Assembly (NCBI GenBank): GCA_030141605.1
Contig: JAQGDQ010000175.1
Coordinates: forward strand, 186,001-250,000
Length of the DNA stretch: 64,000 nucleotides
Direction of reading: 5' to 3'
Origin: Tubiluchus corallicola
Lineage: Eukaryota > Animalia > Priapulida
Part shown: positions 1 through 64,000 of the stretch, piece by piece
How positions within the stretch are numbered: position 1 is the first letter of the stretch
Layout: each line of letters begins with the position of its first letter
Position numbers and translations under genes: made by a program
Notes under the pieces: model-generated
The model's input: the letters and a program-made list of their open reading frames with translations, nothing else
What the model was told of the DNA's origin: nothing
The model's database searches: none

Positions 1-797
1 AGTGATTCACTTGGATTTAAAGTTATTCATTACAATTAAGCAACAAGTTTATTTTCCTGCTATACTTGCAATACTTCTTAACTAGCTTCACGTAAAATAA
101 TATATGTAACATGTAACTATACCTGTCCAATTGGAAAGATGTTTCCAACACAATGTATGATGCAATTACTTTGTTTAATCTAGTAACCAGACTACTCGTT
201 ACTTTTCCAAACTGTTAAACTGCCATTTAAAATACCGCCATTGTAACGAGTAGTCTGATTAAACTAGGATTACTAATCTAGCCAAAAACATGCAGCGCTT
301 TAAATTAGGCTGTTTTGATTATTAGCCACCTTGTTTATCTTAGCCGCACCAAACCCAATGTTGCCGTTCTAACTGGGAAAGCCCAGGTATTTTAACTAAG
401 TTCCAAAGATAGCATAAGACAAATTTTCAAGGGTCAGTTAGAACAAATAAAAATATAATAGGTTTGCTCAGTGGCCCTAAATTTTAACTAATTAATACTG
501 TCTAGACTCTATTATTGTCTGGGATTAAGGCATATTATTCGTGCAAAAAATTTCTACATAAAACTGCTGGCAAGTTCCTTTTGTAAACCCTGCTGTGGAT
601 GTTATTCATTGATTTCATTCATTCAGTGAGGACGTTTGTTAAAAACTGAGTTGTGTTTTGCATAGGTGTCATGTACAGTCAATAAATTAGTCTCCAGAGA
701 TGCCATGTGACAACCTTTTAGCTCTTGGTGATACAGCGCATCGTCCAAGCACATTGTTTTAGAACATTTGTGCTGGTTATATACAAGCTAAGTACAA

Positions 798-1165
798 TCA
801 CAGGGCAGCTAAATTTCTTTGCAATAAGCAAAAACTAGTAATACAGGAGTCTGGAGCTCTCTGTAAGCAAGATTTAAAAATATTGTTTATGCCTAAGATT
901 TGGCAGAATTTTAAATTTATTCGTAACAACCATAGTATCCCCCTTATAATAGGCCTCATTATAAGTGGATTATACTTTATTATACATTTGTGCAACTATT
1001 TTGGTCATATGAATGCCGTGTTTAGAGTTGAGAGGGTGTTTTGAGAGTGTTTATCACAATTCAATCTGCCGTTTTTAAATGTAGTAAAAATTTGAATCCA
1101 GTCCACGAAATTATGTATAATGTAGGCAGTTCTTTCAAATGTCCTTGGATCTGTTTCATTCCTAA
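798..1165 (-). mobile_element. Possible highly decayed P-element/THAP9-like transposase fragment
   Basis: Broken frames read TAYIIHNFVDWIQIF and KFCQILGINNIFKSCLQRAPDSCITSF, loosely resembling the TAxFIxxxxxWFDI and RFxQDxLENxFSxxR..PxP..F blocks of P/THAP9 transposases. The resemblance is by eye only. Confidence 0.2.
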
Positions 1166-1404
1166 ACTTTTAATTACAATTAAATAAAGGAAAATAAAAC
1201 TAAAGATTGATGTTATTGTCACCATTTTCAAGAGTTAAATCTTAAATCTAAAATCTAAAAGGAAAGCCGAACGATTGTTTAGACTCCATCTCATTTTAAT
1301 TTACTGTCCTAAATATACATTTTCTTGCCTATAAAAGTTATCAATTGTTTCTTATATTTGAATAATTAGCTTAGAAAGTTAATTAACGGCAACCGAACAC
1401 AGCT

Positions 1405-1661
1405 ATTGCTTACGTCAGAAGCTAACCACAGTTTATGCAAAAGCAGGCAGCTTAAACGCGTGATGTCACGAAAATGGGCTATACGTCATATGACGTCAGA
1501 AACTAATGCTGCAGTTCATTATCACGGTATCATGGTTTATCACGGTGCCGCCTTCTATTTGTCTGCCATGCGCATGTGACAAAAAGGCACCGTTGCCAAT
1601 CTCAGTAGATTCACTGAGTCGCGCTTAGCTTTGAAAGTTTAACAGAACTTGAGTATCCAAG
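1405..1661 (+). promoter_or_regulatory. Probable NAXE promoter and non-coding first exon
   Basis: Locally CpG-rich. CRE-like TACGTCA/TGACGTCA (~1411, ~1482-1498), repeated TATCACGGT, NRF1-like TGCGCATG (~1569), and a donor AAG|GTAATT at 1661/1662. Confidence 0.5.
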
Positions 1662-1949
1662 GTAATTATTATTTAATCTAGGCTTTGATTTAAAAAAACT
1701 ATTGTAGTTTTCATTATTTTAGAGCATTCTTTATTTTGAATTAATGTTTACACAATCGTTCGCTTTTCCTTTAATAATGCCCATTTACAGATGTTTGAAA
1801 TTGCCAGCATTGTAAGTAGCTGTGTCTAGAAGCATTACAAAGCTTCTAGTAAAGTGGGTAAAAATGCTGTTTTTTTGTAATCAAACTAAACTTTGATACA
1901 TTGCATTTTAATTTTATTTTTTATTGCAGAGCCAGTGGAGTGAGGTTAA

Positions 1950-2708
1950 ATGCGGTTTCTTTTTGCAGTCAGATACAGAAGTGCAGCAGCAGCCATGTCG
2001 AAAATTAAGTACCTTGGACAGGAAGAAGCCATAAAAATAGATCAAGAATTATTCAATGAGTATGCTTTTTCTTTGGATCAACTGATGGAAAATGCTGGAA
2101 TCAGTTGTGCTGTTGCAGTAGCTAAATCCTATCCAATTGGTGCTGATCAGATGGGAAGAGTGCTGATTGCAAGCGGGCCAGGCAATAACGGAGGAGATGG
2201 ACTAGTTTGTGCTCGCCATTTAAAAATGTTTGGATACAAGCCGAGCATCTTTTACCCAAAACCAACTAACAAGCCGTTTTTTCACAACTTAGTGACTCAA
2301 TGTCATAAAATGGAGATTCCTTTCTTGGATAGTTTACCAAGCATTGAAGAACTCGATCAGAACTTTGATATCTGTGTAGATGCTGTGTTTGGGTTTAGCT
2401 TCAAGCCTCCTGTCCGAGGTGAATTTCTGGAGTTGATGGATAAGCTAAAGCAGATCAGTTTTCCTACGTGTAGCATTGACATACCGTCTGGCTGGGATGT
2501 CGAGAGTGGAGATCCAGGAGATGGACTACAACCAGATTGTCTTATTTCGCTAACAGCACCAAAGCATTGTGCCAGATTTTTTACAGGAAGGTATCATTGG
2601 CTTGGTGGAAGATTTGTTCCACCAGAAATGGAAGAACGGTATGGCCTGAACTTACCAGTCTATCCTGGTACTGACTGTGTTGTACGTCTGCCTAGTAAAA
2701 ATGACTGA
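1950..2708 (+). CDS. NAXE: NAD(P)H-hydrate epimerase (YjeF N-terminal domain / apoA-I binding protein), 252 aa, single coding exon
   Basis: YjeF_N motifs [53 protein letters not shown] and [10 protein letters not shown] second in-frame ATG at 1995 (MSKIKYL) follows an Arg-rich, acid-free 15-aa leader. Confidence 0.96.
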
Positions 2709-4803
2709 CCGATGAGGAGCAATTTACCATCTAATTTGTAAGCTTTCTCAGCTTTAAATTAATGATTTGTGTAATTACCAGTTGTCATTTGTTTGAACTA
2801 TTTCTAGAGTTTAGGAAGTGCCACTAATCCATAATTTAATGCTGAACTCTAAAATTCTTGGAAATATTGCTAACTGATGATAATGAACTTTAAATTTGAA
2901 TTTGTAAAACTTCATAAAACACCATGAATTTATCAAACAAAGCACAAGCGACTTTCTGACATGATTTTCATAAATATTGTGTTATCAAGTCGGCAAGCCC
3001 ATTCAGTTGTGTACAGTTAAAATACATTAGGTAAGGCAGTTACTACATTTAGATTATTTTAGATTTGGGCACGTATTGTACATTTGTCAGCCTTGAGCAC
3101 ATAAAATCTTATAAAATCAACTTGCTCGTTCATTAACCTTAACAGACCTTAGATAATGTGCATGTGATATGCATGTGCATGCATAACACTCTGCAACTGA
3201 AAGTACTAAGATTTTTTTATGAGTCATTTCATAATTGAAAAATATCCAATTATAATCTAACAAGTTAGAACATTTTTATGTTGTTTTTACGATGTAACTC
3301 AGTTTACTTGCATTTAGAAGGTTATGTTGTGCAACCTAGTAATTAAATAAAATATTATGTTTGTAATTGTTAAAAGCACACAAACGTTTAATTCATAACT
3401 GCATTGGTAAAAAATAATATGCAATAAATATGTATGTCGTAAATATGTGGCGACGAAAATAACTCAAGTTTCCAAATTCTAATTCAGATAACTTTTCTTT
3501 ATATATATAACTTTATGCAGTTTTTATACATTTGGAAAAGTTTGTCTGGAGCCTGGTTCATTATTAAAGATATCCTTCTAAGATGAGTCACTGAACCAGC
3601 ACAGGTGTCTCAGCCACATTTAGATACAATTATCCTTTCTGTATGAGGTAAATAGCCAGCATTTGTAATGGTACATGAAACCTCCTAAAGTGAGTATTGA
3701 ACTCAGGCAGACACAAAACATTCATGCACAGTAAACGTCCTTAATCTTCTGCCATACCGCGCATTTTTTTAAAATTTATCAGTGCATAAAAAATGTCAAC
3801 GAGTCTGGTGAATTCCTAATGTGATTGACCAAAAGATTAAAAATTTAGCTAATAAATTTAACCAGAGTAGCACAGCTGCGATCACGTTTAATTTAGGTAA
3901 CATAAGACTTTAGATTGGTGATGAATCTTGTGAGTCATGTTATAATTATGGACAGACTTGTTACTTAGCTGCACAGTATTGTGTGGCTTTTCCTTAAGAT
4001 GGACATCGGATAGCACAAATTAAAATTGTTCCAAGGATATTTGGACCTCGCCTTTGCGAGTGTATACTTAATGTAGGATGACATTTGCGTCACCTAAAAG
4101 ACAGCAGGACTCATTTACGAAACTCAAAATACACGTATCCAAAAGTGTTCGTATAGAATGTTTACTGTTGTTCATGTGACTCTAGTATGGTTGTGGTTTT
4201 GATGATATCAACTTTTATAATAAGAACAAAAATTACATAAGCACCAAGTAAGAAAATATGATTTTTTTCTCAATCAGTCATCACAAATATAGGTAAGCAC
4301 ATGATATGACAGCCTTACATATTTAAATATTTATAACAAAAAATTCAAATGGAAATGCCATTGTAACCAAACAACATCTTCCAATGACTGAGTAGTGCAG
4401 CTGCAACTTCATGTCAACTAGTGTGTCAAGTTTATTGCATCATATATTCCTACATGTAGTGGTAGTTTGTTCAGTAAAACTTAACAGAAATTAACAGGCT
4501 GTAATCCCCTGTATAAATACTTGTGCAGCTACAGATAATGTACAGCTACTAGAACTTAAAGATCTTCTCTTGTGAAAGTCTACTCAGCACCCAAATTTCA
4601 GTTTTTTTCTTTTTGTAAACAAACTGCACCTGTATCTAAAACAGTGGAAGTTTTTTACAGTTCTTGTTACAGACGTACAGTGCCACATGGCACCGAGTGT
4701 TATTCACGAATGGTTTAGAAGTTTTTACAGCAGCTCTCCCTGTCATTCATGAATAGTATAGAAATTTGTAAAGCAGCTCTCTCCAATTATTTCTCTAGTA
4801 TTG

Positions 4804-7800
4804 CTATAATAAACTGCCAATGATTTGACTCCTATGCATTGAAAATGTTGGATATTGTTGATTTAACTTCTTAAACTTTAACGCACAGTCGTTTCTTTCT
4901 TCAGTGCATCCAAGTTCGTTTTTCACAAGTGCCTGAAAATAGACACACATTATCAATCAGCTATAAATTATGTGTTTTACCTATTTACCACCAACAAATG
5001 ACAACAATGATATTTGAAGTACAAAATGGCACATTACCGAAAATGCACTGCAGGCATGCATTCTGCGCTGTAAAAATATGCACTACTGTATTAATTCCCT
5101 CACAGCTATCCTTATTCTGCCCTCTTTCTCAACAAATCTGAGTTTTGTGCAAACGACTGCTGCTGCTTTGCTCGATGGATTTAAATAAAAAACTGCTATT
5201 GACAACATGTTCCAGACCAATAGTAGCCCTTTGATTACAAGTTTTTATCCTAACTGACCATGGTTTGCGATTGATTCAGTTCTGAAATTAGTAAGTTTAC
5301 AGAATGATGACACAAAGATCTATCGTCGAGTTCTAATAATTAAAACTTTAGTACATTTACAGCAGGATTTTTTTCATCTAGAAGCACCAAATTTAAACTT
5401 CTTTTCAAGGAAAGACATAGCGCTTTGCAACAGTATTACTTTAAAAAAGCAACAATATTTTTTATGAAAACCTTATGAGACCTGAGCTTACAGTACAAAT
5501 TTGCTACAAACTCTTTAAGTTACATTACTTCATGAAATATTTGATAACTAGAGTACTTTTTTGCAGCAAAAGCACTCAATTTTATAGAAAGAGTTTACAC
5601 TTCTTTCAAGATTCATCCTTTCAATGTTTAGCTTCATTATAAACACAATACAACACCATTATAGCAAACATTGTTTATTGCACATACATTTGTAATGTGA
5701 ACACAGAAAAAGGAACGAAACTCATCATTCATCTAACCAATATAAAAAAATCACTTTGTATACAGCATACTTGGTTATTGCGTACTGCAGATTTTTTGTC
5801 ATGCCTGTTGCCCGTACACTTATTTGTAAGTGTTTGCGTACCATTTGCAACGTCATGTTGAAAGGTTAGTTCGTCTAGTAGCTAATGAATCATTCAGTGG
5901 CTAGCATCAGCTGTTTTATGATTACTAACAATTAGCAACTTACGTATACTAGCAGCGCACTTCTGAGACGTTCAACAACTTTACTGCAATTATTTTGATG
6001 CAAAAATTTTCTATACAAGAGACAAGCAAAAATTTTGAATGGAATGACTTCGAATCTCATTACATCAAAAATAAACAGTACATGGTTTGGTTTATAATTC
6101 TAGTTGCTTAATAAATCCACAAAGCCTTGTCTGACTGTGGACTATTAACCAGTGAGTATCATGCATTTTTTGTTTATATGCATTAACTAGACATTCCTAA
6201 TTTCCCTCCATATTCACTTTATTGTTCCATTAAAGGAAAGTAAAATTTCTGAAACTGTACCTGGATCTTTGTAGTCGCCTGATTGAAAATTTGTTTAATA
6301 TTATGACCTTTTTATACAGGTCACTCCAATCAAGGCTGAAGGTGAAGGAATAGAACAAAAAAACCTGGATACATGTTCCTAAAATTAGAACTCTCATTGA
6401 TTTTTTAGTGACAAGACGAGTTACCTGCTCCCATTCTTGAAGCAGGTGAAGTTGTAATGAGTAGGAAAAAAACTTCCACATAATTTAATTTATGATACAA
6501 GGTTCGTGGGCAAAAATATATTTATACTTGAAACCAATGAAGGCAGATCTTAAGAACACCTTTCATAATTTTTTGTAGCGATAAAAGTGCCTTATATCAG
6601 TAACGGGTTTCCGCTAAATTACAGGCTTAATTCCATAATAGGCCTGATTAAATTGACAGTATTACTTTGTAATCTTTTGAGTGGGTTAAGGTGTAAGGCT
6701 GAGGCTCCTGCTCAGATGTGGCTGCAGTTGTCTAAGGACAACTGATTATGAAAAAGACAGTTTATTGAAATACTCTCGCTAATAAAGTTGCACAATGAAA
6801 CCATACCTGAAAGTACAATGCATCTTTTAGATATCTAAAGGCTTGCATCATCTTAAATCCAGCTATAGCACCAGTTAGTAAAGAGGTAGCTACGGATAAT
6901 GCTGTAAAAATTTGCAATTTTCAATTAGTATATATCAAGATCAGGAAACCTGCATAGATTAAGTCAAAATATTTTATTGCATTGCTATGCAGTTAGCAGT
7001 TAGCGTGAAATTCTTATTAACAAACTGCATGCTGAACTGTGGTTAACATATTTAATATTTTAGCAATTAGATTCGAAACCTCGAAAGATTTCAAATGAAT
7101 ACATTACAAATACAGTCTGGCAACATTTGCTCAGTCACTATAGATAATATGCCCTGCAAGATGAGCTATAATAAAACTTATATTGGCATGATCAAAAATG
7201 TGGCAGTTCTGTGAGGGGGAGGGATAACTGATAGAACTGATATTTTTTCTATTTGAAGAATGTGGACAAGTACAAATAAATGTTACATGATCATGGTAAT
7301 AATCAAGACAAAGGGTCACAACAAATCCATTCCTGAAAGCAACATACAAAGATAATGAAATAGGAACCATTAAGGAAATGTAAACTTGCTTAATACCTTT
7401 ATGCCGCTCTTGTCTTTGGTTCTTATTAGTTGCTTTTACCAGACATTTTGCATACAAATAACGTGCACACGCTTTGTCCATAGTTGAGTTACCAGCCAAA
7501 ATGTTGATGATTTTACTTTCTATCAGCCTTTGAGCTTGATTTGGCATATTCATTAGAAACTGTAAACAACAACTGTAGTATTGACTCAATCAGGTTACTG
7601 ATTACTGTACTTCCTTGTTTCAGAGTCTGTGCTTGATTAAGGGCCTGTCTGAGACTCTGAGTAAGTACCGAGGAAATAGAATGAAACAATAATATGCGGC
7701 TGTGTTTGAATATCCACAAGAACTACTGAGAAAATACTACAAGTCAATCTTGGTGCTCACATGAAAATTTACTGTTATACATTCTGCAATCCAAATAACA

Positions 7801-10800
7801 TGCAGACTAGCACGCAGGTAATATCACTGGTCACTCTATTTCTGTGACAACGACTTTAAAATATGGACATTGTCATGTAATGGCTATTAGAAAAGAACGT
7901 TTGCAACTAAATTTGGCAAGCCAGATTTAAATTCCATTGTAACAACAATGAACACATGAAGCACTTGTTCCCTTGTCTTTGTTTTACCCTTTTATTTTAC
8001 ATTATTGTTATTGTTTTTTACATTCTGTTCAAAGTTCTAAGATCTTATCTTGTTTATTTGAGTGATGATGAATGCAACATATTTGAAAGCTATCTGATTA
8101 AATTTGTAAATATAATACATTTTGTGTTGTTTTGTTGCTGTTTTTGTTGTTAACCATTAGTTTTCTGATTGTTTTGCACTTCCGGTAGACAGCTGAGAAA
8201 GTGTGTATTAAACTGACAATGTTTCTGCAAATCATGCTGAGTCCACAGTACTTCGAACTTTAAGTCACTAGGATTTTCCAGCTGAGTGGCTATACAGAGT
8301 GCTGATGCACAGACCTTGCTCAGGTTAGTCACGTTAAAATGCAAAGGCACTCATGCTTGAATTTAGGCATGCCTTAGTTTAAATAAAAAATAAAGACACA
8401 GGCTCTAAAGCAGGTAAATTAGGCGTATGGCAACTAAAATAAATGTTTTTCCTATTCCTCATATTAAAATGGATACAGAGCTTTGTTCTAACACAAAACA
8501 AGTTATTCGATCATTCCAAAATATTCAAGATCAGTTAAGAGCCATTTAACATGAAAATGCAAACAACATGCTTGACGTTACTAGACATTGTTGATAAGAC
8601 TAATACATGCAGCAATGCCTAAGTACTAATAATGCAACTGCAATTGCAATCTCTCACATAAAATGCAAATTACCTGTACATTTGCAAGATGCAGAGTTAC
8701 AAGAGCCTCCATATAATGTTTGTAATGCTCTCTACAGATCACAATAGCTTCAGTAAGGTACGTAATTGCTTGTTCTGCAATTCCAATTTGACAGTAATAC
8801 TGACAAATTGTCATTAATACTCTGCAAAAGAAATATGTATAGATGAAAAGTTGCTTCTCATGAGTGTTGACCACACAGCACCTATGAAACAATATTATTA
8901 AATCTGATCTACTGGACATCCTATCCACTGGATGCTAATTTGCTTAGGAACAATGGATAGTGCATAATTAAAATGAATAATTTTGTCATAATTTTTTGAG
9001 CTGTACTTAAAAAACTGTAGCTAAATGCTTGCTATCAAGCTACAACATTGCAGGAAGACCTTAACACAAATGCCATTGCTTTCAAGTACAACAGGATAAA
9101 AAGTGCTAAGCTTTGGCTATATACACTCTACTGCAATAAGCAAAAACTTGTTTTAAATCACTTTTGAGGTCACAGGCTGAAGCTTTATTGAATTTATAGG
9201 AAATGCTCATTACAGGACAAACAGATTAAACAAACTAACAGACAAATAAACATACAAAAATAATTAAATACGACTAAAAAGATAACTTCATTTTGTTAAC
9301 AACGTTATTAACCTTCCTTTAGTTATCAGTCATTGTAGCGACTTCCTGCTGACGTTATCCATGATGCGTTCAGCAGAGATTGAAAGGCAACGTAATTTTG
9401 AATAAAACTCAAATTCAATCCACAAAGTAACTAATTCTAACATTTATTTTTCTCCACAGCCTAAACACTAATAATTTTGTCAAATTAACTTAGTGGACCT
9501 CAACATAAACCTGACAAATTTCTAGTGAATGAGTATAATAGCATCTGACCAGCAAGCCATCAATTGCTTTACTGACTGCAAATCAGCGTGAGCGACAATG
9601 CCTGCCAATGCATTTCGCAGATGGGAGCCACCATCCAATAACATATGTGTGCTTGCATAGCAAAATCGTCCAAAAGTCAGCAATTAAACTTTTCTAGTTA
9701 TTCACATATCCTGAATCTCAATTTCATGAGGATCATTTTGATACCAAGTTCATCACTCTATCTTATTTCTAAGCTGAGATAATCCACATTGAAGATGAGG
9801 TGCAGGCTGCTTACTGAAAATCATAATCTTGAGAAAATCGCTGTTAAAGTTAGCCACTGTTTTTTGTTGCGTTTCTGCGAAACACTTAGCAACAGTACAA
9901 ATGTTGGTCGGTTGAACTTTGCAAGAACTCATTGCTGTTATGTTTAAATCCAGTAGATGGCTCTTTTTGACGCAGATCTGGGCTTGGCAACAGAAAAAAG
10001 ACGAAGCAAAATGACAGCTTCCAAGAGCTACAACTGGAGTTTGAATATACAAGTTTTTCTCAAGTGTAACACTAGTTTCTATACAGAAAAGTGGGTATGG
10101 GGTTACAAAATTAGATTTTTAGTATTTTGAAACATTTTCTTAACAATTTGATGCCAGAATATAAACGTCTAATATATTTACAGTTTGCTTTTATAAAAAA
10201 CAAAAAATTGACATTTGACCAAATTTTTGGTGCATTCTACTTTGAAGCAGCATAACGTAGATTTAACTATGCCAACTTATGCATGGTTTTGGCTTGCAAG
10301 CACACATATCCATGATGCTCTTACAGTCTTGCTTGCATAAGTTACTTATTTGCTTACTTACTTACTTAAAATCAATACCTGGCATGAAAATCACTAGAAT
10401 ATTCACTACTTTGCATTCGATTGTACTCGCTACATTGTTCTTTCAACACTTGCAGTAGATCATATGCTTCAGGTTGCCGACCAACAGCGATGTATAGCAA
10501 AGCTTTTCTGTTGAAAAAAGATTATTAAACAAACATAACTGACAGCTACAAAATACTTCTCAAAGTCAATGATAACTACACTACCAAAATTGAAAACAAT
10601 AAAGAGAGAAAATTCTATATTTTGCTGTTTTTTTAACAGCACTTACGCCATCTTTACGGTGAAGTGCTTGTATGCATCATTTCATGTATTAGGATAAAGA
10701 TATTATCCTAAAATATCAGAGGCATAGCAATGGGGGAGGGCAGTGGCGACAGGGGGCAATCATCGCTGGGCAAAAGTGCGAGAGGGCGCAAAATTTTTCC

Positions 10801-13800
10801 AGAGTTTAATGACTGTTAATTATTAATTACTAATTCGACATTAACAATAATTAACAAAAGTTTTCAAACTGCTACAAAATTTCCTAGTTACAGATCATAA
10901 ATACTACGTACAGCCTACAAAGAAGGCTAATGTCGTTACTTAGCAGCGAGTTTAACGACTGTTTCGTATTATGAGCAACTTTCCTAGACCAACACATAGA
11001 AGAGTTATTCTCGCGCAGTATCATATCAAACTCAGGATGATTCTCAGAAAAAAATTCCTTTAACCTTATCCCATCACGTCGATAAAGGAAAGTGGGGCTC
11101 AGGGATGCAAAAAACATTCACAATTTGTGGCTTCACCCACGAAACAAATAATCAAGACATTAAGAAGGTAGTGCGCCCGAAGTTTTTTGCGATCGGGTAC
11201 CACACGTCACTGAAAAATATATTATTATAAACAAATTTGTGAAGCTCTTTACTTCATAACACATGCTGCAACAGAAGAGCAATAAAAAAGTCAGCAGGCT
11301 AAATAAAATGAATAATTTATTTTTGGAGAATCTCAATAAGAGCAAAAATTGAAAAACAAAACCAAAATGACCACGGATAATAGTATAGTGATAACCAATT
11401 TACTGTGGTTTGCAAACGTTCTGCATATCACAAAACATTTGGAGAATACAATAAATTCACTATGTTGGTATTCGTGGCCATTTTAGCTTTTCAATTTCTG
11501 TTTTAAATAAAACACAGCTTTAAATAAATTAAAGAAACTATATCTAAATTACTCTGTAATGCATTATACAGGTAAATATCATCACACTGAATTGGCATTG
11601 TTCCTGCTCGTTCTAGTGGTACAGCAGATTAATTACAAACTCTTACTTTAAAGAACTCTCTGGTAGGTTTAAAGCAGCAAGATTGTTGGCATGTTGTTCA
11701 GCAGCTTGGAATTCACTTTGCAGGAGGCATTTATGGAACTTTATTATTTGCTCACATTCCATCCACAGATGAGCATGATTGCTGTAAGTTGGAAAGTTCT
11801 GTCGCACATGTGATAAAATTTCTAGTGAAGTGTGAGTGTCACCCTAAACAGACAAAGCAGCAATACATAGTCACTCGCTTCATTGACAGAATATTTGCAA
11901 CAAAATCATTTTCTACAACTATATATATAAACATTGCGTACCATTTTCAAAATTACAACATTAACGAAATTTACAGAGTTCTGAAAAAGATACATACCAA
12001 TTTAGAATAAATAAATATTCCACTTAAGTCTAATGTTACACTATGGTACTGTTTTAGGTGAAATTATGCTTAATACCCTTAAATTTACTTTTTGAAGTGG
12101 TGTGATATGCTTCCTCAAACAAAAGATCACATTTGAACACATTACAACAAAATATTAGTCATACATTTGCTTCTTCACTTCTTGTTTAACAAGGAGACAT
12201 AACTATGCCATAAACTTACCTAGCTATTCCAATTTTCCTAACTACATCAATGTCCCCTTGCCAAGAAATACAGGTTAACATGACCAGGTTTATAATTGTT
12301 CGATCTCTCTACATATCATGTAAATGTAATTAAGATGTGATAAAGAAACAAACCAATTTTGCATAGAAAGATGCCATGTTACACAAGGCAATACACACTG
12401 CCTCTCCATTGTAGTACACATTTTGCTTGGAAGGATCAGACAGATTCAAGTGCAGCAACGTCTGACTGCATAATGACATCATTGAACTGTAAAATGTTAA
12501 CACTTTGGTAAGAATTACGAAATGTTGGTTGCTACAGCTAGCTATTCACATTAGAGGCAAGGTCATGAGTGCAGAAAAAATCAATAGATCTGGAGAAATA
12601 GGAATGAAATGCTAACATGAAAGTTCTCTTTCATTTTTTAATTGCCAGCTTATTTAAATGGTTTATAACAGCAATAAAATAAACTTGCTACAAATGACAA
12701 ATTTCGAAGAAATCATTTGTACGATAATATCATAACTTAGTAGTTAAGTGTGATGCTATTACAATATGTGCAACATTGTATAACCTTTTTTCAAACCAGT
12801 CTAGCTGACAGCAACTAACTTCAACAGTGCAGTCACTTATTAAAGTTGTTCAATCACAATTAGGAATTAAGGTATCAAAACTTATACATTATTAAGCATA
12901 CATTATATAACTTGAAGTAAAAACAGAATTCTGCTTAGCTATTTTTTGTTATTGATAGTCTTGGGCTGCAGTAAATTCTTTACACGAATTTTAGTGAAAG
13001 ACTTGCTTCATTTTTCAACTATTGTGTGAAAAGGTAATGTGGGAACAAGTACCTTTCATTCCATATGATAGCTCTGACCACAAAATGAAGAAGAGGTTAA
13101 AGAATATGTCTGAATGATAAAAGAAATACCTGTTGCCGTACATATCCCACAATGCTGCTTTTTGCGCGTAGCTTGTTGCAAGCAGATCTAAATGAGAGTC
13201 TTGACAGTTGAGAATATCGCTTTTAACTAGGAACTCAAAAGTGTTAGCAGGCGAAACCTTCATTAAAGCTTTGTGCCTTGTAAATGATTGGATTCCTACT
13301 GACACAAGGTACTGAAATGACATGAGAGAATAACAGTACTAACAAAACATTTACATCCTGCTTACTAAATTAAATAGTAGCTGTTTTTGTAGAACTGTGT
13401 ATGATGCCTATATCAGAACAGCTTCTGTATTAGTGAGCATTCCTTAATGTTTATCCTCAATATAGATGACTATTGACTCGTATATCACAGTAGTAACAGC
13501 TTCTGCTTATAAACATTATGCTACTGTATAAACTGAGCTAGTTTGAGCAACAAACAGCGGCATGCAATTCAAAATAACCACATTAAGCATGACAATCGAA
13601 ATGCCCAGTAATGTGTCAAGAATTTTATAGATGTTAAAACAGGCCCATGATAATCAACAACGTTATATATGTTAAAACAGGCACATAATTGCTAAGTTGG
13701 TATAAATCAGGAGTGTCCAACATACGGCCCGCCATGCGTTTCTATCCGGCCCGCGAACTTTCTCTTATTTTGTCAAAATTTAATACAAAGCTTCATTGCG

Positions 13801-16800
13801 CATTGCGACTTCTACTGTTGGAGCAGACATAGACTACTTGTGCAAACAAAAGCAGTGCCAGATTTCACATTAAACTGATCAAAAGCATAAACAAGACTGT
13901 CTCTTCTAGCTTAAATGTAACATAAAATGTATTTTGTGCTTCATTGTCTTTTTGTGGTTATGAAATTGCTAATCCGGCCCGCGACTACTTTGAAGGTTGT
14001 ACACTTGGCCCTCAGTTCAAAAAGGTTGGACACCCCTGGTATAAATCATAGTCAGTGCTATACAGTAACACTGTATATAAATTTTCACTTCTATAAACAT
14101 ATGTAACATACTTGTGGAAGGTTTCTGCCTTTAGGAATTCTGTTCATTTGTGATGTTATAACTGGCTGCGCTCAAAGATGGTTGGTTAGGTTTTTAAGCT
14201 AATATTAATTATCATTATCAGAAATGCTTTGGTATTTGTTAAAATGTATACTTTTTATTGTAATTTAAAATGGGGTAGGATATGAAAAATCACTCAATAT
14301 AGCAAAAACTATTAAATAATTTTTTTTCATCATGTGTATAACGATGCAGTAAATATAAAAATACTAAAGCGTTTCTGATAATGATATTTAATATTAGCTT
14401 AAAAACTTAACTAACCATCTTTGAGCACAGCCAGTTATAACATCACAAATGAACAGAATTCCTCAAGGCAGAAACCTTTCACAAGTGTGTTACACGTGTT
14501 TACAGAAGTGAAAATTTATATACAGTGTTACTGTATAGCACTGACTATGATTTATGCCAACTTAGCAATTATGTGCCAGTTTTAACATCTATAACGTTGT
14601 TGATTATCATGTACCTGTTTTAACATCTATAACGTTGTTGATTATCATGTGCCTGTTTTAACATCTATAACGTTGTTGATTATCATGGGCCTGTTTTAAC
14701 ATCTATAACGTTGTTGATTATCATGGGCCTGTTTTAACATCTATAAAATTCTTGACATAATACTGGGCATTTCGATTGTCATGCCTAATGTGCTTGTTTA
14801 AATTGCATTGAAAGGATATGAAAAATCACTCAATATAGCAAAATTTATTAAATAAATTTTTTTCATCGTGTGTATAACGATGCAGTAAATGTTATTAAAT
14901 TCAAAAGTGCAGTATTATTATTTTAATGGTGTTACACTGCATTAGCCTTTATATGAGTTTTGTGTTGCATCTTTCTGCGAGCTTAACAACCACTAAACTA
15001 AAGAATTTGGACTTGAGCAATGAGCAGACATAGATAAGAACTTGGACTAGCGGAATAGGAGCTAACTACTTCAGTGATTAAAGACAGTGCATCCAGAAAT
15101 ATTCTCAACATAATTACCGACAATCCTAGCTCTCCTGCTTTACAAATAGATCGATGCATTAGATCTTCAACATCTCTGCTTGTTGTCTGTTGTATTTTAT
15201 ACAACCAACCAAGAGCATGCTGCAAGCAGACATTGTCATTCGATTCCTGCGCCATACGAATGGCTTCATTTACAGCAGCTAGCGCCTCCTGCCTGCCAAA
15301 ATTAAGAGCAGTTTGAAAAGTAATTCCCTCAAACGTAATAATTATTTTGAAAAAAATGCAATCAAATTACTTGCCTATAAAAACTTGTTTAAACTTACCT
15401 ATGTCCAAATCGATAATGAAGTGCAGTAAGATTCAAAGCTGCATATCGAAAGCTGCGTCCAGCTTCCTCCCGAGATGTCTTTGTATCATATGAGTTTAGG
15501 GAACATCGGTCAAAATAATGATGCAAACTATCAACTGCTAGGCAGTAATCATGAAGCCGCAAGCTATTCAGATAACTAAGAAAATGCTGCAATAAAAATT
15601 ACTGGTATAAATCACATTGAAATTAAAATCTTATCTTTTATAATATAGAAAGTTTGTATCATTAATACATGGTTTTAGCAACGTACACATATAATATTAT
15701 TATGTTTAATTTAAAAGCAAAGCAATTAAAATTTTCTGCTACAGATCAGCAGAAAAATTGCAAAAACATTAATAAAAAAATAATGTCAATAGGTGTGTGA
15801 AACACCATCATTTTAGGTCTGTAACGATACACCCAAGTCACGATACTAACCTCATGATACAATACGCATGTTAATACACCAGAGTTTATGTTTGCAGGCT
15901 TATAAAAAAAACTAGATGAAGCAGTTGATAATAAATGCTAAATCAACAAACTGGTTCATTTTTACCTATTACTTGCATAATGTGTAGGCTATTGTTTGCG
16001 TTGTAAACCACCAGAAAAGCAAAACAAATCATATCAAACGCTTTAGGTTTAAAAGTTGCTTATGCATTTTCTGTTTCGTGTTTGCCATTTTACGAGTTTA
16101 TATGCAAACAACGTAACTAACTACTTGTCAAACACCTTGTCAATCGTTTTAGTGTCTGTATCAAGTCAACTGTATCAACTGCACTGATTGCACGGTATCT
16201 ACTACACTTACACTAAACAGTTTTATCTTGATTCACTTCAAATTGTAGGATCAAGTGTGTGCTAATTTGCTGGATATCATTGATTCAGATTATCATGATA
16301 CGGGTGCACTTTGGCGATTTGCATATTGTAATAAAAGATATCATGATACATTGATGTATCATTACAAGCCTACACCATTTGGCATTAAATTTCTGTCACT
16401 GATGTTTCTATATCACAGATGTACTAACTTGTACATTAAGCAGCGGCTTAGCTATTAGTAAATTAAGGTCTCTAATATATAGAAATCTATAATAAAACTT
16501 ACTGCTTCAGCAAGTTCTGGGTTGGATTTGAGTAGCATCCCAAGACGAGACTGCAACTCTTTTGCACTAAGCGCTTGAATTTCATTTCTTTGCAGCAGAA
16601 TGGACTGTTGGGCAATAAAATATTCTGCCTGTTTTTGTGAATACATGCCACTTCGAAAAACACTTGAAATTCTAAACAAACAAATTATAGAAAACTTAAA
16701 ATGTTGACAGCATACCAGAGATTACATAATCATTGTGTTAGGTATTTTGTAGGTTTTGCAATAGAACTTGATAAAAAAGTTTGTAAGCCTGCATTCTATT

Positions 16801-19800
16801 TAATTAAAGCAATGATGATAATTAAATAAATGATACTTTACGATTGCTTTACTTAATTTATTCATTTAAATACAGTAAATAACAATTTAGTATCATATAA
16901 TGTTATCAAAGAATTTAAAAAAACTATCCGCAGAAGCTGCCAAAACATCTGGATACTGTGATATGAACTATGGTACATAATTTCATTAGAAAAATAATAT
17001 TTTAACACAACAATAAACAAATTGTAATAATGAAAGAATAAAACAACCTGTCAGAAATTTCTTCTGGCTTTTCAATATGGATGCTTATTTCTGACTCATC
17101 AAGATCATTTCCAAGGTCAGCAATCGATGTTTCAGTGCAGTCTAAGGTTACTTGATGACTTTTATGCATTTTATAATATTTATTAAAAGCCTTACAGAGC
17201 TTCGTTATCTGGCTGAAATACATCTTCTCAAACGATAAATACATCCGTCTGATAAAAAAGCCTAAAACATTGAAATCAGAATTAAAATATATAATATGAG
17301 AAACTGGGATTAAAAATTATAAGTACATAAATAAATTGAAAAATGTTAAAACAAAAAATAAATAAAAATTTGTAGATTTAATTTATTTACAAAAAAACAA
17401 GTAGGTTACAAACCATGTCATTATTAATATTAATCACTTACCTGCTTGCCACTGAAGCTAATGTGGCATTGACACATGGGCTTGTACAGCAGTGCTAGTC
17501 TTCAAAAATGCACAATAATTACAATTAAAATGCAGGTAAAATTGACTAGTTGTATTTACCTACTACGCTGCTTTTATGTACAAGTGCAGATGAATCAGAC
17601 AGTAAGCCATGGGCTGTTTGAATGGTATCCATCAATTTGCCAATGCCTTGCACATAAATCTGTTCAACACTAAACATAAATAAACAAACAAACAAAGTGA
17701 AAAAAGCTGTTCAGATAATGTGAAATTTACCGTATTGAACAAAGGGCTCAACAGTCGACACAGAAAGCCGTACTGAAACTAACTTCTAAACCAAAACTCT
17801 AGCAAAAAAAGTATGTCATATGCAAGTAGTAACAATCAACTGATGATAAGCTTCACTTTTAAATGTGCTACAAAATGTTTTAATGCATTTAAACATGTTG
17901 CAAATGCACCACAATAAAAGACTAAATTACACATTAGTTAATTGGTCAGTACTTTCAGAGCCAACAATTTTTATAAAATAAAGAAAATTTTAAATGCAGC
18001 ATGATTATATAATTTTTGTTGTTTGTTTTTGTGGTGTCACAGAAAAAATTTCAGCATTGATGGCCTATGCTGAGAATTTTTTTTAGAGTTGGACCAAACT
18101 TAAATAGTCTTGTAATGCTAAACAATTTTGGATTGCTCACTTGCAAATAACTCTGTAGAGCTATCCGTTTTGCCGTGATGTTGTTATCATTCATATAATA
18201 ATGAAAAAACTTTGCTGTTTACCCATTGTGTGAGAAACAATGCTAGTCAATTATCACACATTTGGATTCCACGGCAACTAAAGACATATCTACATCTTAG
18301 CACAAGTTTTTTATATCGTCTTGATCATTTTGCCTTGGAGCATGCTCACTAGACGTTCGTTTTTCATTATTTTCTGTCCGAGATATAACCGCTTTTTTGA
18401 CGTATCAGAATTATTTCAATATGAAAAATTCTGTGAGCCGATGATGTTGACAGTGCCACACTACTGCGCTTAAATTACATACAGATGCTTTTAATACTTT
18501 AATAATGAATTTAATGAGGTAAGGTAGAGAGCGAGGTAGAGAGAGGAAGGGAAAGAGAGGGAGAGAGAGGGAGAGAGAGTGAGAGAGAAAGAGAGAGAGT
18601 GAGTGAGTGAGAGAGAGAGAAAGGGAGGGTGAGAGAAAAGAGAAAGAAACAGGAGACAGAAGGAGAGAGGAAGAGGGAGGGAGAGAAAGAAGCAGTGAAG
18701 AGGAGAGATTCTATTGAAATAATGTAAAGACTACATAACGTAAAAATGGAAATAGTGTTCTAAATGAAGTGTCATAGCAGTTGGGCTGAAAAAACTAAAT
18801 AAGTGAATAACCAAATGCTTCGCATCCTGAACCAGTTTTTATTTAACATTCATGACAGACAAAGCAAGAGGGCAAACCATCAATACTTAACTGACATCCC
18901 TTAAGTCTACTACACCCTCATACTAATGATTAATCACAGATAGAAGTCCAGGGAAAGTTATGAGGGCCCTGTTGCAGTGAAAAATCAATGAGCAAGGCTA
19001 CACAGTAAACTATAATGTTAGTTATATAAAATTAAGATAGGCAATAGCAAACCTGTTTTTAAAAGCAATGGAAAGATTCTGATCAACGGTTTCTACAACT
19101 TGACTTAGTAACTTCTCAAGGGATACATCAGGACACTGAAAAATTGGAGAGAATATACAACAATACATAAAAATGAGTGATATTTATTGCTAAGGTTGAA
19201 ACTATCACATCAAAAAGATGTCAAACTTAGCATATTATTAGTTAAAGAAAAAAGTCGAGAAAGATGTTGTAACTTCAGTAGTTTAAGTCCCAAATAATCT
19301 GCATATATATGTAACTGAAATAGATCAAACCGACATACTTGTAGAGAAATAGGATTTAACTTGTGTTATTATGCTTTGTACTGTATATGACATTAGCAGA
19401 AAATGCACTTTATTAAATAAGGAAGGACTCTCAAGTGATGATAAAAAAGATGCTGAGGAAACCATGTTTACTGCTAACTAAACCGTAAAAACCAGGAAAC
19501 AAGGAAAAAGTAATGAGAAAAACAGTAAGGAAATTCACGCCTCATGTATGTCACTGAAAGGTCACTAATAGAATAGACGAAATGTCATCATTATGAAACA
19601 CGATGCTGCTTTGGAGCAGAGGTCACTGAAAGCTCACCATCATGTAATGTGACACTGCTTCAAAGCAGAAGCCAATGACATCATTGTGAACTGTGATACT
19701 GCACTTCTGAGCAGCGGTCACAAAAAGATCACATTATGAAACATGGATACTTCGGACCACACATCGCTGAAAGGTCGCCATTATGAAATGTGGTACTACA

Positions 19801-21958
19801 TTCGAGAAGAGGTCGTTAAAAGGTTATCATTATGAAATGTGATGAAGCTTCTGAGCAGAGGTAAACGCTGTGTTCATAATAAGATGCTGCTGCTTCAGAG
19901 CACATGTTACTGAAAGTTTACCACTATGAAATGTGGTACTACATCTGAGAAGAGGTCACTTTAAATGGATACAGTGCCAAACTTTTTAACAATAAGACAA
20001 CACAAAAAGTAGAGGTGAGCAAATACTACCAGAAATCGAATTTGAATAGAATTTTTGGTTTTGAATTTGAATGCTAACAAATTTCAAAATTTTGAATTTG
20101 AATCAAATTCAGTAATAAAGACAGTCCAATAAATTTTGTGTAAATAATAAAAATAATAATGTGTGCAAAAAAGTGAAAAAGCCAATTTAGTTGTGGGATG
20201 ACAAAGACTGTGCATGTAGCATGAATACTTGGATACTTATAAGATTTTATGGCCACAAAGACTATAATGACTGATTTGTGCAGCTAAAATTAAGAATCAT
20301 GTAAAATAGCAGTCTAGTAAACCTACTTTTACTTACTGGTTTTCAAGTGATATGTTTGAGATTAGTTGTCATTTTGCACATTTCAAACTGTATATTTCTT
20401 GCAAGGTGTTGCTGATCACTCATTAAACTTAAAGGATAATGAAATAAGTAGGCCTACTTGCTTGTACAAGCCATGTTAACAGTGCAAATATTTTCCAAAA
20501 TTACTACGATATGGCCCGATACGCATACTGCCGAGTGCAGGCGATCGCTAATGCTAGTGAATAATTGCCACTCTCACTACTTATTTTCATTTTACAGCAG
20601 CTTGCAAAGATCGCACATATTGCTTTTGCTCTAAAGTTAATCTAGCAATAATTTGTTAAAAAATAGTGTGCAAAAATTGCAATTGAATTGTTCTGACTGC
20701 ATGACATTTCAAATGTTTGAATGGCAAAGAATGAAAGCAATTGGGGCATTGAATTATTCAAATTCACAATTTGAAGTTCCAATAAAAATCAAATAAAAAA
20801 GTTTTTGATGCTCACACCTAACTGAAAGGTATCGGCATGATTTTTCTCAAACTTAGGTGTGGAACTCTTTACCATAATCATTAATTAGAGAGTGCAAGTA
20901 AACATAAACTTGTGATTTTTAATTTAAAATATCATAACAACATGTGCTGCCATCTACCGTTAACATAACTTATTATTTGAATCAAGTTTAATCCAGGTTG
21001 TGGCCTTGGTCTGTGCTGCCCAGTCACCTGTATCTGCTGGGCTTCCCATATATGGTAGTGTTGATTGCTAGTGTGCTTTGCTAGCCAATCAGGTAAGCTC
21101 AGTGGATACATGTGATCTGCAAAGGCCTAGCCTAGGCTTTATATTTGCTCTTGCTTTTTCTTCTTGAGCATGGCTATTGATTGTACGTCATGTGTAATAT
21201 CAGTGCAATGTGTAAATATTAATAAAAGTCTATCACAGTCCACATGATTTCAAAGTATGTTCTAACCACCAGAAGTGAACCAGCCCATAGCAGTCCAATA
21301 TTCTACAAAGTCAATACTCCCTTCTATGCTGTTTGCTATAAAAGCTTTCTACACTGTTATTTTTTTAAAAAAATGTGTATTAAGTGGGAGAGTATTTATA
21401 AACTAATGATGAGTACTTGAACAATGTCGTTTTGGGATGATATGCGATCGATGCGAGTTCGGATTAGCTCAGAGCAAAAGTCACTGAAAAGTTAAAACCA
21501 TGTAATGAGATGATAAAGTTAAAACCATCTAATGCTTCAAAGCACAGGTCGCTGAGAAGCACCTTGATGAAACATTCATACTGTCATAGCAGCTTCAAAA
21601 AGAACTGTCACATGATCAGGAAATTTGTATTTAATTTTACAATTAAAACTTTGTGTAAGTCGAGTTCTTGTCTTCACTTATTTAATTTAATTATAGCATG
21701 AACAAGCACTAGCTGTTTTTAAAGCACAAACTTTTAGTACCTTACCTGGAGGATGTTTAACAGTAACATTGCAAAATCTCTTCTCTGCGTGCTTGTTAAT
21801 AGAGTCTTATCTTTACTTATCAATGACAAGTACTCATTAATAAGAATCAAAATGCTGATCTTGTGTGGAGTTACTTGAACATTAGTTTCATGTGCAGAGT
21901 ACAGACAGAGATGAGGCAAACTGGCTGTCATTGTTTCTCCAGCATTTGTGGACGACAT
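4804..21958 (-). CDS. ANAPC5: Anaphase-promoting complex subunit 5, ~775 aa, 15 coding exons
   Basis: Exons (minus strand): 21958-21746, 19135-19053, 17669-17560, 17261-17048, 16671-16503, 15586-15399, 15292-15118, 13311-13130, 12486-12354, 11843-11647, 10507-10379, 8821-8674, 7559-7397, 6901-6807, 4932-4804. All introns are GT-AG and phases are consistent (2328 nt including TAG). APC5 motifs: VTPHKI, VHKSSVVGFFIRRM, SQKQAEYFIAQQ, AEAHFLSYLNSLR, SLHHYFDR, FRYAALNL, EAIRMAQESNDNVCLQHALGWL, ERNDCALKF. Confidence 0.95.
5306..5383 (+). mobile_element. CR1/L2-type LINE reverse transcriptase fragment
   Basis: Translates to DDTKIYRRVLIIKTLVHLQQDFFHLE, matching the (FA)DDTKIY...LQxDL RT signature. 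Confidence 0.55.
10717..11212. mobile_element. hAT-like MITE
   Basis: Ends CAGAGGCATAG...CACGTCACTG (degenerate CAGTGGCGT TIR), flanked by near-identical 8-mers TAAAATAT/AAAAATAT. Confidence 0.5.
13708..14038. mobile_element. hAT (Charlie-like) MITE, 331 bp
   Basis: TIRs CAGGAGTGTCCAAC/GTTGGACACCCCTG, GGCCCGC subterminal motifs, perfect 8-bp TSD GTATAAAT (13700-13707, 14039-14046). The empty site is visible in the inverted copy near 14545-14562. Confidence 0.9.
14579..14746. repeat. 38-bp minisatellite, 4 full copies plus a partial
   Basis: Unit GTTTTAACATCTATAACGTTGTTGATTATCATG(G/T)(G/A)CCT with period 38. Confidence 0.9.
15814..16372. mobile_element. hAT-like MITE
   Basis: TIRs TAGGTCTGTAACGATAC/GTATCATTACAAGCCTA, GATAC subterminal repeats, 8-bp TSD CATCATTT/CACCATTT. 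Confidence 0.7.
18520..18708. repeat. GA-rich low-complexity tract
   Basis: Imperfect (GA)n purine run. Confidence 0.9.
19545..19960. repeat. Degenerate ~49-bp tandem repeat
   Basis: Recurrent unit approximately GTCACTGAAAGGTCACCATTATGAAATGTGATACTGCTTCTGAGCAGAG. Further units appear at ~21470-21615. Confidence 0.75.
20010..20820. mobile_element. hAT-like MITE
   Basis: TIRs TAGAGGTGAGCA/TGCTCACACCTA, TTTGAA/TTCAAA subterminal repeats, degenerate 8-bp TSD ACAAAAAG/ACTGAAAG. Confidence 0.6.
20999..21307 (+). mobile_element. Probable solo LTR
   Basis: TGTGG...CTACA termini, with CCAAT (~21085), TATA-like (~21139) and AATAAA (~21221) in that order. Near 4-bp TSD AGGT/AAGT. Confidence 0.4.
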
Positions 21959-22158
21959 GACACACACTCTTCACGAACGAGGTAATGTCAGTGTTAAATA
22001 GAGCCTGTAAATAAATAAAACCGTAACCTATCGGTATGTAGGTCTCAAATGAATATAATTTAATTTATTTTATTTATATTATACTCGAATGAGTATAAAT
22101 GCCTAATCATTTCCATCTTTAAGTACATTATCCATGCCACTGCTTAAAACAAATACGC

Positions 22159-23070
22159 TGTTGGGAGCCGTTTGGACCACTGCGCCAAGTAGACCACTTG
22201 ATGCGCTAAAAGTAGTGTCCTACATGGGCAGCCCAAGTAGGACACTAGCGATTTTTGTCGAGAAACTTGCTCTGGCAAAACTTGTTTCCAGTTTATATTA
22301 CCATTGTTTATAAGTATTGTTATGACATAATAAAGCATAAAACAAAATTTCTTTTAGAAACGGATATTCCTTGGCAATTTACAAATGCATTTCTTACAAT
22401 AATTTCATCATTATGATTAACTCCATTAATATATCATAACATTAAACCTAGTATCTAATGCTTTAAAGAGAGAAATTCTGCACACAGTTATTACAGAAAT
22501 AATTGCAAATTTAAAAATGAGACAGATGCTGCTAAGCCTTCACAACACCAAAAAGTAATTTTTAACATTTAAGAAAAGCAAGGATAATTAGTTTTAATAT
22601 TATCAGTAGTATTGTAACATGTAGGGCACTGTCCTACATGGCTCGCTAGCCCATGTAGGACACATAGATCGCTAGAACGTTTACTTATAAGAAAACAATT
22701 ATTTGCCCAAGAGGTAGTGAAACGGATCACCTGTTTGTGAAGTGAGACAAAATCAAAAATGATATACCTTAAACAAATGTTGAATTCGCAAAAAAGTGAG
22801 GTTTTTTCACTTCAACAACATTAATATCGAAACCAAATTTAATATTGTCCGTTCTACCAGCTCAGAATAAAATTCTTTTATTTTATTAGATGTATAATAA
22901 ATTATTCAACGTGTATTAACGTTTTTAATTATTATTATTACATAAACAAGCACAACGGACGGTGTCAGTACACTTAACGACTGAATTCACGACCTGTCTC
23001 TAGTGTCCTACTTGGGCAGCCCAAGTAGACCCCGGTCTACTTGGCGCAGTGGTCCAAACGGCTCCCAACA
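22159..23070. mobile_element. Non-autonomous TIR element (912 bp), unclassified
   Basis: Perfect 37-bp TIR TGTTGGGAGCCGTTTGGACCACTGCGCCAAGTAGACC at both ends, internal palindromes, no coding capacity, no clear TSD. Confidence 0.85.
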
Positions 23071-23074
23071 CCCT

Positions 23075-23190
23075 TCTATTTCAAATTAATTTAATAACTT
23101 AAGCTTTTTCTTGTTTTCATTTCGCGCATCTAAAAAGTAATACACAATGCCATGTCAATACACGTGACGGGCGCGGACTACGCCACTAGC
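23075..23190 (-). promoter_or_regulatory. Candidate ANAPC5 promoter motifs
   Basis: CpG-rich patch with E2F-like TTTCGCGC (~23120), E-box CACGTG (23161) and CHR-like TTTGAA on the minus strand (~23080). Confidence 0.3.
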
Positions 23191-23240
23191 CGTTGTAGGA
23201 CGTTTCTGCTAAATCGCATGTGCTAAATTTGCGGAAAAGC

Positions 23241-23807
23241 AGTGTCGTACATGGGCAGCCCAAGTAGGGCACTGGCGATTTCTGTCGAGAATCGAGAATT
23301 GTGACAATGATAAAACATAAAACTAAATTTGTTTTAGAAAAAAGTAACGTTATAATAATGATGGATAATCCTTGACAATTTACAAAACAAATGTATTTTT
23401 ATAATAATATCATCATTATTATTAGCTCCATTAATATTTTCATAACATTAAACCAAGTATCTAATGTTTTAAAGAGAGAAACTAGAAACGATGTAGGGTA
23501 CATAGCTCGCTAGACCGTTTACTTAGTGAAAAACAATTATTTGTCTAAGAGGTAGCAAAACTGAGTATCTGTCTGTGAAGCGAGACAAAATAAAAAATGA
23601 GATACCCTAAGCAAATGTTGGAATCGCCTGTCGATGTATAATAAGTTATTCAACGTGTATCGACGTTTTCAATTATTATTATTAAATAAACAAAGACATC
23701 AGTACGGTTAACGACTCAATTCGTGGCTGTCTCTGTTGCCCTACTTGGCCTAGCCCACGTACGCCAATTGTTCTACTTCGGCTAGTGTTCTACTTCGCTC
23801 CCAACAC
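23241..23807. mobile_element. Second, older and deleted copy of the same TIR element
   Basis: Colinear similarity to 22213-23070 (ATGGGCAGCCCAAGTAGG, GAAAACAATTATTTG, GAGACAAAA, TTATTCAACGTGTAT), ending GCTCCCAACAC. Confidence 0.8.
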
Positions 23808-24283
23808 ACGGAGAAGCAAGCTGCAACCTCAGCGACAACCAAAGTTCAGGAAACGAAAGTGACGGAACAGATTGTTACGTATTTCGTTTTTGCGATTAGC
23901 GACTACGCTGGCGGAATCAAATTTTTAAACCGCACCTTGACCGTAATAATAATATTCTGAAGTCCACCAATAGTGTTGGTATACGCGCAATTTTGATAAG
24001 CCAAAATCACTTTTGCAGTTTTAATAAAAGAAGAAAATCTCAAATAAAAGCAATTATTAGTTTAAAAAACTAAAAACATTTCACGAAAACGAAAAACTGA
24101 TGTAGCAATAAGTTGTACTATGTGCTTGCAAATAATTCTTCAGTATTCTTCTAAGTAAAATTTTGCTGTTCTTCCTAAGGAAAGAGGCTAGCTTACTGCA
24201 TGATGGGCTGCCTACTGTGTAAAAAAGTAATGCTTTTTACTGATTCATTGATTTTTCTCTCCCTCCCTCTCTTTGAAAGAAGG

Positions 24284-24420
24284 AGATGGAGGGAGAGAGA
24301 GAGGGGGAGGGACTGAGGGAGAGAGACAGAGAGAGGGACGGAGAGAGAGAGAAAAAGAGAAAGAGGCAGAAAGAGGGAGGGTGGGAGGGAGAGAGAGAGA
24401 CAGACACATACAGAGAGAGA
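24284..24420. repeat. GA-rich low-complexity tract
   Basis: Imperfect (GA)n. It explains the spurious ORFs 24237-24482 and 24286-24504. Confidence 0.9.
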
Positions 24421-26339
24421 TCCTTCTTTCCTTTTGTTGAAGGTGCTGCCATTTGTTTACTGGTCATTTTACTCCAATGCAAGGTCGCAGATATGGCACA
24501 TTAAAAATTGCACCCATTTACATGCCCAGCAATTAATCTATAAAATTACACATATATTATATTGTAGGTTTGTATATAAATAATGTGCACATGTACGCAC
24601 GAACGAATGCACGCACACAACAAGTAATTGCATACGGTGCTTCATATATAAATAATCAATACAGTAGTAGAGATGAGTAGGACTGAACTGCCAGCCTAAG
24701 GCATCGTAACGTCTTGATACACCCATGCACACACAGTCAGATACATGTATGACGTATGCATTATTACATACAGAGATTCTATGAAGCTGAGCCTATATAT
24801 TTAGCAATATAAATTAATTGCCCTTAGCACCTAGGCCTATAAAATCAATTAATTCAAGCCCATCAATAAATAAATTATTTATCAAGACTTGTCTGTGAAT
24901 TTAGCCACAGGTGTCTTATTAGTACGTTTATGCAAGTACATTTTTTACATGTAAACAAACTGTATTTAATGAACATTTATTTTGACGTAAGCCTAATGGA
25001 ATCTTAAAAACTTAGGCTAAATGTAAGTGACGTCTACACATCATATATAAGATGTTATGACCCGCCTGCAGATTCTAATTTATGCGCCAGGTTGGCTTCT
25101 CACCTGAATTTTATAACTTGATCTTGACCTAGTTAGTTGGTTGTTATAGAGGTGGAAGTAATGTCGGCTGCTTAGGATGACAGCTCTGATGTTTGTTCGT
25201 TTTGTTATTTTTTGTTCACTGACAATAAAAAAGAGCAGTAATGTCATAAATGCATCTCTGTTTGTTTCTTAGTGATTTTATAATCAGCTTCAACTCATAA
25301 CAATGGCCAATGTATGATTATATGCTTTTTAAACATCTTTTAATTTGAAATTAACAAAACGTGCTTAGATTAAGTTGTATTCTGGAAAAATTATTTGCTC
25401 TTCTGAAAAAATTGATTTTTTTCTATGAAAGGTCTTACACTAGAAAGCCGGGCTTAATATTTCTTTAAGCTATATTTCCTGAAAAAAAAACACAGAAATA
25501 GAATTCTACATGAGATAGGTATTTGCAAACTTTCTTTATATTAACTTTCTTATTAATTACTACAAACAGATTAACTTTCTTAACTTCTTTTGTAAATAAG
25601 CCAATTAATTTTCATGAGATATAAATATAATAGTTTTTAACTACTAAATATTCTTAGTGCCTTTTGCACTTATGCTTGCTTTAAATAATATTCAAAAATA
25701 TAACAGCTGCTATAAATCGCCAAGACAGATGTGGGCTTTGCAGTCTTTGCTTTGTGTACATATATTTAGCTTGTAATGAAAGTTACAAAACTGTGATATA
25801 ATTAACATTTTGTTATAATTACTTGGCTGCATCCTCGAGAAATTTAAAAAGATTTTATTTATGTTTTTGCCACTCACTGCTATGCAAGTTATGAACGCCT
25901 GTTGACAGGCCTGGCTTTGGTGGTCTCATCAATTCATGAGCTTACGCTAGAGCGCGATTGACAACAACAGTCCGTACTGCTGTGCCGCTAGGGCGACACT
26001 AACTGCGCGAAGTGCTGCGCAATTTCCATAATTTCTACTGTGCGTATTCTTTGGCGCCAACAGCGTGTCAAAGTCCTCTAAAGATTTCCGATATTGCGTT
26101 TAGACGGCTAAACGTGCCCGCGTTTTTTGCCGGTTTCGTTGTTAAGAGTATGGTGTGGTTTGCCGCTTTGTCTTTTCATAAAATTATAACATCGGAGTAT
26201 TTGTGTACGCTCTTTTTGTGAATTACTGTGTCAGGAAGTTCTCATTGGCAGGACTTTCCGTCACTAGCACACCTTTGTGTATTAATTTTCAGTTTGAATG
26301 AGGTAGCATAATGTATTATTGACACACCAGTTGGTATCA

Positions 26340-26970
26340 CTAAACTAAGAAATTAAAATAAAGGAGGCAGTTAGGCAAGGAACCTTGTTAGGTCCGCTGT
26401 TGTGTTGTGCAACAGTAAATACAATAAAAGCAAAAACATTAATAACTCCTGAGCTTGAAACAGAAATTATGATGTATGTAGGTGATATTTTAAGCCTGGG
26501 TATGAAATGAAAATACAATTAAAAAATGATTAAAAATTGTAGAAAAATTGAAGAACTAAAAATACTAGAGCTCAGTGTTAAAAAAATGCGATTAGTGCGG
26601 ACAAAGGTGACTAGAAAGATTAAAATTCCCTCAGTTAAAGAAAAACTTAGCAAAGGAGAAATTGGGGAAGCACAAAGCTATAAATACCTTGGTAATTGGC
26701 TAAATGAGGAAAACACTTATAGAACATTAATTGAAAAGCGAAAAGAGCAGAACAAATTTAAAATCAGCTAAATTAACTCCTTAGCAAATGTAGGAATAAT
26801 GTCAGTAGGAATGAAACTAAAACTCTATTATTCGCTTGCACTACCATCATTGATTTATAATTCTGAAACTTGGTCAAACATGAAAAGAAATGAGTTTGAT
26901 AAATTTGAAAGCATTCAAGCCAAATCAATAAGAATTGTGTTGGGAGTGGCTAAAACTAAAAGTTACTGAA
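26340..26970 (+). mobile_element. Decayed non-LTR retrotransposon RT
   Basis: AVRQGTLLGPLLC, MMYVGDI (decayed YVDD), SYKYLGNWL and LPSLIYNSETW, with stops and frameshifts. Confidence 0.75.
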
Positions 26971-27449
26971 CTTCCTTAATATCAGGAAGTGAAAGGTTAG
27001 CCAGCAAAGTTGTAGCACAGCAAATGAAATATTTTACATTTTAAACAATTTTGTTACACTTTTGGATCAAACTTTACTTCTGTAGGAACAACTTGATTGC
27101 CCAATGTTGTAGACCTCCAGTTTGTCAACATGGACAAAATCCTTGTTGCACGAATGGCTGGCTTTGACGACAGTTTGGAGCAGTAAATTGGAAAAGGTAT
27201 TAAACAATTTCAAATAACTTATATATATTTATAAGACTCCATGCTAAAAGCTTGATTAAAAAAGTGTGAAATTTATTTAATGTACTTTATAATTAAAATC
27301 CCATTTTGTCTAATATAGGCCTATAACCAGTAGTCTAATCTAATCTGATCTATTTTATTCTAATTTATTTTGGTACTGTACAGAGTAGGCTGGTGTTAAC
27401 CTGATCTGATCTAGCAGTCTGAAATTTAGCACAATAATTTGAACATTTA

Positions 27450-28860
27450 CTGTGTTCTTTTGTTTCTTGTCTATGTAAATGACGTTACCCATAATATACA
27501 GTGTGACATATGTCTTTTTGCCGATGATACTTCCATAATGGATACAGCCACAGACCCTGTAAATTGTGTATTGCGTCTGGATTCGGACCTGGATACCATG
27601 CAACACTCAGTTGACAGATAGTGTGTTACTTTTAATCCTCAGAAACCTGGAGTAGTGCTGTTCTCACAAAATCCAGCAACATAATCATATGCCACTTTAT
27701 CTTAATAACATAGCATTAAAATACATTAACTCCCATAAACATCTGGGGATATATTGTAAATGTGATGTGAAATGGGAACAACATATATAAATGATATCAC
27801 TGCAGCTGGGCAGCCAAAACTAAGAGACTTGCAAGGTCCAGCAACTGTGCTGCCACATTCAGCTTGTGAATCTTTGTTTAAAATTCTTATGGTAGTCGTA
27901 ATGTTGAACCTTTGCTCAACAATGTTCAGTTAAGTGCTGCCTCGTGCATATACCGGTGCTTTGTCAGGTTCCAATCATTCAAGCCTTTTGTTCAAAGTAG
28001 GACTGGATCCTTTTTCTAAGCACTTCGAAATTTTCCCTTTATGCACATTTTATAAAGTTGTCAGTCATTTAGCTCCCCCATACCTGTTTAATATTTTAAT
28101 TCCTCGTGTAAGGAACGTTACATTATATCCAGTTTGTAATATTCAAAATTTTCATAACTACACTTGCCATTGAACTGCTTTTGGTAATTCTTTTTTCTTG
28201 CATTACTTTAGTGCTGGAATAATTTACCTCTTGATATTCATAATTCTAACTCTTCTAAACACTTTTAAATCACGTATTCTAATAACTGGCCTACTTATTT
28301 CTCAAGTGGGACTCGTCCTTACACCATACTAGAATGAGAGTTGGTTTTTGTCAACTTAATCACGATTTATACCTCAGAAAATGTAAAAATTATGAAGTGT
28401 CGTTGGTGTCACTTAGTTGTCAATGTGGTTCTAGTTATGAAAGAGTTGGTCATTACTTAATTAGCTGCCCTCTTTTTCCACCAGGCCAGACATGATTTAT
28501 TTGCAAATCTCTGAACTCTTTTGTCAGCTTTTAATATCAATGTTTGTAGTCTTGCAAGAAATGAACTTGTACATCTGTTCCTGCATAGGATCCTTTCCCT
28601 AGATAACTCTATGAACACTAAATTTTTGTGTTAGTGCAGTCTTTTATTGCAAACGCTAGAGACTTTAAATAGTGTTAAATTGTTACTTTTCTTACTTAGC
28701 ATTGTCTATAATTATTACAACATTTGTTGTAAATTGTGGTCACCATTGTACTGCATCTGCATGGTCACCGTTTCGGAGAACATGTACCAGTTGTATATCT
28801 GTCTGCTTCAAACCTAGTTTGTCAAATTACGTCTTCAATAAAATAATGTTTAAACCAACA
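27450..28860 (+). mobile_element. 5'-truncated decayed CR1/L2-type LINE
   Basis: LLFLVYVND...ICLFADDTSI...LDSDL...FNPQK, then HKHLG, FYKVVSHLAPPYL, WNNLP, a CxCG...HYLISCP knuckle, and AATAAA near 28838. Confidence 0.85.
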
Positions 28861-31800
28861 CATTTATTATACCTTACACAAATATATCTTGTTATTGTTG
28901 TACGTAGAAGCTTAGCGGTTAACATCTTTGAAATGCCTTTTGATTAGACAGTTTGCACTTTATAGATTTTTAATGATGCATTAATGGTCATAAACGTAAT
29001 TAATGAAATTTACTAGGACACTATCCACAACATTGTATTGACTGCATATGCAAACTGTAGGAACAGAGAGAGGGGAGAGAAAGGCAGGGTAAGGATAAAA
29101 ATGCAAGAGACGGGAGGGGCATTCTACAGATAGGTTGTCTGAAGAGGTCCCAGGTGAACAACGAGTGATATTGCAAAAAATTGCAGGTATATAAAACCGG
29201 ACAATGACACCACATTCACTGGTTTTCAAAATGTGAGGGAGAGATCATGTACTGAAAACTAAAAATGTGATTTCAATGGAAAAACGTGTTAAAAAATAAT
29301 CAGATTTTGCACTTGGTGTGTTTCAGTGTTAAAAAGCTGCAATTTGAGGGCTTTGCGCTGTACTCTAAAAAATACCTTTTTTGGCTTAAAGTTTGGCACT
29401 AATTATTTCTAAAGTCTTCAGCATATTGAACTGCTTTTAAACATGCAGTAAAAATGTAATTTTGCATGGACATCTGTTGTGACTGTTGAGTATTATTGTT
29501 CGTGGCTTTTTGTCGTGAATTTTATTTATAATTAGTAGATTGTTGTGTCATGTCATCTGCACATAGAATTTGTTAGACAGTTTACAATTCCTTCATTGTC
29601 AAACTGACAGAAGACCAGTTTAACCAACTAATTATTATTCCAACTGAAAACTTGTCATTTACTTGTTCTTCAGCTTGAAAGATTTGAGTTTAATTAGCAC
29701 AAGACAGGTTATGGTATTGACCTCCCATTCCACTGACAAGTTGCACTGATAGTAGTTGGTATTTGGTGACTTTTTCGCAACAACCATTTGTGTGTTGTAT
29801 AGTGTGTTGAAAATATTGTGCATGTGATTTATATTCTTATAATTTATGTTCTTGAGTGTTCTGTATATTGCCAAAAATATGTAGGCTAACTAGTCGACCA
29901 CTAGGTGATGCATTTAACGAATGCTTCAAAGCTCTATTTATTAATGAGGAAAATTATGCCTTGATTAATCGTTTTAATGAGGAACATACTAATGCTCTTG
30001 CTGATGTGCAAAATAGATGGAAGTCACGCATGCGAATGTATATCAAAATCAAAATTTATTACCTGTGCCATTGAAAGTTACCCTTAAAATGAGATGCCAT
30101 AATGACTCCACGTATAGTGATTTTCAGTAGTGACAAGTCGTCTAGTCAGTATTGGTATTGTGAATTGGAAGAATTGAACATTTTTTCAGAAATTAGAATC
30201 GATATCTGAATTTATTCAATTCTTAAAATGATTACTCTACATTTAAAACAGTAATAGCATTAGAGACTGCCAGAACTGAAAAATAATCACTGTTATCAGG
30301 GTCTTGCATTTTCAAAGCTTTTTTGGAAACATTTAGACACATGTATCAGGATAATTTGCAAATTGCAAGATGTTTACTATTTTAAGTACTACCAAAGACT
30401 GTGATGTATTTTGCTGAGTTGTTACAAACTTGTAACATTGTATCAAAATGATCTACTTCTCTACTTCTATAGAAGATGCTTTCAGGAGCTCTGATGACTG
30501 CTTTCTAAATGTTGACGGTTTGTTCTAATGTTTGTTTTCTGTTGCTTTTTAAGGCTGTCACCCTGCCCATCCGTATCTCTGTAGAACAACTGCTTATAAA
30601 CCCAGTTTTTCTTCTGACTTCTCATATGAAGAGGTCTCTATTAGACATTTGTTTCTGTAAAATGTACAACCTCGCTCAATTCAAGAAAAAAAATCAACAC
30701 GTACTTCCTTTCTTTATGCTGTCATAATCCTGCGTAAACTAAATCATAAATGTTTCCTAACTAAAATGTGAAACTTTACAGGAAACTATGCATCCTACCA
30801 TGTTTTTGAAAAGAATCAGAATCGAGACTTTTTATGGGAGCCGGTTTCAGAAGCAAAATCATCAAAAAAATTTGTGTTGTTACTATTTTTTTAGAATATT
30901 TAGTTTCATCTGTTTTTGCAGGAGTTTAGCCTGCCTTACAGTGGACCACTTTAGCATTATACAGCTCTTTACAAATTTATTATTATTCATTTACATTTGT
31001 CATTGCTATTGCTATATTTGCGAGTCTGAAGAATCAGTGCTCAAAGTCACAGCTTGACTTGTAAATTTTGCAAGTATTCATGGACATCAAAATGAAACTA
31101 AATTTTGCAATGATTTAACAATTTTTTAAGTTAAAAATGGAAGATATACCGCAGTACTCATATTAATAGGCATGTGCTCATAAATGCCTTAGTTTTCATG
31201 ACATGGTGACATCAGGACATTGTGTACCTTACATGTTATGGTGGTCCATCATATCTCAGCTCTTCAAACTGTTCTTCTAGACATGTCACGATTGTGGGAC
31301 AACTGCTACGTGCTTGTCTTTGTTTACATGTTTGTTTACACCTACAAATACTTTCTGTTTGTCATCTTATCTTAGACTTTCGTTAGTCTTCTTTAGATCG
31401 AATAAGTACATCTAACTAACTGTCTATTGTTAAGCACTTTAATGTAAGTGTTGTTGGTAAAATGCTATCAGAGTTAACACTACACAAGACTGATTTGCAT
31501 TGCCAGAAAGTGCTGCTTGGTTGTACTAGCATTGGTTTGCACGCGTGTGTAAGCTTCTGTTCACGTGTGATAAGTCTTGATTTTGTTGTTGAGCCAACAG
31601 ACGTGTAACCTAGCCATATTTGCCAATCGTGTACGGCTTGTTGACATCCAATACAAATTATGATTCCGCACTTTGCCTGAATCGGGCCATTTACTTATTT
31701 CCATAGAATAGTCTGCACCTCTTATCGTGAACAGACTGGTCGGCTATAAATATATTCCTTTCAAGCTGGAAAAGGTGGTTTTATATTTTCAAATCGTGAA

Positions 31801-32215
31801 CTTATACTTAAATTCTAATAAAATTGGAATTATTTGTAAGATTTAGAATGCTGTAAATGCAAACTCGTTGAGAGTCACAGTACCTTGAATTATGTGACAG
31901 GTTGAGTGCAAAAATGTTAATTTTGGGAAAATAGTATTATGATGGCAAACACGAATTTGAAGTTAAACTGTTACAAGCTTGCTTGACCTGAAGCTCACAG
32001 GTCAGAATGCAGTTAGTTCACCATTTAGCTGAGCTCAGCTTTAACATTGTATGACACTGAATTCAAACTTTTGTCCCAAGCTGTGTAAAGTTTCTAGATG
32101 AGGTCCAATTACTATTAAAATCTTTTACCTGGAAAATTACTGCTGTTGTTGAGCAATCGTGTAATGTTTAGAGTTCATTTGCTTTTTGTGCAGGTGGGTG
32201 TAAATTGAGTTTCTA

Positions 32216-32280
32216 ATGGAAAACACAGGTGGAATATCGATATCTACTCACAATGGACCCTTACCTTACAAGGATATAAG
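32216..32280 (+). CDS. Alternative first coding exon of ACSBG (MENTGGISISTHNGPLPYKDI-S)
   Basis: Acceptor TTTTTGTGCAG at 32193, ATG at 32216, donor AAG|GTTTGA at 32280. It ends in phase 2, matching exon 38390. Confidence 0.5.
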
Positions 32281-33284
32281 GTTTGATATTTTTTTTATGT
32301 TTATTAATATTTCACATAATATTAATAATGTCAAAGCACATTTCTTATTGGAGAAATAGTGACTGGTTTTTCTCTGTAGTTTGGCTGTTTCTCAGTAAAA
32401 GTATTTTAAATTTTATCATAAACTAAGCCACTGAGCTTTGAAGCACTTAAAAGATAGACGTATTTGCCATTTGGTACACGTAGCACAGAGTCGGTATTTC
32501 AAATGACTATCCAATGTAGCTTATATGATTTAAATTAGCCGCTTGTAAAGCAGCTACTCTGTATCCATGCATATCAGTAGTGGTATAAATAAATATAGTA
32601 ATTTTCTTTGCATAACACTGAAACTAAGTTAATCGAACCTAGACACAGTGTAAACACATAATTGACTAGCCAATTATCATGTTTTTTTCTTTTCTTTTGA
32701 ACTTTCAAACTAATAGGCAATGCTTTATTTCTAGTATAGATATAACGTTTTGGAATCAAGTGATGTAGCTGTTGCTGGGGATTCTCTTTAGGTGTAAGGG
32801 TCGCCTCTAAGGGTAGCTTTGTTTTTGAAGGCAAACAATCAGAAACTTTTACCTAAAGTATTTTCTTAATTTTTGTGCACAGTGCAACTTCATACTTCAT
32901 GATTATCTGATGTTTTTCACACAAGGTTTAAGTGTAAGCACAGTAAGCTTTTTTCTGCAATATGAGTAAATGTCCGATGTCTAACTGTTCCTGACATTGA
33001 AGAGGTTGAGTCTGTTAGCTATATTATTAATGTAGTCAAAGTACAGTTTACTATCAAAGGTAAAGGTGTTACAGTGTTTGAACAAACTTAGTACATGATT
33101 TTTGGTAAACAGTTGTAAACATGCACCAGCATCATGCATGGCTGAATGATTTATTACAATCTGGGCTCTCTAAATGTAACTAAGGTCTGCACTTATTTGC
33201 AAAATAAGCATTATTTTAGCAATGTTTTTAATGTTTATGCGCCAACTGCAAATTAGTATGCTAATACATGTATAAAGTATAGCT

Positions 33285-33312
33285 TTATTATTATTACTAT
33301 TATTATTATTAC

Positions 33313-33348
<36 letters not shown>
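33285..33348. repeat. (TTA)n microsatellite
   Basis: Direct reading. Confidence 0.95.
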
Positions 33349-33947
33349 GTCATCCAAGTCTGTTTTAGGAAAATTATTTTGTAACACGAAACTGAAACAA
33401 AGGTATTTGACCATTAACGCTTAGAATAAGAGACCACAAAATGGGCAAAAATGAAGTAACTCCAGTGTTATACCATGAAAGGTGGATCCCATAAAAAACC
33501 TGTCATGCTTGAGAGACTAATATAGATTGGCCCTCTTGTCTGAAGTTTCAGTTAGGAGAATTATTACTTGCCCACTTAGAGTTCCATGTAAAAATATATT
33601 TAGTTGTGCAGTCAGTGATGGTCTGGGCGTTTAATTCTTGCTAGCAGAATATAAGTTAGCACAAGAGTGTATAATGTGCACAAAATGCTCAAGTTTCTGT
33701 AACGTATAGTTTCTATAACGTTTTGTAATAGTGCGCAAAAGTGAATGTTCATCTTATAGTAACTGTATAATATTTTCATCTCATCCGTGACATTTGCGGT
33801 TTTTCTTACAAATTATGAATACCTATATCTGTATTTTTTGTTTTTCTGCTAAATGTTTTTAATTAGGCGAGGTTCAGGATTTCGTTATTGCTGAAACACT
33901 GCCATCAGTGTTAATTATAGTAATTCAAGAGTGCCTAGTAATTTGGA

Positions 33948-34125
33948 ATACAGGTAATAAAGTCACAATTAAAAAAGTCACATGTAAGAGGTCACAAAAA
34001 GCCACAGGGAAAAAAAATTACAAGAAAAAAGAAATAATCCTAACCGTAACTCTAATCCTAACCGTAACCCAAACTCTAGCCAAAATTAATTGTTAACTTT
34101 TTCCTGTGACTTTATTGCCGTGTAC
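33948..34125. mobile_element. Small MITE-like inverted-repeat element with internal (CCTAAC)-like repeats
   Basis: TACAGGTAATAAAGTCACA ... TGTGACTTTATTGCCGTGTA, with internal CCTAACCGTAAC units. Confidence 0.5.
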
Positions 34126-34353
34126 AGTAATTTGACTTATCAAGTATTAAGCCGATACTTGCAACCAGTTTTAGTATTGCTTTTCTGTGTTCATCTTATT
34201 GCCATTTAATTTTTCCATATGTTGTAAATGAGTGGTTTTTCACAAAAGTAATGTGTACTTAGATAACTTATAAAAATCATTCTTGCTTTGGCATGTAGAC
34301 ACACAATTTTTTCTTGAAATGCTTTTTACCATTGTATTTAGTTTATTTCGTAA

Positions 34354-35007
34354 TCGTTGTTGTTTTTCTTGTCTCCACAGACTGTAGGATCCTGCTGGTG
34401 GGTACATGGTATTTAGTGATGTATTCTTATGCAAAGTATTAATCCAGCATTTTTTCAACAAAAAAATTCGTGATAGTTTAAAGCTTCGGTTAGTTATAGA
34501 CAGTTATTGGTACGCATACACTGATATCTGATAAGTGTGAAAAGTGTGTCAGGGAGTGTGCCTAGATGCATGTGAACCATCCACCTGGTGTTTCAGCTCC
34601 TTATCTTTCACCAAGACTACTCAATTCTTGGCATCATTTCCATATTTGATTTTTAGGATTTTAGTACAGCAAACATATGATGTGAACCTACAAACATAGG
34701 ATGCTTCAAAAGTCAGTCATTATTTTTAAAAAAATACTAAAAATTAATAGCTGTTACAACAGGAACCAAATAACAGATTTCTAGCTGGGTCTGGGTCCAT
34801 AAGAGTTTTGGCTTCATTAGTCTAGTGCAAGGATCTTTTATGTATACCTATATAGCAGTATGTTTTTTTACCACTGTAGTTTAGTCTATTCAGCTTCGTT
34901 GTTGTTTTTCTTGTCTTCACAGACTGTTGGATCCTGCTGGTGAGAACGTGGCATTTAGTGATGTGTTCTTATGCAAAGTGGGCATATATGTGTTCTTATG
35001 CAAAGTG

Positions 35008-35010
<3 letters not shown>
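34354..35010 (+). repeat. Local ~85-bp direct duplication (34354-34438 and 34897-34979) followed by a short tandem unit and (TA)n
   Basis: CGTTGTTGTTTTTCTTGTCT(C/T)CACAGACTGT(A/T)GGATCCTGCTGGTG...TTTAGTGATGT(A/G)TTCTTATGCAAAGT occurs twice. (TA)n spans 35012-35047. Confidence 0.85.
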
Positions 35011-35048
<38 letters not shown>

Positions 35049-35199
35049 CCCTGCAGCGATTTTAAGCCTAGAGCTGGTTTAGAGTCTACACGAAAGCAAG
35101 TTAAAACGGAGCAAAACTTTAAAAAAATCCTCATTTTCTGATTACGGGTTTGCCACAAGATGAATTTTCATGATTAGCTGCAAAGAAAATTGAAAATCA

Positions 35200-35320
35200 A
35201 ATTAATGAGTGACTTTTGAAATACCCATTTTACCGAACTCGACGCAAGGAAGGAAATGTGAAAATTAGCATTTAGCTGAGTCTGGATTTGAACCAGGGGC
35301 TTTTAGATTGCAATGCCCAA
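35200..35320 (-). mobile_element. Possible tRNA-derived SINE head
   Basis: Minus strand reads ...TTGCAATCTAAAAGCCCCTGGTTCAAATCCAG (B-box in a T-arm-like stem). There is no complete cloverleaf. Confidence 0.3.
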
Positions 35321-37477
35321 TATAATGAATTGTTATTAAAGCCTTTTGCACTCAAGGTATGTTTTTATTTGTTGTAGTTAGCTTATGAACCTATCATAGG
35401 AAATAATTCTAAGACTAAGGTTCTTCATGCTAGTTAGAATAATAACTAACTAATTACGTTAATCAGTTAATCACTCTGTTAATTCGTTTGGTGGGCTACT
35501 GAGATTGAATTAAGTGTTTAAGACAAATCACATCAATTTATTTTACTCCAGCAATACATATACAATACATCAACATACAATATGATTTAAAAAAACAGTA
35601 TAGGTAAAAAAACATTGATGAAGTCAAATTAACCAAATAAAAGAGTTGCTGTATGACACATTGAACGCTTGGCTTGTTAAGGTGGCACGAATGAGTGAAT
35701 GAAGCCTGCCTTATTTCACTGGTTTTGACGTCTGAGAAAATTGTATATTGAAGTAGCATAATTAATGAAGGAACCTATTGCAAACTACTGACATCGTAGG
35801 TCGTTCTTTTCTCAATTTCCTTTTTGTACAAACTGTTATTGATTAATCCAGTGCATGCACTATATTTCTGTGTGGGGGCTTGGTTGTGTTAATGCATGAA
35901 TATGATGATTGCTATCGATCAAGTTCCCTTTAGTTACCTGACCAGTTAGCTTGCGTTTTTTCTCTCTCCTGTAGTCTATATCTGCGTGCTTATAATGCAT
36001 GTTGTAATTACACAGCCTTGGATTTGGCTTACCTGTTTTTGGATGACTAACCAAACAGAAAAGAACAAATAGTTTGTGTAGTGTTCCTTCCCTTTGTAGA
36101 ACTTATTTATGAAGAAGATACGCGTTTAGTGTTCAGGCGGTTTTATCTGTGCGCGGTATCCTGACATACGTGCATAAGTAGCGTTTACATGAGTATTGAT
36201 TAGCATGTTTGTTATACTCTTGTGATATATTGACATGGATGTCAGCACTTTAACCGTTATCACTATGACAGCTCGTATTTATAAGATTTGTGTGTTTGTT
36301 TAAATTTATCTGCTGTTTATCTGCTGTTTACAGCTGAAGTCGTGCGAGTATTTTTCCAGCTTCGTCTGAAATGATAGCTTTTATGATCGCTTGCGTTCAA
36401 TATTGAATATCTTAATATAATTTTAGCAAGGCTGTTGATTCTTCCTCTAAAAATTTGAGCAACGTACTGCAGTGAGTGTGGTATAAAATTGCTGACTGAA
36501 TATCAACTTCCGGCTGGTTAAGCCCACTACCTAAATAATGAACCCTTTAGCTTTGTGTAACAACCGATTTTAAAAACCTTGGCCCGTCGTTTTCAGCAAA
36601 CTTCTTCAGGGACATAGGGGCATGAGACACTCATGCTGTTTTAAAAATTTATCTTTCTCCATTATGGGACAAGAAGGAAGGAGTGGTGCGAGTAATTATC
36701 GTAAATATATAACTTTTCCTTTTAGTCTTTTACTGGGATCTCATTCGTTGTAGAAGACCTACTTAACATATCGTAAATTTGTAACAATTCGTCACGGCTC
36801 AGTAGTGACGTACATCCGGCCACGATGATGAGGAATTGTCACATTTTCGCAGTAAGTCACCACTGAAGCTCATATATCGCCATAGTAACATTGTCTGCGC
36901 AGCTGCGTAATCAGATCATCATCCGTGCGTAACGCTATCCTAGTTCCACGTTGTACAGTAGTCGTAGTAGCAGAATTATTACTCACTCGTCCTAAACATG
37001 TCGTGTCCGTATTTCATTTGAACTGCTTTAGCCGCTCTGTTTGTGCTTTCTAACTGCGGCCATCGCAGTTCATAGAACCGCTTGTTATAACTAGAAAACT
37101 GTTTGCGTACGTGTAGCGTTCTTAAGTTTTATTTGAGTATATCGTGTTAAGCAAAGCATACTGGATTGCTAATCACTTCATTCATGAATTCATAGCTTTA
37201 ATTGTAAAAAAATAATTTCATAATGTATTGAACGCAAGCGATTCTGACTTGATTTTGATAATGACAACTTTTCCTTGAAAAAAGTCTGACGTTCATCGAT
37301 GAGTTTTTGATTATTTGACTCGTTAGTAGTAACAGTACATGTGATAAAGAAATTGCCGAAATCTTGTGTGAATCACGCGACTCGTAATAATTGCATTGAC
37401 TATAACAGAATTGTAACAGAGTTATAATAGTTATAAGCGTTTTACGGACGATATTTGCAAGGATTGTTCATTGAATC

Positions 37478-40400
37478 ATGGGTGGTAGACATAGCAAATC
37501 TTTTACGCTACAGTAAGTGATGCTTTTGGCAATCTGTTATATAAACTATTTGTCTATAGGCAACTTTATATGTACGTTGATTAATTTAAACGTGAATTTT
37601 GGACATTTTAAACCACGTTTAATTTGGAGATCTTGGAATAAGCACAAACAACGTTTTCTTTTTAAAGTTTCTGACCTGCCCACATAAACATAAATAGCTA
37701 AGTAGATCACCTCTATCCGAACTTCCGCAAATCATTATAATAGATGTATTCAGATGTGATTTTTATAATTGCTAGATCTAGTAAAATGATAAAGAAATGC
37801 GTCTGTTATAGTGCATTCTGCTATTTTTGCATCAGTGTAACAAAAAATCCAAGTTTACGTACAGGAACCATTACGAGTCTTTCACGCTTGGGTATTCCCC
37901 CACCTACCACGTTGCCTGTCAGCTTGGCAGTTTGCCATATTGGCAACGTGCCAAATCTCATAGCGGAGCATTACACCCAGTGTTGGATTCATTAACGTTT
38001 CATAGGAATTTTTTGTCTTCGTAAAGTTACGATCGCATTTAATAACGTTCTTGGGTTACGAAACCTTTGTGAATTCCCTTGTAAGCCTATGAATGTTCTT
38101 GCGAATAAACGGTTTGAAAGAAAGTCATTTTGTGTTTTTTTATTTCAGGTAGTAACAAAATAAAGTACAGTATATTGCAGTACTTGATATGCTATGGTTC
38201 TTTTGTCGTAAATTTATTATAATTTCTACCAGATTTGTGGTACATAAAATATCAAATTTTCCCGAACTTAAATAACTTGAACTTTTTTGAGTTTACTTTA
38301 CTAGCAGTTTCATTTCTGTTTAAAGTTTTTGTTAGCTAAATAAATAATTGGTTTACTGACTGACATACATTTAACCTTTTATTTTCTAGTTCAAATGGTA
38401 GTGTCCCCTTCAATAAAGACTGTTCTAGAAATGGCTCAGCTGTACATGACAATGATGGTTTCGTAGATCAGGAATTACACTACAATAAGGTGACGGCTAA
38501 GCGTCTTTCAAAAGGATTTGTTCATCCCGCACCCGGAGAACCTCAGAATGGTAGGCATTTAAAAAATTTGATATATTTAATTTTTTTCGCCATGATTCAA
38601 TATGTCATGATAATAGATGTAATCAGTCTTTACTGATTCTTTTTTTATGAGTGCCAATATTATAAGTGTGCAATCATTCTTCTATGGAAATGATAAAAAA
38701 AGACTATTCTGAAACATTCTGTCAGTCTTTTGCAGAACATTGATATATGGAACTGATTTTCATTATTATCATTTATTTTCAACTATAAATATTTCGAACC
38801 ACTAAAGAAAAATGCTAAACAAAGGCAACAAAAGGTTAGAGGATAAAAAAGAAAAACACATGATAACAAGATCCTCATGCGCAAAGCAAATTGACATAGT
38901 TGAAAAATTATACCTAACATACTGCAACAAAGTTACAATAAAAAGAAATTTGTGTCTCCAAGCTATTGCATAAATACAACTTCTAGTTTATTTTGGTTGC
39001 TTTAGTGTTTTTTAATGACATGGAAATTTTCCAAATATTTATGTTCTTGTGTATGTTTTTGACGAATCTTATATCGTCCTATGTATATTTTATTTGAGAA
39101 TTTCCAAAAAAATTTTGTGAGATATTTGATTTGTGAGATATGAGTGAATTTAGATTGCTGCATCTCAAAGTTAGCTGTAAAAGATTTTTGTTAGTGTGAG
39201 AAACCTGTTTTTAAAGAATAGCAAAGCAATTAGGCATCCTGGTGAGTGGATAGGCTCCAAGTGCAGGGTTAGTTTGTTGCTTTTTTATTGCTAAGTTTAT
39301 AACTCGAGTAGCTACCAGGTTGCTATTAGGATAGTAATCCTCATATTTTATTTGCCTAAACATGATAACAATAGCTAAGGATTGCTGAACAGATATTATT
39401 CAAGAAAGCGAGGGCCATCAAGAATCACCCACACACTCAGCATGACCATAGTGGGTGGTCCATCAAGGCGCAGATAGTCGGATAAAACTCCAAAGAAAGT
39501 TGCTCTCTAAGTCTTGCCACTGTTGAACTGACTAGGTTCAATTTGTTGTGCTTTGATTTAGTATTTTAAATATGTTGGTCCTTCAAATTTTGATTTTTGT
39601 TGCTACTTTTTCTTTGACTCAATATGTTTTTAGTTCGATTTAATAATTTTTGACTTGATTTGTAAGTTGAATTGCTCATTGGATGTTCTGTTACAGCAAT
39701 TTTGCTTGTGTCTTAGTACCATAACCACTCCGGTTAAGTTTGCAAGATATATTTTTGTATTTTCTCACCCAAATTCCTATAATCGAAGACTGCTTGCTAA
39801 TTACTATTTAGTTACCTGAAAACCTGTAGGCAGGTTTTGCTCTTTTTTCTATTACAAAGTGCTCTTACAAGGTCACACCAAGAGTTAATTTATTTCTATG
39901 ACGCAATTTCTTTCTTAGCTTGGAATGACATTTTTTACTATACCTGTTTTGAAAGTGCATCAATCTGTTGCTCTGAGTCAAAGACACTTGAAATTATACA
40001 GTTGTTATTAAAAGGTTGGTGGCAGTCACTGTAAAGCAAATTTCCATCCTAGAATAGTGTTCTTGTGAAATATTATTTTCCTTAATAAACTTTCTAATTG
40101 TGATTTAATTGCGTTTAATATCAAACAGGTTTACTGTTTATCAACAAAATATGTTGATCAGGACCTCTCCCACTAAGCCATTGCCAGTCTGCAATATACA
40201 TATGAACTTTCTATTATTAATTATTACAAGTTATAAATAACCATAAAATGGCCTGTAATAATCTGCCTCAGTTCGCATAATAATTTTATGTAGTGTCTAA
40301 GTAGGTGAGTCTAAGCTGTTCACAGTTATGCTTTTTAGAAAAGTTTAAAACATAATAAAATTGTAAGCTATTGTTGTATTTTAGCTTCTTTAAATTGAAA

Positions 40401-43400
40401 ATAATGTTGTTTTTTTAAATATTTTATGACACAAGATCAGATAAGTCATGGTATTTGCAGGAAACTTGAGCTGCATCATTTTTATTTTCTGTATTTTTGC
40501 TTAAAAATCCTTGTACCATTATTTTTAGGAGTTCTTCGTCAGAAAACTAATGTTAATGCTAAATGCAAAAATTTTGAACTTTCTATTTAGGTCCCGACGA
40601 GGTCTTGCCAGCCACAGAATTCTACACATGTGATCCTCACGTCCCAGTTAGACTGCGTATTGGTGACGTTCATCCCTTTTCTGAAAAACCACAATCTGTA
40701 CCGGGGTTGTTAGCAGAGAGAGCAAAAGAGTTTCCTCACCATCCTGCGGTGTCAGTGAAAAGAAATGGAGAGTGGGTGACGTGGACATACAAGCAGTACT
40801 ATGAGGACATAAGAAGAGCTGCTAAGGGCTTTATACAAGTAAGATAATTATGTAGTTCGAAGTTTTGCACTGTTTTTCCTTTTTCCTTTTCTCTTTGAAA
40901 CCCTTTGCTTCATTGACCTCCAGTTAGTAAAGTTTCTATAATGACTAATATCTAAGAGTATTGTTTGCTTTGAGTAACTTGACCTTCTACATTTCTACTG
41001 CTGCTTACAGAACATTATCTATTTGTTTATTGTTTAACAAGACATACCAGTGAGAAATTGTGTTTCAAATTATGTACTTTATGCTTTACTTAAAAAAATT
41101 GTAATTTATTTTAGCTTGGGCTGGAACCATATCATGGTGTTGGTATTCTTGGATTCAACTCACCGGAATGGTTTATATCTGATTTTGCTGCTATATTTGC
41201 TGGGTTAGTTTTTTTTTCTATTTTGACATTTCATTTCAGCCTAGCTACAGTTTATGTTAAGTACTAATACTCTGTTTTCTCTTATTAAATACACATTAGC
41301 AATGCAGGTTTTTATATATTTTAGAGGTCTAGCATCTGGTATATATGCTACTAATTCACCGGAAGCTTGTCAGTTCGTAGCTGCAGACTGCGAGGCTAAC
41401 ATTATCGTTGTTGAAGACGAAAAGCAGCTGATGAAAATCTTACAAGTGAAGAAGGATTTGCCTCATTTAAAAGCGATTGTACAGTATTTAGGAAACCCTC
41501 CAAAAGAAACTGGTGCATACTCCGTAAGTATATTTTATGTTTTTATCAACTTTTTTCTGATAAGTTCATGCTAAAGTAGAGCATGTAATGGCCATTAAGT
41601 AAAGCTAATTGAGAAATTGTTTAACAATAAAATTACTTTTAGTGCTAATAATTGTTTTTCAATAATTTCACTGTAGGAACATCCTGTTTCTCAAAACATT
41701 ATTCAGATAATTTGCACAAACCTTTTTTCAGCATTCTAACTACACTTTTAATTGAAACAAAAAAATCACAACACTCTGACATACAGTAAGCTTTTCACAC
41801 CGAATCTAAAAAAGAGAAATGGCTATTGGCATTATACATTTGATATCAGATTTTTTCCTATTTTTTGTTTGCTGATAATTCATTTCTTTGTTGTTATTTG
41901 TGGAAAATTAAGGTCATGGATTATGTATGTATGTATGTACATATGCATATGTGTGTGTTTGTGTGCATGCGTGCGTGTGTGCATGCGCATGTGTACATGT
42001 GTGTATATATGTGTATGTATTTTTTCTGATGGAATAAAAGCAAAATTATGTTTCATATCCATGTCGATGTGACAGTTCATAAAAGTTGTGCATAACACGC
42101 TATACGCATTATATTTCTATGGAAAGTCGCCGACCCATTTGACAGCTTGTTCTACTCTTTAACTTATTGTGTATTATGTGCTGCTTGACTAACATAAATG
42201 ATGTTTTCGCAATTATGCAGTAAAATTACCCATTGTTAAATATGTTTTAGTGGTCTGAGCTTATGGATTTGGCATCAAGTGTACCTGATGCAGTTTTGGA
42301 TGAGCGAATTCGAACACTTGCACCTAACAAGTGTTGCACTCTTATATATACCTCAGGAACTACAGGAACACCCAAGGGTGTCATGCTCACCCATGATAAT
42401 GTGAGTACTGTACATTGTTTTCTATGTGGCGAAGCTAAATGTTAAGAAGTCCAAAAGCAATATGAGGTTGGAGAGCTACTAAATCACTTTTAATAGCAAG
42501 TGTTAAGCCTAATTTTGTTAAATTTTGTTTTTATAAAATATAATGTTTACATCTCTTCTTTCATGTGTACTATAGATAGTTTTACTTGAGCATTGTGTAA
42601 TCATGTATTTTTCTCTTACAGTTAATCTGGACAGCTAATCGCTGTGTAGAGTCTGTTTTTGGTAATCTTAATCGCAGATGTCAAGATGTTCTTGTCAGCT
42701 ATCTGCCGCTTTCACACATAGCCGCACAGGTACAATCATTTTCTAGTATTCATTAATCCGTGAGTTCAAGTAGTAATAAAATCTAATTACTGTATATCAT
42801 TTGAGTCTAATTAATGCCTATCATTTTGCACTCGTGTCCATTCAAATCATATCAGAGGAAAAGCAAACTATTCATTTAATATAACTCACCTCTGCAGCTC
42901 CTTTCATCATTTCGACACTGATTATGACTTTAGATTGGCAGATTCGTGTAAGGAACCCAAAACTGTGTTATTCATACACTTATTTTCTACACAACTTTTT
43001 TTTGGCTTGTGCTTTAACTATAATCACTATTGCAATGCGATACAACATATATATACTATATACACAATGAGCAAAAACATATAAGCATCAATAGCTAAGG
43101 ATACTAGTATCATGCTATAGAAAAACTCTGTGTTTGCAGACTTGTTTCTCATGAATCCATTCTGAATTTTGTTTTTTAATAACATTAACATACATTTGGA
43201 TTGCTTCTTTAAAGTGATTAATTGTGGCTGCTTCCATGGCCCATTGGGGTAAACAATTCCACAGATCAATTATCCAATGGCTGAAAAAGTATGTTCTTAA
43301 ATCCAGCTTCGCTGTATTCTTGTACAGTTATAACTGGCTTCGCATCGTCCTCCCGTGACTTTTAAATGTGAAGAAGTTTCCAACGTATAAGCATTTTCCT

Positions 43401-46400
43401 ATATAAGAAAGCATAGGCAGTCGGGTACTGGTTGTTCAAGTCTGTTGATATAAAGTTGTGTTAATCTTGGCTTGAAGATGTCAAAAGAGTGGCAGTTATA
43501 CTTTGAAATAAAGGGGCTCAAGATTAACATTCTTATGTATATTATTATTGAATTTCCTAAAACTTGTATATTCTTTTTCATGCACAATGGTTTTAGATTG
43601 CTTCAAAACAGAATATGTTTCAGTACTTTAGTGTTAACTGCACATAGCTCATTTAGCACAAACTGCATAACTTTGTTTTATTTTTGTGTGAATAAATAGA
43701 ATGTGTTACTCATTGCTGCAGCAAGAATATTCTAACTTGCAAATAGTGTCATTTTTCCTTACAGAAAAGTGTAAATAATGTATAGAAATTTTACAAAAAC
43801 AACTCTTTCATGAAATAATTGTTTCAGATGCAGGACTTGTTTTTACCAATTGTAGTTTGTGCTACAGTATGTATTGCTCAGCCAGATGCACTCAAGGTTT
43901 GTATTATTGTGATTACATTACAGCAGCTATCTAAAAACACAGCACTCGCACTTCAGTATTGTTTTGCTTGTGCTGTGTGATTTAGATTGGCTGAATTCAT
44001 TGATTAAAATATTAAACAGATTCATGTACTGTGTTTCAGTTGGTTGATATGTATTGTGGTATATCATTGGCGGCGAATGTTTGTTTTGCTGCTCCTGATG
44101 CATTGAAGGTTTGATATATCTGACATATTGTTGTGTTATACGTACAGCTATTTACGTGTTTCACGTTTTAGCTTAGTTTCTTGCTTTATTAGTGGGGATA
44201 CAGGTTTGATACTCGCATTGCCAGTAGGGAGATGGTGCTTAAGTTGAGCTTAGATAAATATTCTGTGTGTTTGAGGAAAAGATTGCAGATTACTTATAGT
44301 TGCTAAAATAAAAGTAAAGGTGGCCGGTATGCAAATTTTATGTTCATCTAATTCAGACATTGTCTTCTTAATGCTTGGTAGTGCTCGGTCCTATATAAAA
44401 GACTGTAAGATATTATTTTCAAAAGTTCGTCTCTTAAATCGTAATTTTAAATGATACAATTTGCTGACGATCTCTCATTTAGTATTATAATTATTTATCA
44501 TGCTGCTAGATGATACTGCTGTCTGTATTACTAAATGTTGTTGACTAATGGTGCTGCGGGTGAAGGGCGAGGCCGTAGTTTGTGCATCTCTGTTTGTTAT
44601 ATTAGCAAAGAATGTTTCTGTTAAACAGCCCTCAATGATTTGGCTGGAAACTGCTATTACATCATGATGTGTTTCTATATAATATGTTTGTTGTGACATG
44701 GTGTTACGAGTTTAGTTCCATTAAAGCTTCGTAGTTGTGCTTTTCTGGAAAAATTATTTTTAGATTTTGTGATAAAATTTGTTGTTCGTTAGTAATTGCT
44801 GTTCTCTGGTATGGCAAGTGGAACGCATTATTAGTTAATATATTTTTTATCTCATTAAAATTCATTAATTAACAACCTGTTCTCTTTGCCAACAATTTGA
44901 TTAATACTTTTCACTTATTTGAAACGTTTGTGTAATGGGTGTTAATTATTCAGAAATATAGAAAGCATTGTTATTGTTTTTATAATTTGATTTTTTGTCA
45001 TTTAACAGGGTACATTAGTCGATACAATGAAAGAAGTTCGGCCTACAGTATTTATGGGTGTGCCTAGAGTGTTCGAGAAAATTCAGGAGAAAATGCAAGC
45101 AGTAGGTCGCTCAATGACCGGATTAAAAAAAGCAATTGGTACCTGGGCAAAAGAAATCGGATTGAGAGGCAACATGGCATTAGTTAATGGGTAAAGTGTT
45201 TGTAATTATAATAACTCATTTATCCCCACAATAACTCAATGTTCTACCAGTTTGCAGTTATTCAGTTTGTTGTTGAGCTAAATAAATTTACTTTGCAGTT
45301 AGTGGTAAGTGTAAACATTTGCAGCTGTGTAAATATATGTCCTAGTCATCGACTATTACTGTTGTTTTTCACATGCAAACATTCTTTTTATTCTATGCAC
45401 AGAACACGTTTTTTCTGGGCAAACATTTTTTGCGCATGTGGACGATGAATTGCAACATGGCAGCAAAAACTGTGCATAATCATTAGAAAATTCGCTTTAT
45501 TGCTTAATTATTTTAGGTTAGCTTACTCTTTGTGCCATTTAATCAATATTCAAATCTAATTTGTTGATCTACTTGCTTTAGTTAAAAATTAATTCTTGTA
45601 GCGAATCACTACCATGGGGCTGGACGATAGCAAATGTTTTGGTATTCAAAAACATTCGCAAAGCTTTGGGTTTGGACCGTTGTCACATGTTAGTAACTGG
45701 AGCTGCGCCAATTACTCGAGACACACTTGATTATTTCATGAGTATTAATCTTCCTCTGTTTGAGCTCTACGGAATGAGTGAATCAACAGGTGAAAATGTT
45801 TTTCTTATCCGTGTTTGTCTTTTTGAGAGATTTATGCCCATTTTGAGAAAACTTATTTGCACGTTTCGCCCATGCTAAGTCATTACCACATAGTAGTCAT
45901 TTAATTACAAACTTTTCACTTTAGTGGCAATTTTTGGCTTTGTGTAAGATTCTAAATTTTATAAAGAGTTGCTACCTCAGCATTAATCACTGTACACTCA
46001 TATCTCGGTTTGCGGAACCTCATTGTTTAAATGTTGTTACAGAATCTGGTAACAAACCTCAGCTCATCGCAGAAAATGTATTATTTTGTCGATTTGTACC
46101 CAGATGTTGTTTTTTATTGCTAGCAGATCTGTTTTTCTTTCGAGCAGTGCACATTAAAATTGTTTTGTTTGAAAAATACTTGTTCGTACAAATTAGAAAT
46201 TTCATCACAAACCTCCAATCTTTCTATAACAAAATTATCAATTGTCCACTTGAACTTGTTTATAAAGTAATGCATTCTAAAATCATTGCGTTCTTTCATT
46301 TTGCGTGGATTTGACTTTCCACAATATCCCAATTGCTTAGAATATCATGCCGACTGACGCATTTGTACAAACAAAACAGGTGAACTATAATTTGGTCATT

Positions 46401-49400
46401 ACGGTTAACCTATCCATTTATAAGAAACATGTTGCTGTGGACTGACCTGCCAATTAACAACTGTTTGCTGTTAGAATAAAAAATTATATTCAAATTTGCT
46501 GTCTGTTTACTGTTGAGTCATAAAAATTGATTTCATTGATCTGTTTTAGGTCCACATACTGTTAATTTACCTACAGCTATACGGGTTGGCAGTGTTGGCA
46601 GAGTGTTTGTTGGTGCAAGTAATAAAATTTTTGAACCTGATGAAGATGGTGAAGGAGAGGTTAATATATTAGTATTATATTATTTACTAATATTGTCAGT
46701 TAGTCTTCTTTTTAATCAATTATTTGCAAAAACATTGAGCATATTATTAAGTTGATATACAATAATAAGGCAGCTGACAAGAACATATGCAGTCATGAAG
46801 AAAATTATATCCACGTAAGGATTTTTTCTCAAAGGCTGAAATGTGTCACTCTGACTATAGATACAGTGCAAAACTGTATGAATTTTAAACTCTACCTTAC
46901 CATTACGACAGCAGATTGTTTTATGTATTCTGTGGCATATGAACTTTTGCTTTAATTTAACTGATTAAAGTATTGCTTTGCTTCCTTTCTCACGCTATTT
47001 ATTGTAACTAAAGCTGGGAATATTTCATTGTTCATTAGTCCAATTCTTACATTACATTTTTAATGCATGGGACCACTACATCAGGTATTAAATATTTTGT
47101 GAGGGAACATTTTTTGTTGCAAACTTGCTGTGCATTCGTAATTAATTATCATGTGCTCTTTGACAGCTTTAAGAAATCACAAATCTGTCTGTAGTCTTGA
47201 AAAATACAAAAACATAGCACCATAACCGTAAGTGTTTTGAGTCATTATGTCAGTTATTATAAGCATTGAGGTGGGTGTGTTTTGCAGGTTTGTATGCGAG
47301 GTCGTCATGTATTTATTGGTTATTTGGGTGCCAAGCAAAAGACAGAAGAGACCATAGATGAAGATGGTTGGTTACACAGTGGTGATATAGGCAGAGTAGA
47401 TTCTGATGGATATGTTTATATTACCGGCAGGTAATGATATAATTTTACTATTGATAAAAACCCAAGATAAAATGAGTTCTTGACAGATAGCTAATCAACC
47501 TCATCAGCAACAGTAAAATAAGACATTAACTTGTTGTGGTTTGTCAGGCCAAAAGCAACACCAGTTAGGCCAAATCTGAAAGTTTTTCCTATTGCAGGCA
47601 CTAGAGCTGTTTTCTAAGCATAATTCAGATTGTTATTATTTACTGAGGTCATTGAATACAACAAAATCTTCAAAGAAAACATGGTTTTTTATGTGACATT
47701 ATTTGCAAGCAAAATTTCTGCAAAATAACATTACTAGTGCCAAATACCTTGGCATTGCTTTTAGTTAAATACAGTTGGATGTTTGGTTACTTGGCATACA
47801 GCTGTCAACAGTCTCCTAAAATGCACAGTTCATTGTTACAAATTTAAAGTAGTAAATGTGTAGCTTTTGAAATAAATTCAGTGAGCTACAAGACTGTCAC
47901 TTTTATTGGTTTGAAGTTTTCATTTATCAACTATTTATTATAGGATTAAGGAACTTCTTATAACAGCTGGTGGCGAAAATGTTGCTCCTGTGCCGATTGA
48001 GGATAGGATGAAAAAAGAGGTTCCAATTATCAGTAACGTGATGCTTGTGGGTGACAAACGCAAATTCATCTCTATGATCTTTACATTAAAAGTATGTTTG
48101 CTCCAAAAAGTGTCTTAGTTTGTATTTAATTATTTTGCTTATATGCTTATTTTATCATACATTTTCCATTGAATTTTATCAGTTTTTTTACAATTCAGCA
48201 CTCAGCAACTTGCAATCCAACACTCAGCGACAAGGCCTGCGCAATGTAAATCATTTGGGTGGAATCAAAATCAGTCACTTTGTCGAGGATAGTCATCTAT
48301 AACATACCAGCAGACATGTTTCAACTATGTTAAGTTGTGTATAAACCTTCTTCAACATGACAGATAACTATGGGCAGTACAGCAGATAAAACTTCTCAGA
48401 ATGTTTTTAATCAATCCACACCAGGCACTGTTTCACTTCGGTGGCTAAGCAATTTATTGAACTTAAATTGTCCTTTTCTATAGGTCCAGGTTGATTTGGA
48501 AACTGGAGAACCATCTGATAATCTTACAGACTTCACTCGAGATTGGCTGAGAAAATGTGACAGTGCAGCAACAACCACAGCAACAGAAATAATTCACACA
48601 AAGCCAGAAAAGGTGTGGCAAAGCTTTAAACTATTACAACTGTTTTTGACCATGTCATTAAACAAGCAATATCTGCTAACTTTCTTATACAATTTTGAAT
48701 CTTGCAAACCAAAATCCAGCATATAATGGCAAATACTACGCAAATTAGGTGGTCATAGCGAGGGATGAGCCGATCAGAAAAATAATCCACGATCGGCAAG
48801 CAAACTTGCATATCTGAAGAGATCGGAGATCGGAGTCATGATACACTTTAATATCGGTAATGGTAACGTGGCCTAATGATGTGCAGTTAAGTGAAATCAG
48901 ATCGTAATTCATCTTATTTTATGTCGCACTTATCCACCCCTAACCAAACTGTTGCAAAGTAACAAATCAGCTAACCGACAGAAGACGGTTTTTATTCTTT
49001 TCTAATGGATTGTGAGGTGCTAACCTGCATTTAGTTTACATGCTTACTCTGAAAGGTAAAATTAAGCATTTGCAGACACTCAAATTGCTTGCCATTGTTA
49101 TCGCCGGAGTAAAGAAATTACGTCTGATAATGCTCAGCAGCAACCAAGCAAAATGATCTTGAAGGGCTGAACCAGCTGGGATTGTATATACGACTCATGT
49201 CTGTTAGCTTTGGAAAGCTAATATTATCTTAGTGTATTACAAAGAATTACTGGTCTGACTACTATTGCCTATAATTAACAAGTTTACATTCTTTTCATAA
49301 CTTTCATCAGACATCAATTAAAGCAATTAAATAGTTATATTATTAACTTATTTACTTACACTTGACCTACTTTCAACTCTCTGTGATTGGCCATAAGTCT

Positions 49401-51354
49401 AGCACTACTGCTGAACTTTGTGAAACCACATCAGAATTTCTTTGTGTTTCACTTACTACTCACATGTGCATTTAAGCAGTTAATTCAATTAATGGCCATA
49501 AATATTGTAGAAGGCATTTAAATTACAAATTTTCACTGATGCTAAATTTTAAAGTTAACACCTGAAATAAATTTTCGCTCTGAGTACATTTTTTAATAAA
49601 GTTCTTATTTTGTCATTTAGTGTCTAATACGATCAGAATAAACACTTATGGTCATTAATCTCTCCAAAAATGCTTTCTTTATTTAATTTTGACTTCTACA
49701 ATCAGTCTTAAATTCATCGCTTGTTGCGGCAATTGTCATGCCATCATATCAGATTAGGTCTGAGATCGGATATCTGATCGGCCAATAAGCAAAAATAATC
49801 TGATCAGATTGAAAGAAGTTTGACATCCCTGGTTGTAGCAAGATTGGCCCTGGTGCATCATTAAGACTATACAGCAATTTTGGTTGTGCTTTTTTCATTT
49901 TTAACTTTACTTCTTTTGTTAGGTGTTCAAAGCAATTCAGGATGGCGTAGATCGTGCTAATAAAATGGCCGTATCTCGTGCGCAGATCGTACAGAAGTGG
50001 AGAATTCTACCTGGCGACTTTTCCATACCTGGTTTTGAATTAGGTATACCTTTTGCTTTGTTCTGCTGTACTTAATTTGTTATTATTTTATTTCTTCATG
50101 TTAATGTGATTATGTGTTTCTGTAATCTGCTTAGTCAAAACTCAGGAATCATACATAGATTTTATATACATAAGGCAACACAGTTACCCATAAGCACCTC
50201 GTAACAAATACCACAAACAATTTTGTTATATACTTGTGCTTCTTGGCTACTTGTGAATATTTCCTATTTTCAGCTTGCTCTGCTGTTTACAGTACAACAC
50301 TATAGCAAACATGGTTATTGTGCACACATTGGTAATGCGAACTCACAAAAAAGAACAAACTTTCTTCATTCGTTTAATTAATATAATCGCTTTCATTACA
50401 GCGTACTCGGTTATTGCGTATTGCGGACTTTTTGTTGGGCCTATTGCCTGTTTATAATGTATTTAGTTTTTATTGCATACTTTGCCTTTGCTAGCTGTTT
50501 GCAAATTTATTAATGGTTAAATTTAAACCATCATTCTTGGTGCTACAAAAACGTTGTTAACATGCAAATGATGCACTATGCAGAGTTGTTAACACGTCGT
50601 ATCTTAAGGTCATTTTGTCTATTTAGCTGTATTAAAACAATGAGTCACTCCTCCGGGGGTTTCGTGTTTTAAGTACTTAAATTGGCAGCTCACTCCTAAG
50701 ATGAGATGTTTCATCAAGTGATGAATACTACTGCAATTACTTTGCAAAAACTCATACAAGAGCGAAACAGAAATTTTATGCTGCGAAAACTGACTTACTT
50801 TTTTAATCTCATTGATTTTATACTTTATCACATAAGTTACAACTGAAAGTGTGCATGCAATTTAATATGAAACATTCATTAATTTTTAGTTTATTGAAGT
50901 CAAATAAACTACTTTTCATCGAATTTGAATATACTAGAAAGTAGGTGATTTTTGATAGCACATTCCAAAAGCACTTTACATCCTCTATGAAGCCAGATAT
51001 TGTACTTTATTTGTGCAAGTTAATTAATTGCTTGCCCATCTAGCAGTCGTATCCATATTATTAGTCCCATATGCTTATAAAGTAGCTCCGTTATAGAATG
51101 CTTTTTTCTGGGTCCCTAGCAGGTTCTCTGTAATGATATTATACTGTATTTCAATTTAATAGTTTCTATACAGTACTTATTTTTAACTTTTATTTTTCAA
51201 ATGATTAATAAAATATATTTAAACTTTTGTTACCGTAGCAAACTTAATAACTAAATATGTTGACTTGTTGTTCGTAGGTCCAACACTGAAGTTGCGTCGG
51301 CCGATCGTGCACAAGAAATACGCGGACATCATTAATGAAATGTATGCAGAGTAG
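37478..51354 (+). CDS. ACSBG2: Long-chain fatty-acid-CoA ligase, bubblegum family (ACSBG1/2-like), ~718 aa
   Basis: Exons: 37478-37512, 38390-38550, 40591-40838, 41115-41203, 41325-41523, 42251-42400, 42622-42729, [43828-43896 or 44040-44108], 45009-45190, 45602-45789, 46550-46659, 47288-47430, 47944-48091, 48484-48612, 49923-50043, 51278-51354. Phases are consistent. Motifs: [83 protein letters not shown]. The first two exons are less certain than the core, and the symbol only denotes family (ACSBG1/2 co-ortholog). Confidence 0.93.
41923..42018. repeat. TG/TATG low-complexity microsatellite
   Basis: Direct reading. Confidence 0.85.
43120..43480 (-). mobile_element. 3' end of a CR1-like LINE
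   Basis: Minus strand translates [40 protein letters not shown] (CR1 FFSxRVxxxWNxLP...FK signature). A related 3' tail lies at ~55897-55995. Confidence 0.7.
43828..43896 (+). CDS. ACSBG exon 8a ([23 protein letters not shown]), one of a tandem exon pair
   Basis: gtttcag acceptor, AAG|GTTTGT donor, 69 nt, phase 0/0, matches the ACSBG segment between [10 protein letters not shown] and GTLV. Confidence 0.85.
44040..44108 (+). CDS. ACSBG exon 8b ([23 protein letters not shown]), paralog of 8a
   Basis: gtttcag acceptor, AAG|GTTTGA donor, 69 nt, phase 0/0, same xxD...VCxAxPDALK pattern as 8a. Confidence 0.85.
48760..49831. mobile_element. hAT-like MITE
   Basis: Ends GAGGGATG/CATCCCTG, CCGATC/GATCGG subterminal repeats, degenerate 8-bp TSD GTCATAGC/GTTGTAGC. 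Confidence 0.6.
50290..51147. mobile_element. Tc1/mariner (Tigger-like) MITE; a related copy begins at ~5647
   Basis: TA|CAGTACAACAC ... GATATTATACTG|TA. The 5' part matches 5647-5805 (TATAGCAAACA, GGTTATTGCGTA). Confidence 0.55.
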
Positions 51355-53779
51355 GGAAAGCTCATTAAATGTTGTGATATAGAATTGTAAAAAAAAATTT
51401 GCTGTTTTTTGCCCACTCGTAGCAGAATTTATTTTTCTATACAGTATCTTATACAAGAAAATTTAAAATTTCCATTTTTGCATACATACATATACATATT
51501 GCATATACATCAAGCAGTGCTTGAATTTCCAGTATAAATGGTAAGTGGGTAAAAATAATGGCCTATATTTTCCTTGTTATTTGTTGAACATAAAAATACG
51601 TACAATATATACGGTGAATTTATACCATTCTATTAAATGTGCTGCCACCTTTTGTTTCAAATTCTGTAACGTTACCCAATATCTTTAGCAGAGACATAAA
51701 ATTTTTGTAATAATTTTCTGCATAACTAACATTATTCACTGTTTATTGCATAAAAGTATGTGTAGATTGTTTTATAACATTTCTTGTGCAAGTGTGACAC
51801 TGTCCATTTATTTGGTTAAATATTCAGAATGACAGTCCAGCTGATTTTTTATATAAACATTCCTGATTTTTCGTACTTGTTTGTAAAGCGTGATAATTAT
51901 TTTGTACAGATGTTTGAATAATTATTTTTAAACCAGTTTTTTCAAATACTGTACTGTTGATAGTTAATGGCATATGTAAAAAATAATGAGAAAATTTGTC
52001 TGAAATTCTACCAGTTGATGCCTTCCTTTAACTTCTATTTTGTAAGAAAAATTTATGACATCAAAGAAAAACAGGTTTTTCACAATGATACAAAATCTTT
52101 TTCTTGTATTTGGTATTTGTTTGATGAGTTAAGTTGCATGTACATCCTGAAACTATGTTTAATGTGTCCACTTAAAACTGAGATTGTCAGGTAGAAGAGC
52201 GGACAGTAAGGGGTAGTACTCGACTTGGATTTGCATGTCACGGACAACAAATCTTAACTGGAGCTTGTAATAAGTGATTTGAACTTGACTCGGGCTCGAA
52301 ACAGTGATTAACTATTGGTTTGACTGTTAGCACCTGTGGGGGACATTGACTAACATTCTTATTCGTCGCATTTATCATATTACGTATATATCCTCTTCAT
52401 GATGAAATTGTATTTTTGAAAGAAATGCTGTCAAAAAAATTTTCCAGAAATTTACAAAATTTCTAAATCAAAGTAAGCAAAAAAGCAAAATGTCATGCAC
52501 AATAATCCCGAAAAAGTTGTCTTTATCGTAGTTCTTTTTACTGTTACAAAATTTCAAATTAGTATGCCCCCAATCAACTACTCATAATTTTAAAATTGAG
52601 TTATAGCGTGCCATTTTAACTTCCAGTACAGCATTCCCACGTTATCACCAACATTTTGTTTTCAAATTATGTTGAGACTTGCCCCTGTAGTGCTGCTGAG
52701 CACCTTGACAAAACTTCTAAACATTTGATAGCAAGATCATGTGCTCACCTGGAATCTTTCCTTAATTTTGTCACTAATGTTAGCGTTTTCAACTCTATAA
52801 CTCTATTTTTTATCACGCCAGTAATACTGAACACAGAGTTTATCACAACAGTAATACTGAATCAAGTATTAATAATTTCAATATTATTACATGTGTAACT
52901 GTTGAACCTTTCTTCCTTCAAGGAAACTACGTTATGCAGTTCTATATTTACTATAATTATCACTATTGTACTACTATACACTTCTCTGTTATGTTTCTAT
53001 CCACCCCTCTGTTGTTATTGATTCGTTGGAACAAGTTAATAGGCTTCTATGTAGTAACAAGTGATTAACTCTCTTAATTTATAAGCACCTTTGTTGCTGT
53101 AGTTAGTTCTTCCTAGTGATTTCACTGACTTCTTCGTGCTAAAGTCACATTACACCAGCAGGTGTTGAAACAATATCTGGAAATTTTGCTGCATTGTAAA
53201 TAAATTTGTGTGATTTTTGTACTTTGTCCAGTGCTAGTGTTTATTTTGTTCTCTCATTATTTTCGACGCCTTTCGAGGAAGATGTTACAGGTAGGCAGAA
53301 GTTTGACAAAGATGGCTTTAGTCGTAGTGACACAAAAAAGCTGGAATGAACTAAAATTCCGCGGGTTCGGTTAATATCGATCGATCGTTTGAGTCTGGAA
53401 ATCGTCGACGACCTCAACGTGATCACTTCAGTTCAAGTTTTCAATTGTTAATTTATTATTTCTCACTGCTATTTTGTATTTTTTTGCAAAAAATTGTTCG
53501 ATTGTTATAACTAATACAAAACATAACGGTCTGAAACTTGTTGCCGCTAGTATAACATGGACTATCTTGAGCTTGAAGAAATGAAACTAACCAATGCAAA
53601 CAGTGGTAACCTAGTACTAGTAGTAGTACTATAATATTACTTTAGTAATAACTTGAAATATGGGGTGCCCATGGCATTGAATAGTTTAGTAACGTTGGCT
53701 TTGAGCGCGCCTGTCTCGTTGTACTTTTAAAATCACTTGTGTGTTCTGAAGGTGTTACGTTATTTGGGAGACGATTCTA

Positions 53780-54430
53780 TGAACTAATCACATACATTGC
53801 AGCGTGATGATTGCTCGTTACTTCTAACATTAGGATAAAAAAGTTTATCACAATGTCCCCGACGAAAAGATCTAAAAAAGAAATCAGTTAACTGCAGTAC
53901 AGTATCATCATTCAGAATCTTGTATGCATTTATAGGGCCTCCGATTTTCTGTTTCAAAATTGACAAAATCCCGTTTCAAAGAATCGTCACCAAATCAATA
54001 GTACTTCATCTTTGTTCTAGAGAAAACACGGGTGATAAATCAATATAATGTGCCAAGCAAAGGCAATACTTCTGAAACGACTCACTGACTGTATGTAATA
54101 CCTAATGACTATACAACAAGACCATATTCCAGCAAAGGACAGGCCAAATTTTATGCAGGCCCTTAAAGGCAAAATGACAGGCGGATCTTTACTGATTACA
54201 GTTCGCTTTATCATACCTTTAAGTCTATTGGTTTTTCTTTCTAATTCAGCAATATGATCATAAAACTTCCAATCATTAAACGCAATCATCCATAAGTCTT
54301 TAAAGCTGGAAATGTTGCAGACTGTTTTATCATTAACTACATAAGTATGACAAACGTGACTACTCATACGTACCAAGACATACTTAACAGGCTTCAGCTG
54401 CAAAAACCCCCAAACCAGAGAATAATTCAA
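53780..54430 (-). mobile_element. Decayed CR1-type LINE, region C-terminal to the RT
   Basis: KFYDHIAELERKTNRLKGMIKRTVISKDPPVILPL...IWS and AYKILND...FF...RGHCDKL match CR1 KANRxLGxIKRT and TRGHxxKL blocks. Confidence 0.7.
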
Positions 54431-56010
54431 AAAGTGTAATAGTAATCTTAATAATCACTGTGTGCAATGTTAGTGTGCATCCAATTTAGTGCGCACCATA
54501 TGTCAACACTATACAACAACAAATACAGGTTCTTTTGGGCATCTAACACTTTGCGTGGCTTCTCATTTTTGACGTTGCCTATCAACATGCAAGCTTCAAG
54601 TTTATGTCATTCAAACGACAAGTTTTAGATTTCCGTGAAAGCGTCGTTACAAAAATTGCCAATTGCCAACTTTGAGTTCTTCGTTATTTTTAACACTGGT
54701 CATAAAAAGTACTTTGATGGATGAGGTACTTTGTAGAATGATTACTTTTAGTCATGTCCCCTTTACTAGGCCCTATGCTTCAAATTTTGCAGTAAGGTAT
54801 ACATAATATTTCAGATTTGGGGCCTATAACTTGATATAGTTGCTTTTTTGCAGAAAAACTTGAGCTACTACTTGAATGTTCTATAACAGATTATGTTGTT
54901 TATGTGCTTGACACATATTATATTATCACATTTGTATAATCATGTATGATTATTTTAAGCAACTGAGCAACCATTTATACACGACGACAAGTTTTGGTTT
55001 ACGTAAATTATTGTAATTTGGCGATTGGAAGGTGTCGAGATATTGCTATCTTTTCAATACATTCTTCTTACATTTACTGCCCTGATTATATTTAATTGCT
55101 GCTTGGTTGTGCTTTTTTGTAGTCTACTGCAGTTTCAGTTTGGCTGCAGTTAGGCTTACTGTAAGTTCAGCTATGTTTCGGTTGGACCTACTGTAGTTTT
55201 AACTAACCTTTAACTCACCTTTGCAGCTACCCTCATCATTCTGACACTTGTTATGGTATTAATTTTGGTAGCCATTGTGTATATATCGTACACACATTTT
55301 CTAAACAACTTTTTTGTGGTGCTTGCACTTTAACTACTATGATTATAACAATTTTATACGTTATATACACTATGCACATAGAGCATACATATAGGCATCT
55401 ATAACTAATGGTACTAGTAGAGTAATACCTCTGTTGTCGACCGTCTCTGTACTCGTACAAATCGGTTTTCGATGTGAAAGTTCAAGTTGAAATTGTCTCT
55501 GCTCTCGACCAGAATTTCAGTACTCGACCAACCGCCAAACACATGATGAACGCATATGCGCCGAGCCGAGTAGAGCCGAGAGTAGCCAAGCACAACATTT
55601 GAATCACCTAACATCGCTAAGTGTTTTCTCCGCTTTTTTCATGCAGGAATAATTATGTTTTTCTTTCTAAGTAATTCTGTTATGTTTTTATTATCAGTTA
55701 TATCATATCTACTGCTTAGATAAACATTTTTGCATTATTATATTTTGTTTTAGTAATACTTTACAGTTCATTTGGTGCTTGAGAATGGATTATTTGCTTT
55801 TACATTATTGCTTATGTGAATAAATGATTATTTCGGTTTTCAAACACTTAGGAACGAATTATGGTCGAAAACAGAGGTGCTACTGTATCATACCGCAGAA
55901 AACTCAGTTTTTGCAGACTTGTTTCTCATGAATCCAATCTAGATTTCGTTATTCAATAGCATTAACATACGTTTGGATGGCCCTTTTAAACTGGATCTGT
56001 GGTAATGTTT

Positions 56011-56049
<39 letters not shown>

Positions 56050-56743
56050 GAAATTTTTGAAATTTCCCTGCAATTGTAGGTCTGTGTTTGTCCAGCGAGC
56101 ATTTATTATGCTGTTGTTATATAATGTGGTTAATGACAGTGAAAACATTTTGATAATACTGGTTTCTCATTACTGCCTTTGTTTTTTGTGACTAAATGCC
56201 TGGACTTTCAGCACTTTTTGTGTTGTGTATTAGTTGGTAGTGTGGGCATTGAAAACATGCCAGCAACAGACCTACATCCATACTAACTAACTATATCAGA
56301 TGTACAATGAGCAAAAGGATTCTGTACTGCCCAAATCTACAAAACTACATAAGCGAATTTTTAACATTTCATTTAGTTACTAACTCAAGATATGCAACCC
56401 TCATAATTATGGAAAGCGAAAAAGACAGATCACTGATTTGTTCTAGTCTAAAAGTATTTTTAAAGGTCATAATATTATTAACACTTTTGCACAACATTGT
56501 TTCTTATCACCACTGTTTTACAAGTGTACTACAAGTACACTTACAAGTTTTACTTTGTATTTATTATATACCTAAATCCTGCTTGGAATGCCGATTCCAG
56601 TTACAGTTTGATGCTGTTTTATTTTGCTGATCCTATTTTTTGTTTCAGATTCAATGACTTTCAGAAGAATCATACACATGATAGTATTAAACAAGTGAAC
56701 ATCCGTATAAATACAAAACTTTTTATTCAGTAACAAAGGAAAT

Positions 56744-57632
56744 ATGGAAGGTAGTCAGCCAAAAATCAAATTTCTAAAAAGGAAGGCTGAAACGTCGCAC
56801 GAAAATGATGCACAGATCTGTAATACGAAATTTAAAGGAGGTAACCTAGGTAGACACATCTTGTGATTAATACTGTAACTTTGTTTGCTCAGCAGCTTCT
56901 CTTTTAAAATTCGTATAATAGAACTATAACATTTTGACGCAGATTGTTCTATTAATCGTGAGTCTAGTAAATGGTGAGCCTACTGTACTAAAATTGAATA
57001 ATTCATTATTTAGTGTTATAGCTGCTTTAGTGAAATTGCAAAATATGTTAGTCAAAATAGAACTCTGTTCTATAGTGCTTGCAGTTTTTTCACAAACATT
57101 TATTAATACTAAGATTATTAAGCATCCCTTACAAAAACCAAATTGGGTGTCATTTAGATTGTAGAATATATTATAATTGTGAAGATAGCTTTCCAGTTGT
57201 TTGTGAATGTGTCATAACATTTTTGAAAAGACTCTTAGTCAGAAATGTATCTGCCCATCTATAATTGCCTAGGTTAGCATTTATCATATTGAGTGACTTG
57301 TCATTGGGTTTTTTCATATCGCAGATGTGTGTCAGTACAAACTGTGTGGCTATTCTGCTGAAAGGAAAGGAGAACGGGATGAAATGCAGGATGCATGTGT
57401 GATAATAGATGACTTTCTAAGTTGCTATTCAAATTCTCATCGTTCCATGTATGTTTGTTGGCATTTCGTTTCTCTAAAGACTGTTAATTTTTTTACATGT
57501 TTATTTAAAGTGATTCTTAAAAAAATGAATTGGTCATTGGCTTTGAACTTTTTACAGGTCAAGAACAAGAAGAAACTTGTCACAGCTACTAGACTTTTCT
57601 GACATTTTTAGTCTTTGCTTAATATTTTATTA

Positions 57633-57665
<33 letters not shown>

Positions 57666-60600
57666 GTTGTTGTTGCTGTTGTTGTTATTATTATTTTTAT
57701 TATTACTATTGTTATTGTTGTTGTTAAAACTTAGTAGAGAAGGATGATGTCAGGCACTGAAGCAAACTTTTTTTGAGGCTGAAAACTATTGTAGGGTTTT
57801 AGGTTCATATTAATTACTTAAAAAAACATGTTAGTAGGAAGCAGTGACATGATGTTTAAGTACCACTTTTGATGAGTTACCATTGTTATCATTACTACTA
57901 TATCTTAGTCAACAGATGGCATTCTATGCTGTATTCGATGGCCATGGAGGCGTGCATGCATCTTCATATGCTGCTGCAAATCTTCATCTGAACCTCGCCT
58001 CTAAACTTCCTGAAGGTGACCTAGCAACAATAGAAAAAGATATAAAGAGAGCATTTTTTGAAGCCTTCAAGAAAACTGATGAGGAATTTCTCAAAGAAGC
58101 ATCAAAAAAGTTTGTTTTGTTAAAGTTTTACTTTGATTTGTGCATATAACTACTGTTTGGGCAATTTTTTGTCCATCGAAAGTAATTTAAAACTTTTGTG
58201 TTGCGATCATAAGTAACTGGCAAATAAGGTTGAATTTGCACAAGACAGTTCTGGCTAATTTAGATCTTCTTGTTAGTTCCTACTAAATGTTATCCCTATG
58301 AGCTCACATTAAGCCCAACCTGTAACTCACTAAACATAACTGCTGTTTTTAGTTCCCAGAGATACTACTTAAGAAGAGTCAATCATATGAATGAATAACA
58401 CTTTGACTTTCCTGTATAAAACAAACTTTAGGATTTCCTGCTAATACACATGTAAGTGAAAACTTTAAGGAACTAGCAGTGAGCATCAAAGTTAGGCATT
58501 CTGTAAAGAAATAAAAGAGACTATACACTGATCTTTACAGACCATTACAGATTACGGAGCTTACAATGAAGAGAAAAATAGAGCTATTACACCTTGACAG
58601 CTGACTGGAAAGTACAACAGATCATTTTGGTAAAAACAACCATAAAGTGATCAGTGATTATGCATAATTTAAGTCCATAAATTTTAGTGTAAGATTTTAC
58701 ATTTGCTATATCAGAAACTTTGAAAGCAAAAGTGAAAGTTGATCAAAAAGCTGGATACCAAACTGAAGTTACTATTCTATGCATGAATGACGCTACCCAG
58801 TGAATTCCTGTGTGCCACTGTTATGCCATTGGAAGTTGGAAATTGTCCCAGCTTTAGGTCGAAGTATTGTTCTCATATTGTGAGCTAAGGTGTCACAGGT
58901 TTTGCTAGGTCACACACATCCATTGCTACCTAGTTCCCTGCTACGTTCTGCATTTAGTGACACGATTTTGTGACTGAACAATGGTTTACTGAGCTGTGGG
59001 AGGTCTTGCCCAATGAAGAACAATTAAATGTGTTAAAGGCGTGTTTGTGTTAATTAGTAATGTTTTCTTGCTTGTTTACTGTAATGTTAGGAGATCATGG
59101 TTACAGTTATTTGTAAACTTACATTATTTATACAATCATAATTTCTTTCGTACATTTTATTAATTGGTTGCGCAGCATGTCACTCAGTCCTGTGGTTAAT
59201 AGTCACATAGTCATTTTAATTAGTATTTGAATTGTTACATAGTTTCTTATTTTGCAGTTTAAGACTGTGATTAAAATAATTATTTTTGTAATTTAGCAAA
59301 CCCATTTGGAAGGATGGTTCAACTGCTGTTTGTGTGTTTCTTCTTAATGATTGTCTATATATTGCAAATCTTGGTGATAGCAAGGTTAGTATGCAATGTA
59401 CATTATTTATCTAGTACGTAACTACGTATGTGCTTGGAGTGGGGTAAATTGTTAATAGGGAAGTAATTTTCTGGTAAAGAATTTCACAAATAAAAACCTC
59501 GAGGAAAAGCTGTATGGTAAGCAGCTATTCTAGAAATTAGTAATGTTGAATGCAGAATGGGTACTGTAATCAAGCTGTTGGCATTTAGGAACAAATGACG
59601 AGAGCTTCTGCAAGCATCTACCATTAAATTTATAATAAAAGAGGCTTGTGTATCAAGATTTCTACAGTATGAAGCACTGCTCACTCAATATTACTGATTG
59701 AGTTTTCATTGGTTATGTAATCAACATTGGTTCTGGTTCTTGCTGTATGCTGGTATTATAACAAATTTGACTCTGTAATGATTGTTCGTATTCTTACAAA
59801 TAACACCGCTAATTGGCAAGTTACACGTCATAGTCTTTGAGGTGAAGTCGTCTCAAACAAGGATTAAATGAGCATTTTTATGACCAGTAATGCTACACAT
59901 GGTGTTACGTTAACCCCCAATTGTGTGACCTGTGAGTCCTGCCATCTTTCACTTTCAAGTACTGTTGTTTTTGCACCTTATCCAAATTTAGACAGCTGTC
60001 AACTGTGTCAATGAAAAGAGACATTCGTCTTGTTTGTGACTATAACCGCTTCACAACTAAGACCTATCTCAGGCTGCCAAAACAATTCAACATGTAGAAT
60101 GATTGGGTATGGTCAGGTTTGATAGGAAATGGATTATGTGAATGATTATGCTTATACATGCCACTAAGGCTGCACCTTCTAGCAAACTACAAACAGCCTA
60201 TTTGAACACTGAACCATCCTCTCAATAACCAGCTACTGACTTGTCAGCTCTGTTAATTCATAAAGATAGAGAAAGCTGAACACGTGTAGAGGAAGGCTAA
60301 AATAAAGTTAATACATGAACATAATGGTATGGTCAGGGACTTATCAAGACTTTTGAATGCCAGGCTGAGAGTTTTGTCCTGCCCATCTCTATTATGGTTG
60401 TTTATGTAATGAGCAGATCAAACAGTTACTTATGGGGTATTAGAGACACTATTAACCTAGTTTCTACATGGTCATTATAATTATTTGTATTTGCATAGAG
60501 TTTATATTCAGTCAGGCTGCACAGCTGCTCGTTGTGTAATATCTTGCACCTGTTCATTATGTTGCACTTATAGAAGCTACACTCAGTAACTGCCTGAGGT

Positions 60601-63081
60601 GTGTTCTAAAATGCGCCTTTTACATTTATGAATGAATATGAAAGTATACACATGTGACGCCCCTCAAACTTTGGCACCCTAGCTGTAACCTAGTTAGCCT
60701 ATTGCTTAAGATGCCCTTGGGTATGCTCGATGATCCATTTAATTTTGTGTGGCACTTAGTACAGGCCGCAAATACTGTCTTGTTATATTACTAGTGTAAT
60801 GAATGAAGATTGTATAATTGAAGCAGGTATTGTTGATAGATTGGCACATGTTCTGGCATCAGACCAATCAAACTTTGTCATGTACAAATCGCTTAACCCT
60901 AATTTAAGTGTATTAGATGTTTATGTTAATCCTTCGTTAGATTTAAAAATGTTAGAATACAGATGACTAGGTTTCGCTTCTCAGCTCATAACCTTCATAT
61001 AGAAATTGGTAGGTGGTCTAGGACATCACATCAACTGAGATTGTGGCCACAGAATATCATTTCATTTGTGAATGTACTGATACAGAGAATATGCATCAGG
61101 ATTATGCCAAATTAGATTTTAGTTGTTTATCAAATTTATTTATTTGCAATCTAAAGCTTATAGCAAAGACTGCTTTGTGTTGTTGCAAAACTGATATACA
61201 CAGAAGGCTAGTTTCTGTTTGCTATTTATCTAGGTAGAGTTTACTTGGTAAACTGTATCTACTTATTGTATTGTAATGGACTGTAAAACTGTTCCGCTTA
61301 TAATTCATTCTTGCAGTCAATAAATTACTACTACTACTACAGTAGGCGCCGCTTAACAGACTCATTTTGGGACGGAACTGTTTTGACCCTATCAACCGAC
61401 TATTACTGTATTACTAATATAGAAGTGTGAATCAATCAGCTTGGTATGCACTACAAAGGCTTTTAATGAATTCTAGAAATGAAGCAATGCCTGAACTCCT
61501 ATGTAGTCATTAAACAATATTAATTTATAAAGTGAGTTAATTAAAAAATAAAATAAAAAGGTTTACTTTTCTAAATCACACAAGTCTGTTTATTTTTACA
61601 GAAATAAGTCCAAGGTCGGCTGCTTAATTTTTTGCGACAAGTTGGGTCACAAAGTTCTCATAAGGATAAAAATTTTGAAAATCTGTTGTTGTATGATGCA
61701 TAAATTCTCGTAAAATACTTGGTGCTTGGCATGCTTAATCTGTTGGTAGAGCACGTGTTTCCCCGCAAATACCTTCGTCTGCAGTTTCGTTTAAGAACCT
61801 GCTTGCTGTCGACTTACTGTATTGTACCTATATCCTTGGCATAACAACAACAGCTAACTGATTAAGCTTTCTGAGAAAGGCAGCCAGATCTTCAAAACAA
61901 ATTGCTAAGTAAGTGATTAAATGTTTAGTTTCCAAGAATTCTTGGATAACAAGATCAAAGCAAGCCATTAGGCTAGCATATTAGTTCCTGTTTACAAACA
62001 AAACAGTACTTAACATGATTGTTACTTAACATGTATATTATAGGGCAAAAACGAACTAAGATGATATAAACGTTTTAAAAGCTTATTAGTCACACGAAAG
62101 CATCTTACTGAAACATGTGAAGTCACAAAAATATTGAGTCAATTATGCGGAGTTATTTGAGTCTATTTTCGACAGTTTTTGTATACATTTGAATAGGAGC
62201 GGCCCGTACCAGACGTTTTTGAGTCAATTAAGTGACTGAGTCTATTAACCGTGAGTCTAATAAACGGTGCCTACTGTGCTACTATATTTATAATTTTTAT
62301 ATTGTCTTGCTTTATGTTCTACTGGACTTTTCGTTACAGGCTGTATTGTGCCGAACTAATTCCAATAAACCCTGCTCAATACCACTTACTCAAGATCACT
62401 CTCCAACGCAGTATAATGAACGAATTAGAATAGAAAAGTCTGGGGGCTGTGTCAAGTAAGTGTCATTAAATAGCGAACATTTTTCAAGTATTTCAGTTTT
62501 TCAACTTTTGTCACATTTGCCAAATGGGTGTTTTTTACATTCTAATATGAATGCTTATTATGAACTGTACACATGTTGTTTACTTGTTTATTTCCTGCAG
62601 CCATCAAGCTACAAAAATTGTCACTTTTTCTGTTTAACTGCACAGCTGCTAGAGGTTCCTTAGAGTTATTGAGAAAAGTAGCATAGTGCTTCTTATTTTC
62701 AGAAACACAAATGTTGTCTATTTAAAATTGTATATCACAATCCATCCATGTACAACTAGCCCTAGCTTGCAGCCTTGAAAATTTTTACACTAAGACTTTC
62801 GTTACATGTCAATTAGCAAATTTGTTGACTTGCTCAATATTATATTACAAGTTGTAAGAGACTTTAATAGATTAATTTAAATACACTAAAACACTAGACG
62901 ATACTGTGAACATTAGGAATCTAAACAGAAGTGGCCACATTTCACTATTTTATTTTTGCAGAGATGGCAGAGTAATGGGCGTACTTGAAGTGTCTCGGTC
63001 AATAGGAGATGGTCAGTATAAAACTTGCGGCGTCTCTTGCATTCCTGATGTGAAACGGTGCAAACTCTCAGAAAATGACAG
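56744..63081 (+). CDS. ILKAP: Integrin-linked kinase-associated PP2C phosphatase, 5' part (gene continues past the window)
   Basis: Exons 56744-56840 (start uncertain), 57325-57448, 57909-58109, 59297-59384, 62340-62455, 62962-63081, with consistent phases. Motifs: AERKGERDEMQDA, FYAVFDGHGG, FKKTDEEFLKEAS, KPIWKDGSTA, YIANLGDSKAVLCR, DGRVMGVLEVSRSIGDGQYK. Confidence 0.9.
57625..57725. repeat. (TTA)n/(TTG)n compound microsatellite
   Basis: Direct reading. Confidence 0.9.
60790..61339 (+). mobile_element. 3' end of a LINE
   Basis: TRFRFSAHNLHIEIGRWSR...RL...TEYHFICEC, then AATAAA and a (TAC)n tail. Confidence 0.7.
61340..62276. mobile_element. pogo/Tigger-like MITE (~937 bp)
   Basis: TIRs CAGTAGGCGCCGCTTAA/ATAAACGGTGCCTACTG, with TA on the left flank and TG on the right. 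Confidence 0.7.
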
Positions 63082-63546
63082 GTTAGTTACTGAAGTAAAA
63101 GTTATAGTTTTCAAAATATTTAAGTATGGGCAAAATTATTTCATTTAAACAAGATACTGAAGCAGGTGAATACTTCATATTGAATGCAAGTTCACATATT
63201 ACTGCTCAGATGTTCTTCAGTCTTAACTAGTACCATGAAATTTGTTAGTTTTCACAACCATATTCCAAAATATAGAATTTAGAATTCACCTTAGCCTAAA
63301 ATTTAGCAGGAATAAAAAATTATCAGAGTAAAAGCAGGGCTTCTCTACTGTGCTTGTGATCCTGGCTTGTTCTCATGCATGACTTCAGAGAACTATATTT
63401 ATTATTTATTATAATTGTTATGTTTTGCTTTTATGCAACTATAAGCTTGGATTTTTGCTTTGCTGGCAGTTGGACAGAAACGTGCTATGTATTCAAACAT
63501 ATTCCCGTTCAGTCTGCATTTTTCATTATTGATCGTATTACATGTA

Positions 63547-64000
63547 CAGTGGTCGACTTACGACCTGTTGCGACTTACGATTGTTTGACTTTATGACCGA
63601 CTGCAATTTCATTAATGAAGTATTCAAAATCAACTATAACTCATATTTCTTTTTATTTTTTAAACAAATTAATTTTAAATTACGATCTGTTTTTATAAGT
63701 TAATCGTATGTGCTGCCATACTTGGTGTGCATACGCACACATACGTGTCCGACTTGTGTCCAATTCATTTTGTGACCAATCCGCTGTGCCATTTGTGGTC
63801 GTAAGTCGACACCAACCTGTATACTATTTCTGCGGTCATGTAAGAACTTTTTTTTGATGAATGATTGACAATAACAAAACTGAAAATACTTCTTACAAAA
63901 TCTATTTAATTTAAATTTGTTGTTACATTCAAGTACCACGAAGTGTAATGATAGTGTCGAAACTGCTGAGCAAAGGTTTCCCCAGGGAATACAGCTGCTG
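63547..64000. mobile_element. Tigger-like element 5' end (truncated by the window)
   Basis: TA|CAGTGGTCGACTTACGACC with repeated GACTTACGA, and an inverted GGTCGTAAGTCGAC at ~63797. Confidence 0.45.

What the first reader, a model, noticed from the sequence alone, without database searches (positions are those of the whole stretch)
43828..44108. Tandem duplicated, apparently mutually exclusive exons next to the fatty-acid gate of ACSBG
Seen: two 69-nt phase-0 exons with the same gtttcag/AAG|GTTT boundaries, both stop-free, encoding diverged versions of one segment ([23 protein letters not shown] and [23 protein letters not shown]). Known: this segment directly follows the YLPLxH gate motif lining the acyl tunnel of acyl-CoA synthetases, and vertebrate ACSL6 uses mutually exclusive gate-region exons. 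Inference: this ACSBG independently evolved two switchable substrate-tunnel variants. Including both exons would duplicate a structural element, so exclusivity is expected. I am not aware of this arrangement in the bubblegum family, but cannot check.
Basis: partly seen in the sequence, partly recalled or inferred. Interest (0 to 1): 0.82.

Follow-up and report, generated by a model that had tools for sequence, protein, structure and literature searches.

The report
Swappable pocket exon in bubblegum ligase
A fat-activating enzyme gene (ACSBG) of what is likely a priapulid worm carries two intact, very different copies of one small exon predicted to line the fatty-acid pocket; they are likely spliced in one at a time to give two enzymes that would prefer different fats, and database records of scallops, mussels and oysters already swap a larger, overlapping stretch of the same enzyme.

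Summary
Two 69-nt, phase-0 exons (43828-43896, 44040-44108) follow the YLPLSH exon of an ACSBG gene that groups with Priapulus caudatus. They are homologous (11/23 aa), far above chance, and both score within the family's range while simulated neutral decay almost never does. A spliced contig from a ~93%-identical relative joins the gate exon to exon A and by one letter fits A-to-next-exon. Exon B has no RNA support here. The segment is predicted to be the post-gate helix plus a core strand; its position 2 (Gln/Val) aligns with 4CL Ser243, a substrate determinant. Scallops, mussels and oysters swap a 56-57-aa gate+post-gate block (4 of 20 clusters). None of the 20, P. caudatus included, swaps the post-gate exon alone, and no paper on it was found. 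So this is a new variant, likely convergent with bivalve ACSBG and mammalian ACSL1/6. The scan noted similar pocket cassettes in other acyl-CoA ligases. Exclusivity and substrate shift are untested.

The parts
43828..43896 (+). Exon A, 69 nt, phase 0/0; post-gate helix, beta strand and loop, version with Gln at position 2 and Pro at position 7
   Evidence: spliced to the gate exon in X2 contig 9
44040..44108 (+). Exon B, 69 nt, phase 0/0; homologous version with Val at position 2 and Gly at position 7
   Evidence: no RNA cover found
43897..44039 (+). 143-nt intron between A and B; branch-point-like TTGAT 40 nt before B; no gate-exon remnant
42622..42729 (+). Single-copy gate exon (36 aa) ending in [10 protein letters not shown]
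   Evidence: both flanking junctions seen in X2
45009..45190 (+). Single-copy exon after the pair; starts with a Gly codon (GG)
42251..42400 (+). P-loop exon (YTSGTTG-PKG)
   Evidence: junction 42400->42622 in X2
32216..51354 (+). Whole ACSBG coding span: 32216-32280 (first coding exon, by eye, unconfirmed), 38390-38550, 40591-40838, 41115-41203, 41325-41523, 42251-42400, 42622-42729, [A or B], 45009-45190, 45602-45789, 46550-46659, 47288-47430, 47944-48091, 48484-48612, 49923-50043, 51278-51354; 728 aa with either exon
   Evidence: best blastp hit P. caudatus XP_014675418, 59% identity, 892 bits; tree

Best explanation
Exons A and B are two intact copies of one ACSBG exon, likely born by an old tandem duplication in a priapulid-like lineage and likely spliced in one at a time, which would give two 728-residue enzymes predicted to differ in the helix lining the fatty-acid pocket and so likely in the fats they activate. 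Shown: the duplication, open frames and splice sites of both copies, family-level conservation of both, and the gate-to-A junction in a relative's contig. Inferred: use of B; exclusivity (two copies would repeat a helix plus a core beta strand, none would delete them); a pocket role (by alignment to 4CL and the AlphaFold model of the P. caudatus orthologue); a substrate shift (by analogy to ACSL6 F/Y gates). How exclusivity is enforced is inferred by exclusion: not frameshift decay, probably not steric hindrance, no significant RNA duplex, so most likely regulated competition between two equally weak AAG|GTTTG donors.
For: Homology far above chance. Profile scores A 44.4 and B 42.2 bits lie inside the leave-one-out range 32.7-71.0 of 98 non-redundant natural segments (above 13 and 8 of them); neutral decay to the observed 38/69 nt identity reached that score in 0 of 20,000 runs from either exon, and in at most 3 of 20,000 at 50-54/69. 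Flanks share only the splice signals. X2 contig 9 joins 42400->42622 and 42729->43828 and stops matching at 43897 (a G): this fits a jump to 45009 (GG), not to B (starts with T) nor intron read-through (one-letter inference, last 17 letters not placed). AlphaFold model of P. caudatus ACSBG (mean pLDDT 84.9): segment 342-364 = end of helix 338-351 plus strand 354-357. HMM alignment to 5BSW puts position 2 on Nt4CL2 Ser243, named a substrate-determining pocket residue, Gly in the fatty-acyl ACOS5 (preprint 10.1101/2024.10.10.617703, passages). 8 of the 12 A/B differences lie in positions 1-10, the helix. Bivalve isoforms swap a block containing the same segment, one version at a time. ACSL6 gate isoforms differ in activity and the gate-less form is inactive (PMC2868784 abstract); F-gate prefers DHA (PMC13184358 passage).
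Against: No RNA shows exon B or the B junctions. X2 is only guessed to be RNA and differs by about 5-7% in exons. Both annotated P. caudatus isoforms carry one and the same segment. Both A and B sit in the low tail of family scores, with rare residues (A: Gln2 1/98, Ile16 0/98; B: Cys6 2/98, Asn13 0/98, Ala18 1/98), which could mean relaxed constraint. Positions 1-13 vary widely across single-copy orthologues, so the differences need not be adaptive. No ACSBG or ACSL structure was found in the PDB, so pocket assignment rests on ~19-20% identical relatives, and no contacts could be measured on the model.
Confidence: 0.6

Rival explanations
1. Both exons are used mutually exclusively, but the isoforms have essentially the same substrate range and differ only in stability, rate or expression pattern, or not at all.
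For: The gate aromatic and His are shared. The segment varies among single-copy orthologues (mean pairwise identity 11.4/23), and A vs B (11/23) is no more different than that.
Against: Position 2 aligns with a known pocket residue and changes from polar Gln to Val; Pro7/Gly7 changes the helix end; bivalves keep 2-3 versions of the same region; ACSL6 gate swaps change activity.
Confidence: 0.2
2. Exon B is a dormant or rarely used copy, and only A is normally spliced.
For: Only A is seen in X2. P. caudatus annotation has one form, slightly closer to A (12 vs 11 of 23; Pro7). B has a short 18-nt AG-exclusion zone.
Against: B keeps frame, splice sites and family-typical residues despite 31 nt differences and unrelated flanks; neutral decay reached its score in 0 of 20,000 runs. 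B has the consensus Phe16 and Ala11 that A lacks. X2 also misses the single-copy exons at 45009-46659, so its silence on B is uninformative.
Confidence: 0.12
3. The pair is not an independent invention but the remnant of the same ancient gate+post-gate block duplication seen in bivalves, with the second gate half lost here.
For: The bivalve block starts and ends exactly at this gene's exon boundaries (after HDN, after DALK). The Pinctada model P0316 shows two blocks in tandem; losing gate 2 would give this layout. A and B are as far from each other (11/23) as from P. caudatus (12 and 11/23), so the duplication is old.
Against: No gate remnant between A and B. A and B share Cys15 with the same TGT codon, found in 2 of 98 natural segments and not in P. 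caudatus or the bivalves. A/B do not pair consistently with bivalve versions. No swap in the listed isoforms of Lingula, Lineus, Tubulanus, Haliotis rubra, Glandiceps, Branchiostoma, Stylophora, Folsomia or P. caudatus, so shared ancestry needs many losses. Database annotation can miss exons.
Confidence: 0.2
4. A and B are included together or B is an optional add-on cassette (751-aa form).
For: A+B (751 aa) and neither (705 aa) are both in frame, so nonsense-mediated decay would not remove them; the 143-nt intron is long enough to splice.
Against: X2 contig 9 does not continue with B's first letter. Doubling repeats a helix plus a core strand.
Confidence: 0.05

Closest known systems
NCBI isoform sets of pteriomorph bivalve ACSBG2-like genes: Mizuhopecten yessoensis XP_021368673/XP_021368675; Argopecten irradians X1,X3 vs X2,X4; Mytilus edulis/galloprovincialis/trossulus (three versions); Saccostrea echinata XP_061172776/7 and S. 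cucullata
   Same: Same gene family; isoforms identical except for a block that contains this 23-aa segment; outer boundaries match this gene's exon boundaries; one version per protein.
   Different: The bivalve unit is 56-57 aa and swaps the gate motif and the helix before it as well, always linked; here only the post-gate 23 aa is duplicated and the gate exon is single. Known from annotation only; no paper found.
Mammalian ACSL1 and ACSL6 mutually exclusive F-gate/Y-gate exons (PMC1543647, PMC2868784, PMC13184358)
   Same: Tandem mutually exclusive exons in the gate region of a long-chain acyl-CoA synthetase, frame-preserving, with a measured effect on activity and DHA preference.
   Different: Different subfamily. 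The 26-residue ACSL exons contain the gate consensus D-x4-(Y,F)-LPLAH-x2-E and swap the gating aromatic; here the motif (LPLSH, no Glu) is constant and the swapped part begins five residues after the His.
Priapulus caudatus ACSBG2-like XP_014675416/7/8
   Same: Closest orthologue: 59% identity, 892 bits, sister in the tree (96 SH-aLRT), same 36-aa gate-exon length.
   Different: Its two listed isoforms differ only at the N-terminus and carry one post-gate segment; its genomic DNA could not be searched for a hidden second exon.
Vertebrate paralogues ACSBG1 and ACSBG2
   Same: The Pro7 (A) vs Gly7 (B) contrast echoes coelacanth/amphibian/turtle ACSBG2 (Pro) vs ACSBG1 (Gly) in the fetched sequences.
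   Different: There the versions are separate genes. Many fish ACSBG2 have Thr or Cys at that site, and an icefish skipping isoform suggests a different exon boundary (gate motif and post-gate in one 35-aa exon).

Membership tests
ACSBG (bubblegum) acyl-CoA synthetases | High whole-protein identity to ACSBG members and placement among them | tested here: met
   44-59% identity over about 600-710 columns to named ACSBG proteins; sister to P. caudatus ACSBG2-like. The tree has no non-ACSBG outgroup and is the quick version.
ACSBG (bubblegum) acyl-CoA synthetases | ANL motifs intact (P-loop YTSGTTG-PKG, LPLSH, YGMSE, SGD..GR, C-terminal Lys) | tested here: met
   All present in the in-script translation; homologues carry PF00501 + PF23562. 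Motif names recalled.
ACSBG (bubblegum) acyl-CoA synthetases | Watkins Motif II clustering with ACSBG rather than ACSL/SLC27 | not tested
   Criterion read in 10.1101/2022.03.28.486105 (passages); no ACSL or SLC27 sequences were fetched for the comparison.
ACSBG (bubblegum) acyl-CoA synthetases | Long-chain acyl-CoA ligase activity | not testable with these tools
   Needs an assay.
Homologous mutually exclusive exon pair (tandem exon duplication) | Adjacent, equal-length, same-phase, homologous exons with canonical splice sites | tested here: met
Homologous mutually exclusive exon pair (tandem exon duplication) | Both copies under purifying selection | tested here: met
   Profile scores and neutral-decay simulation; indirect, no dN/dS.
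Homologous mutually exclusive exon pair (tandem exon duplication) | Each exon seen spliced in, never both together | tested here: inconclusive
   Gate->A seen, A->next fits by one letter, B not covered.
Homologous mutually exclusive exon pair (tandem exon duplication) | An enforcing mechanism (frameshift decay, steric hindrance, docking/selector pairing) | tested here: inconclusive
   Frame does not enforce; branch-like site about 100 nt from A's donor; best duplex not significant.
ACSL1/ACSL6 F/Y gate-exon switch | Swapped exon contains D-x4-(Y,F)-LPLAH-x2-E and exchanges the gating aromatic | tested here: not met
   The motif lies in the single-copy exon 42622-42729 (PMC1543647). Works like it, is not a member.
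Bivalve ACSBG gate+post-gate cassette | Duplicated unit spans gate and post-gate together | tested here: not met
   Only the post-gate exon is duplicated vs the 56-57-aa block in bivalves.

The most novel reading that the evidence does not exclude
The post-gate helix of fatty-acid-activating enzymes is a hotspot for switchable exons: mammals (ACSL1/6), pteriomorph bivalves (ACSBG) and priapulids (ACSBG) each independently put mutually exclusive exons on it with different boundaries. The priapulid pair is the cleanest natural experiment: it leaves the gate untouched and swaps only 12 residues, so it would pinpoint what sets chain-length or unsaturation preference in the bubblegum family, and may do by splicing what vertebrates do with the ACSBG1/ACSBG2 paralogues.
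Probability: 0.4. Interest if true: 0.6.

Novelty: new variant of a known kind. Interest (0 to 1): 0.4.

Why it matters
No ACSBG structure was found in the PDB, and what sets ACSBG substrate preference is poorly mapped. Two natural isoforms that differ in 12 of 728 residues, with the gate constant, would give a direct assay of which residues shape the acyl pocket. With the bivalve cassette (in annotation, not found in print) and ACSL1/6, it would be a third, likely independent, use of exon duplication on the same helix. The splicing class itself is textbook and the idea is already present in ACSBG annotation, which caps the surprise.

Tried and rejected
No whole genome is held for this window. 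Run search: no RNA holder on record; X2 is an addition by species label. Exon B and exons 45009-46659 have no X2 cover: uninformative. Homologue search with exon 40593-40838 found nothing at E<=0.001 among 54 candidates. The HMMER search of representatives gave mostly fragments. The metagenome scan returned 80 loci, apparently mostly transcripts or intron-poor genes; 35 hit exon A or B and none at two places. Mola and Clarias sequences with different gate regions differ throughout or are separate genes, so they were read as paralogues, not isoforms. RNA pairing: the best of 8 region pairs was 43947-43975 with 43409-43436, -26.3 kcal/mol, which would loop out A; it was reached by 0 of 20 and then 8 of 150 shuffles and by 1 of 28 other window stretches, so it is not significant after 8 tests. 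The inverted repeat 43150-43170/44006-44026 has one arm in a repeat also found at 55899-55993: rejected. A recalled FadD13 Thr214 chain-length mutant would align to position 2, but searches did not find it in the library, so it is not used. PDB search with exon 45009 alone gave one unrelated hit. The careful tree did not finish; the quick tree is reported. No tree of the 23-aa segments was built (too short). Literature searches for ACSBG exon switching listed nothing on it; PMC7538616 mentions the terms separately. Subscription papers are outside the library, and preprint supplements (the S3 alignment of 10.1101/2024.10.10.617703) were not seen.

Full report
Observation. Exons A (43828-43896) and B (44040-44108) are as described: 69 nt, phase 0, tgtttcag acceptors, AAG|GTTTG donors, stop-free. 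They lie 143 nt apart and share 38/69 nt and 11/23 aa. Identity by codon position is 13, 15 and 10 of 23, six of the 11 shared residues use different codons, and the flanks agree only at the splice signals. A vs B scores 57 (BLOSUM62); the next best of 104 comparable AG..GT segments scores 10 and the next best of 28,188 six-frame 23-mers scores 25. An X1 contig covers both exons and the intron with no difference. No other exon of the gene has a second copy in the window, the gate exon included.

Gene and organism. A 15-exon coding model (A or B counted once) gives 728 aa with either exon, 751 with both and 705 with neither, all in frame; the first coding exon is a by-eye guess. Named hits of two homologue searches are ACSBG/bubblegum proteins or generic long-chain ligases. 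The best is Priapulus caudatus XP_014675418 at 892 bits, next 811. A 40-row tree with the gate block removed groups the window with Priapulus (SH-aLRT 96; quick IQ-TREE search, no bootstrap, no outgroup). The animal is therefore likely a priapulid, though not close to P. caudatus (59% identity). Earlier scan notes suggested a priapulid; the tree is my own test.

Are both copies alive? Against a profile of 98 non-redundant natural segments (from 181 distinct ones; my filter itself required Asp3 or the conserved ending), A scores 44.4 and B 42.2 bits, inside the leave-one-out range 32.7-71.0 but in its low tail (above 13 and 8 of 98). Random substitution down to the observed nucleotide identity kept such a score in 0 of 20,000 runs from either exon, and in at most 3 of 20,000 at milder divergence. 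Both copies thus look conserved as protein. This is indirect; no dN/dS was possible.

RNA. The run search listed no RNA holder. Run X2, added by species label and guessed to be RNA, has spliced contigs about 93-95% identical to the exons: joints 42400->42622, gate->A (GT..AG at 42729/43828), and two later introns. Contig 9 matches up to 43897, a G, and has 17 unplaced letters left. That fits a jump to 45009, which starts GG, and not B, which starts with T, nor intron read-through; it is a one-letter inference. B has no cover, but neither do three single-copy exons after it, so nothing follows from that.

What the segment is. In the AlphaFold model of the P. caudatus orthologue (alignment of 66, mean pLDDT 84.9) the segment is residues 342-364: the last ten residues of helix 338-351 that follows the gate His337, strand 354-357 and a loop. 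Foldseek places the model in the ANL fold (4WV3, 4CL, luciferases); no ACSBG or ACSL chain appeared. The profile alignment to tobacco 4CL2 (5BSW) puts the His on H237 and position 2 of the exon on S243. A preprint names S243, Gly in the fatty-acyl enzyme ACOS5, among the substrate-determining pocket residues (10.1101/2024.10.10.617703, passages); Y239, also in this helix, affects Km (10.1101/2021.07.06.451337, passages) but falls in the constant exon. Position 2 is Gln in A (1 of 98 homologues) and Val in B. Eight of the 12 differences are in positions 1-10. The pocket role is a prediction from distant relatives.

Enforcement of exclusivity. Frame does not enforce it. The only branch-like motif near B's acceptor is 40 nt upstream, about 100 nt from A's donor, too far for steric blocking by the usual ~50-nt rule (recalled). 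The best intron duplex was not significant. Both donors read GTTTG, as does only 1 of the other 14 donors, the unconfirmed first exon. Regulated competition between weak sites is the remaining, inferred, explanation.

What is known. In ACSL1 and ACSL6 a mutually exclusive pair of 26-residue exons swaps the gate motif itself (PMC1543647, parts 1-2 of 4 read); the isoforms differ in activity (PMC2868784, abstract and passages) and the F-gate prefers DHA (PMC13184358, passages). For ACSBG I looked up 20 sequence clusters (at most 15 members listed each: 15 of 16 for Branchiostoma, 15 of 27 for Mytilus, 15 of 23 for Stylophora; one cluster had a single member). Four show isoforms identical except for a 56-57-aa block from after HDN to DALK: Mizuhopecten, Argopecten, Mytilus (three versions) and Saccostrea. 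Mytilus trossulus X1/X2 and Magallana/Crassostrea records show the same pattern, and a Pinctada model holds two blocks in tandem. Gate and post-gate halves always travel together there. None of the 20 swaps the post-gate segment alone; P. caudatus, Lingula, Lineus, Tubulanus, Haliotis rubra, Glandiceps, Branchiostoma, Stylophora, Folsomia and the vertebrate clusters show no such swap among listed isoforms. Five literature searches found no paper on ACSBG exon switching.

Origin. An independent origin is favoured (about 3 to 1): the unit differs, no gate remnant lies between A and B, A and B share a rare Cys15 with the same codon (2 of 98; absent in P. caudatus and bivalves), A/B do not pair consistently with bivalve versions, and intervening lineages show no swap. 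Against it, the bivalve block has the same outer boundaries, the duplication is as deep in sequence as the split from P. caudatus, and annotation can miss exons.

Verdict. A real, old, probably functional duplicated exon pair in the pocket helix of an ACSBG. The kind is known (ACSL1/6 in print, bivalve ACSBG in annotation); this unit and lineage appear undescribed. Use of B, exclusivity and substrate effects are untested. New variant of a known kind; interest 0.4.

Noticed in passing
window 34323-34437 and 34865-34979: A 115-nt duplication (83% identical) in the first ACSBG intron; each copy holds an AG..GT-bounded 55-nt segment (34381-34435, 34923-34977). Neither keeps the coding frame, so at most UTR or poison exons.
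   Followed up: partly
window 36780-37120: A CpG-richer patch inside ACSBG intron 1 with an ATG and a GTAAGT donor near 36853; possibly an alternative first exon or promoter. P. caudatus isoforms differ at the N-terminus.
   Followed up: no
window 1950-2708 (+): Intronless 252-aa ORF for NAD(P)H-hydrate epimerase (YjeF_N, NAXE-like); exact sequence not in the protein collection.
   Followed up: partly
window ~6200-17300 (-): Multi-exon ANAPC5 gene (Pfam ANAPC5 hit at 14998-15363).
   Followed up: no
window ~56600-63200 (+): Multi-exon PP2C phosphatase gene, ILKAP-like by recall (Pfam PP2C hits).
   Followed up: no
window 43122-43216 and 55899-55993: Dispersed repeat (84% identical over 95 nt), multi-copy by X1 depth, in the intron before exon A.
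   Followed up: partly
proteins P0123/P0050, P0314/P0447, P0328/P0453/P0455, P0393/P0475, P0316: Pteriomorph bivalve ACSBG genes carry 2-3 swappable gate+post-gate blocks in NCBI annotation, not found described in print; worth its own study.
   Followed up: partly
proteins P0025 vs P0030: An icefish ACSBG1 isoform lacks 35 aa spanning the gate motif and the post-gate segment, like the gate-less ACSL6 form and suggesting a different exon boundary in vertebrates.
   Followed up: no
run X2 laid on window 42251-50044: X2 shares the species label of X1 yet differs by about 5-8% in coding exons, with a 3-nt deletion at 48569; may be a cryptic species or a mislabelled relative.
   Followed up: no
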